This document shows positions 1 to 64,000 of a stretch of DNA of 64,000 nucleotides, piece after piece. The stretch is from Pseudomonadota bacterium (GTDB lineage Bacteria > Pseudomonadota > Alphaproteobacteria > Caulobacterales > Hyphomonadaceae). How positions within the stretch are numbered: position 1 is the first letter of the stretch; each line of letters starts with the position of its first letter. The notes beneath the pieces were generated by a model, which worked only from the letters and a program-made list of their open reading frames with translations, was not told the origin of the DNA and did not search any database. Location: the NCBI GenBank assembly GCA_038526245.1, contig JBCBGZ010000009.1, positions 1,874-65,873 on the forward strand, written 5' to 3'. The position numbers and the translations under genes are program-made.

Positions 1-1
1 C

Positions 2-2638
<2,637 letters not shown>

Positions 2639-2652
2639 GCATCAGTTTTCAC

Positions 2653-2686
2653 TCGGGCCCTGGAGCATTTGCGCCCCAGGGCCCGA
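2653..2686 (+). terminator. stem-loop ~15 nt after the acnA stop (possible terminator, no U-tract)
   Basis: Perfect 11-bp inverted repeat TCGGGCCCTGG / CCAGGGCCCGA with a 12-nt loop. It is followed only by AATT, so intrinsic termination is uncertain. Confidence 0.35.
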
Positions 2687-2749
2687 AATTACTGCGTTAT
2701 CACAGCCGTTTGATTTCCAAGTCAGACCCGTGCCACGTAAACGCCAGCC

Positions 2750-3418
2750 ATGATGAAATCTCTTGCCAGCTTCGCGGCGTTTATCGCAGCAGCTCTCCCA
2801 GTATCGGCGGAACCGATATTGGTGGAGCTGTTTGCATCGCAAAACTGCGCCGCCTGCCCGAAGGCCCATGACACGCTTAGTGAGGTGAATGATCAGCGCG
2901 ACGATGTGCTGATCCTCACCTGGTCTGTGGACTATTGGGACTACCTTGGCGAACCGGACCCAATGGCAATGGAAATGTCCACGGAACGCCAGGCCGCCTA
3001 TGCGGACCTGTTCCGCTTACGGGGACCCTATACACCTCAAACCGTCTACAACGGTGCTGAGCAGTGCCCTGGAAACCGCCCAAACCGCGTCGCCCGGCGC
3101 CTCGCGGCGGCCGCATCCGCGCGCGCGGAAGAAGCCGAACAAGAGCATGCGGCATCCATGGTCTCTTTTCAGCAAACGTCGAAAGGTTGGGCCGTCAGTG
3201 TCCCGCCGGGCCTTCCCAGCGATATCCATCTCATCCAGTTCCGCAAGCATGGGGACCACGAAACCGATATGGTCCATCCGGTGACCGGACTGGCAAAACT
3301 CTCACACCTGCCGTTTGGCGGAGCGGTCTCCACGGTGCCGGTTTGCGAAAGTGGTTGCGCCCTTGTCGTTCAAGCGCCGGGACATGGAAAGGTGTATGGC
3401 GCCCAACGGCTGAATTAG
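2750..3418 (+). CDS. DUF1223-like secreted protein (CxxC, thioredoxin-like)
   Basis: Signal peptide MMKSLASFAAFIAAALPVSA, then ELFASQNCAACPKAH...WSVDYWDYLG, which matches my memory of the DUF1223 family. Confidence 0.7.
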   Translation: MMKSLASFAAFIAAALPVSAEPILVELFASQNCAACPKAHDTLSEVNDQRDDVLILTWSVDYWDYLGEPDPMAMEMSTERQAAYADLFRLRGPYTPQTVYNGAEQCPGNRPNRVARRLAAAASARAEEAEQEHAASMVSFQQTSKGWAVSVPPGLPSDIHLIQFRKHGDHETDMVHPVTGLAKLSHLPFGGAVSTVPVCESGCALVVQAPGHGKVYGAQRLN

Positions 3419-3499
3419 AAGTGTCACAAAAACTTGCCGCAAAAGTCGCTTTCTAGGCGGCCCAGCAAGGTTATCCTGTCACGGAAACTCAGACTGTGG

Positions 3500-4903
3500 A
3501 TGGGGATTCCCATGATTGCTTCGCGCCGAACATTTCTACGCTCTGCTTCCGCCATGGCTGTCGCGGCCCCGGCCTTCGGCGCGTTGGCGAGCTGCACAAC
3601 ACAGCCTGTGTCAGCTGATAAAGCAGCGCTTGTGCCTGATCCGGATGGCTGGCTGAACCTTCCCGAAGGCTTTTCCTATACCCGCTTCTCCCTCACCGGT
3701 GAGCAGATGAGCGACGGTCTCTTCGTACCAACCAGCCATGACGGCATGGGCAGTTTCCCGGTTGAAGGTGATCCAGACCGCTGCCTGCTGGTGCGCAATC
3801 ATGAGGTCAACGCCGACGACCCCGAAGAAGGCCCCTTCGGAGACAATTTTGAAGGTCTTGCGAAACTCGATCGCAGCGAACTCTACGATTTCACGCCAGA
3901 CGGCGCCCCGCTCGGCGGCGGCAACACAACACTGCTCTACAATGTGAAAACCAAGCAGCTGGAGCGCAGCCACCTGTCGCTGGCTGGAACGGAACGGAAC
4001 TGCTCAGGCGGCATTACGCCGTGGGGCAGCTGGCTGTCCTGCGAGGAATCGCGCAACCGCGCCGGAGAGGACTCCCGCCGGGCCCATGGTTATGTGTTTG
4101 AAGTACCCGCTACTGTTTCCGGTCGGGCTGCGCCCATCCCCTTGCGCGCCATGGGCCGGTTCAACCATGAGGCTGCCGCCGTCGACCCCAGCACAGGCAT
4201 TGTCTACCAGACCGAGGACGAACGTGATGGCCTGTTCTATCGCTTCCTGCCGACCGCGCCGGGTGAGCTGGCCAAAGGCGGACGCTTGCAGGCGCTGGCT
4301 TTAGTGGACCAGGCGGGCGCCGACACGCGGAATTGGAACGCGGCGACCATCGCGCAGGGCCAAAGCCTGCCCGTGCGCTGGGTGGACCTCTCCGCAGTTG
4401 AAAGCCCCGATGGCGACTTGAAAGACCGCGGCTTTGCCGCCGGCGCAGCCAAAATTGCCCGGGGCGAAGGCCTCGCCTGGGCCATTCAGCAGGATGGCGC
4501 GTCGGCATACTTTGCCTGCACCAGTGGCGGGGTCGCGAAGGTCGGTCAAATCTGGCGCTATACGCCGAGCCCCTATGAAGGCACTGCCCGAGAAGCCGAA
4601 GCCCCCGGCATGCTTACGCTCCATTATGAGAGCCGCTCGGCTGAGGACCTCGATTACTGCGATAATCTCGTTGCTAGCCCGTGGGGTCACCTGACGATCT
4701 GCGAAGACGCGGACCGCGCCTGCAGGATCCATGGGCTGACCCCGGACGGCCGCCTCTATACGATAGCGGAAAACCCACACCCCGACGGCGGTGAATTCGC
4801 TGGCGCCTGCTGGTCCCCCGACGGGTCAACGCTGTTCGTGAACATACAGACGCCGGGCGCGACCTACGCCATTACCGGCCCCTGGCAGCGCCTGGCGGTT
4901 TAA
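3500..4903 (+). CDS. DUF839/PhoX-like secreted beta-propeller protein with Tat signal
   Basis: Starting at ATG 3500 gives a twin-arginine signal ([19 protein letters not shown]). [10 protein letters not shown]...HDGMGSF...VRNHE resembles the DUF839/PhoX-like family. The ORF-track start at 3434 would add a non-signal leader. Confidence 0.6.
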
Positions 4904-5634
4904 GCCCGCGCGGCTGCGATCGCCTCGGCGGGGTCGATATCGCCATCATAGAGCGCTCGGCCAAGAATTGAGCCGGCAATAGCGCGCGGCCCACCCGCCG
5001 AGCGCAACGCCGTGACGTCTGCCACGCTGGCGACACCGCCGCTCGCAATCACGGGAATGGACACCGCAGCGGCCAGATCGCGGGTGAACTCCACATTCAC
5101 ACCGGTTTTCATGCCGTCGCGGCCAATATCTGTGGCGATGATCGCGGCCACACCGCAGCCCTCGAAGGCCTTGGCGAGGTCAACCGCTTCCATGTCCGAG
5201 GTTTCGGCCCAGCCTTCTACCGCGACGCGCCCGTCCTTGGCATCAATCCCGACGACGACCTGCCCTGGAAGCGCGCGCGCAGCTTCCCTCACCAGATCAG
5301 GGTCACGCACCGCAACCGTGCCAAGGATTACTCGGGAAACACCGGCCTCAAGCCAGGCCTCAATCTGCCCGCGCGTGCGAATGCCGCCGCCCAATTGAAC
5401 CGGCACTTTGGTTGCCGCGAGAATCGCGCGCACCGCGTCACCATTCGCGCTGGTTCCGGCAAATGCGCCGTTCAGGTCCACTACGTGAAGGTGATCAAAC
5501 CCCATGGACGCAAACCGCGCCGCCTGATCCGCGGGATCTGCATTGAAGGCGGTAGCCTTGTCCATCTCGCCCCGGATCAGGCGAACACAGGCGCCGTCTT
5601 TCAGGTCGATGGCCGGATAAAGGGTGAAGCTCAT
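4900..5634 (-). CDS. hisA: ProFAR isomerase HisA
   Basis: [19 protein letters not shown]..., GGGIRT and a (beta/alpha)8 HisA pattern. Its ATG (5634) directly abuts the hisH stop (5635-5637). Confidence 0.95.
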
Positions 5635-6276
5635 TTAAGGGGCCCAGGTCAGGAAGTTTGCGAGCAATTTCAGGCCAACGCTCTGGCTTTTCTCGGGGTG
5701 GAACTGGGTACCGAACACCGTGTCACGCGCCACTGCAGCGACGATGGGCCGGCCATACTCCGTGAGCGCTGCAATATGGGTCTCGTTCTCCGGCGAGAGA
5801 GCGTAGGAGTGGACGAAGTAGGCGTGGGGGTCCTTGCCCAGTCCGGACAAAACATGGTGGTTGCCGCGCAACTCCAGAACATTCCAACCCATGTGGGGCA
5901 CGCGGTGGCCGGGGCCGGGATCGATGGGCTGCACAGCGCCATGAATCCAGCCGAGGCCCCGCCCCTCGCCATCTTCGAGGCTGAAATCGGCAAGCAGCTG
6001 CATCCCCACACAGATGCCCAGGAAAGGTGTTGCGCGATTGAAGACGGCCTGTTCCATCGCCTCGATCACGCCCTTACGCGCTGCCAGCGCCGCCTTGCAT
6101 TGGGCGAAATGGCCAACGCCCGGCAATACAATACGGTCTGACCGGGAGATCACATCGGGATCGGCCGTCAGTTCGACCTTTGCATCCACGCCTGCAAGGC
6201 GGGCCGCTTCCACAAGGGCGCGCTGGGCCGAGTGTACGTTTCCGGAGTCGTAATCAATGAGGGCAACGCTTTGCAT
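5635..6276 (-). CDS. hisH: imidazole glycerol phosphate synthase glutaminase subunit HisH
   Basis: IALIDYDSGNVHSAQRAL, LPGVGHF, GICVGMQLL (catalytic Cys), FGTQFHPEKS. Confidence 0.95.
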   Translation of the reverse strand: MQSVALIDYDSGNVHSAQRALVEAARLAGVDAKVELTADPDVISRSDRIVLPGVGHFAQCKAALAARKGVIEAMEQAVFNRATPFLGICVGMQLLADFSLEDGEGRGLGWIHGAVQPIDPGPGHRVPHMGWNVLELRGNHHVLSGLGKDPHAYFVHSYALSPENETHIAALTEYGRPIVAAVARDTVFGTQFHPEKSQSVGLKLLANFLTWAP

Positions 6277-6359
6277 CGGCGCGGCTTACGACCTGAGGCA
6301 CCCCAGCGCAACCACCTGGCTCTTTCCAAGCGCGCGCGTATCGCCTAGAGGCTCGCCCC

Positions 6360-7133
6360 ATGCTGAAGACACGCATAATTCCCTGCCTGGACGTGAAGGA
6401 CGGCCGCACCGTCAAGGGTGTGAACTTTGTCGACCTGCGCGATGCTGGTGACCCGGTGGAACTTGCTCGCGCCTATGATGCGGCCGGTGCAGACGAGCTT
6501 TGCTTTCTGGACATCACGGCCAGCCATGAGGGGCGCGGCACGATGTTAGACGTTGTCACGCGGACGGCTGAACAGTGCTTTATGCCGCTGACCGTCGGCG
6601 GCGGCGTGCGCAGCGCGGACGATATGGTGACGCTCCTGCGCGCCGGGGCAGACAAGGTTGCTATCAATTCCGCAGCAGTCGCTGACCCGGACGTGATTTC
6701 CGCCTGCGCCACGAGGGTCGGGCGACAGTGCGTGGTCGTGGCCATTGATGCCCGAAAAGAAGTCGGTGGCTACACTGTGTACACCCATGGTGGGCGCAAA
6801 TCCTCCGGGATTGACGCCGTCGAGCACGCAAGGCGAGCCGAAGCGCTCGGCGCAGGCGAAATCCTGCTCACCAGCATGGACAAGGACGGAACCAAGTCTG
6901 GTTTCGACATCGACATGCTAAAGGCCGTTACCAGTGCCGTGAACATACCCGTAATCGCATCCGGGGGGGCTGGCTCAGCGGAGGATTTCGGCCCGGCTGT
7001 CATGGAAGGGGGCGCAAGCGCTGTCTTGGCCGCATCCATCTTCCACTTCGGTGAGGTCAGTCTGGCCGAAGCACGCAGAGCGCTTTCGCGGGCAGGGGCT
7101 CCGGTCAAACCCGTCATGGAGGCCCGGCTATGA
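6360..7133 (+). CDS. hisF: imidazole glycerol phosphate synthase cyclase subunit HisF
   Basis: [23 protein letters not shown]..., [34 protein letters not shown]. Confidence 0.95.
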
Positions 7134-7489
7134 GCGAAGATTCCGCAGCACTTGGCTCGCCAGCCGACTTCTTTGCCGCTTTGGATCACCTAGCCCAGAC
7201 CATCGACGCCCGCGCAACCGGCGACTCCGACGCGTCTTACACGGCGAAACTGCTCCAGAAAGGCCCACCGAAATGTGCCAAGAAACTCGGCGAAGAGGCC
7301 GTCGAGCTTGCATTGGCGCTGGTCTCAGAGGCAGATGACGCCGTTGCAAGTGAAGCAGCCGATGTACTCTACCACTTCATGGTCGCGCTCAGATCCCGCG
7401 GGGTGTCCCTGGATCAGGTCGGCGCGGCGCTCGCCGCCCGCCAGGCCCAGTCTGGCCTGGCCGAAAAGGCTTCGCGGCCGAAAGACTAG
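7130..7489 (+). CDS. hisE: phosphoribosyl-ATP pyrophosphatase HisE
   Basis: [28 protein letters not shown]...[17 protein letters not shown] overlap with the hisF stop. Confidence 0.9.
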
Positions 7490-9105
7490 TTCGGCGAACG
7501 CCAATACCCACTGGCCTCCAGTGCCAGCCGTTCGGATGCATCTTTGGCGCCGATCTGACTGAGACTGTCGAGAATCACCATGAGATCCGGCGTCGCCAGG
7601 CCCGTGGGATCGCCAAGCGTCAAACCCAGCGTCGATACCACAACCTCGCCCGCAGCGTCGGCTTCCGCCGCCGCGCGGATGGCGAGCATACGCCATTCAT
7701 CGCCGCGTACACCGGTCTCTCGCTGGGCAGTTGCCATGAGGGCGCGAGCCGAGGGTGGCGGAGCGATGCCGAGCGCAGTCCAAAGGGCAAACATGCGTGA
7801 TGCCTTGGCTTTCTCGCCAGGCTGCTCTGCGCCAACCACAAGTGCTTCCGCAATCTCGCGGGCAGCGTCCTTGCTTTCCGAATGGCCTGCCAGGACAAGC
7901 GCCGAGCGCACAAAGGCCAGGTCAAAGGCATCAGGTTCAGGCGCATCGCGCAAACCCGTGGTACGCACCCATGATGCAGCCTTATCCAGGTCGCCCGCGG
8001 CGATCTGGGCACGGGCAAACACCAGCGCGTGGCGCGCATTCTCAGGATTCCGGCTTACCCGGTCGATATCTCCGCTGAACAGGCGCGCCGCCGCCGCAAA
8101 CCGCGCTGGATTGCCAGCGGATGTGCGCAGCGCCATGGACAAGCGACGGGCCCGGTCTTCGGGAGACGCGTTGACATCTTCGAAGGAAGCCACGGCAAGT
8201 TCTATCGGTCGCTGGGCTTCAAATCCTTCTGCGCGAACCAATTGTTGATAGAGTCTACGATGGGCACGCCCGTCCAGCAAACCTGCTTCCGCCGCCACGC
8301 CAGCAGCCGGGACACGAATGGATAATGGCAGGGTTGATCGCCCGGCAATCGCTGCGGCGAGGTCTGGGCGAGAGGTTGCGATCGCATTCGTGGCGGGCTC
8401 AAGGCCTAGCGCCGTGGACAAGGCAAGGTTCAGCCCGGTATCGAAACGTGCGGGCAGTTCGGACGGCTCTTCGATGGAGGCCGCGAACACCGCATTGAAG
8501 AACCAATCGTCCTCCACGCCTTGCGCCTGGGCCAGTTCCACGGCCAGTTCCGCCGCCGGGGCGTTCTTCTGAAGAACGGCGCAAACCGCGCGGAGTTTTG
8601 CGAAGAACGGACCTTCCCGCGTCTCGGTGACAAGCTCGCGGCAGGCGGAGGCCTCGTTGCCCAGGGCGAGTTGGAGGTCCACCGACAGTTCCGCCGCGTT
8701 CAGGCCGCGCGGATTGTCTTCAAGGCGACCGAGCAGGTCTGAGGCAGCATCGGCCTCACCAAGTTCATAGAGAATGCGCGCGCGCTCCCCGAGCACTTCA
8801 TTTGCGCGCTCGCCTTCCGGCCGGGCTGCAGGCGAAAGCACGACGCGGCGCAGGAGCGTGCGTTCCGCAGGCGTGAGTTGGCGCGTGCGCACCTGGCGCA
8901 TGAGTGGCAAAAGGTCTTCGGTGCGAGACGCCTTCCACATGTTCGTGGGCATGGCGGTCTCACCAGCCTCAAGATAGCCGCGCCCAAATGGGTCAATGTC
9001 GCCAAGCCCACCAAGCTCGAATTCCTCAACCTGGGCGAATGCCGGCAGAGTCAGGGCGGACAAAGCGCCGATGACAGCGGCCAGAAAGCGGGACTTACAG
9101 AACAT
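7486..9105 (-). CDS. secreted hypothetical protein (Ala/Leu/Arg-rich, probably helical repeats)
   Basis: Starting at ATG 9105 (GAGG upstream) gives the signal peptide MFCKSRFLAAVIGALSALTLPAFAQ. I recognise no family. The ORF-track start at 9201 would add 32 non-signal residues. Confidence 0.6.
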   Translation of the reverse strand: MFCKSRFLAAVIGALSALTLPAFAQVEEFELGGLGDIDPFGRGYLEAGETAMPTNMWKASRTEDLLPLMRQVRTRQLTPAERTLLRRVVLSPAARPEGERANEVLGERARILYELGEADAASDLLGRLEDNPRGLNAAELSVDLQLALGNEASACRELVTETREGPFFAKLRAVCAVLQKNAPAAELAVELAQAQGVEDDWFFNAVFAASIEEPSELPARFDTGLNLALSTALGLEPATNAIATSRPDLAAAIAGRSTLPLSIRVPAAGVAAEAGLLDGRAHRRLYQQLVRAEGFEAQRPIELAVASFEDVNASPEDRARRLSMALRTSAGNPARFAAAARLFSGDIDRVSRNPENARHALVFARAQIAAGDLDKAASWVRTTGLRDAPEPDAFDLAFVRSALVLAGHSESKDAAREIAEALVVGAEQPGEKAKASRMFALWTALGIAPPPSARALMATAQRETGVRGDEWRMLAIRAAAEADAAGEVVVSTLGLTLGDPTGLATPDLMVILDSLSQIGAKDASERLALEASGYWRSPN

Positions 9106-9229
9106 CTTCAACCTCAATGCGGACTTCGCCGGGTTCCGGTTTGTCGGATGTGGCCTGGCCCGCCAGCCAGAACGCTGCGCCGCCAAGCGCCAGCAGCACA
9201 ATCAATAGGAAAAACAGAAACTTCTTCAT
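9095..9229 (-). CDS. possible 44-aa small membrane protein, not in the ORF track
   Basis: Hand translation gives MKKFLFFLLIVLLALGGAAFWLAGQATSDKPEPGEVRIEVEDVL*. It has one strong TM segment, and its TAA overlaps the ATG of the downstream 540-aa gene by 11 nt. The SD is weak. Confidence 0.4.
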   Translation of the reverse strand: MKKFLFFLLIVLLALGGAAFWLAGQATSDKPEPGEVRIEVEDVL

Positions 9230-9346
9230 GGCTTACGCCCCGATCATTCTCAAAACGCCAAATTTTGCACCACCGCAAAATCGGCCTCTTCCATTGCTCC
9301 ATCCCCTGCCCCCATATAGACGAGGAGAGTGAGACGCGAAAAGACC

Positions 9347-9922
9347 ATGGGCGCAGACACAGGTTCGCTGGATAATCCGGGCAGCAATGAGGCGCCATAT
9401 GCAAAGCGCACCATCGCCCTTGTGGGGTTGATGGGCGCTGGCAAGTCCACGGTCGGGCGTCGCCTGGCAGATCGGCTTGGTCGGAAATTCTATGACAGTG
9501 ACGTGGAAATCGAAAAGGCGGCAGGCCTTTCGATTTCGGACATCTTCTCGATCCATGGCGAGGCGGAGTTCCGGCGCGGCGAGAGGAAAGTGCTGGCCCG
9601 ACTCCTGGAAGATGAGCCTCACGTACTCGCCACGGGCGGTGGAGCGTATCTGGACCCCGATACCCGCACCATGCTGCGGGACCGCGCAATCACGGTTTGG
9701 TTGAATGCGGATCTGGAGACGATCTGGAAACGGGTGTCGCGGCGCGATACCCGGCCTTTGCTCAGGGCGCCAGACCCAAAAGGCGTGTTGACGCGCCTGT
9801 TTGAGGAACGTGAGCCGATTTATAGCCAGGCAGATCTTTCGGTCGCCAGCGTGGATGGGCCGCATAACGAAACCGTGATGGCCATTATCAAAGCCCTTGA
9901 GGGATGGACCGGACATGCCTGA
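9347..9922 (+). CDS. aroK: shikimate kinase AroK
   Basis: [30 protein letters not shown] (Walker A), [11 protein letters not shown]. The start is ambiguous between GTG 9329 and ATG 9347. Confidence 0.9.
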
Positions 9923-11042
9923 CGGCGAGAGCACTCACCGCACGGTCACTGTCGGGCTCGGCGCCCGCAGCTACGACATCACAATTGGCCCGGGCCAACT
10001 CGCAGGTATCGGCGCCGTACTCGCTCCCATGGTGAAGAGCCCACGCGTCTTTGTATTGACCGACAAAACCGTTGCTGAACTGCATCTGCAAACCCTGGAA
10101 ACCGCGTTTTCAGGGGTGGGATTCAAGACCCATGCGCGGATCATTCCTGCGGGCGAGGCTTCGAAATCCTGGGCCGAACTGGAAACAACGCTCGATTGGC
10201 TTTTGGAAGCTGGCGCCAATCGAGGTGACGTTTTGGTGGCCCTGGGCGGCGGGGTTGTGGGCGACCTGGCCGGGTTTAGCGCATCCATTATGAAGCGCGG
10301 TATGTCGCTCGTTCAGGTGCCGACCACTCTGCTGGCCCAGGTCGACAGTTCGGTTGGTGGCAAGACCGCCATCAATACGCGCCAGGGCAAGAATCTGGTT
10401 GGGGCATTCTACCAGCCCCGCCATGTCCTGATCGACACTGACCTCCTTACAACACTTCCAGCGCGCGAACGCGCCGCAGGCTATGCCGAAATCGTCAAGT
10501 ACGGCTTGCTCGGCGATGCGCCCTTCTTTGATTGGCTTGAGCGCCATGGAGAAGCAGTCACCGCATTGGAAGCTGGCCCGCTCAGCGAAGCCATTGCGCG
10601 TTCCTGCCAGGCCAAGGCCGACATCGTGGCACAGGATGAACGTGAAGGCGGCGTGCGCGCGCTTTTGAACCTTGGCCACACCTTTGGCCACGCGCTAGAG
10701 GCAGAGAACGGTTATGGGCCAGATCTCCTCCATGGCGAGGCTGTTGCGTGCGGAATGGCATTGGCCCTGCGCTATTCGGCGCGGCAGGGGCTGACGGACA
10801 CGGCCACCGCCGCGCGCGCGGAGAGCGTTTTGAAATCGGCCGGTCTCGTCACGCGCCTCCCAGCGCTCGCCGGAGGTCCCTACCCTGCCGACCGGTTGGT
10901 CGAACACATGCGCCATGACAAGAAAGCCCGCGGCAATGCCGTCCCACTGATCCTTGCGCGAGGGATCGGCAAGGCTTTCATCCACCCCGACGCGAACTTA
11001 AGTGACGTCGAAGACTTTCTCAGCGAAGAGGCAAGGCCGTAA
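9915..11042 (+). CDS. aroB: 3-dehydroquinate synthase AroB
   Basis: [46 protein letters not shown] 9915 overlaps the aroK stop by 8 nt. Confidence 0.95.
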
Positions 11043-11054
11043 GGGCCACACACC

Positions 11055-12350
11055 ATGATCATCGGAACGGCGATAGCCATCATCTTCCTGCTCAGCCTGT
11101 CTGGCTTTTTCTCAGGATCTGAAACCTCTCTGACAGCCGCGTCCCGCTCCCGGATGCACGCCCTTGAGAAAGACGGCGATCCCCGTGCGGCGGCTGTCAA
11201 CAAGCTGCTGGAAGACAAAGAGGGCCTGATCGGGGCCATCCTGCTCGGCAATAATCTGGTCAACATCCTGGCATCTGCCCTGGCCACCAGCCTGTTTATC
11301 TCCCTCTTTGGCCAGGGCGGCCTCGCCATGGCGCTGGCAACGGGCATCATGACCGTCTTGGTACTGGTCTTTGCTGAAGTCCTGCCCAAGACCTATGCCA
11401 TCACCCGCCCCGATGAGATGGCCCGCAGTGTGGCGCGCCCTATTGGCTGGCTGAAAAATGGCGTCGGCTGGATCGTGGTCGGCATCCAGGCGATCGTGAA
11501 CACGACACTGCGCCTGATTGGCGTGAAGGCCGCCGGTGACGCGGTGCCCTATGATGAAGAAATCCGCGGTGTGGTCGATTTTGCCCACTCGGAGGGCGAT
11601 ATGGGCGCGGAGGATCGCCACAGGCTGGTCGGCGCGCTGGAGCTCAAGGAACTGACCGTCGAAGACGTGATGATCCACCGTAAGAATATCAACATGCTCG
11701 ACCTCGATCTCGGCCCCCGCGAACTGGTGATGCAGGCCCTGGCCAGCCCCCATACGCGCCTGCCGCTGCACCGGGGCAATCCGGACGAGATTGTCGGCGT
11801 GCTCCACGCCAAGGACCTCCTGCGGGCCATGGCCGCCCAGGGCAACGATCTAGACGAGTTGGAAATCGACGAGATCATCCGTGACCCGTGGTTCATTCCC
11901 GAAACCACATCCGTCCAGGACCAGTTGGACCAGTTCCTCTCGCGCCGCAGCCACTTTGCGCTCGTGGTCGACGAATACGGCGCGCTGCAAGGTCTTGTGA
12001 CCCTTGAAGACATTCTGGAGGAAATTGTCGGTGACATCCGCGATGAGCATGACGCCACAGTTCAGGGCGTACGCCCGCAGCCCGATGGCAGCGTGAATGT
12101 GGATGGATGGGTGCCGATCCGGGACCTTAACCGTGCGCGCGGCTGGAACCTGCCCGATGATGGCGCCGTTACGGTTGCCGGGCTCGTGATCCACGGCGCC
12201 CAAACCATTCCGGAGCCGGGCCAGTGCTTCGTCTTCCACGGCTACCAATTCGATATCCTGCGACGAAACCGCAACCAAGTCACAGGACTGAAAGTGCGCC
12301 CGGTCGTTGATGAAGACGAACCCGAAGGCGAAGTCATCGCCGCGAAATAG
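11055..12350 (+). CDS. HlyC/CorC family transporter (DUF21 + CBS pair + CorC_HlyC)
   Basis: N-terminal 4-TM DUF21 (FFSGSETSLTA), a CBS region (VEDVMIHRKNI...ALVVDEYGALQGLVTLEDILEEIVGDI) and a C-terminal transporter-associated domain. Confidence 0.85.
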   Translation: MIIGTAIAIIFLLSLSGFFSGSETSLTAASRSRMHALEKDGDPRAAAVNKLLEDKEGLIGAILLGNNLVNILASALATSLFISLFGQGGLAMALATGIMTVLVLVFAEVLPKTYAITRPDEMARSVARPIGWLKNGVGWIVVGIQAIVNTTLRLIGVKAAGDAVPYDEEIRGVVDFAHSEGDMGAEDRHRLVGALELKELTVEDVMIHRKNINMLDLDLGPRELVMQALASPHTRLPLHRGNPDEIVGVLHAKDLLRAMAAQGNDLDELEIDEIIRDPWFIPETTSVQDQLDQFLSRRSHFALVVDEYGALQGLVTLEDILEEIVGDIRDEHDATVQGVRPQPDGSVNVDGWVPIRDLNRARGWNLPDDGAVTVAGLVIHGAQTIPEPGQCFVFHGYQFDILRRNRNQVTGLKVRPVVDEDEPEGEVIAAK

Positions 12351-12380
12351 ACCAGCGGGCGAACAGCTTGCTCCCACCCC

Positions 12381-12411
12381 AAAAAAAGGGTGCCCCCTTG
12401 CGAGGACACCC
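12381..12411 (-). terminator. rho-independent terminator of the 12453..12794 gene
   Basis: Minus strand reads GGGTGTCC-TCGCAAGG-GGGCACCC (8-bp stem with one G:U) followed by TTTTTTT. It lies ~40 nt after the stop. Confidence 0.7.
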
Positions 12412-12452
12412 CAAGTCGGCAGTTCCACTCGGAGGGCCGAGCGACCGTCTGA

Positions 12453-12794
12453 TTAACGTGTCAGAGCGGCCATTTGGCGCCGAGCAGCTGGGTCACCGAT
12501 CTGCTCTCCGTGGAAAGCGATCAGGCTTTGATTCTGTGTGGCCGCGACGGCCTTTGCGAGGAGGGTTTCTGTGCAGGCCTCCTGCATCCGCATCCGCGCA
12601 CCGAGTTGGCGGACCTCGCTGGGGGAGACCCGGCAGGCGGCCTTCGCTGTGTCGATAAAGGTGGCATAGGTCTTTGAGACCGGCGCAGTTGGGGAGTAGG
12701 TGAAGTCTGCCTTTACGGGTGCTTCTGCGGCAGCAGTTGCGGCGAAGGCCGTAAATGCGGCACCTGCAAGGAAGGTTTTGATCATGCGTGTCAT
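12453..12794 (-). CDS. small secreted protein, possibly UrcA family
   Basis: Starting at ATG 12794 (GAGGAG upstream) gives the signal peptide MTRMIKTFLAGAAFTAFAATAAAEA. The mature part has 2 Cys. The family call comes from overall resemblance only. Confidence 0.45.
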   Translation of the reverse strand: MTRMIKTFLAGAAFTAFAATAAAEAPVKADFTYSPTAPVSKTYATFIDTAKAACRVSPSEVRQLGARMRMQEACTETLLAKAVAATQNQSLIAFHGEQIGDPAARRQMAALTR

Positions 12795-13009
12795 GGGTGT
12801 CTCCTCAGAAAGCGATGTGTGCACAGCGTCTCGTGCTGTGACGTCACCCTTGCTGAGCTGGGCCAGCGAGGTCCTTGTGGAGACCTGAAAACGGCCTGAT
12901 TTTCGTCTTATGAAAATCTGATGATGTTGTTTTTATTGCGTTTTCGGTTTCAAGTTTGCCCTTGTGACGCCCCATTGCGCTGATAATCTACCTTTGTAGA
13001 CGGGGGACC

Positions 13010-14950
13010 GTGCGCGTGGATGGATCATACAGAACAACACCCGAAGCCTTTCGGGTCGGCCGGATCGACGTTGATCCCCAGTGCAATCTCATCATAGGCG
13101 AGCATACCGAGATCAGCATCGAGCCGCGGATCATGGACGTGCTCTGCGTGTTGGTGGAGCATGCTGGCGACGTGGTGGCGCGCGATACGCTGATTGAGCA
13201 AGTCTGGCGCGTTGAGCATGGCGGCGATGACAGTCTCAGCCGCGCGATATCCCTGTTGCGGAAAACCCTGCGCGATGCAGGTGAGACTGACACGGTGATC
13301 GAAACGATCCCGAAGCGTGGATACAAGCTGACCTTACCCGTTAAGGCACTCAGTCGTGCGGAATTGCCGGGGGGTTTGTTTTTGGACAACGCACCAGACG
13401 AAACGGCCGACGCGCGACCCGACAAATCATCAGGACGGGGGCTGGCGCTCGCAATTGTCGCGGCAACCTTGATGTGCGCTGGCGTACTTGCGGTCCTGCT
13501 CACCCGGCCTGCCCCGGATACGCAAACGGTATCGGTTGAAATCGACCGGGTGTGGCTCGCCCTAGTCCAAACCGTCAGCGACACACCCCAGACAGAACGG
13601 TTCGCGAGCAATCTGCGCGCCCAGATGTCGAGCCAGCTCCTCGCGAATGGGCTGTTCACCACGCTGGCTGCGGGCGGCGAAGCACAAGGCCAGAAATTTG
13701 ACATTACCACACGCGTTGACGGCGGGGAGGACATGCTCCGCGTCACGGTGAACTTGGTGGACCATCCCAGCCAACTCCTGCTGTGGTCGCGGGTCTTCGA
13801 GCCCAGCGAGGAAGGTCAAGCCTTCGACCTGACCGTCTCGACGCGCCTTGCGGGCGTGCTGGGCTGTATGACCCGCTGGCGGCCGGATTTTCGTGAGACA
13901 CCTGTGGAGACTCTGGCGCTTTATGCCCGGTTCTGCGAACGACTGTACGAGGCGAAGATGGGCGATGTCCTGACATTCTCACAGCCGATCTATGACGCAG
14001 ACCCAACCAATCCCTACGCCATCAGCCTGCACGCCTGGGCGACGGTGCTGGAAGCCAAACATCAGGAGAGCCCCGAAGACAGCGAAATCCTCTTCGCAGA
14101 CGCCAAGGACTTGATCGTCCCCATCCTGGACAGCGATCCAGAACACCCGTTTGCCAATTTCGTTGCTGGCGCAATCAGTTGGACCCGAAGTGGCGGGAAA
14201 GATCTGATTGAGGTGGAGAACCGGATGCGGATCGCGTCCGCGCCCCAGGCGATGCCAGACGAATTCTACACGCTGTATTCCAATTTTCTGCGGTCCGTCG
14301 GGCGATTTTCTGCCGCGTCGGACATGTTTTACAAGGCCGCATCCAACCACCCCAACGATCCTGAACTGCTGACGCAGATGGGATGGATTTTCGCGTCGCT
14401 GGGCGATTACGGTGCGATGGAACGCCAATTTGATCGCGCAGCGGAGATTGATCCCGATCTTTGGCTGCTGCACTTGCGCCGCCTTCAAAGCAAGGTGTTC
14501 CTCAGGGATGATCCGGAAGACGCCCTCGCCTTCCTGCGCCAGCCACCAGAAGGCGATTACCAGGCGCCCGAGAACTACCAGCAATGCTACCGAATATTTC
14601 TCAGGCTGAAACAGGGCGTTGTGAATGACCCTACGGCGCTCGAAGAGGCCTGCCGCGGCGTCGCCTACCACTGGCCGATGCGCATGTATGTTGCGCTGGG
14701 CGAAATTGATCGGGCCTGGGCGCTGATCGAAGGCGGAGCCGATGCCACAGTTTATGACGAGACCATCATACACTTCTATCCAGACATGGCCCCGTTCCGA
14801 CAAGACCACCGATTCTGGATCATGATGGACCGGTATGGGCTGGTGGACTATTGGGCCGAGACCGACCGTTGGCCAGACTTCTGCACCATGGAAGCCCTGC
14901 CAGTGGATTGCCGCACCATGGCGCGGCGCGCGATCTCCGAGACAGACTGA
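13010..14950 (+). CDS. CadC/ToxR-like membrane-bound transcriptional regulator (winged helix + TM + TPR-like sensor)
   Basis: OmpR/PhoB-type wHTH (IEPRIMDVLCVLVEHAGDVVARDTLIEQVW...LSRAISLLRKTL...IETIPKRGYKL), one TM (LALAIVAATLMCAGVLAVLL) and a ~450-aa C-terminal region. GTG start. Confidence 0.75.
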   Translation: MRVDGSYRTTPEAFRVGRIDVDPQCNLIIGEHTEISIEPRIMDVLCVLVEHAGDVVARDTLIEQVWRVEHGGDDSLSRAISLLRKTLRDAGETDTVIETIPKRGYKLTLPVKALSRAELPGGLFLDNAPDETADARPDKSSGRGLALAIVAATLMCAGVLAVLLTRPAPDTQTVSVEIDRVWLALVQTVSDTPQTERFASNLRAQMSSQLLANGLFTTLAAGGEAQGQKFDITTRVDGGEDMLRVTVNLVDHPSQLLLWSRVFEPSEEGQAFDLTVSTRLAGVLGCMTRWRPDFRETPVETLALYARFCERLYEAKMGDVLTFSQPIYDADPTNPYAISLHAWATVLEAKHQESPEDSEILFADAKDLIVPILDSDPEHPFANFVAGAISWTRSGGKDLIEVENRMRIASAPQAMPDEFYTLYSNFLRSVGRFSAASDMFYKAASNHPNDPELLTQMGWIFASLGDYGAMERQFDRAAEIDPDLWLLHLRRLQSKVFLRDDPEDALAFLRQPPEGDYQAPENYQQCYRIFLRLKQGVVNDPTALEEACRGVAYHWPMRMYVALGEIDRAWALIEGGADATVYDETIIHFYPDMAPFRQDHRFWIMMDRYGLVDYWAETDRWPDFCTMEALPVDCRTMARRAISETD

Positions 14951-14962
14951 GCACTTCGCAAC

Positions 14963-16795
14963 TCAGGCTTCGGTGAATTGCAACTCCGCCAGCCGGGCAT
15001 AAAGGCCGCCTGCAGCGACCAAGTCATCATGGGTACCCTGCTCCACAATCCGGCCCGCATCCATCACAATGATCCTATCAGCCCGGCGCACGGTGGCGAG
15101 ACGGTGAGCAATGACCAGGGTTGTGCGCCCCTCCGCAGCCTTCGCAATGGCGCGCTGAACCGCAGACTCACTTTCGCTGTCCAACGCACTGGTCGCTTCA
15201 TCCAGCAGAAGCACCGGCGCATCGCGGACAAGGGCACGGGCGAGGGCAATCCTCTGGCGCTGCCCCCCGGACAGGCCCCGTCCCTTCTGACCCAGTTCGG
15301 CGTCCAGTCCACCCTTGGTCTCCAGAAAAGCCCGGGCTTCGGCCATGTCCGCGGCCTCCAGCAGCTCTGAATCGGACGCCTCGAGGCCTCCAAATGCAAT
15401 GTTTTCGCGCGCGGTCCCGGTAAACAACGCAGATTCCTGGGGTGCATAGGCAAACTGACCGCGCCAGGCGTCGAGGTCACAGCTCTTCGCAGGGACGCCG
15501 TCGAGCCGCACGGCGCCAGCCTCCGGATCAAACAACCGCAAAGCGAGGCGAAAGACAGTGGATTTTCCGGCGCCACTGGGGCCGACAAGTGCGATGAAAT
15601 CGCCTGGTTTCACAGCCAGAGAAAAGTCTGAAAGCGCAGGTGCCTCGCCAGGCGCATATCGGAAAGTCACATCGTTAAAACTCAAAGCCCCGCTGGTGCG
15701 CTCCGGCAAGGCCACTGGCTGTGCAGGGCTTGTGATCTCCGGCTGCGCACTCAGCACATCTGCGGCCCGGTCTGCCGCGCCTGCCGCGCGCATCACTTCG
15801 CCGTAGACCTCTCCAAGCATGCCGAACCCCGACCCGGCGTAGAGCGCATACAGCACCATCGCCGTGAGATCTCCGCCGGTCATCGCACCGGTGGCCACCG
15901 CGCGGGCCCCAAGCCACAGAACCAGCGTGATCCCGCCAAAAGCGAGGATCGAAATCAGCAGCATCATCCAAGCGCGTACCGTGTTGCGCTTCAGGGCGGC
16001 AGCGAAGGTTTCTTCCACGGCCCGGGTGAACCGGGCCTTTCGGGCGCGCCCCTGGCCGTAGGCCTGGACGAGTTCGATGGCGTCGAGGGTTTCGGCGGCT
16101 TCTGCCCCGGCATCGGCCAGAGCAGACTGGGTTTGGTTGGAGAGACTGCGAATAATCCGGCCGACGGCCATGATTGGCAGGATTGCCAAGGGAATGATCA
16201 CCAACAACATGCCGCCCAACTGCCAGTTCACCAAAAGCATGGCGATTAATGCGCCCACGGTGTTGAGCAAGGTACGCGTGGCCAGCGACATGGACGAGCC
16301 GAGGAAGTTCTCGATCAGCGCCACATCCGCGGTCAGGCGCGAGACAGCCTCTCCCGAACGCATCTTTGAATGATACCGGGAGGAGAGTCCCAACATATGC
16401 CCGTAAAGATCCCGGCGCAGATCGGCCGCAATCCTTTCGCCGAACCGGGACACAAAGTAAAACCGTAGCGCACCCACCCCCCCCAATGCGACGGCTGCGA
16501 GAAACACAAACAGGAAATTCTGGTTGATGGCGCCCAACACGGCATCCGTGCTCGCGCCCGCGCCAAACCCCGCATCGACAGCACCGCCAAACAAGATGGG
16601 AATGGTCAGCGAAATCACGGTGCCCATGAGCAGGAACACCAAAGCCGCCCCAACGGTCAGCTTGTGCTGCAAGGCGTAGGGCAACAGCATCGCTAAGGGT
16701 TTTAGGCTCCGTCCCTTCGGCCTTTCGTCCGCCGCGGCGCGCGTATCGACCGCTGAGCGACGGTCGATTTCAACGGTTTCAGTGTCTTGCGCCAT
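14963..16795 (-). CDS. ABC exporter, fused permease/ATPase (ABCB/MsbA type)
   Basis: Six-TM domain plus NBD: Walker A GPSGAGKST, signature LSGGQRQRIALARAL, Walker B VLLLDEATSALD. The start is moved to ATG 16795, which has GGAG upstream. Confidence 0.9.
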   Translation of the reverse strand: MAQDTETVEIDRRSAVDTRAAADERPKGRSLKPLAMLLPYALQHKLTVGAALVFLLMGTVISLTIPILFGGAVDAGFGAGASTDAVLGAINQNFLFVFLAAVALGGVGALRFYFVSRFGERIAADLRRDLYGHMLGLSSRYHSKMRSGEAVSRLTADVALIENFLGSSMSLATRTLLNTVGALIAMLLVNWQLGGMLLVIIPLAILPIMAVGRIIRSLSNQTQSALADAGAEAAETLDAIELVQAYGQGRARKARFTRAVEETFAAALKRNTVRAWMMLLISILAFGGITLVLWLGARAVATGAMTGGDLTAMVLYALYAGSGFGMLGEVYGEVMRAAGAADRAADVLSAQPEITSPAQPVALPERTSGALSFNDVTFRYAPGEAPALSDFSLAVKPGDFIALVGPSGAGKSTVFRLALRLFDPEAGAVRLDGVPAKSCDLDAWRGQFAYAPQESALFTGTARENIAFGGLEASDSELLEAADMAEARAFLETKGGLDAELGQKGRGLSGGQRQRIALARALVRDAPVLLLDEATSALDSESESAVQRAIAKAAEGRTTLVIAHRLATVRRADRIIVMDAGRIVEQGTHDDLVAAGGLYARLAELQFTEA

Positions 16796-16939
16796 AGGGT
16801 CTCCGGGACCTGTGGAAAGAAACGGCATCCAGCGCCTTGATCAAGTCCTGTGGATCATGTATTCGGCGCGCTTGATTTTTACGCGTGGTCAAACGCGCGC
16901 ACCCATGTTTTGCGCCCACGGCTTAAAGAGGCAGGCACG

Positions 16940-17155
16940 ATGAAATCCGAAGGACATCCCGACTATCACTTCATCACGGTTGTGATGAATGACGGCACCG
17001 AATACCAGACCCGTTCGACCTACGGAAAAGAAGGCGATCGCCTCGTCCTGGATATCGACCCCACCACGCACCCGGCCTGGACCGGCGGCGGCGCCCGCAT
17101 TTCTGACCGCGGCCGCGTGTCCAAGTTCAAGGACAAGTTCAAGGGCTTCATGTAA
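16940..17155 (+). CDS. rpmE: 50S ribosomal protein L31 (Cys-less type)
   Basis: [50 protein letters not shown]. The ORF-track start at 16850 lies upstream of the conserved N-terminus. Confidence 0.95.
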
Positions 17156-17179
17156 GCCTTACCCCAACACGAAATCAGA

Positions 17180-17210
17180 AGCCCTCGCCCACTGTGGTCG
17201 GGGGCTTTTT
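17180..17210 (+). terminator. rho-independent terminator of rpmE
   Basis: AGCCCTCG-11 nt-CGGGGGCT (8-bp stem with one G:U) followed by TTTTT. The stop codon of the convergent patatin gene (17211-17213) abuts it. Confidence 0.75.
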
Positions 17211-19973
17211 CTATTCGGGGCCTGTTGTGTCCTCTGGCGTCTCGGAACATGTCGCAAAGCCGTCCAGGCACAGCGCATCGTGCAGGGCCGGGATCTGGTG
17301 GTCCACACGGCGCAGGATCGGCTCACCGGCATCACCAAGCAGCCACCCCAATGGAAGGTCCACCGGACGGGGCTTGTAAACCGGGGTTTCACTGGCTGTA
17401 TCGCCATAGGCGTCCCGGCCGCCACACACTTCATCGGCTTGCGCCTGAAGCGGTGAGGTCAGCCACTGGTATCCGGAAGAAGATACATCCTCCTTGAAAG
17501 CAACTTGGAAACGCGGGTCGGGTCCATCGCAATCATCAGCCGGTCTTGCGCTAACTGGATCAGCGAGAAACCCATTCAAATCTTCGCAGTGGCTGTCTCC
17601 TTCTGCTAATCGATCGCCTTCAATCGTTCGGCAGAGCTGGGCAATAGGCACCTGGCCATGGGCGCCCCGCGCCTTGAGAACACCGTTCAGTGGGACCGCA
17701 AAATCGAAAAAGGCGGGCAAGCGCGCTTCGGGCAAATCGCCGGGCAAACCGCGATAATTGATGTGAAGCACCACGATCAGCTTATCAGGCGCGATGCGGC
17801 GAAGTTGGGCAACTGCGCGCTGGATGCCCGCAGCGCCGGAATTGTCATAGTAGCCGCCATCGATGAAAGGCCCTGCGCCCCGTTGATCGCAATCCACATT
17901 GCCAGGGCACAACCGCCCCGGTGGACTGATCAGCGGAAAGCGAGCGGACATATGCGCAGCGCTTGCGACATCGAGATAGGCTCCCGGCGTGCTCCCTGGT
18001 TCGATCACGTCCAGAACGTTCCAATAGGGATAGGCATTGGCCCAGCCGGGTTCTTCATCGAGGTCGGCGCCCGAAAGACGATCTCCATAGCGGACATTGC
18101 TGACAATCGCAGGCTGACCTGATCGAACATCAAACGTGTTGAACACGACGATGGGCGGTGCTCCCCCAGATCCGAGCTCGCCACCTGTTCCACTGGCAAG
18201 GGCAACCGCTTCAAGAAAGCCCAGGGCGGGGGCTTCCAGATCGGCCTCCCCGTCTCTGAGATCGGCATCTGTCTGACGGAAGCCCTGCCGGAAGGAGTCT
18301 TCGAACACGCCTGCCCGATCGAACTTGTCTTTGAAGCTGCAATCGGTGAACACGCACCAGCTGATGTTCATTGGAAAGTCGCGCAGCATGAAGCCGGACA
18401 TGAGGGGAGAGAAGAAGTCTTTCTGCAGGAAGCTGGTGGTCAGCAGAGGGAGATAGGATCTATCCGGTCTGACCTCGTTGCTGGGGCTGAACGCGAAATC
18501 ACAGCCACCCGTTTGCGCCTCCAATGCGCGGAACTGATTGCCGCGGTTCATTTCCGCCCGCGCGCTCAAATAGGCCCCGAGGCCCACCGACCCGCCGGAA
18601 ACGCCCGACATGGCAAAAATCGAGTCGTAGAATTCGGTGTCCTGGGAATCGAGGCATGTCATTACAGCGGCCGTGTGTAGGGCTGCGCGAATCCCGCCGC
18701 CTTCAGCCAGTACGATGATGGCAGGGGCATCCCTGGCTGCGCGCGCGTCGACCCATGACTGGACCGCTTCATCAACATTCTGAACAGATAGATCGTCGCG
18801 CTCTGCGACCGACTGGATCTGAATGTTGTGGTAGTTCGACGTCCCCACAGCGCCGGATAGGATCGCCACGCCCAGAATAAAGAATGCGAACGGCATGCTT
18901 TCACGGCGAGCATTCAGATAAGCGAAAAACGCGAATACACCGCCCAGCGCCAAGAGGCACACCAGGAGCGTCGCAACGGGGCCGGCGAAACCAGCGACGG
19001 CAGCAGGTCGCAAGGCAAAACCCAGCATCAACGCGGCGAAAACGACCACAAAAGCCCAGGACACACGTGTTCGGCGCCGCCCATACACAAAGAACTGGTT
19101 CGTATTCGAGTAGAACTGGCGCATCATCCAGGTCGTGGTGTTGGCGGTGGTCCAGAGGATCGACAACAAAAGGGCAGCCAAAGAGACATAAACCCCGGTC
19201 GCAGCGCTCGAGGCAAAATCGAGCGTACGCAATCCGTTTCGAACCGTTTCCATGACGGGGCCCGCCAGCACGCCGGACGTGAAAGCCAGCAGCCAAACGA
19301 TAATCAGTGCATTGAGGAGCCAGATCGCCGTGGTCTCAACGGCGCGCAGCCATGCGCTCGGTTTTGGATTGCGCCAGGCAGGCGTCGAGAAATCGTAGAT
19401 GGCGCTGGCGATGAATACCAGCACGACGCCATAGCCAATCCGGGCGCGCACATCGCCAATCCAGCTAAAGGTGCTTTCCTGATATTCGACCCAATTCTGC
19501 AGGTAGAACAGAAGCAATGCGACGGGTAACGCCAAAGCCGCAACCGCCGCCACACGAAACCTTGCCCGCAGACGCGGCTCTGCCCGGCTTGAAAACGGAT
19601 AGTATACGTTGATCGAGCGAAGGACCGCTTCATGCACGGCAGCGGAAAAAAACATGAGCGCCAGGAACGAGCATACCATGCGCCAATGCCCGCCCGGGTA
19701 ATTCAGGCTCACCGAGTACTTTAGCGCTTCTCGGCCCTGGCTCGTGCCTGTTGCAATCAACAATGCCGCCACAACCGCCGCCAGAATGGGCCATGCGGTC
19801 CGGACCATGTTCAAATAACTGGTCAAAACCGACCAGCGCGTGGGTTTATCATTGTTCCAAATGGCCTGCAGGGCGGGCCAAAGGCCCTGACTCATGGGCC
19901 GTGTGAATGTGTCTGTCAGGTCATCGGCAATAGCCGACACTTTCAGGTGAGAAGAACCGCTCTGATCTGTCAT
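17211..19973 (-). CDS. polytopic membrane protein with patatin-like phospholipase domain and Cys-rich C-terminal region
   Basis: About nine hydrophobic segments in the first ~370 aa. Patatin motifs follow: IIVLAEGGGIRAAL (oxyanion GGGxR), AMSGVSGGSVG (GxSxG) and FIDGGYYDNSG (catalytic Asp-Gly-Gly). There are 12 Cys after the TM region. GAGG SD overlaps the upstream stop. Confidence 0.8.
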   Translation of the reverse strand: MTDQSGSSHLKVSAIADDLTDTFTRPMSQGLWPALQAIWNNDKPTRWSVLTSYLNMVRTAWPILAAVVAALLIATGTSQGREALKYSVSLNYPGGHWRMVCSFLALMFFSAAVHEAVLRSINVYYPFSSRAEPRLRARFRVAAVAALALPVALLLFYLQNWVEYQESTFSWIGDVRARIGYGVVLVFIASAIYDFSTPAWRNPKPSAWLRAVETTAIWLLNALIIVWLLAFTSGVLAGPVMETVRNGLRTLDFASSAATGVYVSLAALLLSILWTTANTTTWMMRQFYSNTNQFFVYGRRRTRVSWAFVVVFAALMLGFALRPAAVAGFAGPVATLLVCLLALGGVFAFFAYLNARRESMPFAFFILGVAILSGAVGTSNYHNIQIQSVAERDDLSVQNVDEAVQSWVDARAARDAPAIIVLAEGGGIRAALHTAAVMTCLDSQDTEFYDSIFAMSGVSGGSVGLGAYLSARAEMNRGNQFRALEAQTGGCDFAFSPSNEVRPDRSYLPLLTTSFLQKDFFSPLMSGFMLRDFPMNISWCVFTDCSFKDKFDRAGVFEDSFRQGFRQTDADLRDGEADLEAPALGFLEAVALASGTGGELGSGGAPPIVVFNTFDVRSGQPAIVSNVRYGDRLSGADLDEEPGWANAYPYWNVLDVIEPGSTPGAYLDVASAAHMSARFPLISPPGRLCPGNVDCDQRGAGPFIDGGYYDNSGAAGIQRAVAQLRRIAPDKLIVVLHINYRGLPGDLPEARLPAFFDFAVPLNGVLKARGAHGQVPIAQLCRTIEGDRLAEGDSHCEDLNGFLADPVSARPADDCDGPDPRFQVAFKEDVSSSGYQWLTSPLQAQADEVCGGRDAYGDTASETPVYKPRPVDLPLGWLLGDAGEPILRRVDHQIPALHDALCLDGFATCSETPEDTTGPE

Positions 19974-19981
19974 GTCCGACC

Positions 19982-21298
19982 TCAGAGCTCATCTGTTGTC
20001 TGGGACAAGTCTTCCAGCCGCCGGGGCGCCTCGATGCGTCGGAACGCCTTCGTAATCAGGCGCTCATCCTCATCGGTATAGCCCAGCAGTGCGACGCCCT
20101 TAATCTTGCTGTTCGCAATTCGCTCCGGCGAGAAGTAGGCCACGATGGCTCGGACCATCTCCATCGCGTTTCTTTCCGCTTTCTGGGGAGATGCGTAAGA
20201 GCCGATCAAGGGAATGATCACGGTTCTCAGGGGCTGTTGGAACCGTGTCTTGTTGCTGTCGTCCATCGCGCTGAGCACGCCTGTGACGCATTTCGCAATC
20301 TTGTCGCCGGATACCGCTCTATACCCAGCACCGGGTTCGCGGCCCTTCAATTCCACCGCAGCAACATGGGCGACGGCTTTCACCAGATTCACGCTCTTGA
20401 GGTCCCCCTTGGTGGACGTGAGCTGTGCAAACCCTGGCTCTACGGGCCCAGCAGGCAGTTTCTGCGCCACTTGCCGACGCATGAAATCATCGCTGCGCGT
20501 GCCGCCACCCGTCCATTTCGATGACAGATGCCGAATTGTTCCCGAGATAGACGTATCGAACACGCGGGCCATTTCGAGGTGGGTGTTCTCCGGGTTCACC
20601 CAGACATCGACCCCCTTCACCATGCGGATATCACCGACTGCAATCGCTACGCGCGGGCTATTGGCCAAGCCGCTCAACGCATACTGTCGATACTGCGGCG
20701 CCTTACCCTTTTTTCGGTCTGATCCACGCAAGGAAACGGAAAGCGCTTCAAGGTCTTTGTAGACGGGGCTGAACCGCTCACCGGCGACGGTCGGTCCCAT
20801 CGCCTCAATGACCTTCGCCTTTACCCGGCTGCGAACGTCGGCCTCCTGTTCCGCATCCTGACCGGCATAGAGTGCAATATCGGCCACGGGTCGCGGGTAT
20901 GACACCATGCGATAGTGCTGGTTTCGATCAATCGCGATGGCGGGCCCCTTCGACAGGACGAGCCGCATACTGAGATAGCTCAGAGCGCGGTGATCATAGT
21001 CGGTCACATCTGCAATGCAGAGTTCAGCCAGATGCATCGCTCGGTAAGCCATCTCCATATCGGCATCGGAGCCGGCAAGGCGACGATTTAAGCGTACAAC
21101 CTGGATCGCTCGCCCAAGCGTGGCCTCAGCCTCGCTGATGGCCGGCAAAATCACCCGTTCCTGAAACGCCTTCGCCTTTCTGTGCGCTTCATGATCGAAC
21201 GGGCTGATGAGGACAATGTCTGCCTCGTCAATGTCCTGTCGCGTGGCGAGTTCTTCGTCCAGCGCCGGTTCGTCCCCCGAATGGCTGTCGTTGGACAT
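19982..21298 (-). CDS. two-domain protein: nucleoside-2-deoxyribosyltransferase/TIR-like Rossmannoid N-domain + divergent macro domain
   Basis: N-domain: IVLISPFDHEAHRKAKAFQERVILPAI...AELCIADVTDYDH...SKGPAIAI. C-domain: VAIAVGDIRMVKGVDVWVNPENTHL...GFAQLTST...AVAHVAAV...TVIIPLIGSYASP, which aligns by eye with the macro pattern GDIT..VD.IVNAAN / G.A..T / H.VGP / S.AFP.I.TG but lacks the GGG loop. Start set at ATG 21298 (AGAGGG SD). Confidence 0.6.
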   Translation of the reverse strand: MSNDSHSGDEPALDEELATRQDIDEADIVLISPFDHEAHRKAKAFQERVILPAISEAEATLGRAIQVVRLNRRLAGSDADMEMAYRAMHLAELCIADVTDYDHRALSYLSMRLVLSKGPAIAIDRNQHYRMVSYPRPVADIALYAGQDAEQEADVRSRVKAKVIEAMGPTVAGERFSPVYKDLEALSVSLRGSDRKKGKAPQYRQYALSGLANSPRVAIAVGDIRMVKGVDVWVNPENTHLEMARVFDTSISGTIRHLSSKWTGGGTRSDDFMRRQVAQKLPAGPVEPGFAQLTSTKGDLKSVNLVKAVAHVAAVELKGREPGAGYRAVSGDKIAKCVTGVLSAMDDSNKTRFQQPLRTVIIPLIGSYASPQKAERNAMEMVRAIVAYFSPERIANSKIKGVALLGYTDEDERLITKAFRRIEAPRRLEDLSQTTDEL

Positions 21299-21333
21299 GT
21301 CACCCTCTTGCATGTGCGTCCCCTGAAAAAAAG

Positions 21334-22245
21334 CTACCGGGCGGATTGAGCGTTGCAGAAGAACGTCAGCCCGCGCTCCAATTGGCCAGCGCATGCCGGT
21401 GAGCGCTCGTCGCCATCGCTGGCGCACGCCGACCCCGCGGGCTCAATGGCCAGGACACTGGCCACATCTGCGGCGGCATAAATGTAGCCATTGCGAGCAA
21501 ACACCGCCGAATTGTCCCCTGTCTGGGCGCGTGTCCGCATCGTGTTCAGCCATGTGGGGCTGCCCGACTGCGCTGCAGCGTTGAAGGCGCAGGCATTGGC
21601 AATCTGGCGCTCAGAGATCGGTGTCAAATCCTGATCGCCCAAAGGAAACGCTGAGATGGCGTCCTGGTAGGTGGGCCAGTCCTGGGTCACGGCGACACCG
21701 TAGCTCTCCGCACTGGCCTTGGCGGCCTCGGCATCATCATTGGAGACAGCAGCCTCGAATTCAGCCAGCGCCGTTTCGCTGCCATTGAGGACCTGCACCA
21801 TGGTGCCTGCAGCGCAACGATAGCCGAGGCGGGGGTCCGCTGTTCCGTCACCACAGGCTTCCTGAAGCGCCGATGTCGCCGAAAGCACTTCCGTGCGATA
21901 GGCGCCAACAGCGTCAGCGCCAGCGGGCGTCATCATCGCTGCCATGTCGTAGGCGTTCGCTGCGATGGACAACCAAACCAGGCGCGCATCACTGTCATCG
22001 GCAGCCGCATCGGCCTTGCCATTGGCATCTTCAGCCAGCGCTGCCATGGCATCGACTGCAGCCTGTAGAGCCTCCGGCGTGTCGGCTCCAAGGGCATCCT
22101 CAGCGTGCCCTTCAAGCCGGCTGTCATAGCCCGAAGTCAGGTTGAAAATGTTCATCCCGGTCACGGTGCCGCCGTTATCGGTGGTGGCACACCCGGCCAG
22201 AACGATGGAAGCGGTTGCCAGGAGGGCTGCGAAACGGTGGGTCAT
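21334..22245 (-). CDS. Ala-rich lipoprotein of unknown function
   Basis: Lipobox MTHRFAALLATASIVLAGC, six further Cys, GAAGGAG SD. The start overlaps the upstream stop (ATGA). Confidence 0.7.
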   Translation of the reverse strand: MTHRFAALLATASIVLAGCATTDNGGTVTGMNIFNLTSGYDSRLEGHAEDALGADTPEALQAAVDAMAALAEDANGKADAAADDSDARLVWLSIAANAYDMAAMMTPAGADAVGAYRTEVLSATSALQEACGDGTADPRLGYRCAAGTMVQVLNGSETALAEFEAAVSNDDAEAAKASAESYGVAVTQDWPTYQDAISAFPLGDQDLTPISERQIANACAFNAAAQSGSPTWLNTMRTRAQTGDNSAVFARNGYIYAAADVASVLAIEPAGSACASDGDERSPACAGQLERGLTFFCNAQSAR

Positions 22246-24431
22246 CCAAGGGCTCCTTCACGGAAGACGGGATTGATTACGGGGCCATCGGTCGGGCTCT
22301 CGCCGGGGGCCGTTGGAGGTGAGGTTTCCGAGAAGACCGATTCCGTCTCCGGCTCGGGCCCAGATGGGCCGTCACTGGCAAGCGCTCGACGTTCGGCATT
22401 CAGAACAATGTCAGCAATTTTGGCGGGCGGAATCGCTTCCGACGGGTTTGCGATTGCGTCTGCGGCAAACCAGCGGAACGCATACACCCAATCATCGGCA
22501 GTCAGGCTTCGTCCCCCCAACAGACTGCTGTCCGCCGCCATCTGGTTCAGTGTCCCGATAAAGTTCAGCAGGGCCGGAAGGGTCTGGGGTTCTGCAAGGC
22601 GCCTGGCATTGGAAACCGCCGTGTCCAGCACAGCCATCAGCGCCCGTGTCAGCGTTTCGCCAAACATGAGACGCCCACCTTCGCGCGCCAAACCGCCCGT
22701 GGCCTGGTCCTTCAGGCTCGCCGAGGCTGTGCCCAGCACCTGGGTGATCAGTTGAACGGCCAGGTGTTCATGCGGGCTGTTTGCGTTGAGGCTGAACAGT
22801 GCGCCGGGGTTCTGCATCGCCAGGTCCGTTGCCTTGGCAGACACACGTTTCCAGTCGCGGCGCGTGAGCAATGATGCATGTTCGCTGGCGATAAACGCGG
22901 CAACGCCCTCGGCGATGCGCACCACTTCGTCATTCACGTCATTGGGCAGGATCATACCCGGTGTCTGGGCGGCCTGATCGGCAATGATGCCAACCACTTC
23001 CATGAGAAAATCCAGGTCTGCATCCAGCGGAAGGACATTGACGGAAACGCCCTGGTCGCTGAACCGCGTGATCATTCCGTTGGCAATGCGCGTGACAATC
23101 TTGATGCCCACCGCCGCCCAAGGCTCTGCATCACCGGTGGCCGTGGCATTGCTGGCTTGGGCGCTGCTGGTCCATGCGGCGAGTTCCTGACGGGCTTCGT
23201 CGACAAGGAAAGTGCGGGCATGCTTGCGGGTAATCTGCATCCCCATTTCGAACAGGGCCTGGGTCAGTTTCGGACTCTTCTCGACCGTCAAATGCGTGTG
23301 CAGAGCGCCCATCATGGAGGTCAGCAATTCCTGACCGCCGACGACATGCTGGCCCTTGCCGCGCACGAACGCCTCGGGCGACTCCGACACGGCCTGCAGC
23401 ACGAGCGGGAAACTGCGGCGCACAAAGCCGGGCGCAAAGACCTGGCGGATATCGTCAGGCGACGCCTGGGCCTGGTCGATCACGCCCTGGAAAAGGGCCT
23501 CGGTCACGACGCCCGCTGCCTCGGTCTTTTCAGGATAGTTGTCGAAGAATAGGCGCCGGTTTTCGTGCAGCGACTCCAAAAGACCCATTGCGATGGGACC
23601 ACGCAGAGTCTTGCGGACGGAGTTGAACCGCTGGAGCGTGGACATGCCCTGTCCAGAATTTTCCACGTTTAACGTGCGCAGGGGCTCTGCCACAGCCGAC
23701 ACCAGGCTTTGAACGTGTTGTTCTTCAGAAAACAGCTCGGGCCGGGCCGCGGCCATATCGAGGCTGGTAGAAATGAACATGTCCAGCATACGCTTGGGCA
23801 TGCCTGCCGAAAAGGCTGTCTCGACGAACTGGTCCTTTCGGGTGTCGAAATAGGTGTTCAGACTGGACGCAAGAGTCGCAACGACGCCCTGGGCGTCGGG
23901 CCCTACACCAAGCTTATGACTGCCGGCCGACAGGACGGAGAAGCTCAGCTGGATTGCAGAAAAGAGAATGGAATTTCGATCCCGCCGGGCAGCGTCCGCG
24001 CTGTCCCAATTCTTGATCTCATGGAGAAAGAACTGATCCCTAACATTCATATCCGGACGCACATCACTGGGCACGGGGCCAAACCGCTCGTCCCAGAGAC
24101 CATCGGCCTTCGACAAGCGCCCCAGGATTTCAGCGATCAGGTCCGAGCGGCGACCAGCGTCCGCATCTGCGGAGATAAAGAAACTGAACTCATCGGCGTC
24201 GATAACGTCGGCGTAGCGAGGACGGATGTCGGAAAACACGCCCTGGGGGCCGAAAAAGTCTTCATTCGACAGGAGCGCCGTCGCCACGGCTTCCGGGTTA
24301 CGGGGCGCGACCTGGGGGATAAGCACCACCATGTCCTGCAATTGGGCGCGGGTGTCGATAAACTCGCGGACCGACTGGCTCATGCCGAATATAGCCCGAA
24401 CGACCCCAAGAATACTCGTGGTTGCCAGCAT
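22242..24431 (-). CDS. 729-aa hypothetical protein (no TM, no recognisable motif; Pro/Ser/Glu-rich tail)
   Basis: Long ORF with a strong SD (GAGGAGGGAAG). Its codon pattern is consistent with its neighbours. I saw no P-loop, nuclease or protease signature. Confidence 0.65.
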   Translation of the reverse strand: MLATTSILGVVRAIFGMSQSVREFIDTRAQLQDMVVLIPQVAPRNPEAVATALLSNEDFFGPQGVFSDIRPRYADVIDADEFSFFISADADAGRRSDLIAEILGRLSKADGLWDERFGPVPSDVRPDMNVRDQFFLHEIKNWDSADAARRDRNSILFSAIQLSFSVLSAGSHKLGVGPDAQGVVATLASSLNTYFDTRKDQFVETAFSAGMPKRMLDMFISTSLDMAAARPELFSEEQHVQSLVSAVAEPLRTLNVENSGQGMSTLQRFNSVRKTLRGPIAMGLLESLHENRRLFFDNYPEKTEAAGVVTEALFQGVIDQAQASPDDIRQVFAPGFVRRSFPLVLQAVSESPEAFVRGKGQHVVGGQELLTSMMGALHTHLTVEKSPKLTQALFEMGMQITRKHARTFLVDEARQELAAWTSSAQASNATATGDAEPWAAVGIKIVTRIANGMITRFSDQGVSVNVLPLDADLDFLMEVVGIIADQAAQTPGMILPNDVNDEVVRIAEGVAAFIASEHASLLTRRDWKRVSAKATDLAMQNPGALFSLNANSPHEHLAVQLITQVLGTASASLKDQATGGLAREGGRLMFGETLTRALMAVLDTAVSNARRLAEPQTLPALLNFIGTLNQMAADSSLLGGRSLTADDWVYAFRWFAADAIANPSEAIPPAKIADIVLNAERRALASDGPSGPEPETESVFSETSPPTAPGESPTDGPVINPVFREGALG

Positions 24432-24477
24432 GCCTGCTTCCCTCCTCAGGCCGACCCGCGGCCAACTCTACCCAATT

Positions 24478-25839
24478 TTACTTCGGCGCCACCTCGGGCG
24501 GAAGCGTGCCGATAACCCGGCCCGGTGGCGGCTCACGATGCTGGTCGCTCCAGGCGTCTTCTTCTTCGCTCAATTCAACTTCCGTCCCGCGCCCCAACAC
24601 GGTGAGGTAAGCCCGCTCCAACTCCGCCGGACGCAGGTCCAGCGGGCGGCGCACGGCGCCCAGCCGGTCTGCCGGCACAGTGGCAGTTACTTCAGCTTGC
24701 GGCTTTGAACTCCCCGGTACAGGAGAACTTAGAGTCAGGCGTGCCATCGGCGCCACGATCGCTGCCCCGCGCGCAAACAAGCGGAACCAGAACGGCGCCC
24801 CGAGACCCAGCAGCCCCCCTCCGATCAAAATGCCAACCAACCACATCGTAAAGGTGCCGGGATTGTTCCAGATCGCCACGCCGCGATTGCCAACATGGCC
24901 GGCGAGCGTGCCAATCGAGTGGGACGATGACGACGCCTGCAGATAGTCACCATAGCTCTGCTGCCACGAAACTGTTTTCGCCTCGCCGCGCTCTAGCTCA
25001 ACATTACAGCGGGTATCTCGATAGGTTTCGGCATCGGCCTCCGACGCAACCACGAAGCCCTCACAATATGGGAACATCTTGCGCCCGACGGGCACGCCCA
25101 TGTCGAGGAACGTTGTCTTCAGCCCTTGCAGGTCCGGCGAGTTCAGCGCGGCAGAGATCTGCGTGGTCGCGCCCTCTTCCGTTAGGTTCTGGGCCTGCTG
25201 AAAGCTAGACGACTCTGCCAGCGTGGACAGCCGCGCCGACAGCGTCGCATTGGTGGCAAGCTCCTTATAGAGCGTGATCGCATCGAGATTGACGAAGAAT
25301 GCAACCGCGATCCCGGCCAGCACCGAGACCATGTTCGCACGGGAGCGGAAATACTCCGTCTGGGCTTCGCCGATCCGCTCAAACTCATAGGCCGCAGCTG
25401 TCAGCGCACGTCGCAAGCGCGGGCGATCGTGGCGCGCGAGAGCCTGGCCCTCAGGCGTTTCAGCAAGCCGCTCAATGAACTGTAACGTACTCATCTTCTG
25501 GACGCGCGAAGACAGTATCTGGCCAATCAGCGGCCAGCGCCGAATGTACCAGGGCCTGAGGTTCTCCGAAGCCGCGCGCCGGGTCATTGAATGGGCGAAG
25601 TTTCGGCTGTCGGCGGATGCCACATGGCTCCCGGTGGCGCCGGGCGCGCTTTGCTCAGGCGGCGTATCATTGGGTTGCAGGTTGGCGAGTTTCTGGTCGT
25701 AGAAGTTTCGCAGCATCTCGGACATGCCGGCGCTGCGCAGGGCAAACATCTTGTGGATGCCTTCGACAACCACCGACACGATTGTGGAATAGACCGCAAC
25801 GACCGCTGCAAATCCGACCAGTGCGAGGAGCAACGCCAT
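24478..25839 (-). CDS. 453-aa membrane protein of unknown function (about 3 TM)
   Basis: TM segments MALLLALVGFAAVVAVYSTIVSVVV, MVSVLAGIAVAFFVNLDAITL and MWLVGILIGGGLLGLGAPFWF. It is the first gene of the five-gene operon. Confidence 0.65.
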   Translation of the reverse strand: MALLLALVGFAAVVAVYSTIVSVVVEGIHKMFALRSAGMSEMLRNFYDQKLANLQPNDTPPEQSAPGATGSHVASADSRNFAHSMTRRAASENLRPWYIRRWPLIGQILSSRVQKMSTLQFIERLAETPEGQALARHDRPRLRRALTAAAYEFERIGEAQTEYFRSRANMVSVLAGIAVAFFVNLDAITLYKELATNATLSARLSTLAESSSFQQAQNLTEEGATTQISAALNSPDLQGLKTTFLDMGVPVGRKMFPYCEGFVVASEADAETYRDTRCNVELERGEAKTVSWQQSYGDYLQASSSSHSIGTLAGHVGNRGVAIWNNPGTFTMWLVGILIGGGLLGLGAPFWFRLFARGAAIVAPMARLTLSSPVPGSSKPQAEVTATVPADRLGAVRRPLDLRPAELERAYLTVLGRGTEVELSEEEDAWSDQHREPPPGRVIGTLPPEVAPK

Positions 25840-25938
25840 TTGGGAATCCCACCCTTAGTTTCACTCAAACTGGACGGGACTAAAGCATTGAGGCACTGTC
25901 CTGACAACTTTTCAGTAACTTTTTGGCAGGGGACGCCC

Positions 25939-26868
25939 GTGGCCCAAAATCTCCAGGTGACTGCCCGCAGTGGGCTGAATATTCGACGTTTCCCCGTGGA
26001 TACTGCAGATCGGCTCGCCGCAATGCCCCGCGGAATGGTCGTTGAACCCCTCGATCCGCTGGTGTGGAACGGTCGATGGCGCCGTATCCGGGCCACGTTT
26101 TCCACTAATGCGGTCGTAGAGGGATACAGTGCGGTCGACTATCTGAGCCCCGTTGGAGTTTCTGCCTCGAACACGGTCCGTGTGGCACCGGTGACGGGAA
26201 ACACCCATGCGGGGGGCAGCGCGGCAACGAACACTCAACCGACACCGTCACGCCCTGTGCCGCCGCCCCCTAGCCGCAAGGATCTTGTCCGCCGCGCCGT
26301 GCCAGCCTCCCTCGTGGCAGGCCTTTTCCACCATTCCGTTGCCGATAATGTTGAACGCTATCTGCCGCTGGTCCTCGATGCCATGCGCGAGGCTGAATTG
26401 GACGATTGGCCCCACATCATAACAGCCCTGGGCACGATCAAGGCTGAGACCGCCGGGTTTGATCCCATCGCGGAGTACGAGTCCCAGTACAATACCGAGC
26501 CGGAAGGGCGCCCCTTCGGAAAGTATGATTTCCGCACAGACATCGGCAACAATGCCGAAGGAGACGGCTATAAGTATCGTGGACGCGGCTTCGTCCAACT
26601 CACCGGCAAGGACAATTACCGGCGCTATGGCGAGCGCCTCGGCATCGACTTGGTCAACGATCCGGACCAAGCGCTGCAACCTGATATCGCAGCGCGGATC
26701 CTCGCGACCTTTATGCAGGATCAGAAAGACCGGATTGCACAGGCCTGGGCGTCTGAAGACTGGGCGGACGCGCGCAAGGCTGTAAATGGCGGTCGCCACG
26801 GCCTTGAGGCATTTGAGAAAACCGTAAAGGCAGCACGCACGATTTTCGATTGGTCAAAGCCGATCTGA
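25939..26868 (+). CDS. SH3b-domain + GH19-like (chitinase/lysozyme-type) peptidoglycan hydrolase, no signal peptide
   Basis: N-terminus: LQVTARSGLNIRRFP...GMVVEPLD...WRRI (SH3b-like). Pro-rich linker: QPTPSRPVPPPPS. C-terminus: IKAETAGF...GDGYKYRGRGFVQLTGKDNYRRYGERLGIDLVNDPDQ (GH19-type endolysin motif). Start placed at in-frame GTG 25939, because the ORF-track start at 25591 overlaps the divergent gene. Confidence 0.7.
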   Translation: MAQNLQVTARSGLNIRRFPVDTADRLAAMPRGMVVEPLDPLVWNGRWRRIRATFSTNAVVEGYSAVDYLSPVGVSASNTVRVAPVTGNTHAGGSAATNTQPTPSRPVPPPPSRKDLVRRAVPASLVAGLFHHSVADNVERYLPLVLDAMREAELDDWPHIITALGTIKAETAGFDPIAEYESQYNTEPEGRPFGKYDFRTDIGNNAEGDGYKYRGRGFVQLTGKDNYRRYGERLGIDLVNDPDQALQPDIAARILATFMQDQKDRIAQAWASEDWADARKAVNGGRHGLEAFEKTVKAARTIFDWSKPI

Positions 26869-26963
26869 CTCGATCCCTGGCGCAGTTCGCCCCAGGATCA
26901 ACGCGCCCCCGCCCCAGCCATGCCCCATTCAGACGGGAAAGTCTCCGAAACAGGGAGACGCCC

Positions 26964-27695
26964 ATGAAACGCACGCTGATTTCCATCGCCGCCGCCTTAT
27001 TGCCCGCCACGCTGGCCGGCGCTGCGCCATTCGAAGAAGGGGACACACACATGCACTCATACATCTTGCTCGACCGCACAGGCTCCATGTCCAGCATCTG
27101 GGACGAAGCGCTGACCTCCGTGAACGCCTATGCAAAAACTGTGGGCGAAGAGCGCGAAGGCGAGGCGCCCGATACGCTCAACACAGAAATCACGCTCGCA
27201 GTCTTCGACCACCAGGGCGGGCTGCAGTACGATGTTCTCCGCCGCAAGAGCGATGCCGACAGCTGGCAGGCCGTCACCTCGGACGAGGCCAGCCCGCGCG
27301 GAATGACGCCGCTGTTCGACGCCATTGGCCGGACTGTTTCCATGGCCGAGGCCGACAATCCTGAGCGCGCCGTCATCGTCATCATGACCGATGGCCACGA
27401 AAACGCCTCGCAGGAATTCACCAAGGACACCGCCCGCGCTGCGCTGGACCGCGCCCGCGCCAAGGGCTGGGAAGTCATTTTTCTGGGGGCCGATTTCGGC
27501 CAGTTTGGCGACGCAGAAGGTGTTGGCATGGCCCAGAGCAAGGTGATGGGCATGAGCGCTGGCACCATGCAGGAATCCATGCAACGGCTGGCCACCAAGG
27601 CCCGCGACTACGGCACCGGCGAAGAAGCCGAGGTGAACTTCAACGACGAAGACCGCGCCATCGCTCGCGAAAACGATGTGAAAGGCGAACGGTAA
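26964..27695 (+). CDS. secreted von Willebrand factor A (vWA) domain protein
   Basis: Signal peptide MKRTLISIAAALLPATLAGAAP. MIDAS-like LLDRTGSMS...MTPLFDAIG...VIVIMTDGHENAS. ATG 26964 has AGGGAGA upstream. Confidence 0.8.
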   Translation: MKRTLISIAAALLPATLAGAAPFEEGDTHMHSYILLDRTGSMSSIWDEALTSVNAYAKTVGEEREGEAPDTLNTEITLAVFDHQGGLQYDVLRRKSDADSWQAVTSDEASPRGMTPLFDAIGRTVSMAEADNPERAVIVIMTDGHENASQEFTKDTARAALDRARAKGWEVIFLGADFGQFGDAEGVGMAQSKVMGMSAGTMQESMQRLATKARDYGTGEEAEVNFNDEDRAIARENDVKGER

Positions 27696-27717
27696 GGCTG
27701 CTTTAAGTCGATAGTAC

Positions 27718-28890
27718 TCACGGGGCCTGCCAGAGTATTTCATTCACGGAGACGAAACGCGCCAGGCGGGCCAACTCCGACTGGAGCTTGGCAATCCGAG
27801 CGTTGGTCCACTCCACGCCCGGTTCTGGCCAGACGTTCAAGATGGTGAGCTGATCGGCCCTGCGATCGGCCTTAACCTCAATGCGCCCCACAAAGCGGTC
27901 TCCTTCCAGCAACGGTTAGACATAGTAGCCCCAGCGGCGTTTGGCAGCCGGCACAAACATCTCAACGGTGTACTGATATTCGAAAAGACGCTGAAGCCGG
28001 TTTCGGTCGCGAATGACGGGATCGAATGGGTTCAAGATGCGCAAACGGCTCGTGGGAACGGGCAACGCTTGCAGCCGGACTTCGATATCCCCGGGCGCGA
28101 CCGCGGGACGCCAACTTCCATCGGCGCACTCGATCTCAACCGGGACAAGCTCGTGCGCTCTGCCCGCGACCCAGTTCCTGGCTTCGCTATTGCTGACGGC
28201 GTTCCAAAATCTCTGAATGTCACCTTCAGTTCCAAATGCGAGACGCTCGAGAGCAGACTGGCAAAGCCATGAGAGCTGATCCCCATCAGAAACGCTTTGG
28301 TCACGATACGGCTTTGGGATCACGCGCTCGCTGAGATCATAGAACTTGGTGAAGTTCTCGCGATGTGCCGTTGAGAGTTCCCCAGCGTACCACATGTAGT
28401 CGAGGGCTAGCTTATGGGGCGGTCGGGACCACATCGCCTTCTCGCCTTTGATCTTGGAATCGAATGCTTTGGTGCAGAGGGGACCTTCTGCCTGAATTCG
28501 CGCCTTTATCGCATTGCGACCATCGCTTTCGAGCATGCCGCGATGCCATTCCCAACTGCGAACCTTATTCTCCAGGCGCCGGAACTGGCGAGTCCACAAG
28601 GGGTAGAAATCCATCGGGATAACCGATGCATCATGGGTGAAATGCTCGAATACGCGCCTATCCCGGCTCATATGCTTGCCCAACATCGGCTCGCGATAGT
28701 TCTGGTTGCGGCTCCACAAGATATGGTGATGAGCGCGCGATACGACGCGAATGGAATCGATTTGGACGAAACCCAGCCGCTCTATCATCGCATCGAGATT
28801 GATCGGGCCAGTCGGCGTCTCCGCCAATCCTTGGGCGGACAGCCAAAGCCGACGCGCCAAACGATTGGATATGCGAAGCTTTGACGTCAA
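27718..28890 (-). pseudogene. ycaQ: YcaQ/AlkZ-like winged-helix DNA glycosylase interrupted by one in-frame TAA
   Basis: ORFs 27916..28890 and 27718..27912 are in the same frame, separated only by TAA (27916-27918) and one codon: ...RRWGYYV*PLLEGDRFVGRIEVKADR. The total of 391 codons fits the family length. The N-terminus ISNRLARRLWLSAQGL is family-typical. Confidence 0.75.
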
Positions 28891-28929
28891 CGCTGATGCA
28901 TCACTCTAACTTGGCGTTGCCGAGTGTCC

Positions 28930-29466
28930 TCAGGTCTGCAGGCCCACCGCGTTTCGGAAGGTCTGCAGCAGGCTCAGTTGGTCGGCGTTGGGCAGACCCT
29001 CGGCTTCGCTGATGGCGACCAGCATGCCATCCAGATCAACGATTTCCTTGGGGCCGATGGCGTCCATTTCCATCAGTGTCTTGGCCATGCGGCTGACAAC
29101 GGCGTCTGGCACGGGCGCTTCGCGCAACACCCATTGGGCGTGGGCGATAAGGGCGTCGGCATCTTCCGCTTCAAGCTCGAAATCTGACACGATGATCTTT
29201 TCAATCTCTTCGCGGGTCTCGCGGCTGAAATCCCCGCCCGCGCGGGCCATTTCCACCATGAGGATTGTGGCTGCCTCGCGCGGATCATCCACCAGTTGCA
29301 GGCCGCTCTTTCCCATTTTGCGCTTGAAGGCGAAGCGGCGCGGCAGGTTGGCCGCCGTTTTGACGACGCCTTCGAGTTCCCGAGCGGCTTCAGCGGCGCG
29401 TTGGATACGCCATTGCCACACGCCGATGGCGGTCACAACTGCAATCAAAAACCCGATTATGGCCAT
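28930..29466 (-). CDS. TerB-like / DjlA-N-like membrane-anchored protein
   Basis: N-terminal TM MAIIGFLIAVVTAIGVW, then DDPREAATILMVEMARAGGDFSRETREEIEKII..., which resembles TerB-family repeats. Start at ATG 29466. Confidence 0.45.
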   Translation of the reverse strand: MAIIGFLIAVVTAIGVWQWRIQRAAEAARELEGVVKTAANLPRRFAFKRKMGKSGLQLVDDPREAATILMVEMARAGGDFSRETREEIEKIIVSDFELEAEDADALIAHAQWVLREAPVPDAVVSRMAKTLMEMDAIGPKEIVDLDGMLVAISEAEGLPNADQLSLLQTFRNAVGLQT

Positions 29467-29510
29467 GGTGTCATGTCCTCTAGTCCCCGCGATCAGGTCA
29501 TCAGGATAGG

Positions 29511-29546
29511 ACAAAACGAGACCCGCAGACAGGGGGTCTGCGGGTC
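29511..29546 (-). terminator. rho-independent terminator of the PQQ-dehydrogenase gene
   Basis: Perfect 11-bp stem GACCCGCAGAC / GTCTGCGGGTC with a 5-nt loop (29520-29546). On the minus strand it is followed by TCGTTTTGT, ~40 nt after the stop. Confidence 0.65.
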
Positions 29547-29584
29547 AAATGTATTAACGCGTTCAGTGAGTCAAACGCAGCAGC

Positions 29585-31777
29585 CTAGGGCTGGCCACCA
29601 GTCACCTCTGACGCATTTTGCGCATTATGGGCCTGGCGAAGCACATAAGCGCGAATGGCCTCGCTTTCCTCGTCGCTGAGCACGTCCGAGAACGCCACCA
29701 TTCCGTTCGACGCAAGGGTGCCTTCATTGACAACGGCTGCCCAGGTTTCCGCATCGGCTGTAATTGGCGACCAGCGCAGATCCGGCAGCACACCGGAACT
29801 GATGGCAAGTTGCCCATGGCAGACCGCGCAGTTGCGGGCGAAGTGGACCGTGCCGGCCTGGACCATTTCCGGGCTGCCGAAGTCATCAGCCTTGGGCGTG
29901 CGCTCAATCATCGGCACGTCCGCGTCGGCGATGAGTTGGTTACCGCCAAGTTTGAAGGTGACCACCTTGCCCACGCTCGGAGGCACCGCTGCATCATAGG
30001 CGAGCCCGGCAGCGAGGGCATAGGCAGAGCCCCAGCCAGTGGTGATGGTGACATACTGTTCGCCATCGATTTCGAAAGTACCCGGCCCCGAATTGCCACC
30101 GGACTTCAGGTCATAGGACCAGAGTTTTGCTCCAGAAGCTGCATTGTAGGCCGCAAACTCACCGCCCAGCGTGCCCTGAAACACCAGATTTCCTGCCGTC
30201 GACAAAACCCCGCCATTCCAAGCATTGGCATGCTCGACGACCCAGCGAGGCTCACGAGCCACGACATCCCACGCAATCAGGCGTCCTTTCAGCGTAGACC
30301 GCAGGGCCTGCATTGTGCCGGGCGGAAGGTCTGGCACCGTGCCAGCGGAGAAGTCTGTGCCAGTATTCCATTTCGTGCGCTGCTCGGTAAAGCGGGGATC
30401 TTCCGCATAGGCCGCCGGGATTTCCTGGGCCGGGATATATGCCAGGCCATGGTCAGGATTGAACGCCATGGGGTGCCAGTTGTGGGCGCCGAGGGGGCCG
30501 GGCGTCTGGAAGAATGCGGCGCTGCCATACCGCGCCTCGGGGTTTTCAAGCGGCCGGCCAGAGCTGTCGAGGCCCGTGGCCCAGTTCACCGGGACAAAAG
30601 CGTCGCCGGAGATGAACTCTCCCGTCGCAGCATCCACAACATAGAAAAACCCGTTCTTCGGGGCCTGCATCGCGACCCGGCGGATCGCGCCATCAGCGCC
30701 CAGCGGTAGGTCCGCCAGGATGATCGTCTGAGTGGCCGTGTAGTCCCAATTGTCGCCCGGCGTGGTCTGGAAGTGCCAGTTGTATTCGCCGGTATCCACG
30801 TCCACTGCCACTATGGAGGAAAGGAACAGATTGTCTCCGCCCGACGGATCGCGGAAGGCCTGGTTCCAGGGCGATCCGTTGCCAACGCCGAAGATGATCT
30901 GGTCGTTGACATGATCATAGACGATTGAGTCCCAGACCGTGCCGCCGCCGCCATCGCTGGTCCAGGCTCCCTCATCGCCCCAGGAGTCGCTGGCCATCTC
31001 GGCGAAAATAGCGTCAGAGGCGGCGTTGTCAGGCTGCTTGTTCGGGTTCGGCACCGTGTAGAAGCGCCAGACGCGTTTTCCGGTGGATGCGTCATAGGCC
31101 GACAGGTACCCGCGGACACCAAGCTCGGCGCCACCATTGCCAATCAGAACCTTGCCATCGACCACGCGTGGCGCGCCGGTGATCGTGTAGGGCTTGGACT
31201 GGTCGACCGTCACAGTGCTCCAGACCAATTCGCCGGTCTGGGCATCAAGCGCCTGCAAACGGCCATCGATGACGCCGACATAGACTTTGCCATCGTAGAC
31301 AGCGACGCCCCGGTTCACGACATCGCAGCAGGCTTTTACGCCTACGGCACGGTCAACGTCGGGCTCATGGACCCAAAGCTCTTCGCCCGTCGCCGCATCC
31401 AGCGCATGGACAACCGACCAGGCGGACGTGACATACATCACTCCGTCCACAACGATGGGCGTGCTTTCGACCCCGCGCGCTGTGCGCAGGTCATAGGTCC
31501 AGGCCACACCGAGCCGTTCCACCGTATCCGTGTTCACTTTCTGCAAAAGCGAATGGCGCGTTTCGTCGTAATTCCCGCCATAGGTCAGCCATTCGTCAGG
31601 CCGTTCGTTCGCCGCGAGGATACGCGCGGTATCCACCGCAGCGAAGCTGCCGTCGGCTGTCGTGGTTTCAGCAGGTGCTTCGGTTTCGGCCACGTCATTC
31701 GTTGGTTCAGGCGGGCCACACGCCACCAGTCCGCAGGCCAAAACGCTCGATATCAACAAGGATCGCCACTGCGCCAT
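29585..31777 (-). CDS. PQQ-dependent quinohemoprotein alcohol dehydrogenase (type II, C-terminal cytochrome c)
   Basis: Lipoprotein-like signal, eight-bladed PQQ propeller pattern (repeated W motifs, ...TGELVW...), C-terminal heme site CAVCHG. 730 aa. Confidence 0.85.
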   Translation of the reverse strand: MAQWRSLLISSVLACGLVACGPPEPTNDVAETEAPAETTTADGSFAAVDTARILAANERPDEWLTYGGNYDETRHSLLQKVNTDTVERLGVAWTYDLRTARGVESTPIVVDGVMYVTSAWSVVHALDAATGEELWVHEPDVDRAVGVKACCDVVNRGVAVYDGKVYVGVIDGRLQALDAQTGELVWSTVTVDQSKPYTITGAPRVVDGKVLIGNGGAELGVRGYLSAYDASTGKRVWRFYTVPNPNKQPDNAASDAIFAEMASDSWGDEGAWTSDGGGGTVWDSIVYDHVNDQIIFGVGNGSPWNQAFRDPSGGDNLFLSSIVAVDVDTGEYNWHFQTTPGDNWDYTATQTIILADLPLGADGAIRRVAMQAPKNGFFYVVDAATGEFISGDAFVPVNWATGLDSSGRPLENPEARYGSAAFFQTPGPLGAHNWHPMAFNPDHGLAYIPAQEIPAAYAEDPRFTEQRTKWNTGTDFSAGTVPDLPPGTMQALRSTLKGRLIAWDVVAREPRWVVEHANAWNGGVLSTAGNLVFQGTLGGEFAAYNAASGAKLWSYDLKSGGNSGPGTFEIDGEQYVTITTGWGSAYALAAGLAYDAAVPPSVGKVVTFKLGGNQLIADADVPMIERTPKADDFGSPEMVQAGTVHFARNCAVCHGQLAISSGVLPDLRWSPITADAETWAAVVNEGTLASNGMVAFSDVLSDEESEAIRAYVLRQAHNAQNASEVTGGQP

Positions 31778-31866
31778 ATCAAACTCCTCCCAGGGTTCGG
31801 CCTGTTGTCAGGCTCTTACGATAGAAGCTTACGGGAAACCGGCCCCGTGTCGAGGCAAACCCAGCG

Positions 31867-32745
31867 TTACCCCTGGGCTGCGGCGCGTAAATCTGCGCTC
31901 GCAGCATCCAGAGCGTGCGCGATTGCATCTTGCCACGCGGCATAGGTGTCTGCCGACTGCGCTGCGGCCGGAAAAGTGATCGAACGGGAGGCATTCACCA
32001 CCCCGCCCTCAAGCCCATCGGGACCTGGAACGAAGCCTGCCAACGCCGCCGCGGCGTCCGCGCCCTGGGCGCCATATCCCGGCACGAGAAACAACGCCGA
32101 TGGCGCAATATCCCGCAAGGCGCGCGCTTCTTCCGGCCCGGTTGCGCCGGCCACAAACATCAAAGAGGACCAAGCCCCCTGCCCCCGCAGACGCGTTATT
32201 GCTGGGCTAAGCGCATGGCCGACTTCGCTCCAGAGAGATCGCTCGCCTATCGCCTTTGCCTGGAAATCCGCCGAACCGGGGTTAGACGTGCGCACCAGCA
32301 CGGCCACACCTTTTCCGCTCGCTTCGGCAGCAGAAAGAAACGGTTCCAACGTGTCTAGGCCCATATACGGGTTTACGGTCACGCAATCGGCTGGAAACGG
32401 CGCATCTTCCGCTAAGTAAGCAGCGGCATAGCCCTCGGCAGTCGAGCCGATATCGCCGCGTTTGGCATCTGCCAAAACCAGCATGTCTTGAGCCTTTGCA
32501 CGCTCCATGACCGCCTGAAGCGCAGCCATACCCTCCGGGCCATGGCGCTCGAACAAGCCCACTTGGGGCTTCACGATGGCTACCTTGCCGGCGCACGCAT
32601 CTACGACCGCCATGCCCCATGCCGCGATGCCCTGGGGCGTGTCGCCACCAAACAGCGCCGGAATGCGCCCGGCATGTGGATCAATCCCAACGCACAACGG
32701 GCCGAACTCGCGTGTGCGGGCGATAAGCGTATCAGCGAAATTCAC
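31867..32745 (-). CDS. pyrF: orotidine 5'-phosphate decarboxylase (type 2)
   Basis: LCVGIDPH, VKPQVGLFE, LADAKRGDIGSTAEGYA. GTG 32745 has GAGG 7 nt upstream and a GTGA overlap with the protease stop. The ORF-track start at GTG 32760 is an alternative. Confidence 0.9.
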   Translation of the reverse strand: MNFADTLIARTREFGPLCVGIDPHAGRIPALFGGDTPQGIAAWGMAVVDACAGKVAIVKPQVGLFERHGPEGMAALQAVMERAKAQDMLVLADAKRGDIGSTAEGYAAAYLAEDAPFPADCVTVNPYMGLDTLEPFLSAAEASGKGVAVLVRTSNPGSADFQAKAIGERSLWSEVGHALSPAITRLRGQGAWSSLMFVAGATGPEEARALRDIAPSALFLVPGYGAQGADAAAALAGFVPGPDGLEGGVVNASRSITFPAAAQSADTYAAWQDAIAHALDAASADLRAAAQG

Positions 32746-33572
32746 GAAGAGACCTCGCACGCCACTTTCACAACTTGCAGGGAGTTGCGCGCAAGGTCTG
32801 CCTTTGCGCCATAGTCCGCTACGGTGATGGGCTCGAGACGGGCGGGAAGATTGGTCTCGACATCTACTTCATCGAGAAAACGGCGGATCGACTCCGGGTC
32901 GGCGGTGTAAATCCGCCCGCGCCGGGGGCTTTCCGCAACAATGACGCCGCGCACCCGGCCTTCAGCATCAAATACAGGTCCACCACTGAGGCCTCCCAGG
33001 CCACCATTCAGGCCGCGAGTCCGGCCCACCTCCGCCCAGGCCAGCACGGGCTCATCGGAGTGGCGCTCCCCCCGGCTCAACAGGCGCGAGCGGGCCAAGA
33101 GCCGAGAGGCGACCTCGCCCGGTCGACCATTGGGATACCCCACATGAAAACCGTACTCCCCCACACGGAGGTCTTCGCCCAGATCAAGGGCGGCCGCGCG
33201 TGGGCTACGCCCTGTAGACAAGAGCGCCAGGTCACTGGTGTCTGAAACCCGCACCTCAGCCACAGGAACGTATCGGCGCGGCGCAACGAGGATCGAGACG
33301 CGGTCACAACCTTCCACCACATGGCGGGCTGTCAGCCAGTCTCCATTTCGATTGATAGCAAAAGCGCTGCCGAGCCCGTTCTGCGGTTCATCCACCTGAA
33401 CCAGAACCCGCTCATCAAACACGGAGGCATTGGGCAACATGGGCCCGTCTTGCTCGAAATGGTCCGGCAAAGGTTCGGGCGCATCAGCGTTTTCCGTTCC
33501 CAATCCCGACAGCACCCAGAGAACGGTTCCCAGGACAAGGGCATAGAGAAGAATATCGAGCTGACGCACCAA
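32742..33572 (-). CDS. trypsin-like (S1C-like) serine protease, N-terminal membrane anchor
   Basis: GSAFAINRNGDWLTARHVVEGC (His), DLALL (Asp), GGLSGGPVFDAEGRVRGVIVA (Ser). TTG start with AAGGA upstream. Confidence 0.75.
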   Translation of the reverse strand: MVRQLDILLYALVLGTVLWVLSGLGTENADAPEPLPDHFEQDGPMLPNASVFDERVLVQVDEPQNGLGSAFAINRNGDWLTARHVVEGCDRVSILVAPRRYVPVAEVRVSDTSDLALLSTGRSPRAAALDLGEDLRVGEYGFHVGYPNGRPGEVASRLLARSRLLSRGERHSDEPVLAWAEVGRTRGLNGGLGGLSGGPVFDAEGRVRGVIVAESPRRGRIYTADPESIRRFLDEVDVETNLPARLEPITVADYGAKADLARNSLQVVKVACEVSS

Positions 33573-33593
33573 AACTATCCTTTTCTGCCGCCC

Positions 33594-34034
33594 CTACCTG
33601 GCAAACAGATTGGGATCCCAAAGCCCGGTTGCCAGTATCAGGGCCGAGGCAATCTTTGTTCCGATAAGAACGATTGCCGCGCCTGCCTGATCTTCTTCGA
33701 TCCGTCGCGGCAAATCCCGCAGCAGCAGATCTGTCACTCGGTAGGCGAGAAGCTGGAACAAGATTGCCACCGTACCCCAGATTAAAAACCCCTGCCATGT
33801 CAGCGCATTGGCAAGACAAGCAGAGATGGGAATGGCCAATCCAATGACCGCGCCGGCCAGCGCGAGGCCCGCGGCGCCATTCTGATCTTTCACCAGGGCG
33901 AGCTCCCGCCACGGCGTCAGCTTGATGTAGATCGTGGTGGCCACGATCAGCATGCCAAACGCCATGCCGGTATGGATAAGAAAGTCGGGCAGGCCTGCCT
34001 GGAATGCCTCCAATGCTGCGAAGACGTCGTCCAT
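33594..34034 (-). CDS. DUF350 domain membrane protein
   Basis: FLIHTGMAFGMLIVATTIYIKLTPWRELALVKDQNGAAGLALAGAVIGLAIPI, which is a typical DUF350 repeat. ATG 34034 has AGGAG upstream. Confidence 0.7.
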   Translation of the reverse strand: MDDVFAALEAFQAGLPDFLIHTGMAFGMLIVATTIYIKLTPWRELALVKDQNGAAGLALAGAVIGLAIPISACLANALTWQGFLIWGTVAILFQLLAYRVTDLLLRDLPRRIEEDQAGAAIVLIGTKIASALILATGLWDPNLFAR

Positions 34035-34142
34035 GCTCGCTCCTGTGATTGTTCGCCCGGCGCAAAGTGCTAGGGAAGGGCTCTGCACCGCCACACCCTG
34101 CCCTTATACGGGCGTTCACCTGCGCCTCAAGGAGATCAAAAC

Positions 34143-34925
34143 ATGCTCACTGGAAAAACTGCCCTCGTAACAGGCTCAACCAGCGGCATCGGTAAGGCCA
34201 TCGCGACGCGATTTGCTTCAGATGGCGCCAATGTGGTGCTAAACGGGTTTGGAGATGCCGATGAAATCGAAGCTCTGCGTTCGAGCCTTGCAGAAAAACA
34301 CGGGGTAAAGGTCGGCTACTCCGGCGCAGACCTGACGGACCCGGACGCCATTAAGGGTCTGATGGGCTATGTCGCGCGCGATTTTGGCGGCGCCGACATC
34401 GTCGTGAACAATGCGGGGGTTCAGCATGTTGCGCCCGTGGAGGAATTTCCCGTCGCCCGCTGGGATCTTATCATTGCGCTGAACCTGACGGCGGCCTTCC
34501 ACACCACGCGGATGGCCGTTCCGGGCATGAAGGAGAAAGGCTGGGGCCGCATTATCAACACTGCCAGCGCCCACGCCCTGGTCGCCTCACCCTTCAAATC
34601 GGCCTACGTCGCCGCAAAGCACGGCATTGCAGGGTTTACCAAGACCATCGCCCTTGAAGGCGCCCAATTCGGTGTGCGCTGCAACGCCATTTGCCCTGGA
34701 TATGTCTACACGCCGCTCGTCGAAGGCCAGATCGCCGACACCGCCAAGGCGCGCGGTATGACTGAAGAGCAGGTGAAAAGTGACGTACTCCTCGCCGCCC
34801 AGCCCACGAAGGAATTCGTGACGCCAGAACAGGTCGGCGAGTTTGCCAGCTTCCTGTGTTCCGACGCCGCCAGCCAGATCAATGGGGCGATGCTGCAGAT
34901 GGATGGCGGCTGGGTCGCGCAGTAA
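34143..34925 (+). CDS. bdhA: D-beta-hydroxybutyrate dehydrogenase (SDR)
   Basis: MLTGKTALVTGSTSGIGKAIA...NNAGVQHVAPVEEFP...SAYVAAKHG. The N-terminus and length (260 aa) match BdhA. Confidence 0.85.
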   Translation: MLTGKTALVTGSTSGIGKAIATRFASDGANVVLNGFGDADEIEALRSSLAEKHGVKVGYSGADLTDPDAIKGLMGYVARDFGGADIVVNNAGVQHVAPVEEFPVARWDLIIALNLTAAFHTTRMAVPGMKEKGWGRIINTASAHALVASPFKSAYVAAKHGIAGFTKTIALEGAQFGVRCNAICPGYVYTPLVEGQIADTAKARGMTEEQVKSDVLLAAQPTKEFVTPEQVGEFASFLCSDAASQINGAMLQMDGGWVAQ

Positions 34926-34933
34926 TCGGGGCG

Positions 34934-35245
34934 CTAGAACCGTTCCGGACGCATCACATCCACATTGCTGACGCTCACCACACCAATGTGGGAACCGAGA
35001 ATATTGGCGATCTGATCCAATGCGGCGTCGACCTTGTCGTCGTCCCCAATGGATATGACGACCACCATATCGGACGCCGCCGATATGTCTGTGTCTCGAC
35101 TCCAGCGATTGCCGCCGCCAAATCCTGCCATTGACGGGAGTACGGTGTATCCCGTCATCCCGGCCTGTTCGAGCACGCGACAGGCGCGTTTATAGGCCAT
35201 CCGCTCAATGATCAGCTCGATACGACGCTTGCGGTGCAACTCCAT
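34934..35245 (-). CDS. sbtB: PII-like signalling protein, SbtB type
   Basis: 103 aa, RIELIIERMAYKRACRVLEQAGMTGYTVLPSMAGFGGGNRW (PII fold with T-loop). It lies directly downstream of the SbtA-family permease. Confidence 0.7.
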   Translation of the reverse strand: MELHRKRRIELIIERMAYKRACRVLEQAGMTGYTVLPSMAGFGGGNRWSRDTDISAASDMVVVISIGDDDKVDAALDQIANILGSHIGVVSVSNVDVMRPERF

Positions 35246-35257
35246 GGCAAAGTCTCC

Positions 35258-36244
35258 CTATCCTGAGAGGCTGGCGGCCTGCTGGGCCAGAAAAATGTAG
35301 ATCGGAATGCCGACGGTCACATTGAACGGGAAAGTCACGCCAAGGGAAAGCGTCAGGTAGACCGAGGGCTTGGCCTCCGGCAGGGCCAGGCGCATTGCCG
35401 CCGGAACGGCGATGTAGGAGGCGGACGCTGCCAGAGTGATCAGGAGTGCGGCATCCCCAACCGGTAGGCCGAGGACGGCGCAAACCCCGGCCGTGATCAC
35501 GGCTGATATGAGCGGCATATAGAGGCCGAAAACGAAGGTGGACACCGTCATCTGGCGCCAGCCCTGGCGCAGACCCCGCCCTGCATTCAAGCCCATATCC
35601 AGCAGGAACAGGCACAGCACGCCCTGGAACAGGCCCGTAAAGAATGGCTGTACATTGGCCGTGCCATCCTCGCCCGCGATCCAGCCAATGATCAGCGCGC
35701 CCACGAGGACGACGACTGACGCATTCAGCAAAACCTCACGCACCAGTTCGCCGCGCTCCGACCCGGCAATATCCCCGCGCGCCTTCTGTCCCTGGTGGGC
35801 CAGGATCAGTGCGGTGATAATGGCCGGCGTTTCCATGAGGGCCGCCGTGGCAACAAGGTGTCCGCCCGGCTCAAATCCGGACAGGCGAACCGCTTCGGTG
35901 GCGGCGACAAAGGTGACGATGGAGATAGATCCGTAGTGGGCAGCCGTTGCGGCGGCATCCGTCCGGCTCAATCGCGTGGTGAATTTCAACAGGACAAAGG
36001 CCAGTGCCGGAATGGCAAACGACAAGACAATCCCAGCTGCCAGCACCAGAATTACCTCTGTCGTGAGCGGGTTTTTTGACATCTCCACCCCGCCCTTCAG
36101 GCCGATGGCCATCATGAGATAGATGGACAGACCCTTGGAAAAGGCTTCCGGGACCGACATTTGCGAGCGCAACAGCGCCGCGCCCATGCCCAGCATGAAA
36201 AACAGAATAATTGGCGAGAGGAGAGTAGAAAGGGCGGTGTCCAT
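35258..36244 (-). CDS. sbtA: sodium-dependent bicarbonate transport family permease (SbtA family)
   Basis: LLSPIILFFMLGMGAALLRSQMSVPEAFSKGLSIYLMMAIGLKGG is the conserved SbtA N-terminus. About 10 TM. ATG 36244 has GGGAG upstream. Confidence 0.8.
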   Translation of the reverse strand: MDTALSTLLSPIILFFMLGMGAALLRSQMSVPEAFSKGLSIYLMMAIGLKGGVEMSKNPLTTEVILVLAAGIVLSFAIPALAFVLLKFTTRLSRTDAAATAAHYGSISIVTFVAATEAVRLSGFEPGGHLVATAALMETPAIITALILAHQGQKARGDIAGSERGELVREVLLNASVVVLVGALIIGWIAGEDGTANVQPFFTGLFQGVLCLFLLDMGLNAGRGLRQGWRQMTVSTFVFGLYMPLISAVITAGVCAVLGLPVGDAALLITLAASASYIAVPAAMRLALPEAKPSVYLTLSLGVTFPFNVTVGIPIYIFLAQQAASLSG

Positions 36245-36581
36245 CGGCTGGCTCCCGTGACCGTCGGTGTCCGCCGGATTGCTCAAGTCCGGGCAATTCC
36301 GAGCCAAATAGGGCGCATTGCGGAAAAGATAAACCACAGCCGGTTCGAATTCTCCGACGAACACGCCCAGCGCGAAGAGGTCTTTGAGGTTCGTATCGAG
36401 CGACGAACCACTCCGCTCAGGCGGGCGTTTTGCAGTCTTCAGTGCAATTCCCGGTACAACGTGCCCAATCGGGACTTGAACGGGGCGTCAAAAACGCGGA
36501 TGAACGGAACGTACCGTTTTTCGGAGAAATCGCTAGCTGCCCAATGCCTTGGCGAGGGTGCTAGCTGAAAGAAGGACCGCC

Positions 36582-37166
36582 ATGGCAGGCAGCACTCGCA
36601 AACAAGGCCCAAAACGCAGCGAAGACTCCCGTGCTGCGATCCTGGCGGCTACGCGGGAGGAACTGGCGGAAAATGGTTGGCGCAAATTCAGCGTCGACGG
36701 CGTTGCCAAACGGGCGCGGGCTTCCAAACAGACCATTTATCGCTGGTGGCCCTCTGTGGGTGCCATGTGTGTGGACGCCGGCCTCGAACTGCTGCCCGCC
36801 CAGGGCCGTTTGGGCCGCGATCCTGCCGAGCGGGTGACAGATATCTTTCTGCCGCTGGAAATTGCAGCACGCGCTGGAACGGGCCACGCTGTTCTGCGCG
36901 CAAGCTTGATAGCCGCAGCCGATGATGCGGACGCGGGAGAGTATTGGCGAGCCTGGCTCCAGGACAATCTGCGCACGCCCTTGAGGAATGTGCTCGCAGA
37001 GCTGACTGCAAAACGCATCATTCGGCGCGACTGGGAAATTGATATCGCCATGCAGCTTATGCTTGGCGCATTCTGGCATCGGCTTGTGCTCATGCGCGCC
37101 CCCATCAGCGATGGGCACATGGCCTCACAAGCAGGCCTTTTGCTGAAACTGTTCGAAGAGACCTAA
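36582..37166 (+). CDS. TetR family transcriptional regulator
   Basis: SRAAILAATREELAENGWRKFSVDGVAKRARASKQTIYRWWPS (TetR HTH). Start at ATG 36582. Confidence 0.85.
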   Translation: MAGSTRKQGPKRSEDSRAAILAATREELAENGWRKFSVDGVAKRARASKQTIYRWWPSVGAMCVDAGLELLPAQGRLGRDPAERVTDIFLPLEIAARAGTGHAVLRASLIAAADDADAGEYWRAWLQDNLRTPLRNVLAELTAKRIIRRDWEIDIAMQLMLGAFWHRLVLMRAPISDGHMASQAGLLLKLFEET

Positions 37167-37188
37167 GAGCAACGCCCCGACTCTTCGA

Positions 37189-38022
37189 TTACCCCGGCGC
37201 GTTCGCTGCGGGGAAAACGCCGAGAATTTTCAGGCTGGCCGAGAAGAACCCCAATTCCTCAAGTGCCAATTGCACGGGTCGCTCATCGGGATGGCCCTCA
37301 ATCTCTGCGTAGAATTGCGACGCCTGAAATGCCCCATCGATCTGGTAGCTTTCAAGCTTGGTCATGTTCACACCGTTCGTCGCGAACCCGCCTAACGTCT
37401 TGTAAAGCGCGGCCGGAATGTTGCGGACCTGAAACAGGAAAGCCGTCTTGATGGGGCCACCGCCCGACTCCAGTTCCTGCGGCTCGGCCGACATGATGAC
37501 GAATCGGGTCGTGTTGTGGCGCGCATCTTCGATATCTTCGGCGAGTATCTCCAAACCGTAGACATCCGCGGCAAGTCGGGGGGCAATGGCTCCAATGGCT
37601 GGATCGCCCGCCTCGGCCACTTCGCGGGCCGCGCCGGCCGTATCGGCGGATGTAACGGCATCGATCCCATGTTGCTTCAGGAACTTACGACATTGCCCCA
37701 ACGCCATGATGTGGGACCGCGCTTTCGTGATCTCCGCCAGCTTGGTTCCGGGCAAGGCCATGAGTTGGAACCGAATGGGTAGATAGTGCTCGCCCACGAT
37801 GTGCAGATTTGTGCCGGGCAGAAGATAGTGGATATCGCCCACGCGCCCCGCAATCGTGTTTTCCACAGGGATCATCGCCAGCTTGGCCGACCCGCTCTCT
37901 ACAGCTGCGAGCGTGTCTTCGAAGGTACGGCATGGCAGTGGCGTCAGGTCTGGAAAGGCTTCATTGCAAGCGATGTGGGAATTGGCACCGGGCTCGCCCT
38001 GATAGGCAATGGATACTGTCAT
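37189..38022 (-). CDS. pheA: prephenate dehydratase
   Basis: IAYQGEPGANSH, NTTRFVIM, and a C-terminal ACT domain (GVNMTKLESYQ). Confidence 0.9.
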   Translation of the reverse strand: MTVSIAYQGEPGANSHIACNEAFPDLTPLPCRTFEDTLAAVESGSAKLAMIPVENTIAGRVGDIHYLLPGTNLHIVGEHYLPIRFQLMALPGTKLAEITKARSHIMALGQCRKFLKQHGIDAVTSADTAGAAREVAEAGDPAIGAIAPRLAADVYGLEILAEDIEDARHNTTRFVIMSAEPQELESGGGPIKTAFLFQVRNIPAALYKTLGGFATNGVNMTKLESYQIDGAFQASQFYAEIEGHPDERPVQLALEELGFFSASLKILGVFPAANAPG

Positions 38023-38121
38023 CTGAGTCCTTCGTCGCAGTGCGTCACCGCGTCAGTTGTGGAGGCCCCTCTAGCGTGCCACCTAGCGGAAACCAAGACC
38101 ACACTCATCTGGATACGTATT

Positions 38122-38841
38122 ATGGGCGGTATGAGCTTAAACACCATTTTTGGATGCCTCCTGGCGGTCCTTCTTGTGATCCTCGGGCTCCACAACCTTT
38201 CACATTCTCTGTTTGCCCCGGAGAAAGGTCACCATGACGACCATCACGGCGAAGAACTCTCGCTGAACGAGAAGATCGCCTCGAGCTACGCTTACTATGT
38301 CGAGATCGCAGATGCTGGCGGCACCGACTCGGGCGAACCCGAACCGGTGTTCGACCTGGGGCTGGCCCTTGCCAACGCGGATCCCGCGCGCGGCGAAAGC
38401 AGCTTCAAACAGAAGTGCCAGTCCTGTCACTCCATCGAGCAAGGCGGCGGCAATGGCATCGGCCCTGCCCTCTGGAACACGGTGGGCGCTGCAAAAGCAG
38501 CCCAGGACGGGTTCCGTTATTCCGGCGCCCTGTCCGGCATGGGCGGTGAGTGGACGTACGAAAACCTCAACGACTGGCTGAAGAATCCGTCGGGCTATGT
38601 CAGCGGCACATCCATGGCTTTTGCGGGCCTGAACCGCGACAGCGAACGCGCAAACGTAATCGCCTACCTGTCAACCCAAACAGCCAGCCCCATTCCATTC
38701 CCAGCTGCGATGGACGCAGCTGTTGAGCCCGCTACCGCAGAGGTTGAGGCTCCTGCAGATGCCGCTGAACTCCAGGAAGTGATCGATACCCCAGTGGAAG
38801 AGGTCGTCGAAGAAATCATCGACGACACGATCGGCGAATAA
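38122..38841 (+). CDS. cycM: membrane-anchored cytochrome c (CycM-like)
   Basis: N-terminal TM (LNTIFGCLLAVLLVILGL), heme site CQSCHSIE, distal Met in TSMAFAGL. Start at in-frame ATG 38122, because the rest of ORF 37786.. overlaps pheA. Confidence 0.75.
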   Translation: MGGMSLNTIFGCLLAVLLVILGLHNLSHSLFAPEKGHHDDHHGEELSLNEKIASSYAYYVEIADAGGTDSGEPEPVFDLGLALANADPARGESSFKQKCQSCHSIEQGGGNGIGPALWNTVGAAKAAQDGFRYSGALSGMGGEWTYENLNDWLKNPSGYVSGTSMAFAGLNRDSERANVIAYLSTQTASPIPFPAAMDAAVEPATAEVEAPADAAELQEVIDTPVEEVVEEIIDDTIGE

Positions 38842-38867
38842 GTAAGACTTGAATCCGAATGCGAGAA

Positions 38868-38903
38868 CGGCGCCGGATGCTCCTGGCGCCGTTTTTCTTT
38901 TGT
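38868..38903 (+). terminator. rho-independent terminator of the cytochrome c gene
   Basis: ACGGCGCC-10 nt-GGCGCCGT followed by TTTTTCTTTT. Confidence 0.8.
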
Positions 38904-38907
38904 GAGA

Positions 38908-39276
38908 TCAGGCGGCTTTGGAGACCTTGGCCGGTTTCTTACCGGTCGTGGCGCCTTTGACGATTGGCCTTGCCATGGCGCGCAGAAAAGTGGTGCCGGC
39001 CTGGGTTCGCACGATGAAGACCGAGCGCAAGTCTCGCTCGTCGGTTTGCCGCCGCACCAGGCCGAGCGACTCCAACTTGTCTACAGCGCGGGTGATAACG
39101 GGCTTTGAAAGCTCCAATTCTGCGGCAAGCCCCCGAACGGTATGGGGTCCGCGCTCCAGCGCCACCACCATCAGGATCGCGCTTTGGCGCGCGGTCAGGT
39201 CAGGTGCATCGCCCGAGACACTGGCCGTAAAAGCAGATTTGAGGAACTCCAGCGCTTCACGTTCGTTGATGGACAT
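38908..39276 (-). CDS. MarR family transcriptional regulator
   Basis: LTARQSAILMVVALERGPHTVRGLAAELELSKPVITRAVDKLESLGLVRRQTDERDLRSV (MarR wHTH). Confidence 0.8.
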   Translation of the reverse strand: MSINEREALEFLKSAFTASVSGDAPDLTARQSAILMVVALERGPHTVRGLAAELELSKPVITRAVDKLESLGLVRRQTDERDLRSVFIVRTQAGTTFLRAMARPIVKGATTGKKPAKVSKAA

Positions 39277-39342
39277 GTCCGCTCCCTCCCGACATGGAAA
39301 GAAGCGTTCCGTGATTTGGTGATTCTCGCAAGACGCGAGTGG

Positions 39343-40704
39343 TCAGGCGCCGTAACGTGACTGGAGCATGGACCAGCTCGCGCGCAGACCCGTCGCCGCT
39401 CCGCCAGCCGGGCGGCCATACTTGGACTCCCGCCAGGCCCAGATGTCGAAATGCATCCATCGCGGCGCTTCGACAAAGCGCGACAGGTAAACGGCAGCTG
39501 TAATCGACCCGCCCATCCGGCCACCCGCGTTCGAGATGTCAGCGATCGAACTGGACAGCATGGACTCATAGGGCCGCCAAAGGGGCATCCGCCACACTGG
39601 TTCTCCGGACGCCTTCGCGCCCGCCTCGATGGCTAAGGACAGCTCTTCATCATCGGTGTAGTAAGGTGCGAGATCGGGCCCAAGCGCGACACGGGCAGCG
39701 CCGGTCAGCGTGGCATAATCAACCAAAATGTCCGGGTTGCCTTCGCAAGCGCGGGCGAGCGCATCGCACAAGATCAAGCGTCCCTCGGCATCGGTGTTGT
39801 CGATCTCGACCTTCAGCCCCTTGCGCGTCGCAACGACATCTCCCGGCCGGAACGCATTGCCGGCGATCGCATTTTCGACCGCAGGCACATAGAGCTTCAG
39901 GAAGACCGGGAGCTGGGCCTCCATAACTAGTTTTGCGAGACCGATGGCGTGGGCCGCACCGCCCATATCCTTTTTCATCAGGCGCATGTAATCGCCCGTC
40001 TTGATATTCAGGCCCCCGGTATCGAAGGCGACGCCTTTGCCAACAATTGCGAGTTCGGGATGATCCGGGTTGCCCCAGCTTAACTCCATCAGGCGTGGGG
40101 CAATATCGGCCGCCCGGCCGACGGCGTGGATCATCGGATAGTTCTGATCCAGCAACGCATCGCCCAGCGTGGTCTCCAGGCGCGCACCATTGTCTTCGGC
40201 CAATGCGGAAATCGCGCCCTGGATGGCATCCGGTCCCATATCTTCAGCCGGTGTGTTCACAAGGTCGCGAACGAACCGAACGGCGCTGGCCTCCCGATCG
40301 ATGGCCACACTGTCTTCGCCCTCTGGCAGCACCAGTTGCGGCGGCGCGGAAGCGGCATCCCGGTAAGCATCGAAGCTGTATGCGCCATCGTGCCAGCCAG
40401 CTGCGGCAGACGCGAAGCTGAATCCGTCCGGAAGTCGGGCGATTTCATAGGCCCCCTTCGGAAGCCTTGCGGACAGGGCAGCAAGCGCCAGTGCGTCGCG
40501 TCCAGAACCAATTCCAAACAAGACGTCTCCAAGGCTGCCATCGCTGCGCGGGGAAATCACGCACTGGCCTTGAGCGCCCACAAACCCCGATGCATCGGCA
40601 AATGCGCCAAGGGGTCCGCCGGGCCGCGCCTCCTGCCAGTCGGAGGAGGTGAAAACGTGGATCTGAGCCGGAGCCTCTGCCGACGCTGTAAATACGGGGT
40701 CCAT
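39343..40704 (-). CDS. leucyl aminopeptidase family protein (M17)
   Basis: Signature NTDAEGRL, plus VGKGVAFDTGGLNIK. Start at ATG 40704, which has GAGGAG upstream. Confidence 0.9.
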   Translation of the reverse strand: MDPVFTASAEAPAQIHVFTSSDWQEARPGGPLGAFADASGFVGAQGQCVISPRSDGSLGDVLFGIGSGRDALALAALSARLPKGAYEIARLPDGFSFASAAAGWHDGAYSFDAYRDAASAPPQLVLPEGEDSVAIDREASAVRFVRDLVNTPAEDMGPDAIQGAISALAEDNGARLETTLGDALLDQNYPMIHAVGRAADIAPRLMELSWGNPDHPELAIVGKGVAFDTGGLNIKTGDYMRLMKKDMGGAAHAIGLAKLVMEAQLPVFLKLYVPAVENAIAGNAFRPGDVVATRKGLKVEIDNTDAEGRLILCDALARACEGNPDILVDYATLTGAARVALGPDLAPYYTDDEELSLAIEAGAKASGEPVWRMPLWRPYESMLSSSIADISNAGGRMGGSITAAVYLSRFVEAPRWMHFDIWAWRESKYGRPAGGAATGLRASWSMLQSRYGA

Positions 40705-40823
40705 TTTGGCTCCTCTAGGGAAAAAGCGCAGAAAAGTTAAGGGATGAGCCCGCAGCGTTAACCAGTCCTTGACCGGGGCCTGCGCACATCTTTCGACATC
40801 CTTAGAACGTGAGGTAATGCGAC

Positions 40824-41711
40824 ATGTCCAGTGCCCAAAAAGGCAAACTGTCCCTGGTGGTGGCCGCAGCAATCGCCCTGGGTGGTTGTGCAACCGATGG
40901 CAGTGCTGTTCTTCCGGTTCAGTCAGAGGTCGCGCCCGAAACAGATCCGCAGTTCATGCCCGCCACAGCGGAAGAGCGCGAAATCGCCAATCGGATGCCA
41001 CCCCTCGAGCGGGCAAACTTCTGGGCTGTCGAGTATGCGAAAACGCCAGAAGACCTCGACACCGCACTCGATTTCGCCCGTGCGCTCGCCGGTATCGGCA
41101 GCCATGAGCGTATCGTTCAATTGATGACAGAGACGGAAGTTATCCATCCCTTCTCCGCCGAAGTGAAACGCCTGAAAGCCCGCAGCATGACTGCGACAAA
41201 CGACTTTGCTGGCGCACGCCGGGCCTTGCAGGCAGCCGCCGTCATCGCTCCGGCAGATGCGGCCATCCTCGCATCGCTGGCACTGACAAATGACCGTCTG
41301 GGAGATCATGTCACAGCCCAGGTGGCCTACCGCCAGGCCCTTGAAATCGACCCCAATCGGGTCGCGACCCTATCCAATTTCGGATTGTCACTCGCCCTAT
41401 CGGGTGACCTCGATGCTGCCGAGGGCCAGCTCCGCAAGGCAGCCAGCCTCGAGGGCGCGAACTCCAATGTACGCCAGAACCTCGCCCTTGTGCTCGGTTT
41501 GCAAGGTCGGTTCGATGAAATGATCGAAGCGGCTGGGGATGCCCCCGAAGAAACCATGCGCCGGAATGCGGAATTGTTGCGCGAGTTGCGGGGTGACGCG
41601 CCTCCAACCTCGATCGCGCCCGACGCAACTACCAATGATGGGCCGACCGAAACTGCAAAAGAAGAAGCCTCCGCTCGCGCCCCATCCCTTCGCCGCAGCT
41701 CGGAGGGCTGA
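40824..41711 (+). CDS. tadD: TPR-repeat lipoprotein, TadD-like pilus assembly protein
   Basis: Lipobox LVVAAAIALGGC, TPR repeats (AYRQALEIDPNRVATLSNFGLSLALSGDLDAAE). It lies next to the tad locus. Confidence 0.65.
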   Translation: MSSAQKGKLSLVVAAAIALGGCATDGSAVLPVQSEVAPETDPQFMPATAEEREIANRMPPLERANFWAVEYAKTPEDLDTALDFARALAGIGSHERIVQLMTETEVIHPFSAEVKRLKARSMTATNDFAGARRALQAAAVIAPADAAILASLALTNDRLGDHVTAQVAYRQALEIDPNRVATLSNFGLSLALSGDLDAAEGQLRKAASLEGANSNVRQNLALVLGLQGRFDEMIEAAGDAPEETMRRNAELLRELRGDAPPTSIAPDATTNDGPTETAKEEASARAPSLRRSSEG

Positions 41712-41734
41712 TCTTCAAAGCAACCTGGTAACGC

Positions 41735-41774
41735 AAAGGCCCGCTGCGCTATGATGTGCAGCGGGCCTTTTTTT
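41735..41774. terminator. shared terminator between convergent tadD and tadC
   Basis: Perfect 13-bp stem AAAGGCCCGCTGC / GCAGCGGGCCTTT with a 10-nt loop. T7 run on the plus strand and a shorter T-rich tail on the minus strand. Confidence 0.8.
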
Positions 41775-41809
41775 ATGTCGGCGAGCAAAGCGGCGCGCGG
41801 ACCGCCGCC

Positions 41810-42775
41810 CTACATTTCCTGGAAGTTGATATAGGCCGGGCCGAGCACCACAACGAACAGCACTGGCAGGAAGAATACGATCATGGGCACGGTCAGCTTG
41901 GCAGGCAGGGCGGCTGCCTTCTTCTCGGCCTCGGACATGCGCATATCCCGGTTTTCCTTGGCCATGACGCGCAGGGCGTCGCCGAGGGGCGTGCCGTAGC
42001 GCTCGCCCTGGACGAGGGCCATGCATACCGATTTCACGCCCTCATGGCCCGTACGCTTGGCCAGGTTTTCATAGGCCATGCGCCGCTCGGGCAGGTAGGA
42101 AAGCTCTGCCGTTGTCAGCGTCAGTTCCTCGGCGAGTTCAGGCGACGCCGAGCCGATCTCACTGCCCACCTTTCCGAAGGCCATCTCGATCGACATACCG
42201 GATTCAACACAGATCAGCAGCATGTCCAACGCGTCGGGAAAGGCCTTCATAATCGAAGCCTGACGCTTTTGTTTCAAGTTCCCGATATACATGGTCGGCG
42301 CATAGAAACCCGCCGCTGCACCAAACAGGATCGCGCCGTATTTCTGGATGGGCTCAAACCCCATATCGTTGACGAAGAAGATATAGATGAAGGTCGCGAC
42401 TGCGCCCACAAAGGGCAACGAGAATCGGAAGAAGTAGAAGGTGGCGATGGGTTTCGGCCCGCGAAAGCCCGCCTGCGCCAGGCTTTGCTCCACATTCGGG
42501 TCTTCCAGAAGCGTCGCCAGGTTCAGCTTCTTTGTAATGTCAGCCATTGTGCCCTTGGCTTCGCGGCGGATCGATTTTCCGTCTTGTTCCAGCCGGGCGC
42601 GGGACTGCTTGCGCAACCGCTCGCGCTGGGTGGTAACGGCCTTCAGACGTGTTTCGAGCTTGTCGCCCTTGAGCGCGGGCAGCGACAACGAAACGATCGT
42701 TGCAAACATGGCCGCCGCCGCCAGGATCGAGGCGAGGGTTGGTCCGTTCAGGAAGGTCTCAGCAAAGCTCTCCAC
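41810..42775 (-). CDS. tadC: type II secretion F-family inner membrane protein TadC
   Basis: T2SSF-like domain (FPDALDMLLICVESGMSIEMAF...) and its position after tadB. Confidence 0.85.
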   Translation of the reverse strand: MESFAETFLNGPTLASILAAAAMFATIVSLSLPALKGDKLETRLKAVTTQRERLRKQSRARLEQDGKSIRREAKGTMADITKKLNLATLLEDPNVEQSLAQAGFRGPKPIATFYFFRFSLPFVGAVATFIYIFFVNDMGFEPIQKYGAILFGAAAGFYAPTMYIGNLKQKRQASIMKAFPDALDMLLICVESGMSIEMAFGKVGSEIGSASPELAEELTLTTAELSYLPERRMAYENLAKRTGHEGVKSVCMALVQGERYGTPLGDALRVMAKENRDMRMSEAEKKAAALPAKLTVPMIVFFLPVLFVVVLGPAYINFQEM

Positions 42776-42784
42776 ACGCGCCCC

Positions 42785-43813
42785 CTAGATCTCGAAGTTG
42801 ATCATGTTGCGCATCACCATGATGCCGCAGAACATCCAGAAGGCACCGCCTGCCAGGAAGGTATGCCCGAGGGATGTGGTGAAGAGTTTCATAACGTATT
42901 CGGGGGTGGTCATGTAGACCATGCCGCCCACGGCAAACGGCAATGAGCCGATAATCATGGCGGACGCTTTCGCCTCCGACGACATCGCCTTGATCTTCTC
43001 ACGCATCATTTTGCGCGACCGGATGATGCTTGAGAGGTTGCCAAGGGCTTCCGAAAGGTTACCGCCCGACTTGGACTGAATGTTCAGCACGATGACGAAA
43101 AAGTTCACCTCGGGCAGCGGGACGCTCTGGTAGAATTTTCCCAATGCCTGCTCGACTGTGTTGCCCATACGGATGTTGTCCGACAGCTGTTGGAATTCCG
43201 TTGAGAGCGGATCGGGGCTTTCCCGCGCAATAATCTGAAGACATTCGTTCAATGGCAGGCCGGATTTCACACCCCGCACAATGATATCGATGGCATCGGC
43301 AAACTGGTTGGTCAGTTTCTTGTTCCGCATGCCTGCCAGAAAGCCCAGCAGGAAACGTGGCAGCCCCAGGAAGCCTGCAAAACCGGCCGCGAAGATCACG
43401 ACAGGCCGCGAGCGCAGCTCAATGCCGCTGACGGTGGCGCCATCCGCGCCGGAAATGTAAGCCACGGTGGCCGCTGTCAGCCCCAACACCACGGAGGCGA
43501 TCCAGAACGCCGATATTGGAACGTCCAGGCCAGCCTGCTTTAGACGCGAGCCGATATCGCGCGGCATGATTGAGCGCTTCCGGGCTTCGTTCTCCGTGCG
43601 TAGCCGGTCGAGCATCTGCTGTGTCTGGCGACGCCGGCTATCCTGCTTTTCATTGCGCGCCTTGCTCACGCGATCTTTCTTGTCGCTGGAAAGTTGCTTG
43701 GCGCGCTTCGCAACCGCTTCGCCCGATCCACCACCGGCAAAGGCCAGTCCAACCCCTGCGATTGCAAGGAACGCCAATCCAGCAATGCCGTATATGATCA
43801 GGTCTTCGTTCAT
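42785..43813 (-). CDS. tadB: type II secretion F-family inner membrane protein TadB
   Basis: T2SSF domain (FADAIDIIVRGVKSGLPLNECL...) and its position after cpaF. Confidence 0.85.
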   Translation of the reverse strand: MNEDLIIYGIAGLAFLAIAGVGLAFAGGGSGEAVAKRAKQLSSDKKDRVSKARNEKQDSRRRQTQQMLDRLRTENEARKRSIMPRDIGSRLKQAGLDVPISAFWIASVVLGLTAATVAYISGADGATVSGIELRSRPVVIFAAGFAGFLGLPRFLLGFLAGMRNKKLTNQFADAIDIIVRGVKSGLPLNECLQIIARESPDPLSTEFQQLSDNIRMGNTVEQALGKFYQSVPLPEVNFFVIVLNIQSKSGGNLSEALGNLSSIIRSRKMMREKIKAMSSEAKASAMIIGSLPFAVGGMVYMTTPEYVMKLFTTSLGHTFLAGGAFWMFCGIMVMRNMINFEI

Positions 43814-43816
43814 ATC

Positions 43817-45259
43817 CTAGCCCAACTCGTCCAGCGCCTTGGCCAGATCACTTTCAAGGTTGTAGTACGACGCACGTTCCCAGAAGCGGGGGCGACCAAT
43901 ACCCGTGCCCCTGTGGGCACCCTTCACCTTGCCGTTCTCATCCTCGCCGTCGATTTCGTACTTCAGCACGTCCTGGAGAATGACGGTGTCACCTTCCAGG
44001 CCCATCACTTCGGTCACGTTCATGATCTTCCGGGAGCCATCGCGAAGGCGCGACGCCTGGACCACAATGTCGATCGAGCCGACGATCATTTCGCGGATCG
44101 TTTTCGCAGGCAGCGAGAAGCCACCCATGGTGATCATCGATTCCACACGGCTCAGCCCCTCGCGCGGGGTGTTGGCATGCAGGGTTCCCATGGAGCCATC
44201 GTGACCTGTGTTCATGGCCTGCAAGAGGTCGAACGCTTCCGGCCCACGCACCTCGCCCACGATGATCCGCTCAGGACGCATCCGCAGGCAGTTCTTTACG
44301 AGATCGCGCATGGAAATCTCGCCAGACCCTTCAATGTTTGGTGGGCGGGTTTCAAGGCGCACCACGTGGGGCTGCTGGAGCTGCAATTCCGCGGAGTCTT
44401 CGCAGGTGATGACCCGTTCACCGGGCTCAATGAAACCCGTCAGGCAATTCAGCAGGGTGGTTTTACCAGAGCCCGTACCGCCGGAAATCAGAACATTGCA
44501 ACGCGAATGACCGATGATTCGAAGGATTTCAGCGCCTGCGGGAGAGATTGAACCGAAATTCACAAGGTCCTGAAGGCGCAGCTTGTCCTTCTTAAACTTA
44601 CGAATGGTGAGTGTTGGCCCATCAATGGCCAGCGGAGGCGCGATGACGTTCACACGCGAGCCATCCAGAAGACGCGCGTCACAGATGGGAGAGCTCTCGT
44701 CCACGCGTCGGCCAACCTGGGACACGATGCGCTGACAGATGTTCATCAGCTGGGCGTTGTCGCGGAACCGGATATTGGTCCGTTCAATCTTGCCGCTAAC
44801 CTCAATGTAACAAGTATCCGCACCGTTCACCATGATATCGGCGATGTCGTCGCGGGCCAGAAGCGGCTCTAGCGGGCCGTAGCCGAGCACGTCGTTACAG
44901 ATATCGTCGAGCAGTTGTTCCTGCTCTGAAATCGACATCACCACGTTCTTGATAGCGATGATTTCGACGACGATGTCGCGGATTTCCTCGCGCGCACTTT
45001 CCGGATCAAGCTGCGCCAACTGCGCCAGATCGATAGTGTCGATCAGCGCATTGAAGATGGTCATCTTGGTTGTGTAGTACGCCTCAGAACGGGTATCGAC
45101 GTCGCGAACCGGCTCAGGCTCAGCCTGGGGAACAGGCGCTTTGGCTACAGGCTTCTTTGGCTCCGGCGCAGGCGCTTTCGCTTCAGGTTTCGGCTTCGGC
45201 GCCGCCTTCGGACTCGGCGCGGTCGCAACGCCGCCAGCTTGTTTCTTGCCAAATCCCAT
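43817..45259 (-). CDS. cpaF: Flp pilus assembly ATPase CpaF/TadA
   Basis: Walker [25 protein letters not shown], and a TadA-type secretion ATPase core. The N-terminus is Ala/Pro/Lys-rich. Confidence 0.95.
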
Positions 45260-45276
45260 GGTTCAGCCCGCGCTCC

Positions 45277-46719
45277 CTACTTACCCATCAGCTTGGCAAG
45301 CAAGCTCTTGGTGGGTTGTTGCACTGTCTGGCCACTGATTGCCGAGGCGAGGTGATCAATCGCCAGGGATGGTTTGGATGCCGGGTCGGTCTCGGAAATC
45401 ATCTGGCCATTATTGGCCGCAATCCCGAACAGGTGCGGATCGAACGGCAGCACAATCTCCGGCTCGAACCCAATAGCCGCAGCGAAATCCTTCACGGGGA
45501 TTTCCGGGCGCTTCGGAATGCCGACCATGTTCAGAACCAGGCGGGGCGCGGTATCATTGGGCCGCTCGGCCGTCAGCTGGTCAATGATGTTCTTGCCATT
45601 GCGCAGGGATGCGAGATCGGGTTGGCAGACAATGACCAACTCATCGGCATCCACCAGGGTTTGCATCACCCAGGGGTTCCAGGCGTGCGGCAAGTCGAGG
45701 ATGACATAGGGCGTGTTGCGGCGCACGGTTTCGATCACCTTGCCGTAGGCCTCGGTGGGGATCTCCGGCATGTCGGCCACGGTTGCAGGCGCAGCAAACA
45801 GCGAAAGCCGGTCTGTGGCGCGGGCGAGAAGGCGATTGACCACGGCTTCGTCGGCGCGGTCCGGGTCGAGCAACGCGTCCACGACGGTCTGCGCAGGATC
45901 TTCGTTGAAATCCAGCGCCGTGGTGCCGAAGGATACGTCAAGGTCGACCAGAGTCGTGTTGCGCCGGGCATTTTCTGCCATGGACCAGGCCAGGTTGTGG
46001 GCGATGGTCGAGCTGCCAACGCCGCCTTTGGCGCCGACCACGGCAATCGAGCGACCCAGGAACGGCGCATCGGGGTCCGTAAACAGGTCAGAAATTGATC
46101 GAATGATTTGCAGCGGCTGGATGGGCGGAACCAGATACTCGCTGACGCCGCGCGCGACGAGTTGACGATAGAGCGGAATGTCGTTCGTCGCGCCGATGAC
46201 CATAACTTCGACGCCTTCGTCGCAATGTTCCGCGAGGCGGTCGATTTGAGCCACCATTTGGGGACCCGGCGCAGTGCTTTCGATCAGCAACAAATTGGGC
46301 GTGGCGTTTTCCGTCAGATAGGCCGTTGCAGCTTCAAGACCGCCTTCGAACACCTCTACGCTGGCACGGTTCATGCGCCGATCGCCGGCCATCGCTTCAA
46401 TCAGTTCACGCGTTTCGCTGTTCTCGATGAAGGCAAGAACGGAAATTGCCGGGATGGGTTTGTCTCCCATCTCGGGCACAAGGTCCGGCAGCTCAGCAAC
46501 AGGCTCGCTGGATGAGGTGTCTTCGCTCTCGAACGGGGTCAGCTCTTTCGCGGGAGGATCAAGATCAACGCCGACAGTCTGGTCGTCGGCCACGTCTTCC
46601 ACGGCACTTTCAAGCCCTTCCAGGCCCAAATCGGTGTCTTCGGTCTCGAGGTCGATATCGTCAAAGGTTTCGAGATCGAAGTCGAAATCGTCTTCAAACA
46701 GTGCGCTGTCTTTTCCCAT
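45277..46719 (-). CDS. cpaE: pilus assembly protein CpaE/TadZ (receiver-like + MinD/ParA-like ATPase)
   Basis: VVGAKGGVGSSTIAHNLA (deviant Walker A). Strongly acidic N-terminus (DFDFDLETFDDIDLETEDTDLGLEG). Confidence 0.9.
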   Translation of the reverse strand: MGKDSALFEDDFDFDLETFDDIDLETEDTDLGLEGLESAVEDVADDQTVGVDLDPPAKELTPFESEDTSSSEPVAELPDLVPEMGDKPIPAISVLAFIENSETRELIEAMAGDRRMNRASVEVFEGGLEAATAYLTENATPNLLLIESTAPGPQMVAQIDRLAEHCDEGVEVMVIGATNDIPLYRQLVARGVSEYLVPPIQPLQIIRSISDLFTDPDAPFLGRSIAVVGAKGGVGSSTIAHNLAWSMAENARRNTTLVDLDVSFGTTALDFNEDPAQTVVDALLDPDRADEAVVNRLLARATDRLSLFAAPATVADMPEIPTEAYGKVIETVRRNTPYVILDLPHAWNPWVMQTLVDADELVIVCQPDLASLRNGKNIIDQLTAERPNDTAPRLVLNMVGIPKRPEIPVKDFAAAIGFEPEIVLPFDPHLFGIAANNGQMISETDPASKPSLAIDHLASAISGQTVQQPTKSLLAKLMGK

Positions 46720-46761
46720 CGAACCTACTCCAAATCCTACTGACGCCGGTTACGGGCGTGT

Positions 46762-47439
46762 CTATCCGCCTACGCCGACCGCTTCGCCGCCGCCCCAATT
46801 GCCTGACCGATATGCTTCCATCACAATGGAGACCCTGGAGTTCTCACCAGGGCTGATTTCACGCCGCGAGAGCAAATCGCCGGGATCGGCGAGCATCATC
46901 GCGATATTGTTGCGTACCGCGCAGCCATAATAGGCCGGCTCATTGTTGCTTGAGATGTCTGACATGTCATAGGCCGCGAGAGAGAGACACTCCGGCGCCA
47001 CGGCTTCATAGGCGTCAAACGCCAGCAAAATGGGCGCGTTGGCGCCGTTGGCATTGTAGGCTGAGCCGGAAATTTGTTCCCAGGAAATCCCGCTTTCCCA
47101 AGCCAGGTTGCGCACGTTTTTCAGCGCTTCAATCGATGCGTCCGGGTAGAGCCCGTTTTCCGGCATCGCCATGACAAGCTCGCCGTGGCCGCGGTCGCGA
47201 TAGGCGGCAACGAACCGCTCCAGCGCGCGACGATCTGCCAGGCGCAATTCTGGATAAAGCGGGTTGATCTCGATCTCGAGCACTTCGGTAACGCGCTCAA
47301 CGCCGATGCGATTGTTATCGAACGGCAAGCCCTCCAGCTGCACGTTCTCCGGCAGCGCGAGATCATTGTTCGAACAGGCGCCGACAGCTGCCAGCGCGGC
47401 GCCGGCCAGGAGGAATTTGGAGAGTTTCGTAACGCTCAC
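46762..47439 (-). CDS. cpaD: pilus biogenesis lipoprotein CpaD
   Basis: Lipobox LAGAALAAVGAC. Size and position between cpaC and cpaE fit. The C-terminal YYGCA motif resembles CpaD. Confidence 0.7.
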   Translation of the reverse strand: MSVTKLSKFLLAGAALAAVGACSNNDLALPENVQLEGLPFDNNRIGVERVTEVLEIEINPLYPELRLADRRALERFVAAYRDRGHGELVMAMPENGLYPDASIEALKNVRNLAWESGISWEQISGSAYNANGANAPILLAFDAYEAVAPECLSLAAYDMSDISSNNEPAYYGCAVRNNIAMMLADPGDLLSRREISPGENSRVSIVMEAYRSGNWGGGEAVGVGG

Positions 47440-47450
47440 GGGAGGGTCTC

Positions 47451-48935
47451 CTATTCTTCGATAAAGCCGACAGGGGCGCGGTAAGTGTTTGCGTTGAGGC
47501 GCGCATCACCATTGCTGTACATCTGGTTCAGACGGCCAAAGAGGATGGCGTCGCGGTCACTCGGATTGGCGAAGCCATCCGCAGGCGTGCGCATGTCATG
47601 TTTGGAAGCGGAATCGACGAGATAAGGCGTGATCATGATCACCAGCTCAGTCTCATCATTGGTGAAGTCACGTGACTGGAAGAGGCTGCCTAGCACAGGC
47701 ACATTCTTGATGCCCGGGATCTGATCGAGCTCCTGGCGCGTGCGCGACTGGATCAGGCCTGCAATCATCATGGAGCGGCCAGATGGCAGCTCCACATTGG
47801 TTTCAACTTTCCGCGTCGTCAGCGATGGAATGCCACCAACAGCGCCCTGGGCGGCAAGTTCGGAGAACTCGGTCGCCACTTTCAGCGCGATACGGTTTTC
47901 GGTCATGACAGTGGGTGTGAAGCCCAGGCCGATACCGAATTGCTTGAATTCCACCCCTGCCGTGCCGTTCAGCGCGGCCGGTGTCGGCACGGCGAACTCG
48001 CCGCCTGCCTGGAAGGTCGCTGTCTCGCCCGAAAGCGCGGTCAGATTCGGCTCGGCGAGCGTGCGTGCCACACCCACACGCTCCAGAGCGTCGATGTCGA
48101 TGCTGACTTCGGACTGCAGCAGATTGCCGACAAAGTTCTGGTAGCCGAGCTCTGCACCAAACCCGCCAGCGAAGCCCGTGCCCTGAAAGCCAGCCTGTCC
48201 ATCCAGCGTGCGATTGTTTGGAATAGCTTGCGTTTCTGTGCCCGTGACCAGCCCCGTTGCTGGGTCTGTAATCAGAACGTCACCTTCGACAAACGTCTCG
48301 GCATCACCAAAGCTAGTATTGCCCTCGGGGCGAATGCCGAGCTGCTTAAGGAAGGTGCGCGACATCTCAACGATGCGCACTTCCAGCAAGACTTGATCAG
48401 CGGCAGCCACATTCAAGAGGTTCACCACGTTGGCTGTCTCGTAGAGATTGACGAGATCGAGCACCTGAGCGGCCTGGGCGGCATCATCAACTGTGCCTGT
48501 CAGAATAATCGAACCATTCACGGCCTCGGTCGTCACACGCGCTTGGGGAAGGTGGCGCGCGAGAAGCTCATCGAGGCCCGCCAGATCGTTCTCAACAACG
48601 ATTTCGAGATTCAGGATCTCGCGCCCTTCGGAATCGAAGAGGAACGCGTTGGTCTGGCCGAGCTGGACGCCGCGGAAAATAATGCGCTGCCGACTCTGAA
48701 CGGTGGCATCTGCAATGCCTGCATTGGTGATCACAACATCTGCGGCTGGGCGCGGCAGGTCGATCACTGTGGACTTGTTCAAGCCCAATTTCAGGGTCTG
48801 CGTAACAACGGAATCGCCTGGATCGACGATTTCAAGCCCTATGAGGTTCTGGGCATGGGCGAGCGGCGCCAGGCCGAGACCCAAGGCGACCGCACACGCA
48901 GCGGATTTGAAGAGAGTCAGTTTCATCGGGTTCAA
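47451..48935 (-). CDS. cpaC: Flp pilus secretin CpaC/RcpA
   Basis: Signal peptide, a BON/secretin N-domain, and a C-terminal secretin core (IPGIKNVPVLGSLFQS...ELVIMITPYLV). Confidence 0.95.
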   Translation of the reverse strand: MNPMKLTLFKSAACAVALGLGLAPLAHAQNLIGLEIVDPGDSVVTQTLKLGLNKSTVIDLPRPAADVVITNAGIADATVQSRQRIIFRGVQLGQTNAFLFDSEGREILNLEIVVENDLAGLDELLARHLPQARVTTEAVNGSIILTGTVDDAAQAAQVLDLVNLYETANVVNLLNVAAADQVLLEVRIVEMSRTFLKQLGIRPEGNTSFGDAETFVEGDVLITDPATGLVTGTETQAIPNNRTLDGQAGFQGTGFAGGFGAELGYQNFVGNLLQSEVSIDIDALERVGVARTLAEPNLTALSGETATFQAGGEFAVPTPAALNGTAGVEFKQFGIGLGFTPTVMTENRIALKVATEFSELAAQGAVGGIPSLTTRKVETNVELPSGRSMMIAGLIQSRTRQELDQIPGIKNVPVLGSLFQSRDFTNDETELVIMITPYLVDSASKHDMRTPADGFANPSDRDAILFGRLNQMYSNGDARLNANTYRAPVGFIEE

Positions 48936-49813
48936 CTCCCACCCAATTCTTCGACCTGGTCGACGGTCACATCGCCATTTCGATAGACACGGACTTCCGA
49001 TTCCTCGCGAATGTCAGCGAACTCATCGGTTGGCAGGACGTCGATCAAGAAGTCGGTCCGCGCCATAGTCGGCCCGCCTTCAACGAAATCCTGGAGCGAC
49101 CTGAGCGTCATCGTGACGGCCCCAAGACGATCGGCAAGGATGAGCAGTCTGGCCTGTTCGGGATAGAGCTCTACGGTCGCGGTTGAACCAATGGCGAACT
49201 GTCCGCCAGTTCCCTCTCCGAAAGCCTGGTCAATGGCAAGAACCCTCACATTTTCAATGAGCGTCAGGGTCGTTGGACGCGCCTCCTCGACGCCGTCCAC
49301 CAGCACTTGGACTTCCATGGAGATGTGCACGTCCACATGGTCGCCGGGCAAGATGAAGCCACCCGAGGCCCGGTCCACCGAAATCTCGACGGAAACCGCT
49401 CGCATACCGGGCGTAATCAGCGCGGCCATGTAGCCAGCCTCGCCCTTCTGCACGATTTTGTGTGGCAGGACAGGTTCGTTCTCGACCATCGATTTGCGCA
49501 CCACCGAGTTCGACAGGTCTTCGTTCGCGGATGGAAATACGTCCTGGGTAAAGTAGTTGATGTTGATGGCTTCATCGGGCCACTCTTTCCAGGCGAAATC
49601 CGTGGGGTAGAGCAGTTCTCCAACCGCAACGTCTCGCGTGACCACCAGAACCGGGGTTTGGGGTACTTCGATCACCTCAGTCACCTGAACCGGTGGCGGG
49701 GCGACCTCGACCGGGGTTGGCGCAGGCTGCTGAGCCATGTTGCGCACCAGGAACGCGGCACCAGCGGCGGCGCCAGCCGCGATCAGGAGAATGATGATTC
49801 GCATTGGTGACAT
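48932..49813 (-). CDS. cpaB: Flp pilus assembly protein CpaB (SAF domain)
   Basis: N-terminal TM MRIIILLIAAGAAAGAAFLV. Position and size fit. GGAGGA SD. ATGA overlap with cpaC. Confidence 0.85.
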   Translation of the reverse strand: MSPMRIIILLIAAGAAAGAAFLVRNMAQQPAPTPVEVAPPPVQVTEVIEVPQTPVLVVTRDVAVGELLYPTDFAWKEWPDEAININYFTQDVFPSANEDLSNSVVRKSMVENEPVLPHKIVQKGEAGYMAALITPGMRAVSVEISVDRASGGFILPGDHVDVHISMEVQVLVDGVEEARPTTLTLIENVRVLAIDQAFGEGTGGQFAIGSTATVELYPEQARLLILADRLGAVTMTLRSLQDFVEGGPTMARTDFLIDVLPTDEFADIREESEVRVYRNGDVTVDQVEELGGS

Positions 49814-49890
49814 GGTCGATCCTCCAAACTCGGCCGGTACATCGGGCAGCCTTCCCGTATGAGCGCGTTTTAGGTGCCGTGCGCTAAGGC

Positions 49891-49898
49891 ATGGTTAA
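49891..49898 (-). promoter_or_regulatory. exact TTAACCAT (CtrA-type 8-mer half site) in the cpaA-cpaB spacer
   Basis: Plus strand atggttaa equals minus strand TTAACCAT. It lies ~80 nt upstream of the cpaB ATG on the coding strand. Confidence 0.25.
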
Positions 49899-49903
49899 TG
49901 GGC

Positions 49904-50407
49904 TTAATTCAGCAACCCGAACGGGGCGGTAAGAAGCGGGGAGTGAATGGCGGCCAAAAGGGCGCCGCCAGCAATCGCGACGCCGTAGGGCACACCTTCA
50001 CCGCGCGAAAGCGTATTGGTTACCCAGGACGGAGTTGTTTGCGGCAAGGGCGCATAGCGCGCTGCCAAACCCACCAGGGCGATGCCGCCGCCGATGAACG
50101 CTGTCCAAACCAGGAAGGGTACAATCGCCACCGGCCCCATCCATAGGGCAACGGCTGGGATCATCTTGGCGTCGCCGCCGCCGAAAACACCAAACGAAAA
50201 CAGGGCGAAGGAAATGGCAAATGCGATCAGCCCGATCAGAAGGTGCCAGCCCATATCCACCAGCGGTAACCCTGAAACGGCGAGCGCTGAAATGCCGAGG
50301 CCGGCGATGGATGCATTCACCCAATTGGGAATTTTCAACGTGGCCACATCATGCAGGGCGGCGAAAATGCAAAGGGAGAGGCAAGCCAGCGCGGCGAACG
50401 TCAACAT
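49904..50407 (-). CDS. cpaA: prepilin peptidase CpaA (A24 family)
   Basis: 167 aa, 5 TM. FAALHDVATLKIPN and FGGGDAKM (the two catalytic Asp motifs). Confidence 0.9.
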   Translation of the reverse strand: MLTFAALACLSLCIFAALHDVATLKIPNWVNASIAGLGISALAVSGLPLVDMGWHLLIGLIAFAISFALFSFGVFGGGDAKMIPAVALWMGPVAIVPFLVWTAFIGGGIALVGLAARYAPLPQTTPSWVTNTLSRGEGVPYGVAIAGGALLAAIHSPLLTAPFGLLN

Positions 50408-50496
50408 GTGGAAACACCTTTAAACTTTGCGCGAAGAATTGACCGCAAAGCTTGAAGGAACCCTTACCAATCAGATCATTATGACAGTCGCGCACA

Positions 50497-50528
50497 GAAA
50501 AACCCGCCAGCTCGAAGCTGGCGGGTTT
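50497..50528 (-). terminator. rho-independent terminator/attenuator between flp pilin and cpaA
   Basis: Perfect 12-bp stem AAACCCGCCAGC / GCTGGCGGGTTT with a 5-nt loop, followed by TTTTT on the minus strand. Confidence 0.8.
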
Positions 50529-50574
50529 CCCTTGCCTGCAGATGCAGGCGGATCTTCAAGAAGATCGCCTGGCC

Positions 50575-50736
50575 TTAGGCCATTTCGTTGGCGATGCTGT
50601 TGAAGGTGTTACCAGCGTTCGTGCCGAGCGAAGTAACAGCCGTGATGATTGCAACAGCGATCAGTGCTGCGATCAGGCCGTATTCGATGGCGGTTGCGCC
50701 GGACTCATCTTTGAAGAAGCGAGCAAGCTTTTGCAT
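50575..50736 (-). CDS. flp: Flp family type IVb pilin (53 aa), not in the ORF track
   Basis: Hand translation gives MQKLARFFKDESGATAIEYGLIAALIAVAIITAVTSLGTNAGNTFNSIANEMA*. It carries the Flp motif G/ATAIEYGLI and a GGGAG SD. Confidence 0.9.
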   Translation of the reverse strand: MQKLARFFKDESGATAIEYGLIAALIAVAIITAVTSLGTNAGNTFNSIANEMA

Positions 50737-51048
50737 AGGAGACTCCCATCATGCGTTTGGTTTCAAACGTCCCGAGTTATCGGGTTTGTTTCCCGGAACA
50801 GTGCTGGTTGTAGACCATCGCGATGAAGACCAAGTAAAATGGAAAAGGAAATTCCTGAACGAAAACATAGATTTCGTTTACACTGGATTTTCGGCTCCAG
50901 CCCATCGGCCACGGCGCATGATCCCGCGTCTATATATATAGCGTTGTGCACCGATAGATCGAATTTGCTTCAAAACTGAACCAGCCGAATAGGGAAGCTG
51001 AAAACGAGATTTGCTAGGCCCGACCCAACATCTGGTGTGGAGCCATCC
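50737..51048. promoter_or_regulatory. AT-rich divergent control region between flp and tadE-like genes
   Basis: 312 bp, visibly AT-rich for this genome. It contains the perfect palindrome CTATATATATAG (50930-50941), the inverted repeat AACGAAA/TTTCGTT (50858-50878) and CGTTTG/CAAACG (50753-50768). Confidence 0.45.
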
Positions 51049-51621
51049 ATGAAATCTCTTCTCCAACGCGTGCGTGCCCGGGCCGCCCAGCGTCGCTCAC
51101 TGCGAGACCTTGGCAAAGACAATAGCGGTCTTTCGGCTGTGGAGTTCGCCTTCGTCGCCGGACCCTTCTTCATGTTGCTCGTCGGCATATTCGAAATCTG
51201 CCTGATCTTTCTCGTATCGACGATCCTGGAGTATGGCGCCCGAGAGGCTGCGCGCGACATTCGCACCGGGACGCTGCAGGCCTCCACGGCGGTGGTCGCA
51301 GATCAGAAGACCGCTTTCGAAACCGAGATCTGCAATCGGATGCTGAACCTGTTTGGCTGCAGCACCTCGCTTTCGATTGATGTACGAACGTCCAGCACTG
51401 GCTTCCCATCCGTGCAGGACGTCATCCCCCGCAACTCAGACGACTCCCTCGATACATCCGGCTTCGGGTTCGACGCGGGTGGGCGCGACGATATCGTGAT
51501 CGTCAACGTCTACTATGAATGGGGCCTCATCACGCCGGTGATTTCGCGCTCGATGGCCAACCTGCCGGACGGCAAGCGTCTTCTCATTTCCACACAGGCA
51601 TTCCGCAATGAACCTTTCTAG
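51049..51621 (+). CDS. TadE-like pilus assembly protein
   Basis: GLSAVEFAFVAGPFFMLLVGIFEICLIFLV (TadE N-terminal motif). ATG 51049 has GGAG upstream. Confidence 0.8.
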   Translation: MKSLLQRVRARAAQRRSLRDLGKDNSGLSAVEFAFVAGPFFMLLVGIFEICLIFLVSTILEYGAREAARDIRTGTLQASTAVVADQKTAFETEICNRMLNLFGCSTSLSIDVRTSSTGFPSVQDVIPRNSDDSLDTSGFGFDAGGRDDIVIVNVYYEWGLITPVISRSMANLPDGKRLLISTQAFRNEPF

Positions 51622-52183
51622 TCTGTCCCCCCGCCGCATGCTCGGCCGTCTGAGCCGGGACAAAAAGGGCGTTTCTGCCGTCGAGTTTGCACTCATCGCG
51701 CCGGTTTTGGTTTGCTTCTATTTCGGCTGTATCGAAATCTCGACCATGCTGATCACCGACCGGAAGGTGACGTCTACGGCCGCATCTGTGGGCGATCTGG
51801 TCGCCAGGCTGCCCTCGATCGACACAACGGAAATGAACAATGTGTTCAACTCCACGGTCATCAACATGGCGCCCAACGATTTCACCGACACCCGTATCCG
51901 AGTCACCTCAATTCAGTACGCATCTGATGGTGTGACCCCGGTCGTCGGGTGGAGCCGGTCGACCTCCAATTGGACGGCCCACGCCAACGGGAACATCATG
52001 ACCGTGCCAACGGGCATCATTCCGACAGGTGGCTCGGTTGTCCTGACCGAGGTGGAGTTCGACTATTCCTCGATCACGGGCCTCTACGACCCGAACACCG
52101 GTTTCCTGTTCGACGTCTCACGGACCATGACCGACAGTTATTATGCGCGCCCACGCCGGGTCGACATTATACCATTCACCTAG
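51608..52183 (+). CDS. TadE/TadF-like pilus assembly protein
   Basis: KKGVSAVEFALIAPVLVCFYFGCIEISTML. Overlaps the previous gene by 14 nt. Confidence 0.8.
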   Translation: MNLSSLSPRRMLGRLSRDKKGVSAVEFALIAPVLVCFYFGCIEISTMLITDRKVTSTAASVGDLVARLPSIDTTEMNNVFNSTVINMAPNDFTDTRIRVTSIQYASDGVTPVVGWSRSTSNWTAHANGNIMTVPTGIIPTGGSVVLTEVEFDYSSITGLYDPNTGFLFDVSRTMTDSYYARPRRVDIIPFT

Positions 52184-52964
52184 ACTGAGCCGCCATTGCG
52201 ACCCCGCCCATGGCCTGGACGTTCTCTGCGGAGTTGATGCTGATCCGCCCATTGCGGTGCCAGCCGCGCACCTCAACGCGCAGTCCCGGCTCCAGATCGC
52301 AAACTGCCATGGCGGGTCGCTCCACCACGAGTGTGAGGCGGCTTCCGAGCAAGTCCCGTGCGCAGGATGTGTCATCGAAGGGGGGCGCATCCCGCGGTCC
52401 GAGGATACCAAACAGTACAGTGAAACCGCTCGCATCCGGGTCGGCATCTCTCGCATCGCCTACGCGGTAGGCCGAAAGGGCCCAGAGCCCCGTGCCCGCC
52501 GTGCGCGCGTCTTGCTCGGCCTGAAACAATGGGGCACTGCCGCGCGCCGTATCCGGATAGGTGCGAACCCTGACAGCGCCGCGCGAGACCAATTCCTGAT
52601 TTACCCAATATCGCGGTCCAAGGCGGTCTGTGGTGGCGACGTGGGCAAGGGCGCGGTCATATCGGTCACGGGTCAGTCCCGCATAGTGGAGTTGGACCTG
52701 GCGACCCAGGACAAGGTCCTCAAGCATCCTCTGAGAGTCTTGGGCGAAGGGTTGATCGGCGCGACCATCGCGCCCGAACGCCGGCGCTTCAATGCCGACC
52801 AGTCGCACCGATTGGCCCGTGTCCAGGACAAGGGCGTCTCCGTCGATCACGCGCACGACACGGCCTGTCTCTCCTTCCTGGAAGTCCTCTAGCCCCGTCG
52901 ATCGCGCGCAAGCAGCCAGAAGCGCGCCAAACACCATTAGCCGGATGACCACCCAGAATTTCAA
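52176..52964 (-). CDS. thermonuclease (SNase-like) family lipoprotein
   Basis: VRVIDGDALVLDTGQSVRLVGIEAP...RDRYDRALAHV...VNQELVSRGAVRV...AEQDARTAGTGLW. TTG 52964 (GGGAGA 6 nt upstream) gives the signal/lipobox MKFWVVIRLMVFGALLAAC. The ORF-track start at 53315 would run across the tRNA gene. Confidence 0.7.
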   Translation of the reverse strand: MKFWVVIRLMVFGALLAACARSTGLEDFQEGETGRVVRVIDGDALVLDTGQSVRLVGIEAPAFGRDGRADQPFAQDSQRMLEDLVLGRQVQLHYAGLTRDRYDRALAHVATTDRLGPRYWVNQELVSRGAVRVRTYPDTARGSAPLFQAEQDARTAGTGLWALSAYRVGDARDADPDASGFTVLFGILGPRDAPPFDDTSCARDLLGSRLTLVVERPAMAVCDLEPGLRVEVRGWHRNGRISINSAENVQAMGGVAMAAQSR

Positions 52965-53068
52965 ACCGCGTCTCCCACCCAACCGGCATAGGCGAGACAC
53001 GAGCCCAAAGCCATGGCTTAAGGACGGTTTTCGCACACTCGAAATGGCGCTAAAGGCTGTCCTGCGCC

Positions 53069-53145
53069 GTCTCCGTAGCTCAGCTGCATAGAGCAACCGC
53101 CTCCTAAGCGGTAGGTCGCAGGTTGGAATCCTGCCGGGGACGCCA
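53069..53145 (+). tRNA. tRNA-Arg (anticodon CCT)
   Basis: Hand fold: acceptor GTCTCCG/CGGGGAC, D-arm GCTC-AGCTGCATA-GAGC, anticodon arm ACCGC-CTCCTAA-GCGGT, T-arm GCAGG-TTGGAAT-CCTGC, discriminator G, encoded CCA. 77 nt. Confidence 0.9.
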
Positions 53146-53244
53146 CGCTGGGTGTACGAAAAAAATTCACTTGATAGGCGAGCGATGGAACGGTCAATTG
53201 AAGCTTGGCGGGGGCCACTTATGACGGTCATAAGGAACACAGCC

Positions 53245-53856
53245 ATGCGGGGACTTAGCTCAACAGCCATGTCGGCATTTGCCGTCATCCTCTCCACGTT
53301 TACGACATACCTCACCTTCTTTGACGCGCGCTACACAGTCTCCGCGGCTGTGGCCAAGGTCAGCGTTCAGGTGCAATCGGGCGGCGGCAGCATTAACGGC
53401 GTCCAGAACGTCGCCTATCGTTACTTTCCAACGGCAACGGTCATCCTGTCCAACCGGGGAACCCGGCCAGTCGTGGTCTCAGAAATCGATATCGTCCGCT
53501 CATCGTCGCTGGAAAGCTGCGAACCGGCTGAAGCTGAGGTCTTTGTGACTGAGATTTCGCCCATCATCGTTGAGCCGGGCACGGTCACGAGTCTGGACCT
53601 CGAAATTCAGCTTCCGAGGATTGCCGCAGAAGGCCCGGTCGACACCCCTCTGCAAGTCGACGATGAAACAGCGCTTTGGTGCGCAGCCTGGGTAGCGTTT
53701 GACCCGCAAGGGTATCGCCGCGAGCCGATGACACCGTTTTTTACACTGACCCGGCGCTTTGACCCTGCCGGCCCCGGAGATCGCTATCCCTCACCTCGCC
53801 TTGAGCTGGATTATCCACGACAACCCGAAACGATCGTCTCAAAGGGATTATTCTAG
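53245..53856 (+). CDS. hypothetical single-TM protein (orphan)
   Basis: Coding-like third-position GC. TM AMSAFAVILSTFTTYLTFF. I recognise no family. The start is uncertain (ATG 53185, 53221, 53245 or 53269); 53245 has AAGGAA upstream. Confidence 0.45.
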   Translation: MRGLSSTAMSAFAVILSTFTTYLTFFDARYTVSAAVAKVSVQVQSGGGSINGVQNVAYRYFPTATVILSNRGTRPVVVSEIDIVRSSSLESCEPAEAEVFVTEISPIIVEPGTVTSLDLEIQLPRIAAEGPVDTPLQVDDETALWCAAWVAFDPQGYRREPMTPFFTLTRRFDPAGPGDRYPSPRLELDYPRQPETIVSKGLF

Positions 53857-55304
53857 CTCGTTACATCCAACTGGATGGAAAAGAACACCTTGTAGCCGCG
53901 CCGTCCACCACGCCAGACCTGCAACAGCAGCGGCGTTTCAGGTTGGGCGACGGCGTCTTCCATCTCTTCCAGCGCGTCGGAAACGGTGGATACGGGATCA
54001 AAGCCCATCTCGAGAATCACATCGCCTTTTTCGAGTTTGCCAAAGCTGGCGCCTCGCGGGCTGACAGCATTGACGACGACGCCATTGATGTCGCTCGGCA
54101 CGCCATAGCGACGCCGTGTGTCGTCATCGAGTGGGGCAAATTCAACGCCGAGCGCATTGTCTGTGACGGCGAGTTCCGGAAGCGCTTCCGGCGTCTCGGC
54201 CTCGCGGCCGGAGTCAAGCTCTCCTAGGGTGACGTCCACTGTGCGGGCCCGGCGGTCGCGCACGATCTCAAGACTTGCGGTCGTCTCCACGCCCGCATCA
54301 GCCACGATACGTGTCAGCGCGCGAACATCGGAGACGGTCTCGCCATTGAACGTGCGAATGAGGTCGCCGACCTGAAGACCCGCTTCGGCAGCGGGGCCCT
54401 CCTCATCCAGGCGGATGACGATAACACCTTCATCGCCGTCTATGCCGTAGGCGCGCGCGATATCAGCGTCGATGCCCTGAACGGACACGCCCAGCCAACC
54501 CCGGCGCAGTTCGCCGAACTCGATCAACTGGCCAGATATCCGTTTCACCATGTTTGCAGGGATTGCAAATCCGATCCCGACCGACCCGCCCGTCGGAGAG
54601 ATGATCGCGGTGTTCACCCCGACCACTTCACCAGCAAGGTTGAATAGAGGACCGCCGGAATTGCCCCGGTTAATGGCGGCGTCGGTCTGGATGAAATCGT
54701 CATAGCGCCCGCCCGTGTCGCGGTTCTGGGCCGAAATGATGCCCGCGGACACAGAACCTCCGAAGCCAAACGGGTTACCTATGGCCATCACCCAGTCCCC
54801 GACTTCCGCCGCATCGCTGTCGGCCAGGTCGACGAATGGCATGCTTTCAGCGGTCTGTAGCTTCAAGACTGCGACATCTGTTTCCGGATCGGTTCCGACC
54901 AGTTCAGCGCGAATTTCGCGGCCATCGGAGAAAACACAGGTGATTTCGTCCGCATTCTCGATGACATGATTGTTGGTGATCACCAGGCCATCGGCGGAAA
55001 TGACAAACCCTGATCCAAGGGAGCCTTCCTGGCGAAAGCCATCCTCATCGCGTCCGAAGAACTCGTTAAAACGCTCCAGCGGAGAGCCCTCTTCGAACTC
55101 AGGCAGGCCCGCAGGCGCCACGGTTTGTGTCGTGGTGATGTTCACCACAGCGGGCATGAGCCGTTTGGCGAGTTCAGAGAAGCTTTCCGGCGCATCGGAC
55201 ATGTCCACCGCGTCAGCGGCGTTGCTCAGGGATTGGGCCAGGCCCGACATCGGAACAGCGGCAACACACGCCGCCAGGCAGGCGATCTTGGCAAAACGCA
55301 CCAT
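53853..55304 (-). CDS. degP: periplasmic serine endoprotease DegP/HtrA (Do family, two PDZ)
   Basis: TNNHVI (His), DVAVLK (Asp), GNSGGPLF (Ser), two PDZ regions. The signal peptide starts at ATG 55304. Confidence 0.95.
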   Translation of the reverse strand: MVRFAKIACLAACVAAVPMSGLAQSLSNAADAVDMSDAPESFSELAKRLMPAVVNITTTQTVAPAGLPEFEEGSPLERFNEFFGRDEDGFRQEGSLGSGFVISADGLVITNNHVIENADEITCVFSDGREIRAELVGTDPETDVAVLKLQTAESMPFVDLADSDAAEVGDWVMAIGNPFGFGGSVSAGIISAQNRDTGGRYDDFIQTDAAINRGNSGGPLFNLAGEVVGVNTAIISPTGGSVGIGFAIPANMVKRISGQLIEFGELRRGWLGVSVQGIDADIARAYGIDGDEGVIVIRLDEEGPAAEAGLQVGDLIRTFNGETVSDVRALTRIVADAGVETTASLEIVRDRRARTVDVTLGELDSGREAETPEALPELAVTDNALGVEFAPLDDDTRRRYGVPSDINGVVVNAVSPRGASFGKLEKGDVILEMGFDPVSTVSDALEEMEDAVAQPETPLLLQVWRGGRRGYKVFFSIQLDVTS

Positions 55305-55386
55305 GGGCTCAGATCTTCCTTTCACCGATCAAATCGAGATCCATTACGCTCAAAACTATGGCGCTTCTGGGTCAGGGGGCAATGGC

Positions 55387-55599
55387 TCACAGCAGGCGCA
55401 GGGCGCCATAGAGGAGTATTGCGCCCAAAACGGCCGTCCATACTCCAGATGACCGAATATCAGCCACACCCAGCCGAGATGCCCACGCCAGAAAGCGTTT
55501 CATCGCATCGGGAGCCAGGGCATAGGCCAGGCCCTCGATCAGGAACCAGAGGCCGAACGCCGCCAGAAAGAGTGGCCAACCCGGTGCATCGGCGAGCAT
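55387..55599 (-). CDS. DUF2065 small membrane protein
   Basis: 70 aa, LFLAAFGLWFLIEGLAYALAPDAMKRFL. It has the typical position between hflC and degP in Alphaproteobacteria. Confidence 0.75.
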   Translation of the reverse strand: MLADAPGWPLFLAAFGLWFLIEGLAYALAPDAMKRFLAWASRLGVADIRSSGVWTAVLGAILLYGALRLL

Positions 55600-55668
55600 G
55601 GCGCATCTCCTATCTCGCGGGTAACACCCCCGAACCCAGTCCGGGGGTGCTCTTTGTAAACCGAACGC

Positions 55669-56559
55669 CTAGCGGCCTGTGCGCTCTGCTTCGGTCGAGA
55701 AAATATCGCATACGCCGAGATTGTTCGGGTCCACGATCAGTTTCGTTCCGGCCTGGATAGAGCGCTCGCACGCAATCAGGGACCGATAGAACCGGAAGAA
55801 CTCCGGGTCCTGATTATAGGCCTGGGCGTAGGTCTCGTTGCGTCGGGCATCACCTTCACCGCGGATAATCTCAGCCTGCTCGCGGGCCTGGGCGACGATC
55901 ACGGTCGCCTCACGCGCACCGGTGGCGCGAATGAGGCGGGCGCGTTCTTCACCTTCGGCCCGGATACGCTCAGCTTCCTGGAGACGGTCCGTCCGCATCC
56001 GCTCATAAACACCTTCGGCAATTTCGGCCGGCAAGTCAGCCTGGCGGATCCGTACGTCGATGATGTCGATGCCGGTTCCCTCGAGGTTCTCGTTCACAGC
56101 GTCCCGGATACGGTTCATCAGAACCACACGCTGGCCGGACACAATCTCCGGCACGGGCACGTTACCGAGCGCTTCACGGATCGAGGATTCGGTGAAGCGG
56201 TTCAGCTGCGCCGCGGCAGCGGTTTCCGTACGAAGGCGCTGGTAAAACAAGAGCGGGTCTTTGATCCGCCAGCGCACAAAGGCGTCCACGGTCAGGCGCC
56301 GCTGGTCGGAGGCAAGCACTTCGATGTTGGGAATATCGAGACCGATATTCTTCCGGTCCAGCAGCGTGACCTGCTGCAGAAGCGGCATCTTGAAGTAGAG
56401 GCCCGCTTCGTCTGTGCCGGGCTCGTTGCGCACGTCAACAAGGTCACCGAACTGCAGGACAACGGCCTGCTGGTCCTGGCGCACTGTGTAGAAGGAGTTT
56501 GCGGCAATAACCGCGCCGATCACGACGAGGAATGCGAGAATGATTGTAAAGGCTCTCAT
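55669..56559 (-). CDS. hflC: protease modulator HflC
   Basis: SPFH/band-7 domain, N-terminal TM, and position after hflK. Confidence 0.9.
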   Translation of the reverse strand: MRAFTIILAFLVVIGAVIAANSFYTVRQDQQAVVLQFGDLVDVRNEPGTDEAGLYFKMPLLQQVTLLDRKNIGLDIPNIEVLASDQRRLTVDAFVRWRIKDPLLFYQRLRTETAAAAQLNRFTESSIREALGNVPVPEIVSGQRVVLMNRIRDAVNENLEGTGIDIIDVRIRQADLPAEIAEGVYERMRTDRLQEAERIRAEGEERARLIRATGAREATVIVAQAREQAEIIRGEGDARRNETYAQAYNQDPEFFRFYRSLIACERSIQAGTKLIVDPNNLGVCDIFSTEAERTGR

Positions 56560-56571
56560 TGTAATATGCTC

Positions 56572-57711
56572 CTAGCGACCGCCGCCAGATTGCGGGGCAA
56601 GCGGCAGATACGGCACAGCGCCGCTGTCGGAGTCCAGAATGGTCTTCTCAGCACCGCCGAGGACCTTTTCCATGGTCTCCAGATACATTCGCTCACGCGT
56701 GACCTGCGGGGCCTGACGGTACTCATCATAGATTGAAAGGAACCGGGCCGCTTCACCCGACGCGTCGGCGATCACCTGCTCACGGTAGCCTTCAGCCTCC
56801 TGGATCAGGCGTGATGCTTCACCACGCGCCCGCGGAACCACCTGGTTTGCATCACGGGTCGCTTCATTGACGTTTCGCTCAGCATCCTGCTGGGCGAGGT
56901 TCACGTCGTTGAAAGCCTCAATGACGCGCTCGGGAACGTCGGACTTGGCCAATTGAACATCGATGATTTCGATGCCGGCATTGTATTCGTCCAGCAGGGC
57001 CTGAATCTGCGTCTCCACGTCGTTTTCGACACGATCACGCTCTGTCGTGATCACGTCCTGGCGAGTCGACTTGCCAACCACTTCGCGCATCACTGATTCT
57101 GCAACCATTTCGACCGCCATTGCGGGCTCTTTGACGTTCAGAATGTAATCCTCGGGCGCATCGGTTTTCACTTTCCAGAACACGGAGAACTGGATGTCGA
57201 CGATGTTTTCGTCCTCGGTGATCATCAGGCTCTCATCGAGGCTCTGGCCGATGGAGCTTTGGCGCTGCTCTTCGACATTCACCAGTTCATGGGTCTCGAT
57301 GGGTGTTGGCAAGTGCACGTGGATGCCAGGAGCCAGATTGGTCTGCCAATTGCCGAAGCGGAAAACCGAGGCCTGTTGGCCCGCATCGACCACGACCACA
57401 CCTGTCGAGAGCCAAGCAATCAAGGCAACGATTGCGATCACAATGAATCCGAAGGGACCGAATCCACGACCGGCGCCGCCGCCATTGCCACGACCGCGTC
57501 CGCCTACACCGCGGCGAAACCGCTCCTGCATACGGCGCATCTGCTCTTCAATGTCGGGGCCGCCTCCTCCGCCGCCCTGGCCACCGCCACCACCGCCACC
57601 AGGACGGTTCCAGGGTGAGCCACCATTATTATTTCCGCCTGATCCACCGGACCCCCAAGGGCCTCCTGCAGCGTGGGGGCGATCCCCGCCGCTCTCATCC
57701 TTCCAGGGCAT
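56572..57711 (-). CDS. hflK: FtsH protease modulator HflK
   Basis: Gly-rich N-terminus, one TM and an SPFH domain (VVVDAGQQASVFRFG...). Confidence 0.9.
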   Translation of the reverse strand: MPWKDESGGDRPHAAGGPWGSGGSGGNNNGGSPWNRPGGGGGGGQGGGGGGPDIEEQMRRMQERFRRGVGGRGRGNGGGAGRGFGPFGFIVIAIVALIAWLSTGVVVVDAGQQASVFRFGNWQTNLAPGIHVHLPTPIETHELVNVEEQRQSSIGQSLDESLMITEDENIVDIQFSVFWKVKTDAPEDYILNVKEPAMAVEMVAESVMREVVGKSTRQDVITTERDRVENDVETQIQALLDEYNAGIEIIDVQLAKSDVPERVIEAFNDVNLAQQDAERNVNEATRDANQVVPRARGEASRLIQEAEGYREQVIADASGEAARFLSIYDEYRQAPQVTRERMYLETMEKVLGGAEKTILDSDSGAVPYLPLAPQSGGGR

Positions 57712-57810
57712 CTATGGCCATCTCCTTACAGAAACTTGTGTCTTGGGTTTTTCCCAACATCACCGATATGTGGTCCATCTGTTATCGTCTATCAAGAAGG
57801 CCTGCACCGC

Positions 57811-58998
57811 TTGTTCCGTCCAAAACCGAAATCGTCGCAGGGTCTTGAGGCCGATATACGCTCCGCGCTGGGCACGCCGGACTGGTTGCAAACCGTAACA
57901 GTGACACCTGAAGGGCGCGCCCTCCTGGTGATTGAAGCTGATCCCGATGACATGGAGCGCTTTGAATCCCTTCGGCTCGAGGCTGAGAGCACCGTGCGGA
58001 TGGTCAAGGGTATTCAGGATGTCGACGCCATCCTGACATCCGAGCGGAGCTCTGCTGGCGCCCCCCCGCCCACCGCGGCAAAAATCGATCTCACGCCCAG
58101 CCCTGCGCCGCGCAGGGTCCGCAAGGGTGCGCGCCTCTCTGATGAAGCGCTGCAACAGGGAAATGCTGGCCCGGCACCCAGCGCCGTGTCGCCTGTGCCG
58201 GGTGCGGCGCGCATTCTTGTGGTCGCCAGCGCCAAGGGCGGCGTTGGCAAGTCCACGGTTTCGGTCAATCTTGCGGCGGCACTTGCCAAAGTCGGCATGA
58301 AACTCGGTCTTCTGGACGCGGACATTTATGGCCCGTCTATCCCCACTATGCTGGGCACGGTGGACGCGCAGCCCGCCACGACCCCGGACGGCAAACTGGA
58401 CCCCGTCCTGGCCCATGGGCTGCAGACCCTGTCCATCGGGTATTTGTCAGACCCCGATGCCCCGATGATCTGGCGCGGCCCGATCGTCATGTCCGCCATA
58501 GACCAGATGTTGCGAGAAGCCGCCTGGGGTACGCCCGGCGATCCGCTTGACCTTTTGATCATCGACACACCACCTGGCACAGGCGACGCGCAACTGGCCC
58601 TGGCCCAGCGCGTGCCGGTCGACGCGGCACTGATTGTGACAACGCCCCAGGACGTTGCGCTTGCCGATGTCCGCCGGGGCGCTGCGATGTTTGCGAAGAC
58701 CCACGTTCCCGTGCTCGGCATTGTGGAAACAATGAGCTGGTTCGAGGACCCGACAGGTGCGCGCCATTATCTCATGGGCGAAGGCGGTGGCGCGCGTATG
58801 GCCGAGGCGCTGGGCCTGCCGCTGCTGGCGCAAATCCCAATGCTCCAGGCCATTCGCGAAGGCGGCGATGCGGGTACGCCGTCGGCTCTTGCGGACGAAA
58901 AGGCCGGTGCCCTGTTTCATGGTCTCGCCCGCGAAACCGCCCTGGCCCTGGATGCTCTAAAGACGAAGCCCGCGCCGGAAATCGTCTTCGAAGACTAG
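57811..58998 (+). CDS. mrp: Mrp/NBP35 family iron-sulfur cluster carrier ATPase
   Basis: VVASAKGGVGKSTVSVNLA (Walker A), DADIYGPS, IIDTPPGTGD. There is no in-frame ATG before the conserved core, so TTG 57811 is the most plausible start (low certainty). Confidence 0.8.
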   Translation: MFRPKPKSSQGLEADIRSALGTPDWLQTVTVTPEGRALLVIEADPDDMERFESLRLEAESTVRMVKGIQDVDAILTSERSSAGAPPPTAAKIDLTPSPAPRRVRKGARLSDEALQQGNAGPAPSAVSPVPGAARILVVASAKGGVGKSTVSVNLAAALAKVGMKLGLLDADIYGPSIPTMLGTVDAQPATTPDGKLDPVLAHGLQTLSIGYLSDPDAPMIWRGPIVMSAIDQMLREAAWGTPGDPLDLLIIDTPPGTGDAQLALAQRVPVDAALIVTTPQDVALADVRRGAAMFAKTHVPVLGIVETMSWFEDPTGARHYLMGEGGGARMAEALGLPLLAQIPMLQAIREGGDAGTPSALADEKAGALFHGLARETALALDALKTKPAPEIVFED

Positions 58999-59001
58999 GG
59001 C

Positions 59002-59505
59002 CTACATATTCATCGGGGGTGGGCAGGCAGGCCCTTCAGGTTTGCGCATGCCGGCGGGGGCGCGCAGGGCAAGGATACCGGCCTCGGCAAAGCGAAAGTC
59101 GATCTGATCTGTATCGAGCGCTGCGGTGATGCAGGAGATGGGTTCGCCCGTGTCGGCCGCGATGAGCACAGTGATGCCGGTGCGCCCGCCATACCAATCC
59201 CAAAGATAGCCCGCCTTGTGTGCATCAGCCATGCGAATGACATCGGCGAAAACCGCCAGCTTTTCTTCATCGCTGGCGCGCCATGTCCGGGTCATGTCCA
59301 GTTCGACAAGTTCGAAGTCGCCGGGCGTTTGCCGCTCAAGCACTTCATCGATACGCGGATCCACGATGCGGCAATTCGGGCACCAGTCAGCGGTGAAATT
59401 GATGATTTTCACCAGCGGCTCAGCTTCTGGGCCCTCGACCGCTGTTTCAGCGCTCGCAACGGGAGCAATCAGCACAACACACGCCGATAGAATTGCTTTG
59501 AGCAT
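59002..59505 (-). CDS. periplasmic thioredoxin-like protein
   Basis: Signal peptide MLKAILSACVVLIAPVASA, then FTADWCPNC (CxxC). Confidence 0.7.
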   Translation of the reverse strand: MLKAILSACVVLIAPVASAETAVEGPEAEPLVKIINFTADWCPNCRIVDPRIDEVLERQTPGDFELVELDMTRTWRASDEEKLAVFADVIRMADAHKAGYLWDWYGGRTGITVLIAADTGEPISCITAALDTDQIDFRFAEAGILALRAPAGMRKPEGPACPPPMNM

Positions 59506-59592
59506 CTCACGCCCTCTCACACATCGCCATGCCCATGCATCAAGGCGCAAGCGGTGTAAAATCAAGCCCCTGTGAGCAGTGCAGGTCGAGGG

Positions 59593-61323
<1,731 letters not shown>

Positions 61324-61352
61324 GTCACTTGCAGAGTCGCGCCGATTGAGGC

Positions 61353-61380
61353 CTCCTCCCCCAGAGTAAACCGGGAGGAG
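61353..61380 (+). promoter_or_regulatory. hairpin pairing the SD of the TIR gene with an upstream anti-SD
   Basis: CTCCTCCC (61353-61360) is perfectly complementary to GGGAGGAG (61373-61380), with a 12-nt loop. The ATG is at 61385. Confidence 0.4.
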
Positions 61381-61384
61381 CGCC

Positions 61385-62287
61385 ATGGCGTGGATCTACC
61401 TGATTGCAGCCCCTGAAGACGAAACCCATGCGGAAGCACTCGCCGACTGGCTAAAACAGCGAGGTCATGTGGTGCGCCCCGAGATGGGCAAATACGGCTT
61501 TCCGCCCGCGCGGCGCGGCGAAGTGACGTTAGCGCTTTGGTCCCGCGCGGCGATGATGAGCGCACGCCGATTTCTTATGACGAACCGGGCGATTGACGCC
61601 TGGGAGGACCAGCGTCTTGTCATGGTCAAACTGGATCAGGGTCTGCACCCGAATGGGCTCGCCGATGTCGACATGATTGACCTGACCTTCGAACCCGCGC
61701 GGCAGAGCCGCTACTTCGATGTCGACCGTGCAATTCGCGACGCCGACGCGGCCTATATGCAGCGAATGAATGCGCCGGCTGAAACGCCATCGAGCCAAAG
61801 CGGCGAAGGGACGAACGCCCCGGCGGGACTGCCCGAAAGCGACGGAAGGATGGCGCCCCAGGAAGATGAGGCACCTTTGCCGTTGCAAGAGCCCGATCAC
61901 CATGCGGTTTTTGTCTCATACGCCCACGCCGACAGCGACACGGTGTTGTCGTTGGTGGACCCGATCGAGCAAACGGGAAATCCAGTCTGGATTGACCGCG
62001 AAGGTATCAAGTCAGGCCAGACTTGGGCGGGCATGATCGTTCGGGCCATCAAGTCGGCCCAGGTCTTTTGTCTCATGTGTTCGCAGAAGGCCTTTGCCTC
62101 TGACCACGTCCGCCGGGAGGTCTATCTGGCAGACAAATACAAAATAGGGCTGCTGCCGGTGCGCCTCGATGCCAGCGATATGCCCGATGATATCGAGTAT
62201 TTTCTCGCTGGCGTGCAGTGGGTCGATCTGGTCGATGCATCGGATGCAGAGCGAACCGCGCGATTGACAACCGCCTTCGCATCGTAA
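61385..62287 (+). CDS. tandem TIR-domain protein (degenerate N-terminal TIR-like + canonical C-terminal TIR)
   Basis: C-terminal half: [13 protein letters not shown]...[14 protein letters not shown]...[22 protein letters not shown]...LLPVRLD. N-terminal half: [28 protein letters not shown]...[11 protein letters not shown] Pro/Ser/Glu-rich linker joins them. Confidence 0.8.
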
Positions 62288-62323
62288 AGTCGGCATTAAC
62301 CTGCTGGACCGATTTTCCGAACC

Positions 62324-62623
62324 ATGCGCTCGAAATTTGCTGGTTTCGGCCTCACGGCCCTGATGCTCTATTTTGCCTTCCACGCCTTTGCGGGGGAGAC
62401 CGGCCTGGGCACGTGGAGCGATATGCAAGCTGAACTGGTTGAAAAACGGGCGACACTCGACGCGCTCGAGGCCGAAATTGCCCTCAAAGAGCGTGATATC
62501 GAACGACTGACGCCCGGAACCGTCGACCCGGACTTCATCGAGGCCCTGGCCCGCGAGCGCTTGGCCTATGTCTATCCCGATGAACTGATTTTGCTGCCCG
62601 GCGACGAAACATCCATGCGATAA
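62324..62623 (+). CDS. ftsB: septum formation initiator FtsB/DivIC family
   Basis: 99 aa with an N-terminal TM, a coiled coil (ELVEKRATLDALEAEIALKERDIERL) and DPDFIEALARERL. Confidence 0.85.
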   Translation: MRSKFAGFGLTALMLYFAFHAFAGETGLGTWSDMQAELVEKRATLDALEAEIALKERDIERLTPGTVDPDFIEALARERLAYVYPDELILLPGDETSMR

Positions 62624-62689
62624 CGCATAGGTGAACTGACTGGACCGCGCCCAATTCCTCATCCAAAGTGTGGAAAATACAACACCGGG

Positions 62690-63718
62690 ATGGAAAACGA
62701 GGGCATGGCGAAAGCAACGAAGCTGACCAAGGGTCCGCTGCGCGGTGCAACGCGCGACGAGCTGCACGAATATTATCGAATGATGCTCCTGATCCGGCGC
62801 TTTGAAGAGCGCGCCGGACAGCTCTACGGCATGGGACACATTGCCGGATTCTGTCACCTCTATATCGGCCAGGAAGCAGTCGTGACCGGCATGCAAGCCT
62901 GCATTGGCGAAGGCGATCAGGTCATTACTGGCTACCGCGACCATGGCCACATGCTGGCCTGCGGGATGGACCCGCGCGGCGTGATGGCGGAGCTGACGGG
63001 CCGCGAAGGCGGGTATTCGCGCGGCAAAGGCGGCTCGATGCACATGTTTTCGCGCGAGAAGAACTTCTATGGCGGCCACGGCATCGTCGGCGCCCAGGTC
63101 GCCATCGGCACCGGGCTCGGCTTCAGCAATAAATACAACGGAACAGACCGGGTGTGCCTGGCCTATTTCGGCGATGGCGCAGCCAATCAGGGCCAGGTCT
63201 ATGAGAGCTTCAATATGGCCTCGCTCTGGGACCTTCCCGTCGTCTATGTGATCGAAAACAACATGTACGCCATGGGCACGAGCGTGGAGCGCGCCAGTGC
63301 CGAGACGGAACTCTACAAGCGCGGCATCAGTTTCGAGATCGAAGGCGAAGAAGTCGACGGCATGGACGTCATGGCTGTGCGAAAGGCCGGCGAGAAGGCA
63401 GTGAAGTATGCGCGCTCTGGCAAAGGGCCGTACATCCTGGAGATGAAGACTTACCGCTATCGCGGCCACTCCATGTCCGACCCCGCGAAATACCGCAAAC
63501 GCGAGGAGGTGGACGATATCCGCTCCCACCGCGACCCCATCGAAGGCCTGAAGGGCCAGCTCATCGAGGCCGGCGTCGCCGATGAAGATGAGCTGAAAGC
63601 GCTCGACAAGGACATCAAGGCCATCGTCAAGGACGCGGCTGACTTTGCCCTGGAGAGCCCTGAGCCCGATCCCAAGGAACTATGGACCGATGTCCTTATT
63701 GAAGCGGAGGCGCTCTAA
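62690..63718 (+). CDS. pdhA: pyruvate dehydrogenase E1 component alpha subunit
   Basis: RRFEERAGQLYGMGHIAGFCHLYIGQEAV, GGSMHMF, YFGDGAANQGQVYESFNMASLW, YRYRGHSMSDP. ATG 62705 is an alternative start. Confidence 0.95.
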   Translation: MENEGMAKATKLTKGPLRGATRDELHEYYRMMLLIRRFEERAGQLYGMGHIAGFCHLYIGQEAVVTGMQACIGEGDQVITGYRDHGHMLACGMDPRGVMAELTGREGGYSRGKGGSMHMFSREKNFYGGHGIVGAQVAIGTGLGFSNKYNGTDRVCLAYFGDGAANQGQVYESFNMASLWDLPVVYVIENNMYAMGTSVERASAETELYKRGISFEIEGEEVDGMDVMAVRKAGEKAVKYARSGKGPYILEMKTYRYRGHSMSDPAKYRKREEVDDIRSHRDPIEGLKGQLIEAGVADEDELKALDKDIKAIVKDAADFALESPEPDPKELWTDVLIEAEAL

Positions 63719-64000
63719 ATGCCCCTGATGTATGATTATCTCGTCGCGGCCGTCCTGCTGTATCTGGTTATGATCTTCTTCCAGGCGGTCTCAGGCGCCA
63801 TGCACCATGGTCTGGTCCTGCTTGGGCCACGCGACAAGCTGGCAAAGGACGACAGCGTTCTGATGGGCCGGGCCAAACGCGCCAGCGCCAACATGCTGGA
63901 AAACATGGTCCTGTTCATTCCGCTGGTGGTCGTGGCGGTTGAAACCGGCCATCAGACCGCCACAGCCGAGTTCGGCGCAGGCCTCTTCCTCGGCGCGCGC
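63719..64000 (+). CDS. MAPEG family membrane protein (3' end beyond window)
   Basis: Hand translation from ATG 63719, which immediately follows the pdhA TAA: MPLMYDYLVAAVLLYLVMIFFQ...GRAKRASANMLENMVLFIPLVVVA. The frame is open to nt 64000. Confidence 0.6.
   Translation, partial: MPLMYDYLVAAVLLYLVMIFFQAVSGAMHHGLVLLGPRDKLAKDDSVLMGRAKRASANMLENMVLFIPLVVVAVETGHQTATAEFGAGLFLGAR

Follow-up and report, generated by a model that had tools for sequence, protein, structure and literature searches.

Gene content and boundaries of the locus

The window analysed here is the whole 64,000-nt stretch of contig JBCBGZ010000009.1 (assembly GCA_038526245.1), positions 1,874 to 65,873 of the forward strand. It contains five minus-strand open reading frames (g1-g5), which were re-found at the coordinates given in a preliminary description of this DNA. 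The features of the locus, in map order, are:

17177..17209, plus strand: rpmE terminator, hairpin and T-run (-20 kcal/mol), the 3' boundary of the cluster, convergent with g5
17211..19973, minus strand: g5, 920-aa polytopic patatin-like lipase (motifs, PF01734 homologues, hydropathy)
19982..21298, minus strand: g4, 438-aa cytoplasmic Rossmannoid and macro protein (AF2, Foldseek, domains of homologues)
21334..22245, minus strand: g3, 303-aa lipoprotein (lipobox VLAG-C19; start overlapping the g2 stop)
22242..24431, minus strand: g2, 729-aa Cys-free all-alpha cytoplasmic protein (ORF call, AF2, family alignment)
24478..25839, minus strand: g1, 453-aa inner-membrane protein (ORF call, hydropathy)
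25840..25938, no strand: 99-nt intergenic region between the divergent g1 and hydrolase genes, conserved among close relatives
25939..26868, plus strand: 309-aa leaderless peptidoglycan hydrolase, SH3_3-like and GH19 (GH19, E 4e-6; phrog_181 endolysin, E 4e-39)
26964..27695, plus strand: 243-aa secreted VWA-domain protein (VWA, E 2e-5; phrog_7371, E 1e-37; signal-peptide-like N-terminus)

The spacing is also as previously described, with 46 nt between g1 and g2, a 4-nt ATGA overlap of g2 and g3, 35 nt between g3 and g4, and 8 nt between g4 and g5. Shine-Dalgarno-like motifs precede four of the five starts, namely GAGGAGGG for g2, GAAGGAG for g3, AAGAGGG for g4 and TGAGG for g5, the last overlapping the g4 stop; the motif of g1 is weaker. 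The g4 frame is open upstream as far as a GTG at 21427, and the N-termini of homologues support the ATG at 21298 as the likely start. The rpmE hairpin and T-run finish 1-2 nt short of the g5 stop, so that the terminator indeed abuts the last gene. None of the five proteins has a direct match in Pfam, NCBIfam, PADLOC or PHROGs. The five-gene order is seen again in the related loci L001/L012, L010 and L009, down to 53% identity, which shows that the arrangement is conserved and is not a chance run of ORFs. The conserved locus reaches further upstream than was recognized in the preliminary description, to the plus-strand hydrolase gene and then the VWA gene. Comparison of about 30 related loci indicates that the locus consists of two separable conserved modules, both so far undescribed: module A (g1-g3) and module B (the g4 macro protein and the g5 patatin).

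The g1-g3 trio and the associated peptidoglycan hydrolase

The genes g1-g3 form a fixed trio, a module of its own that is part of a wider unannotated family; profile searches bear out the earlier statement that these three proteins have no recognizable family. Hydropathy analysis of g1 confirms three TMs (3-21, 170-188 and 330-348), and the predicted topology is N-out, with a 148-aa cytoplasmic loop, a 141-aa periplasmic loop containing two conserved cysteines, and a 105-aa cytoplasmic tail. The invariant residues include E26 in TM1, N184 in TM2 and the GLGAPFWF motif in TM3. No match to g1 was found in Pfam, NCBIfam, PADLOC, PHROG or PDB profiles. In every module-A locus a g1 homologue takes the corresponding place, even in the remote L029 (E 1e-61) and L030 (E 6e-38).

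Comparison of the two halves of g2 (hhalign E 6e-5) indicates that the protein is probably built from a helical domain of some 180 aa that has been duplicated internally. The AF2 model is all helices and poor (pLDDT only 57.7), and no fold match was found with this model. In a search of 1.84e9 representatives, the wider g2 family comprises 273 clusters. The close relatives of g2 amount to only 17 clusters. Among 55 diverse members, there is no Pfam match and no invariant D, E, H, K, S or C, and g2 was not found in phage, plasmid and IMG/VR collections. The protein is probably a non-enzymatic scaffold or adaptor. The lipobox of g3, already noted in the preliminary description, is retained across all relatives, and every module-A locus has a lipobox-bearing protein at this position. 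Because residue +2 is Ala, g3 is probably an outer-membrane lipoprotein. It contains six further cysteines beyond C19, in a conserved pattern, and evolves much faster than g1 and g2 (27-36% versus 40-60% identity).

Across the approximately 30 related loci, module A almost always adjoins a leaderless SH3-fused peptidoglycan hydrolase that matches phage endolysin families. The hydrolase in the window starts with GTG at 25939, has no signal peptide, carries its SH3_3-like domain at the N-terminus, keeps both catalytic Glu residues of the GH19 domain and is of the endolysin type. The SH3 domain is conserved across loci (33-66% identity) and co-varies with g1-g3; the catalytic part is unrelated between loci, being exchanged among GH19, VanY/M15 and Amidase_2. 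In the remote L029, an SH3+Amidase_2 hydrolase sits at the end of the operon, and the best match of its amidase is AmpD, a cytoplasmic recycling enzyme; the remote L031 encodes a GH19+2xSH3 hydrolase. The VWA gene downstream of the hydrolase occupies the same place in the closest relatives, L009, L010 and L011, and in other arrangements this position is filled by a 2H phosphoesterase or a NUDIX gene. The region 25840..25938 is presumed to be a bidirectional control region for g1 and the hydrolase. No LexA or CtrA box was found in it; in arrangements I and III (see below), the sequence CGTCCAG precedes g1 by about 35 nt.

The macro protein and the patatin-like lipase

In g4, an alpha/beta Rossmannoid domain occupies the N-terminal half (about residues 25-170); it weakly resembles nucleoside 2-deoxyribosyltransferases (Nuc_deoxyrib_tr, E 0.0026 in one relative; a CMP hydrolase match was also obtained), and the catalytic Glu position is not conserved. 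Assignment of this domain as TIR was ruled out, there being no homology (hhalign probability 0.3%). A macro domain, as first proposed, makes up the C-terminal half (about residues 200-438): the AF2 model has a pLDDT of 90.6, Foldseek identifies macroH2A1.1/Af1521 (TM-score ~0.75-0.84, E 1e-8), and the homologues are PF01661 proteins, in many cases with fusions to TIR_2, HTH_31 or NB-ARC. The TIR, HTH and NB-ARC fusions among the closest macro relatives of g4 are conflict-system architectures.

The identification of g5 as a patatin is upheld by homologues with PF01734 and by the GGGxR, GxSxG and DGG motifs, which are invariant across 14 diverse members and all intact in g5 (oxyanion E424-GGGIRA, nucleophile G457-V-S459-G-G, dyad Asp D705-GG). 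Hydropathy gives 8-9 TMs, in line with the approximately nine previously counted. The catalytic domain covers about residues 380-920 and includes 12 cysteines. From a Cys census, the lipase domain of g5 is predicted to be periplasmic, as are g3 and the second g1 loop, and g2 and g4 are predicted to be cytoplasmic, so that the periplasm-facing, Cys-rich lipase region suggested earlier is probable. The g4 and g5 genes overlap or abut in every related locus, and g4 is translationally coupled to g5.

Distribution and arrangement of the modules

The distribution is patchy: 18 species-level loci, all Hyphomonadaceae-type, and rare remote relatives. The loci lie among housekeeping genes and have native GC3, with flanks conserved within each clade, which indicates that they are inherited vertically and do not belong to defence islands; only in L001 are an integrase and a Type ISP restriction enzyme next to the locus. 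Searches of the surroundings found no phage or GTA genes near the locus, and no outer-membrane channel, T6SS or eCIS structural genes near the Hyphomonadaceae loci. The reported absence of a named defence architecture is corroborated by PADLOC, which matches none of the five components, and no signal-generating enzyme (TIR, CD-NTase, ART, SIR2) was found in any arrangement.

Modules A and B are joined in two gene orders, once with an ADP-ribose-pyrophosphatase-like NUDIX protein (best match, ADP-ribose diphosphatase/YffH) and once with a 2H phosphoesterase (best match, RNA 2',3'-cyclic phosphodiesterase). The macro and patatin genes are located downstream of g3 in type I and beyond the hydrolase and NUDIX genes in type II, and the pair from Hirschia is closer to the type I pair than the type II pair is. 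This linkage in two different gene orders makes a functional connection likely. Module A adjoins the hydrolase in types I-III, and occurs without module B in type III, L011, L029 and L030; in L011, a close relative, module B is absent from the same chromosomal site, a clean loss. Conversely, Hirschia possesses module B without a close module A, and in three genomes this pair is found in a syntenic housekeeping context. Given that each module occurs apart, the coupling is facultative. The earlier view of the five genes as one system thus stands in part: all five genes are real and their order is conserved, but they comprise two modules, each found without the other.

Among the remote loci, L031 has a SLATT protein and a CBASS-type patatin together with a g2-like gene, a lipoprotein and GH19, and the last three are surrounded by genes of toxin-like character (eCIS_core, astacin, a C1 peptidase, GDPD and patatins). 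The pairing of a patatin with a peptidoglycan hydrolase recurs in L028 and L031; a distant TM-patatin adjoins a GH108 muramidase. Remote module-A loci are located beside YhdP or near TamB lipid-transport genes.

Relationship to known systems and possible functions

In type II Thoeris, the effector senses its ligand through a macro domain (bioRxiv 10.64898/2025.12.03.692087), and the patatin CapV is the commonest CBASS effector (PMC12480259), but it is highly improbable that the locus is a divergent member of either system. As in type II Thoeris (ThsB TIR and ThsA TM-Macro), an NAD-derived ligand is presumably sensed by a macro domain, here one whose nearest relatives are often TIR-fused, and sensing is linked to an output that damages the membrane. 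However, no arrangement includes a TIR gene, the N-domain of g4 is not TIR, the macro protein is soluble, with a Rossmannoid N-domain, a separate patatin lipase with nine TMs stands in place of a pore as the effector, and there is no PADLOC ThsA/ThsB match. With CBASS, the locus shares a patatin-type phospholipase as the likely cell-killing output of nucleotide sensing. However, CD-NTase is missing from all arrangements, and g5 is polytopic, with a lipase domain that is predicted to lie in the periplasm and to have a separate macro protein as its regulator, whereas CapV itself is soluble and binds the nucleotide directly; moreover, the CapV-like protein of L031 matches the PADLOC phospholipase effector models (E 3e-32), whereas g5 does not. 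The missing generator largely refutes a Thoeris or CBASS identity. As in the DarTG toxin-antitoxin, the gene for a macro protein directly precedes that for a potentially toxic partner and is tightly coupled to it; by domain content, however, this partner is a lipase, not an ADP-ribosyltransferase, so that there is no obvious substrate for DarTG-like reversal of ADP-ribosylation.

The reading preferred here, to which a probability of about 0.4 is assigned, is that of a nucleotide-gated autolysis or abortive-infection-type envelope-breaching system, in which the two modules together would allow a cell to breach its own envelope in a controlled way. The g1-g3 trio might hold, release or activate the cytoplasmic hydrolase across the inner membrane, with g1 as the membrane conduit, g2 as a cytoplasmic adaptor for the SH3 domain, and g3 as an outer-membrane or periplasmic partner. 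The g4 protein is predicted to bind an NAD-derived, ADP-ribose-type ligand and could act via the cytoplasmic loops of g5, switching on the periplasm-facing lipase domain; the NUDIX and 2H enzymes would remove the ligand. The joint output would be rapid lysis, by membrane lipid hydrolysis and murein cleavage, most likely for abortive-infection-type defence or other altruistic lysis. Speaking for this nucleotide-gated reading are the accessory NUDIX and 2H enzymes and the fusion of macro relatives to TIR; against it, the locus encodes no ligand generator.

Phage holin-endolysin-spanin cassettes and their domesticated forms ("type 10" secretion, GTA lysis genes) similarly combine a leaderless endolysin-type hydrolase, prone to catalytic-domain swapping, with an inner-membrane protein and an outer-membrane-type lipoprotein. 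The locus differs in that g1 (453 aa) and g3 (303 aa) greatly exceed holins and spanins in size, that g2 (729 aa) has no counterpart in such cassettes, and that phage and GTA genes are absent nearby. The size of g1, three times that of a typical holin, the lack of any PHROG match for g1 or g3, and the absence of g2 from phage, plasmid and IMG/VR collections speak against lysis. Mycobacteriophage LysA and LysB follow the logic of a murein hydrolase and a lipid esterase acting on different envelope layers. By analogy, the peptidoglycan hydrolase may be paired here, as in L028 and L031, with an envelope-aimed lipolytic enzyme, which differs in being a host-encoded patatin anchored by nine TMs.

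Vertical inheritance, housekeeping neighbours, facultative coupling of the modules and the lack of PADLOC matches are likewise at odds with lysis. The chromosomal, vertically inherited context favours a serious, if somewhat unlikely, rival, namely housekeeping envelope remodelling without suicide, whereby the trio would position or regulate the murein hydrolase and the macro/patatin pair would remodel membrane lipids. Such remodelling could serve growth or morphogenesis of the stalked, budding Hyphomonadaceae, or outer-membrane lipid homeostasis. Native composition, clade-conserved flanks, the syntenic housekeeping setting of the Hirschia pair, the proximity of remote loci to YhdP or TamB, the AmpD-like amidase of L029 and the absent PADLOC matches all count in its favour. 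However, the distribution is very patchy even inside the Hyphomonadaceae, and module B was cleanly lost in L011. Leaderless endolysin-like hydrolases with a sacculus-binding SH3 and swapped catalytic domains show a pattern characteristic of lytic enzymes, not of morphogenetic ones, the rest of the macro clade carries TIR, NB-ARC or HTH fusions, and a lipid-homeostasis machine would not be expected to have NUDIX and 2H companions.

Among antibacterial effectors that act in the periplasm, peptidoglycan hydrolases and lipases are the classic examples, and lipoproteins often serve as the corresponding immunity proteins. Non-lytic, holin/endolysin-dependent export resembling type 10 secretion, directed against neighbouring bacteria and carrying the hydrolase and perhaps the VWA protein, with g3 as a periplasmic immunity protein, would fit the permanent association of a signal-peptide-less hydrolase with a membrane protein and a lipoprotein, the immunity-like fast evolution of g3, and the toxin-like surroundings in L031. 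This route is nevertheless unlikely, considering that outer-membrane channel, T6SS and eCIS structural genes were not found near the Hyphomonadaceae loci, that g5, an integral membrane protein, cannot be a secreted toxin, and that the macro, NUDIX and 2H genes are left without a role. It is quite unlikely that two unrelated modules are merely adjacent in this lineage, the five-gene "operon" having no joint function. The separate occurrence of A and B is in accord with this possibility, but adjacency in two gene orders with divergent macro/patatin pairs is hard to explain by inherited synteny alone, the patatin/peptidoglycan hydrolase association recurs in unrelated loci, and the g3-g4 gap is short and terminator-free.

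Organization of the locus

The gene run consists of five open reading frames on the minus strand, bounded by a terminator on one side and by two genes of opposite orientation on the other:

17177-17209, plus strand: hairpin with a T-run (-20 kcal/mol) that terminates rpmE, convergent to g5
17211-19973, minus strand: g5, polytopic patatin lipase, 920 aa
19982-21298, minus strand: g4, Rossmannoid and macro domains, 438 aa
21334-22245, minus strand: g3, lipoprotein, 303 aa
22242-24431, minus strand: g2, soluble protein, 729 aa
24478-25839, minus strand: g1, membrane protein, 453 aa
25939-26868, plus strand: leaderless hydrolase, 309 aa, GTG start, SH3_3-like N-terminus and GH19 end (GH19 E 4e-6)
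26964-27695, plus strand: secreted VWA-domain protein, downstream of the hydrolase; match to the uncharacterized phage family phrog_7371 (E 1e-37)

The coordinates and translations of the five frames agree with the preliminary description, as do the spacings between successive genes (46 nt, a 4-nt ATGA overlap, 35 nt and 8 nt), the presence of SD-like motifs at four of the five starts (g2, g3, g4 and g5), the overlap of the g5 motif with the g4 stop, and the abutment of g5 on the rpmE terminator, the hairpin and T-run of which end just before the g5 stop. The pairs g2-g3 and g4-g5 are each tightly translationally coupled. Promoter and terminator scans within the cluster gave no signals above chance. 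Hydropathy analysis identifies 3 TM segments in g1 and 8-9 in g5, in line with the earlier estimates of about three and nine, and none in g2, in g4 or, apart from the signal/lipobox, in g3. The base composition and GC3 of the five genes resemble those of their neighbors, the rest of the window carries housekeeping genes (ABC exporter, aroB, AlkZ, PQQ dehydrogenase, pyrF, Tad-pilus genes, DegP, enolase), and no prophage or GTA signature was found in it. The locus is larger than previously recognized, with an endolysin-type gene located across a 99-nt intergenic region from g1.

None of the five proteins matches Pfam, NCBIfam or PADLOC (E<=1), g4 and g5 included, or PHROGs (E<=0.1), which bears out the view that g1, g2 and g3 have no recognizable family. 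Sequence and profile searches against the PDB with g1, g2, g4, g5, the g4 N-terminal domain and the g5 family produced nothing meaningful, and the g5 profile in particular found no patatin structure.

The g1-g3 trio and its leaderless hydrolase

The g1-g3 trio (hereafter module A), encoded beside the hydrolase, contains a single membrane protein, g1, in which two large soluble loops accompany the three TM segments. Its conserved positions are a Glu in TM1, an Asn in TM2, the GLGAPFWF motif in TM3 and two Cys residues in the second loop. In g3, six Cys residues are present beyond the lipid-modified one, and g2 has none in 729 residues. A periplasmic position is predicted for g3 and for the second loop of g1, and a cytoplasmic one for g2 and g4.

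A full HMMER profile search of 1.84 billion representatives assigns 273 clusters to the g2 family, 228 of them at E<=1e-10. Neither a Pfam domain nor a source name was found for any of 55 sampled members. Across these 55 diverse sequences only four positions are invariant (Pro twice, Asn and Leu once each), none of them acidic, basic, His, Ser or Cys, and g2 is probably a scaffold, not an enzyme. The N-terminal half (about residues 171-360) aligns with the C-terminal half (about 420-605) with hhalign E 6e-5 and a probability of 65%, a sign that a helical domain may have been duplicated within the proteins of this family long ago. An AF2 model built from 16 sequences reached a pLDDT of only 57.7 and matched no fold. 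A phage or plasmid origin of g2 was rejected, given that no match was found in INPHARED, PLSDB or IMG/VR.

The hydrolase retains both catalytic Glu residues of the GH19 domain and matches the endolysin family phrog_181 with E 4e-39. No signal peptide was found; the SH3_3-like domain starts directly at the N-terminus. Across the loci the SH3 domain is conserved at 33-66% identity, and the catalytic parts are unrelated (GH19, VanY/M15, Amidase_2 or VanY+GH19). Endolysins typically evolve in this modular way, with SH3 retained and the catalytic domain exchanged. In the region shared with g1 (25840-25938), no LexA (GTTC-N7-GTTC) or CtrA (TTAA-N7-TTAA) boxes were found. The element GTTACTGAAA(A/C)GTTGTCAGGAC is conserved there among close relatives. 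In gene arrangements I and III, as defined below (the window, L001, L007, L014, L015 and L018), CGTCCAG precedes the g1 start by about 35 nt; it does not do so in II.

The macro-patatin pair

The assignment of g4 as a macro protein is upheld by its predicted structure and by its homologs. The AF2 model (pLDDT 90.6) contains in its C-terminal half a three-layer alpha/beta/alpha macro fold, for which a Foldseek search against the PDB retrieves macroH2A1.1, Af1521 and MacroD2 (target TM 0.75-0.84, E about 1e-8); a BFVD search likewise yields macro and ADP-ribose hydrolase matches. Homologs of g4 at 25-37% identity carry PF01661, and an ortholog from a type II locus matches this profile with E 3.5e-4, just under the cut-off. 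Among the many PF01661 homologs of the C-terminal half, a large share is fused to TIR_2, XRE-type HTH, NB-ARC or SARP modules. An N235-x-x-N238 motif and a P363-L-x-G366 loop are invariant, and S-I-S-G stands in place of the Gly-rich loop 1. The N-terminal half is an alpha/beta Rossmannoid domain of 4-5 strands. Weak hits, namely a Nuc_deoxyrib_tr match in one relative (E 0.0026) and a CMP hydrolase of this superfamily in BFVD, hint at a nucleoside-deoxyribosyltransferase-like domain; the catalytic Glu position of deoxyribosyltransferases appears not to be conserved. A TIR domain is ruled out by an hhalign comparison with the TIR domains of TIR-macro relatives (probability 0.3%).

In g5, the patatin motifs occur in the expected order, the oxyanion motif E424-GGGIRA, the nucleophile motif G457-VS459GG and the dyad motif D705-GGY, and are invariant in 14 family members, the most distant of them at 21% identity. 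About one third of 94 homologs carry precomputed PF01734, and the ortholog from Hirschia scores 28.9 bits against this profile (cut-off 27.7). The patatin assignment is supported, and the catalytic motifs of the lipase are intact at the level of sequence. According to a hand analysis by the positive-inside rule, the N-terminus of g5 is cytoplasmic; given this orientation and nine TM segments, the lipase domain is predicted to be periplasmic. The distribution of Cys residues, 12 in the C-terminal domain and 0 in the TM domain, fits this prediction, in agreement with the earlier proposal of a periplasm-facing, Cys-rich region. A distant 1078-aa TM-patatin is encoded on another contig (L028, 3833-9237) divergent from a 551-aa protein in which GH108 and PG_binding_3 domains of the "holin-associated N-acetylmuramidase" type are fused to a multi-TM C-terminal domain, another lipase/murein-hydrolase pairing. 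Our literature searches found nothing pairing patatin with a peptidoglycan hydrolase.

Arrangement of the modules across genomes

A scan with the g2 alignment of one genome per GTDB species identified 18 loci, all in Hyphomonadaceae-type MAGs (Hyphomonas, Henriciella and others), one of them 98% identical to the window. These loci and contigs from an exact-protein look-up were compared in a tblastn table and display three arrangements.

Gene arrangements of module A and the macro-patatin pair (module B)
Type I (window, L009, L010, L001/L012): [VWA or 2H phosphoesterase <- hydrolase][g1>g2>g3>macro>patatin]
Type II (ten loci, e.g., L003, L016, L017, L026): [patatin <- macro <- NUDIX <- hydrolase][g1>g2>g3]
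Type III (L007, L014, L015, L018): [hydrolase][g1>g2>g3] only

The gene run is real, but the idea of a single five-gene system gives way to a composite of two modules and the overlooked endolysin-type gene, as indicated by the type III loci, by Hirschia and by L011. In the three Hirschia loci (L004-L006), the macro-patatin pair occurs in a syntenic housekeeping context without module A beside it. In L011, where g2 is 75% identical to that of the window and the rpmE/ABC-exporter flank is the same, the hydrolase, VWA and g1-g3 genes are present and g4-g5 are absent (6900-7900), which makes this locus a naturally occurring variant that lacks module B; its g3 frame is only 181 aa long. The VWA gene occupies the same position in L009-L011, and a 2H phosphoesterase or NUDIX gene is found there in other arrangements. 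The type II NUDIX protein best matches ADP-ribose diphosphatase/YffH, and the 2H protein of L001 best matches RNA 2',3'-cyclic phosphodiesterase, both below the curated cut-off. Metabolites of the ADP-ribose-phosphate type are processed by three enzyme classes, namely macro, NUDIX and 2H proteins.

Several of these loci have additional neighbors. In Hirschia (about 7600-9900), a conserved 140-aa VanZ-like membrane protein precedes the macro-patatin pair, and a TPR protein of ~305 aa and a 220-aa uncharacterized protein are encoded divergently beside it. Next to the 53%-identity five-gene relative (L001/L002/L012, 1-6000) are genes for a tyrosine integrase and for a Type ISP restriction-modification enzyme of 1620 aa, neighbors that the window copy does not have.

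Metagenome scans for loci of remote g2 relatives found none; three remote relatives of module A were recovered by look-up of contigs encoding such proteins:

L029: g1-like, g2-like and lipoprotein genes, then a leaderless SH3+Amidase_2 enzyme, in one operon
L030: the trio, with no hydrolase nearby
L031 (JGI 3300072073, probably Desulfobacterales), 2360-21301: g2-like protein (846 aa), lipoprotein, leaderless GH19+2xSH3 protein

The L031 genes are set amid toxin- or effector-like genes (eCIS_core, astacin, C1-peptidase, GDPD, SLATT/DUF4231, TPR-S and a CapV-type patatin with a PADLOC phospholipase match at E 3e-32). In L029 (4741-8184), module A lies directly downstream of a gene for the AsmA-like protein YhdP, and in L030 (21129-21935) a TamB gene lies near module A. 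YhdP and TamB have both been linked to the transport of lipids to the outer membrane; their vicinity to module A may be a coincidence.

Comparison with known systems and possible function

In type II Thoeris, a pore-forming effector binds His-ADPR through its macro domain (bioRxiv 10.64898/2025.12.03.692087), a logic of macro sensor and membrane effector that the locus studied here resembles. However, no TIR-domain ThsB gene is detected by Pfam or PADLOC in any of about 30 loci, and the Thoeris effector is a macro domain fused to TM helices, whereas g4 has none and no PADLOC match to ThsA. CBASS resembles the locus in its use of a patatin effector, CapV (PMC12480259), but a CD-NTase (cGAS/DncV-like) is absent from this and the related loci, and CapV is soluble, whereas g5 is polytopic and has no PADLOC phospholipase match, with the L031 patatin serving as the positive control. 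With the defining TIR and CD-NTase genes absent, and with an N-terminal domain of g4 that is not a TIR, the reading of the locus as a divergent Thoeris or CBASS is all but excluded. None of the five proteins matched a PADLOC model, in keeping with the preliminary description, according to which the set fits no named system; nor did our searches find a paper joining macro, patatin and anti-phage defense for such a system.

The reading that we favor, with a probability of roughly 40%, combines a gated hydrolase with a ligand-switched lipase. The g1-g3 proteins would hold or release the cytoplasmic endolysin-type hydrolase via its conserved SH3 domain, and an NAD-derived ligand sensed by g4 would switch on the periplasm-facing lipase g5, with NUDIX and 2H enzymes clearing the ligand. 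The envelope would be breached and the cell lysed, most plausibly as a response of the abortive-infection type or of another altruistic kind. Several observations weigh against such a mechanism: there is no signal generator, PADLOC gives 0 matches, inheritance of the loci is vertical within clades, and the coupling of modules A and B is facultative. The defense-island setting considered earlier was also not borne out for the window or for the type II and III loci, L001 alone having an integrase and a Type ISP enzyme in its vicinity. Envelope remodeling, the other reading offered in the preliminary description, is a less likely but serious alternative; both are retained, and the earlier interpretation is partly supported and sharpened. 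A holin-like system for non-lytic export or antagonism, with g3 as the immunity protein, is unlikely. The hydrolase side of the locus resembles phage lysis cassettes and holin-dependent secretion in its leaderless endolysin, but no small holin (about 60-220 aa, 1-4 TM) is encoded beside the endolysin gene, and g1, at 453 aa, has no PHROG match. The lipoprotein g3 is, at 303 aa, far larger than o-spanins and again without a PHROG match; the trio is unlike holins and spanins in both size and sequence. Moreover, g1-g3 are not phage-borne, and the housekeeping flanks in the window include no phage, prophage, GTA or tailocin cluster. Chance adjacency of two modules seems a little less probable than the export system. 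The macro and patatin genes follow g3 in type I but lie on the hydrolase side of module A in type II, a difference that argues for a functional link and against adjacency kept by inheritance alone; in addition, the type II pair has diverged further from the type I pair than the Hirschia pair has.

In a bolder form of this reading, which has a rather low probability, the locus would represent an unrecognized self-lysis or immune class. An ADP-ribose-type messenger would cause the Rossmannoid-macro protein to open the periplasm-facing lipase, and in parallel g1-g2-g3 would deliver the leaderless endolysin to murein as an envelope-spanning machine, formed by three families with a range from Alphaproteobacteria to a contig that is probably of Desulfobacterales origin. 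Proteins encoded by the host, not by a phage, would in this way attack both the lipid and the cell-wall layer when signaled to do so. With similarly low confidence, module A might be a categorically new envelope machine. How leaderless murein hydrolases are moved or unleashed without a classical holin matters for holin-dependent secretion, for explosive lysis and for the release of GTAs, and the trio, comprising three unannotated families and yet conserved with a clear genomic partner, the leaderless endolysin-type hydrolase, is a concrete, testable candidate for such a role. With the macro-patatin combination, the sensor-effector principle of Thoeris and CBASS would be carried over to a periplasm-directed lipase split from its sensor, and the presence of the pair in cultured Hirschia species makes part of the system experimentally accessible.

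Other features of the window

Elsewhere in the window, genes of a Tad/Cpa-type pilus occupy 43817-48935 on the minus strand, and a protein with the architecture of a SARP/BTAD-like regulator is encoded next to an exporter:

7486-9201, minus strand: putative long ORF, 571 aa, without a Pfam match at E<=1e-5
13010-14950, plus strand: 646-aa protein, OmpR-type winged-helix DNA-binding domain ahead of TPR repeats, architecture as in SARP/BTAD-like regulators
14963-16828: MsbA-like ABC exporter, adjoining the 646-aa protein
41756-42946, plus strand: putative long ORF, 396 aa, without a Pfam match at E<=1e-5
43817-45259, minus strand: T2SSE-family ATPase of the pilus
47451-48935, minus strand: secretin of the pilus, with a pilus N-terminal region and a BON domain
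53069-53145, plus strand: tRNA-Arg(CCT), the sole tRNA and sole Rfam match in the window

Follow-up and report, generated by a model that had tools for sequence, protein, structure and literature searches.

Genes at the locus

The window, by which we mean the whole 64,000-nucleotide stretch analysed here, derives from a Pseudomonadota metagenome-assembled genome and holds a gene for a 438-residue protein annotated as hypothetical. This gene is followed on the same strand by that of a large membrane protein with a patatin-like domain, and is preceded by three further genes and a divergent one:

17211..19973, minus strand: downstream partner, a 920-residue polytopic membrane protein with a patatin-like phospholipase domain (orthologues match PF01734)
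19982..21298, minus strand: coding sequence of the 438-residue two-domain protein
21334..22245, minus strand: g303, 303 residues, with a lipoprotein-like N-terminus (LAGC); it accompanies the pair in locus groups A and C (defined below)
22242..24431, minus strand: g729, 729 residues, of no family recognised in the scans
24478..25839, minus strand: g453, 453 residues, with three predicted transmembrane (TM) segments and of no family recognised in the scans
25840..26868, plus strand: divergent peptidoglycan-hydrolase-like gene (SH3-like and Glyco_hydro_19-like)

A longer minus-strand reading frame (19982..21427, GTG start) would encode 481 residues, and another ATG lies at 21313, ahead of the ATG at 21298. 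The latter was taken as the start of the 438-residue protein; an AGAGGG Shine-Dalgarno-like site lies a few bases upstream of it, and the orthologues all align from its Met. Conservation in 12 full-length homologues (26-99% identity) argues that the open reading frame is real. The start of the peptidoglycan-hydrolase-like gene is less certain: the mechanically called frame, from 25591, overlaps g453, and the candidate starts are TTG at 25840 or GTG at 25939.

Direct scans of the 438-residue protein and four operon neighbours against Pfam, PADLOC and NCBIfam returned no match at E ≤ 1. Single-sequence PDB searches produced nothing but chance kinase matches for the 438-residue protein and nothing useful for the patatin protein, g729 and g453. 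The locus is flanked by housekeeping genes rather than by a defence island, the GC content ranges from 0.56 to 0.65 across the window with no shift at the locus, and a scan of 16.8-26.4 kb for promoters and terminators found no excess over chance expectation.

Two degenerate domains on one soluble protein

The sequence-only reading of this DNA had proposed that the protein joins a Rossmannoid half related to nucleoside deoxyribosyltransferases (NDT) and TIR domains to a macro half, and both folds were indeed recovered by AF2 modelling (full-length pLDDT 90.6), Foldseek and profile searches. Their elements are as follows:

20789..21226, minus strand: NDT/TIR-class (DrHyd-like) Rossmannoid domain, residues ~25-170 (AF2, Foldseek, profile links to the PF05014 and PF10137 families)
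20963..20980, minus strand: motif S107-Y-L-S-M-R112, aligned with the family motif Y-E-L-G-V-R (alignment)
19994..20695, minus strand: macro domain, residues 202-435 (profile, AF2, Foldseek, hhalign)
20624..20635, minus strand: G222-D223-I-R, opposite 'GDIT' of E. coli YmdB (alignments)
20537..20596, minus strand: loop 1, N235-PENTHLEMARVFDTSISG-T254, in place of NAAN...GGGVD (alignments)
20186..20212, minus strand: loop 2, P363-LIGSYAS-P371 (alignments)

The C-terminal half adopts the three-layer alpha/beta/alpha macro fold. Foldseek matched macroH2A1.1, Af1521 and TTHA0132 at E values of 1e-9 to 1e-6 (TMt 0.75-0.84), the macro-domain profile HMM found 2dx6 at 2.8e-10 and macroH2A1.1 at 1e-5, and hhalign against YmdB gave 96.7% probability (E 5e-10) over the whole domain. 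Homologues carry PF01661, a Pfam HMM that does not match the window protein itself. What a BFVD fold search added was limited to viral macro domains of a generic kind and a single phage CMP hydrolase.

The loss of the canonical Gly-rich loop, which had been read by eye, was borne out by the YmdB alignment: 'GGGVDGA' of YmdB lies opposite 'DTSISGT', after a four-residue insertion (ARVF), and the position of the MacroD catalytic Asp (GGGVD) is taken by the invariant Ser252. The replacement motif, MAR....S-I-S-G, is invariant, with its S-x-S invariant or nearly so across the subfamily. In 64 subfamily members, whose mean column identity is 18%, 19 columns are invariant, including N235, E237, N238, M243, R245 and S252 of loop 1. 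Judged by this invariance, the replaced loop is not the product of decay. Two features of the ordinary ligand pocket are kept: the first Asn of the NAAN motif (N235), and G222-D223, invariant in a 12-sequence family alignment, the Asp of which we take to be the adenine-contacting residue of macro domains. Loop 2 of the window protein has degenerated too, with 'YASP' opposite 'GVYG' (within 'STGVYG') of YmdB and no G-[VIA]-[YF]-G motif, so that diphosphate binding could be weak; elsewhere the subfamily consensus is PLLGxGxxG, and group C retains GSGDGG.

For the N-terminal half, the structural matches were weak. Modelled alone (pLDDT 85.3), it shows the same beta-alpha Rossmannoid arrangement as in the full-length model, in keeping with the flavodoxin-like fold of the NDT/DrHyd/TIR class. 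The best PDB folds were the CMP N-glycosidase MilB, DNPH1 and the TIR domains of MAL, TLR10 and L6, at E values of 2e-3 to 4e-2 and TM scores of 0.5-0.65; none of the PDB matches reached E ≤ 1e-3. The N-domain profile collected 3408 cluster representatives at E ≤ 1e-3 and retrieved relatives at E values of 1e-24 to 1e-10. Among 60 distant relatives scanned, six matched Nuc_deoxyrib_tr (PF05014; best E 1.4e-7) and six CAP12-PCTIR_TIR (PF10137). The class assignment is thus transitive, as the window protein itself has no direct Pfam match. DUF4062, the family of certain TIR-like NADases (10.64898/2026.05.01.722283), is absent from the 25 most frequent of the 52 Pfam families matching these 60 relatives.

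A working NDT/TIR enzyme, as implied by the sequence-only reading, finds no support because the family Glu is missing: Tyr108 occupies its position. By homology, the lost Glu would be the catalytic residue of NDT, MilB and DNPH1 ('YELG') and the equivalent of that of TIR NADases. The N-domain is therefore, judging from its motifs, degenerate as well as the macro loop, a point that had been missed. The position is occupied by Phe or Ala in orthologues and by Val or Ile in group C, the N-domains of which also lack the beta1 'MPFG' motif, and the Glu of [FY]ELG[IV]R is kept in 48 of 48 scored NDT-like/macro relatives that have no adjacent patatin gene. The N-domain retains the invariant polar residues N71, R86, H89, D97, D102 and R112.

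Linkage to a membrane patatin, and the wider family

The patatin partner carries at least eight hydrophobic segments between residues 56 and 378, with eight or nine TM segments predicted. All three motifs of a patatin active site (GGGxR, GxSxG and DG[GA]) are intact:

18687..18701, minus strand: oxyanion-hole motif GGGIR, residues 425-429 (invariant in nine orthologues)
18591..18605, minus strand: nucleophile motif G-V-S459-G-G (invariant in nine orthologues)
17835..17861, minus strand: catalytic Asp motif D705-GGYYDNSG (DGGY and DNSGA invariant in nine orthologues)

The residue between DGGY and DNSGA is Tyr or Phe in the orthologues. PF01734 matches orthologues and not the patatin protein of the window, and family scans and TM analysis recognised no sensor domain on it.

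A gene for a patatin with about eight TM segments lies directly downstream of a Glu-less NDT/TIR-macro gene at 19 of 19 loci, in three gene orders (14 of 14 loci of groups A and B, and five of five of group C). The patatin gene begins 8 nt past the TGA of the macro gene in the window, and the two genes overlap by 1-14 nt at other loci. It is this Glu-less branch, always paired with a downstream patatin, that is distinctive. The accessory genes vary. In groups A (to which the window belongs) and C, the pair is accompanied by a peptidoglycan-hydrolase-like gene and three envelope proteins; the two groups carry the same accessory families in differing gene orders, with a NUDIX gene added in group C, and all loci found for g729 also carry the macro-patatin pair. 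Group B instead has a 220-residue protein, a TPR protein and a VanZ-like protein. Homology between the accessories of group A (g453, g729, g303 and the peptidoglycan hydrolase) and those of group B was rejected, hhalign probabilities being below 1%. For the 220-residue Hirschia protein, a single-sequence scan found close relatives only and an alignment query the same five genomes only.

The fusion itself, which the sequence-only reading had called unusual, turned out to be widespread, since NDT/TIR-like/macro proteins occur in several bacterial phyla. Their genes adjoin NUDIX, SIR2 or SIR2-CHAT genes, and clusters of NUDIX and NDT/TIR-like-macro genes (with or without SIR2 or SIR2-CHAT) were found in Anaerolineales, Acidobacteriota, Burkholderiales and Accumulibacter. 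These clusters share with the window protein the two-domain architecture and the loop-1 motif, and with group C also the NUDIX gene; they differ in keeping the [FY]ELG Glu and in pairing with NAD-consuming SIR2-type effectors, where the window's branch is Glu-less and paired with a TM-patatin. The neighbours of Glu-bearing relatives comprise NUDIX, SIR2_2, SIR2-CHAT, DUF900 hydrolase, nSTAND1-caspase and ThsB_TIR-WD40 genes, and these neighbourhoods are NAD/ADPR-centred conflict contexts. The macro subfamily is fused to TIR_2 in 16 of 64 proteins and to HTH_31 in 13 of 64, and also to SARP and NB-ARC. Such interchangeable output fusions suggest a ligand-sensor module.

Candidate roles of the macro-patatin pair

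Nucleotide-signalling immunity, as in Thoeris and CBASS, draws repeatedly on macro, TIR and patatin domains. In type II Thoeris (ThsB TIR with TM-macro ThsA/ThsC), macro domains act as sensors of His-ADPR/ADPR and bring about the oligomerisation of TM effectors (PMC11204291; 10.64898/2025.12.03.692087). The present pair resembles it in having a macro receiver of a putative ADPR-derived ligand, a TIR-class domain and a two-gene operon, and in a membrane-damage output that for this pair is a proposal. It differs in that the TIR-like domain, without its catalytic Glu, and the macro domain lie on one soluble protein, and in that the TM segments are found not on the macro protein but on the separately encoded patatin. 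Membership of type II Thoeris was ruled out, since Pfam, PADLOC and NCBIfam scans of the operon revealed no separate Glu-bearing TIR (ThsB) and the effector does not carry its own sensing domain, the macro domain being on another, soluble protein. The PADLOC ThsA/ThsB models match neither the 438-residue protein nor its operon neighbours, and none of the PADLOC and defence-family HMMs matches the 438-residue protein.

The TIR-STING and TIR-SAVED effectors of CBASS likewise join a TIR-class domain to a ligand sensor, and Glu-bearing relatives match the PADLOC 'Effector TIR' model (1e-6 to 1e-9) and Pfam CAP12-PCTIR_TIR. Here, however, a macro domain takes the place of STING or SAVED, and no cyclase is present. 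The TIR-like domain of the window's branch is a pseudoenzyme, whose effector role seems to have been taken over by the separate lipase. The CBASS lipase CapV is a soluble protein that binds the cyclic nucleotide on its own, whereas the present lipase has an N-terminal domain of ~380 residues with at least eight TM segments, and a separately encoded sensor. What the two share is a patatin core (GGGxR, GxSxG, DGG) as the membrane-destroying output, proposed in the present case, of a nucleotide-sensing system (PMC12480259). A CapV-type CBASS was ruled out, as none of the operon genes matches a CD-NTase in Pfam, PADLOC or NCBIfam. Among macro domains, the structural and profile searches placed those of macroH2A1.1 and PARP14 near the top, and these are binders devoid of the catalytic residues of MacroD. 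The resemblance is distant (13-20% identity), and the present loop 1 is family-specific, with its four-residue insertion.

We propose, with a probability of roughly 0.45, that the 438-residue protein is a cytoplasmic nucleotide-sensing sensor/adaptor that gates the lipase, rather than an enzyme of either parent family. Such a pair would work on the sensor-and-effector principle of Thoeris and CBASS while belonging to neither. Its constant position directly upstream of a membrane patatin points to a nucleotide-sensing switch for a membrane-destroying enzyme. The macro domain would bind an adenine-containing, ADP-ribose-type ligand through the retained adenine-contact Asp and first NAAN Asn, with the MAR...SxSG loop serving instead of the GGG loop. 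Binding would then alter the state, probably the oligomeric state, of the pseudo-TIR/NDT domain, which without its Glu may now work as a scaffold, and this change would switch on the adjacent, translationally coupled phospholipase, leading to degradation of the membrane. As the loci of groups A and C also encode, alongside the pair, a peptidoglycan hydrolase and three envelope proteins, the output there is probably envelope demolition, in the form of abortive-infection-like or stress-triggered lysis, and the NUDIX enzyme of group C probably clears basal ligand. A switch placed upstream of the lipase had been one of two alternatives offered before: the placement holds at every locus, and the switching role is favoured by comparative genomics, since the pair is always kept, its genes abut or overlap and the macro subfamily is fused to output domains.

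Some observations fit the sensor/adaptor reading less well. Scans with Pfam, PADLOC and NCBIfam recognised nothing in the window operon that could generate the signal (active TIR, SIR2, ART or cyclase), the flanks are housekeeping genes, the GC profile is flat and in Hirschia-type genomes the pair lies in conserved synteny. Loop 2 is degenerate, the N-domain fold matches are weak, the invariant polar residues of the N-domain could form a remodelled active site and, with eight or nine TM segments predicted, the patatin domain may lie on either face of the membrane.

Activation and inhibition of the patatin are not distinguished by the present data. The macro protein might instead act as an antitoxin-like brake that constitutively binds and silences the patatin, with its loss or ligand-induced release (for example upon a change in NAD+/ADPR) freeing the lipase. 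The tight two-gene linkage, with the regulator upstream of and translationally coupled to a potentially lethal enzyme, would suit such a brake, as would the apparently non-catalytic nature of both domains. We nevertheless consider it unlikely, given that a macro subfamily also joined to transcription factors and TIR effectors would seem suited to switching in response to a ligand, and less so to simple stoichiometric neutralisation.

Two further possibilities are, in our estimate, slightly less probable than the brake and about equal to each other. In one, the macro domain still works as a hydrolase, through a non-canonical active site, and removes or processes a modification or signal of ADP-ribosyl or related type, such as in signal reset or in de-modification of the lipase or a lipid. 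An ADP-ribose hydrolase of altered specificity had been the other alternative of the sequence-only reading, and the comparative data do not favour it. The invariance of the polar residues E237, N238, R245, S250, S252, R256, D271 and H311, at a mean column identity of 18%, could reflect catalysis, and macro domains of TIR systems are predicted to process ADPR derivatives (PMC9503650). However, the domain has neither the catalytic Asp of MacroD nor the Gly-rich loop, its loop 2 has degenerated in the window protein, the non-catalytic macroH2A1.1 is among the best structural matches, and the HTH and SARP DNA-binding fusions fit a sensor better than an enzyme. In the other, the pair belongs to a housekeeping module for envelope or lipid remodelling in Hyphomonadaceae-type alphaproteobacteria, placing lipid turnover under NAD/ADPR status without a role in conflict. 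This would accord with the flanking genes, the Hirschia-type synteny, the envelope nature of the accessories (lipoprotein, TM proteins, VanZ-like, TPR and peptidoglycan hydrolase) and the related Hyphomonas NDT-macro genes, which sit among metabolic genes. Yet the family is rare and patchy (a pattern-based scan found the group A/B protein in eight of 185,579 species genomes), the context of the cassette differs between loci L007/L008 and L009/L001, the neighbours in the wider family are classic conflict effectors, and a patatin with an intact active site next to a peptidoglycan hydrolase is a typical lytic combination.

Least probable is an N-domain with a remodelled active site that makes or cleaves a nucleotide read in cis by the macro domain, generator and sensor in one, which the retained invariant polar residues (N71 to R112) make possible and the lack of any other generator seen in the operon might favour, but which is opposed by the loss from all three patatin-linked groups of a Glu nearly invariant in the wider family, and by changed or absent further motifs (beta1 PFG, R.DE).

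The sensor/adaptor reading may be carried one step further, although we hold this extension to be somewhat unlikely. The cassette could be an immune or suicide module that has no signal generator of its own and works on the logic of Thoeris and CBASS. Its pseudo-TIR/macro adaptor would read an ADP-ribose-type metabolite from another source, for instance phage enzymes, other NAD-cleaving defences or host stress, and trigger coordinated envelope demolition by the polytopic patatin phospholipase, the peptidoglycan hydrolase and the dedicated envelope proteins. If true, a TIR-class enzyme domain would have been turned into a pure scaffold, its effector role moved to a separately encoded lipase.

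Literature searches on systems combining macro and patatin domains found none, nor a paper describing the 438-residue protein, and the arrangement of a soluble pseudo-TIR/macro receiver with a separately encoded polytopic lipase was not found described. If confirmed, the locus would contribute a macro subfamily whose phosphate loop has a new chemistry and whose ligand may be new as well; it would also provide a case of a TIR-class pseudoenzyme serving as a bacterial adaptor, and connect nucleotide sensing to a multi-protein envelope-lysis cassette. Furthermore, the NUDIX, TIR-like-macro and SIR2/SIR2-CHAT clusters make up a sizeable set of candidate NAD/ADPR conflict systems that seem not to have been characterised, and this wider family brings the question within reach of experiment.

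Macro protein gene and its patatin partner

Features of the window, by position
17211..19973, minus strand: 920-aa transmembrane (TM) patatin gene
19982..21427, minus strand: longest ORF, with a GTG start; the 438-aa macro protein begins at the ATG at 21298
21334-26868: four-gene module of g303, g729 and g453 (minus strand; named by aa length) and a peptidoglycan (PG) hydrolase-like gene (plus strand)
25591-25839: overlap of about 250 nt between the mechanical PG-hydrolase-like ORF and the 5' end of g453, on opposite strands
26850-27695: VWA-domain protein with a signal-peptide-like N-terminus, adjoining the cassette
43800-53300: ORF run resembling a Tad/Cpa-type pilus cluster, judged by ORF translations only and apparently unrelated to the macro-patatin finding

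The ATG at 21298 is preceded, a few bases 5', by a Shine-Dalgarno-like AGAGGG, and its methionine is the alignment start for all orthologues. A Pseudomonadota MAG contig (JBCBUL010000001.1) is 99% identical to the window, the product there being labelled a hypothetical protein. Pfam, PADLOC and NCBIfam scans returned zero matches for the macro protein and its four co-directional neighbours.

The partner ORF begins 8 bases past the TGA of the macro gene. It contains at least eight hydrophobic segments within aa 56-378; GGGIR, GVS459GG and D705GGYYDNSG follow in the C-terminal part. None of these three patatin catalytic motifs varies among nine orthologues, and Pfam Patatin matches orthologues of the partner. 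The target's own family counts 14 loci, representing eight species (from a pattern search across 185,579 genomes) and metagenome contigs, and in every one a patatin gene lies directly downstream of the macro gene.

An altered macro domain and a lost glutamate

The macro fold proposed for the C-terminal half by the sequence-only reading is borne out. The AF2 model (pLDDT 90.6, pTM 0.87; 64-sequence alignment as input) places residues 202-435 with macroH2A1.1, Af1521 and TTHA0132 in Foldseek (E 1e-9 to 1e-6; TM 0.75-0.84 on target), the alignment-derived profile finds TTHA0132 at 2.8e-10 and macroH2A1.1 at 1e-5, and hhalign pairs the region with the full domain of E. coli YmdB at 96.7% probability. 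Model and profiles identify this half as a macro domain. In the hhalign alignment, YmdB GDIT corresponds to G222-D223-I-R and NAAN to N235-P-E-N. The Gly-rich phosphate loop is lost, as the same reading had held, since GGGVDGA lies opposite D-T-S-I-S-G-T, preceded by a four-residue insertion; loop 2 is likewise degenerate (GVYG opposite Y-A-S-P). This alteration is not random decay: in 64 proteins with a mean column identity of only 18%, the residues N235, E237, N238, M243, R245, S252, R256, D271 and H311 never vary. They mark out a separate macro subfamily that has a pocket of its own. Fusions of the subfamily to HTH_31 (13 proteins), TIR_2 (16), NB-ARC and SARP form a pattern that suggests a ligand-sensing module with interchangeable outputs; alternatively, the domain may be a non-canonical hydrolase.

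The assignment of the N-terminal half to an NDT (nucleoside-2-deoxyribosyltransferase)/TIR-like Rossmannoid fold also stood, with the sequence evidence stronger than the structural. The model (pLDDT 85) lies closest to MilB, DNPH1 and several TIR domains, at a weak E of 2e-3 to 4e-2, none reaching 1e-3 or better. The N-domain profile search returned 3408 cluster representatives at E<=1e-3, only four of them members of its own tight family. Among 60 distant relatives scanned, Pfam content comprised Macro (17), TPR-S (14), Nuc_deoxyrib_tr (6; best E 1.4e-7), CAP12-PCTIR_TIR (6) and NUDIX (3), and the PADLOC 'Effector TIR' model matched several at 1e-6 to 1e-9. The fusion that had been thought unusual is therefore common.

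Going by the established homology to NDT, MilB, DNPH1 and TIR (cf. PMC11204291), the glutamate of the family motif [FY]ELG[IV]R is the catalytic residue. The motif is intact in 48 of 48 scored relatives without patatin linkage (Hyphomonas, Anaerolineales, Acidobacteriota, Burkholderiales, Accumulibacter and others). Here the window protein has S-Y108-L-S-M-R, so that Tyr replaces Glu; its orthologues carry F or A, and the beta1 MPFG and R.DE motifs are similarly altered in this branch. Model and alignments point to an NDT/TIR-class domain that has lost its glutamate, although an enzyme with a remodelled active site may be considered.

Gene orders and the wider family

Gene orders of patatin-linked loci (L numbers are comparison loci from homology searches)
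Group A (window, L008, L009, L001-3): g453 (3 TM), g729, g303 (lipoprotein-like), macro protein, TM-patatin; PG-hydrolase-like gene divergent
Group B (Hirschia litorea, H. maritima, related MAGs): macro-patatin pair alone, after genes for a VanZ-like membrane protein, a secreted TPR protein and a 220-aa protein (L012 7619-9836; also L010, L011, L013, L014)
Group C (L093 25-6494; L095 1031-7494; also L096, L097, L098; metagenomic bacteria, selA/selB adjoining): operon of GH19/SH3, NUDIX, 420-aa degenerate NDT-like + macro, and 1084-1108-aa TM-patatin

The recurrence of the same families in different gene orders argues for a functional unit. Group C, recovered via g729 homologues, has homologues of g453, g729 and g303 divergent from its operon, Val or Ile at the Glu position, CVVVTT as beta1 and, unlike the window protein, a canonical macro loop 2 (GSGDGG). 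In an unrooted macro-domain NJ tree without bootstrap support, A and B form one clade with C adjacent, a topology consistent with the patatin-linked, Glu-less branch having arisen once.

The four-gene module accompanies the pair in two different gene orders. g453, g729 (soluble) and g303 belong to no known family, and g729 homologues were seen in our searches only at loci with the pair. The divergent hydrolase is SH3/GH19-like or VanY-like; its true start probably lies at TTG 25840 or GTG 25939, because alignments of homologues to the mechanical ORF begin only near residue 119. The VWA protein is kept in position in L007 and L008 (84% identity), and not in L009 or L001. Hits to the 220-aa protein were confined to the five Hirschia-type genomes with the pair; the accessory genes of groups A and B were compared and are unrelated. 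Through its NUDIX gene, group C connects the wider NUDIX + NDT-macro family with the patatin-linked branch.

Neighbours of Glu-keeping relatives
NUDIX: L040, L062, L084; fused in L074
SIR2_2: L075
SIR2-CHAT: L083, L084 (PADLOC ThsA SIR2 model, 1.5e-28)
DUF900 alpha/beta-hydrolase: L080
nSTAND1-caspase: L078
ThsB_TIR-WD40: L082
NUDIX + NDT/TIR-like-macro (Glu intact) + SIR2/SIR2-CHAT clusters: L083 9266-12962; L084 8580-12897; L075 9446-12930; L040 9212-10999; L074 9188-11212

By gene content, such surroundings are NAD/ADPR-centred conflict-system contexts. The NUDIX/NDT-macro/SIR2 clusters (Accumulibacter, Burkholderiales, Anaerolineales, Acidobacteriota; all three nucleotide modules fused in L074) are apparently uncharacterised and are themselves candidates for NAD/ADPR conflict systems. 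In contrast, the many Hyphomonas copies are surrounded by metabolic genes: some 30 Hyphomonas/Hyphomonadaceae loci (L015-L072, match about 10001-10770) encode a conserved 430-470-aa NDT-like-macro protein with F-E-L-G intact, beside housekeeping genes (cyclophilin, PutA, a TRAP transporter and PEPCK), with no obvious effector partner.

Proposed function

The macro protein fits best as a cytoplasmic sensor/adaptor. Its macro domain would sense a ligand of the ADPR type that contains adenine, with assembly or contact surfaces supplied by the pseudo-TIR domain, and the output would be the translationally coupled polytopic patatin, probably working alongside the PG hydrolase and envelope proteins; in group C, NUDIX would clear the ligand. 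We infer the ligand, the direction of control and the defence role of the pair alike. The macro protein may instead be an antitoxin-like brake on its partner. As caveats to the sensor reading, the operon contains no recognisable signal generator, the genes flanking the window locus are housekeeping, and macro loop 2 of the window protein is degenerate. The pair may also serve housekeeping lipid remodelling.

In type II Thoeris, His-ADPR or ADPR is sensed by a macro domain, which clusters a TM effector (PMC11204291; 10.64898/2025.12.03.692087). The window locus parallels this macro-sensor and TM-effector logic, as well as that of TIR-STING and TIR-SAVED effectors. Membership of Thoeris or CBASS was rejected, the locus having no active TIR, cyclase or HMM match and its sensor being separate from the effector. 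No PADLOC model matches the macro protein, and our literature search turned up no account of a macro-patatin system.
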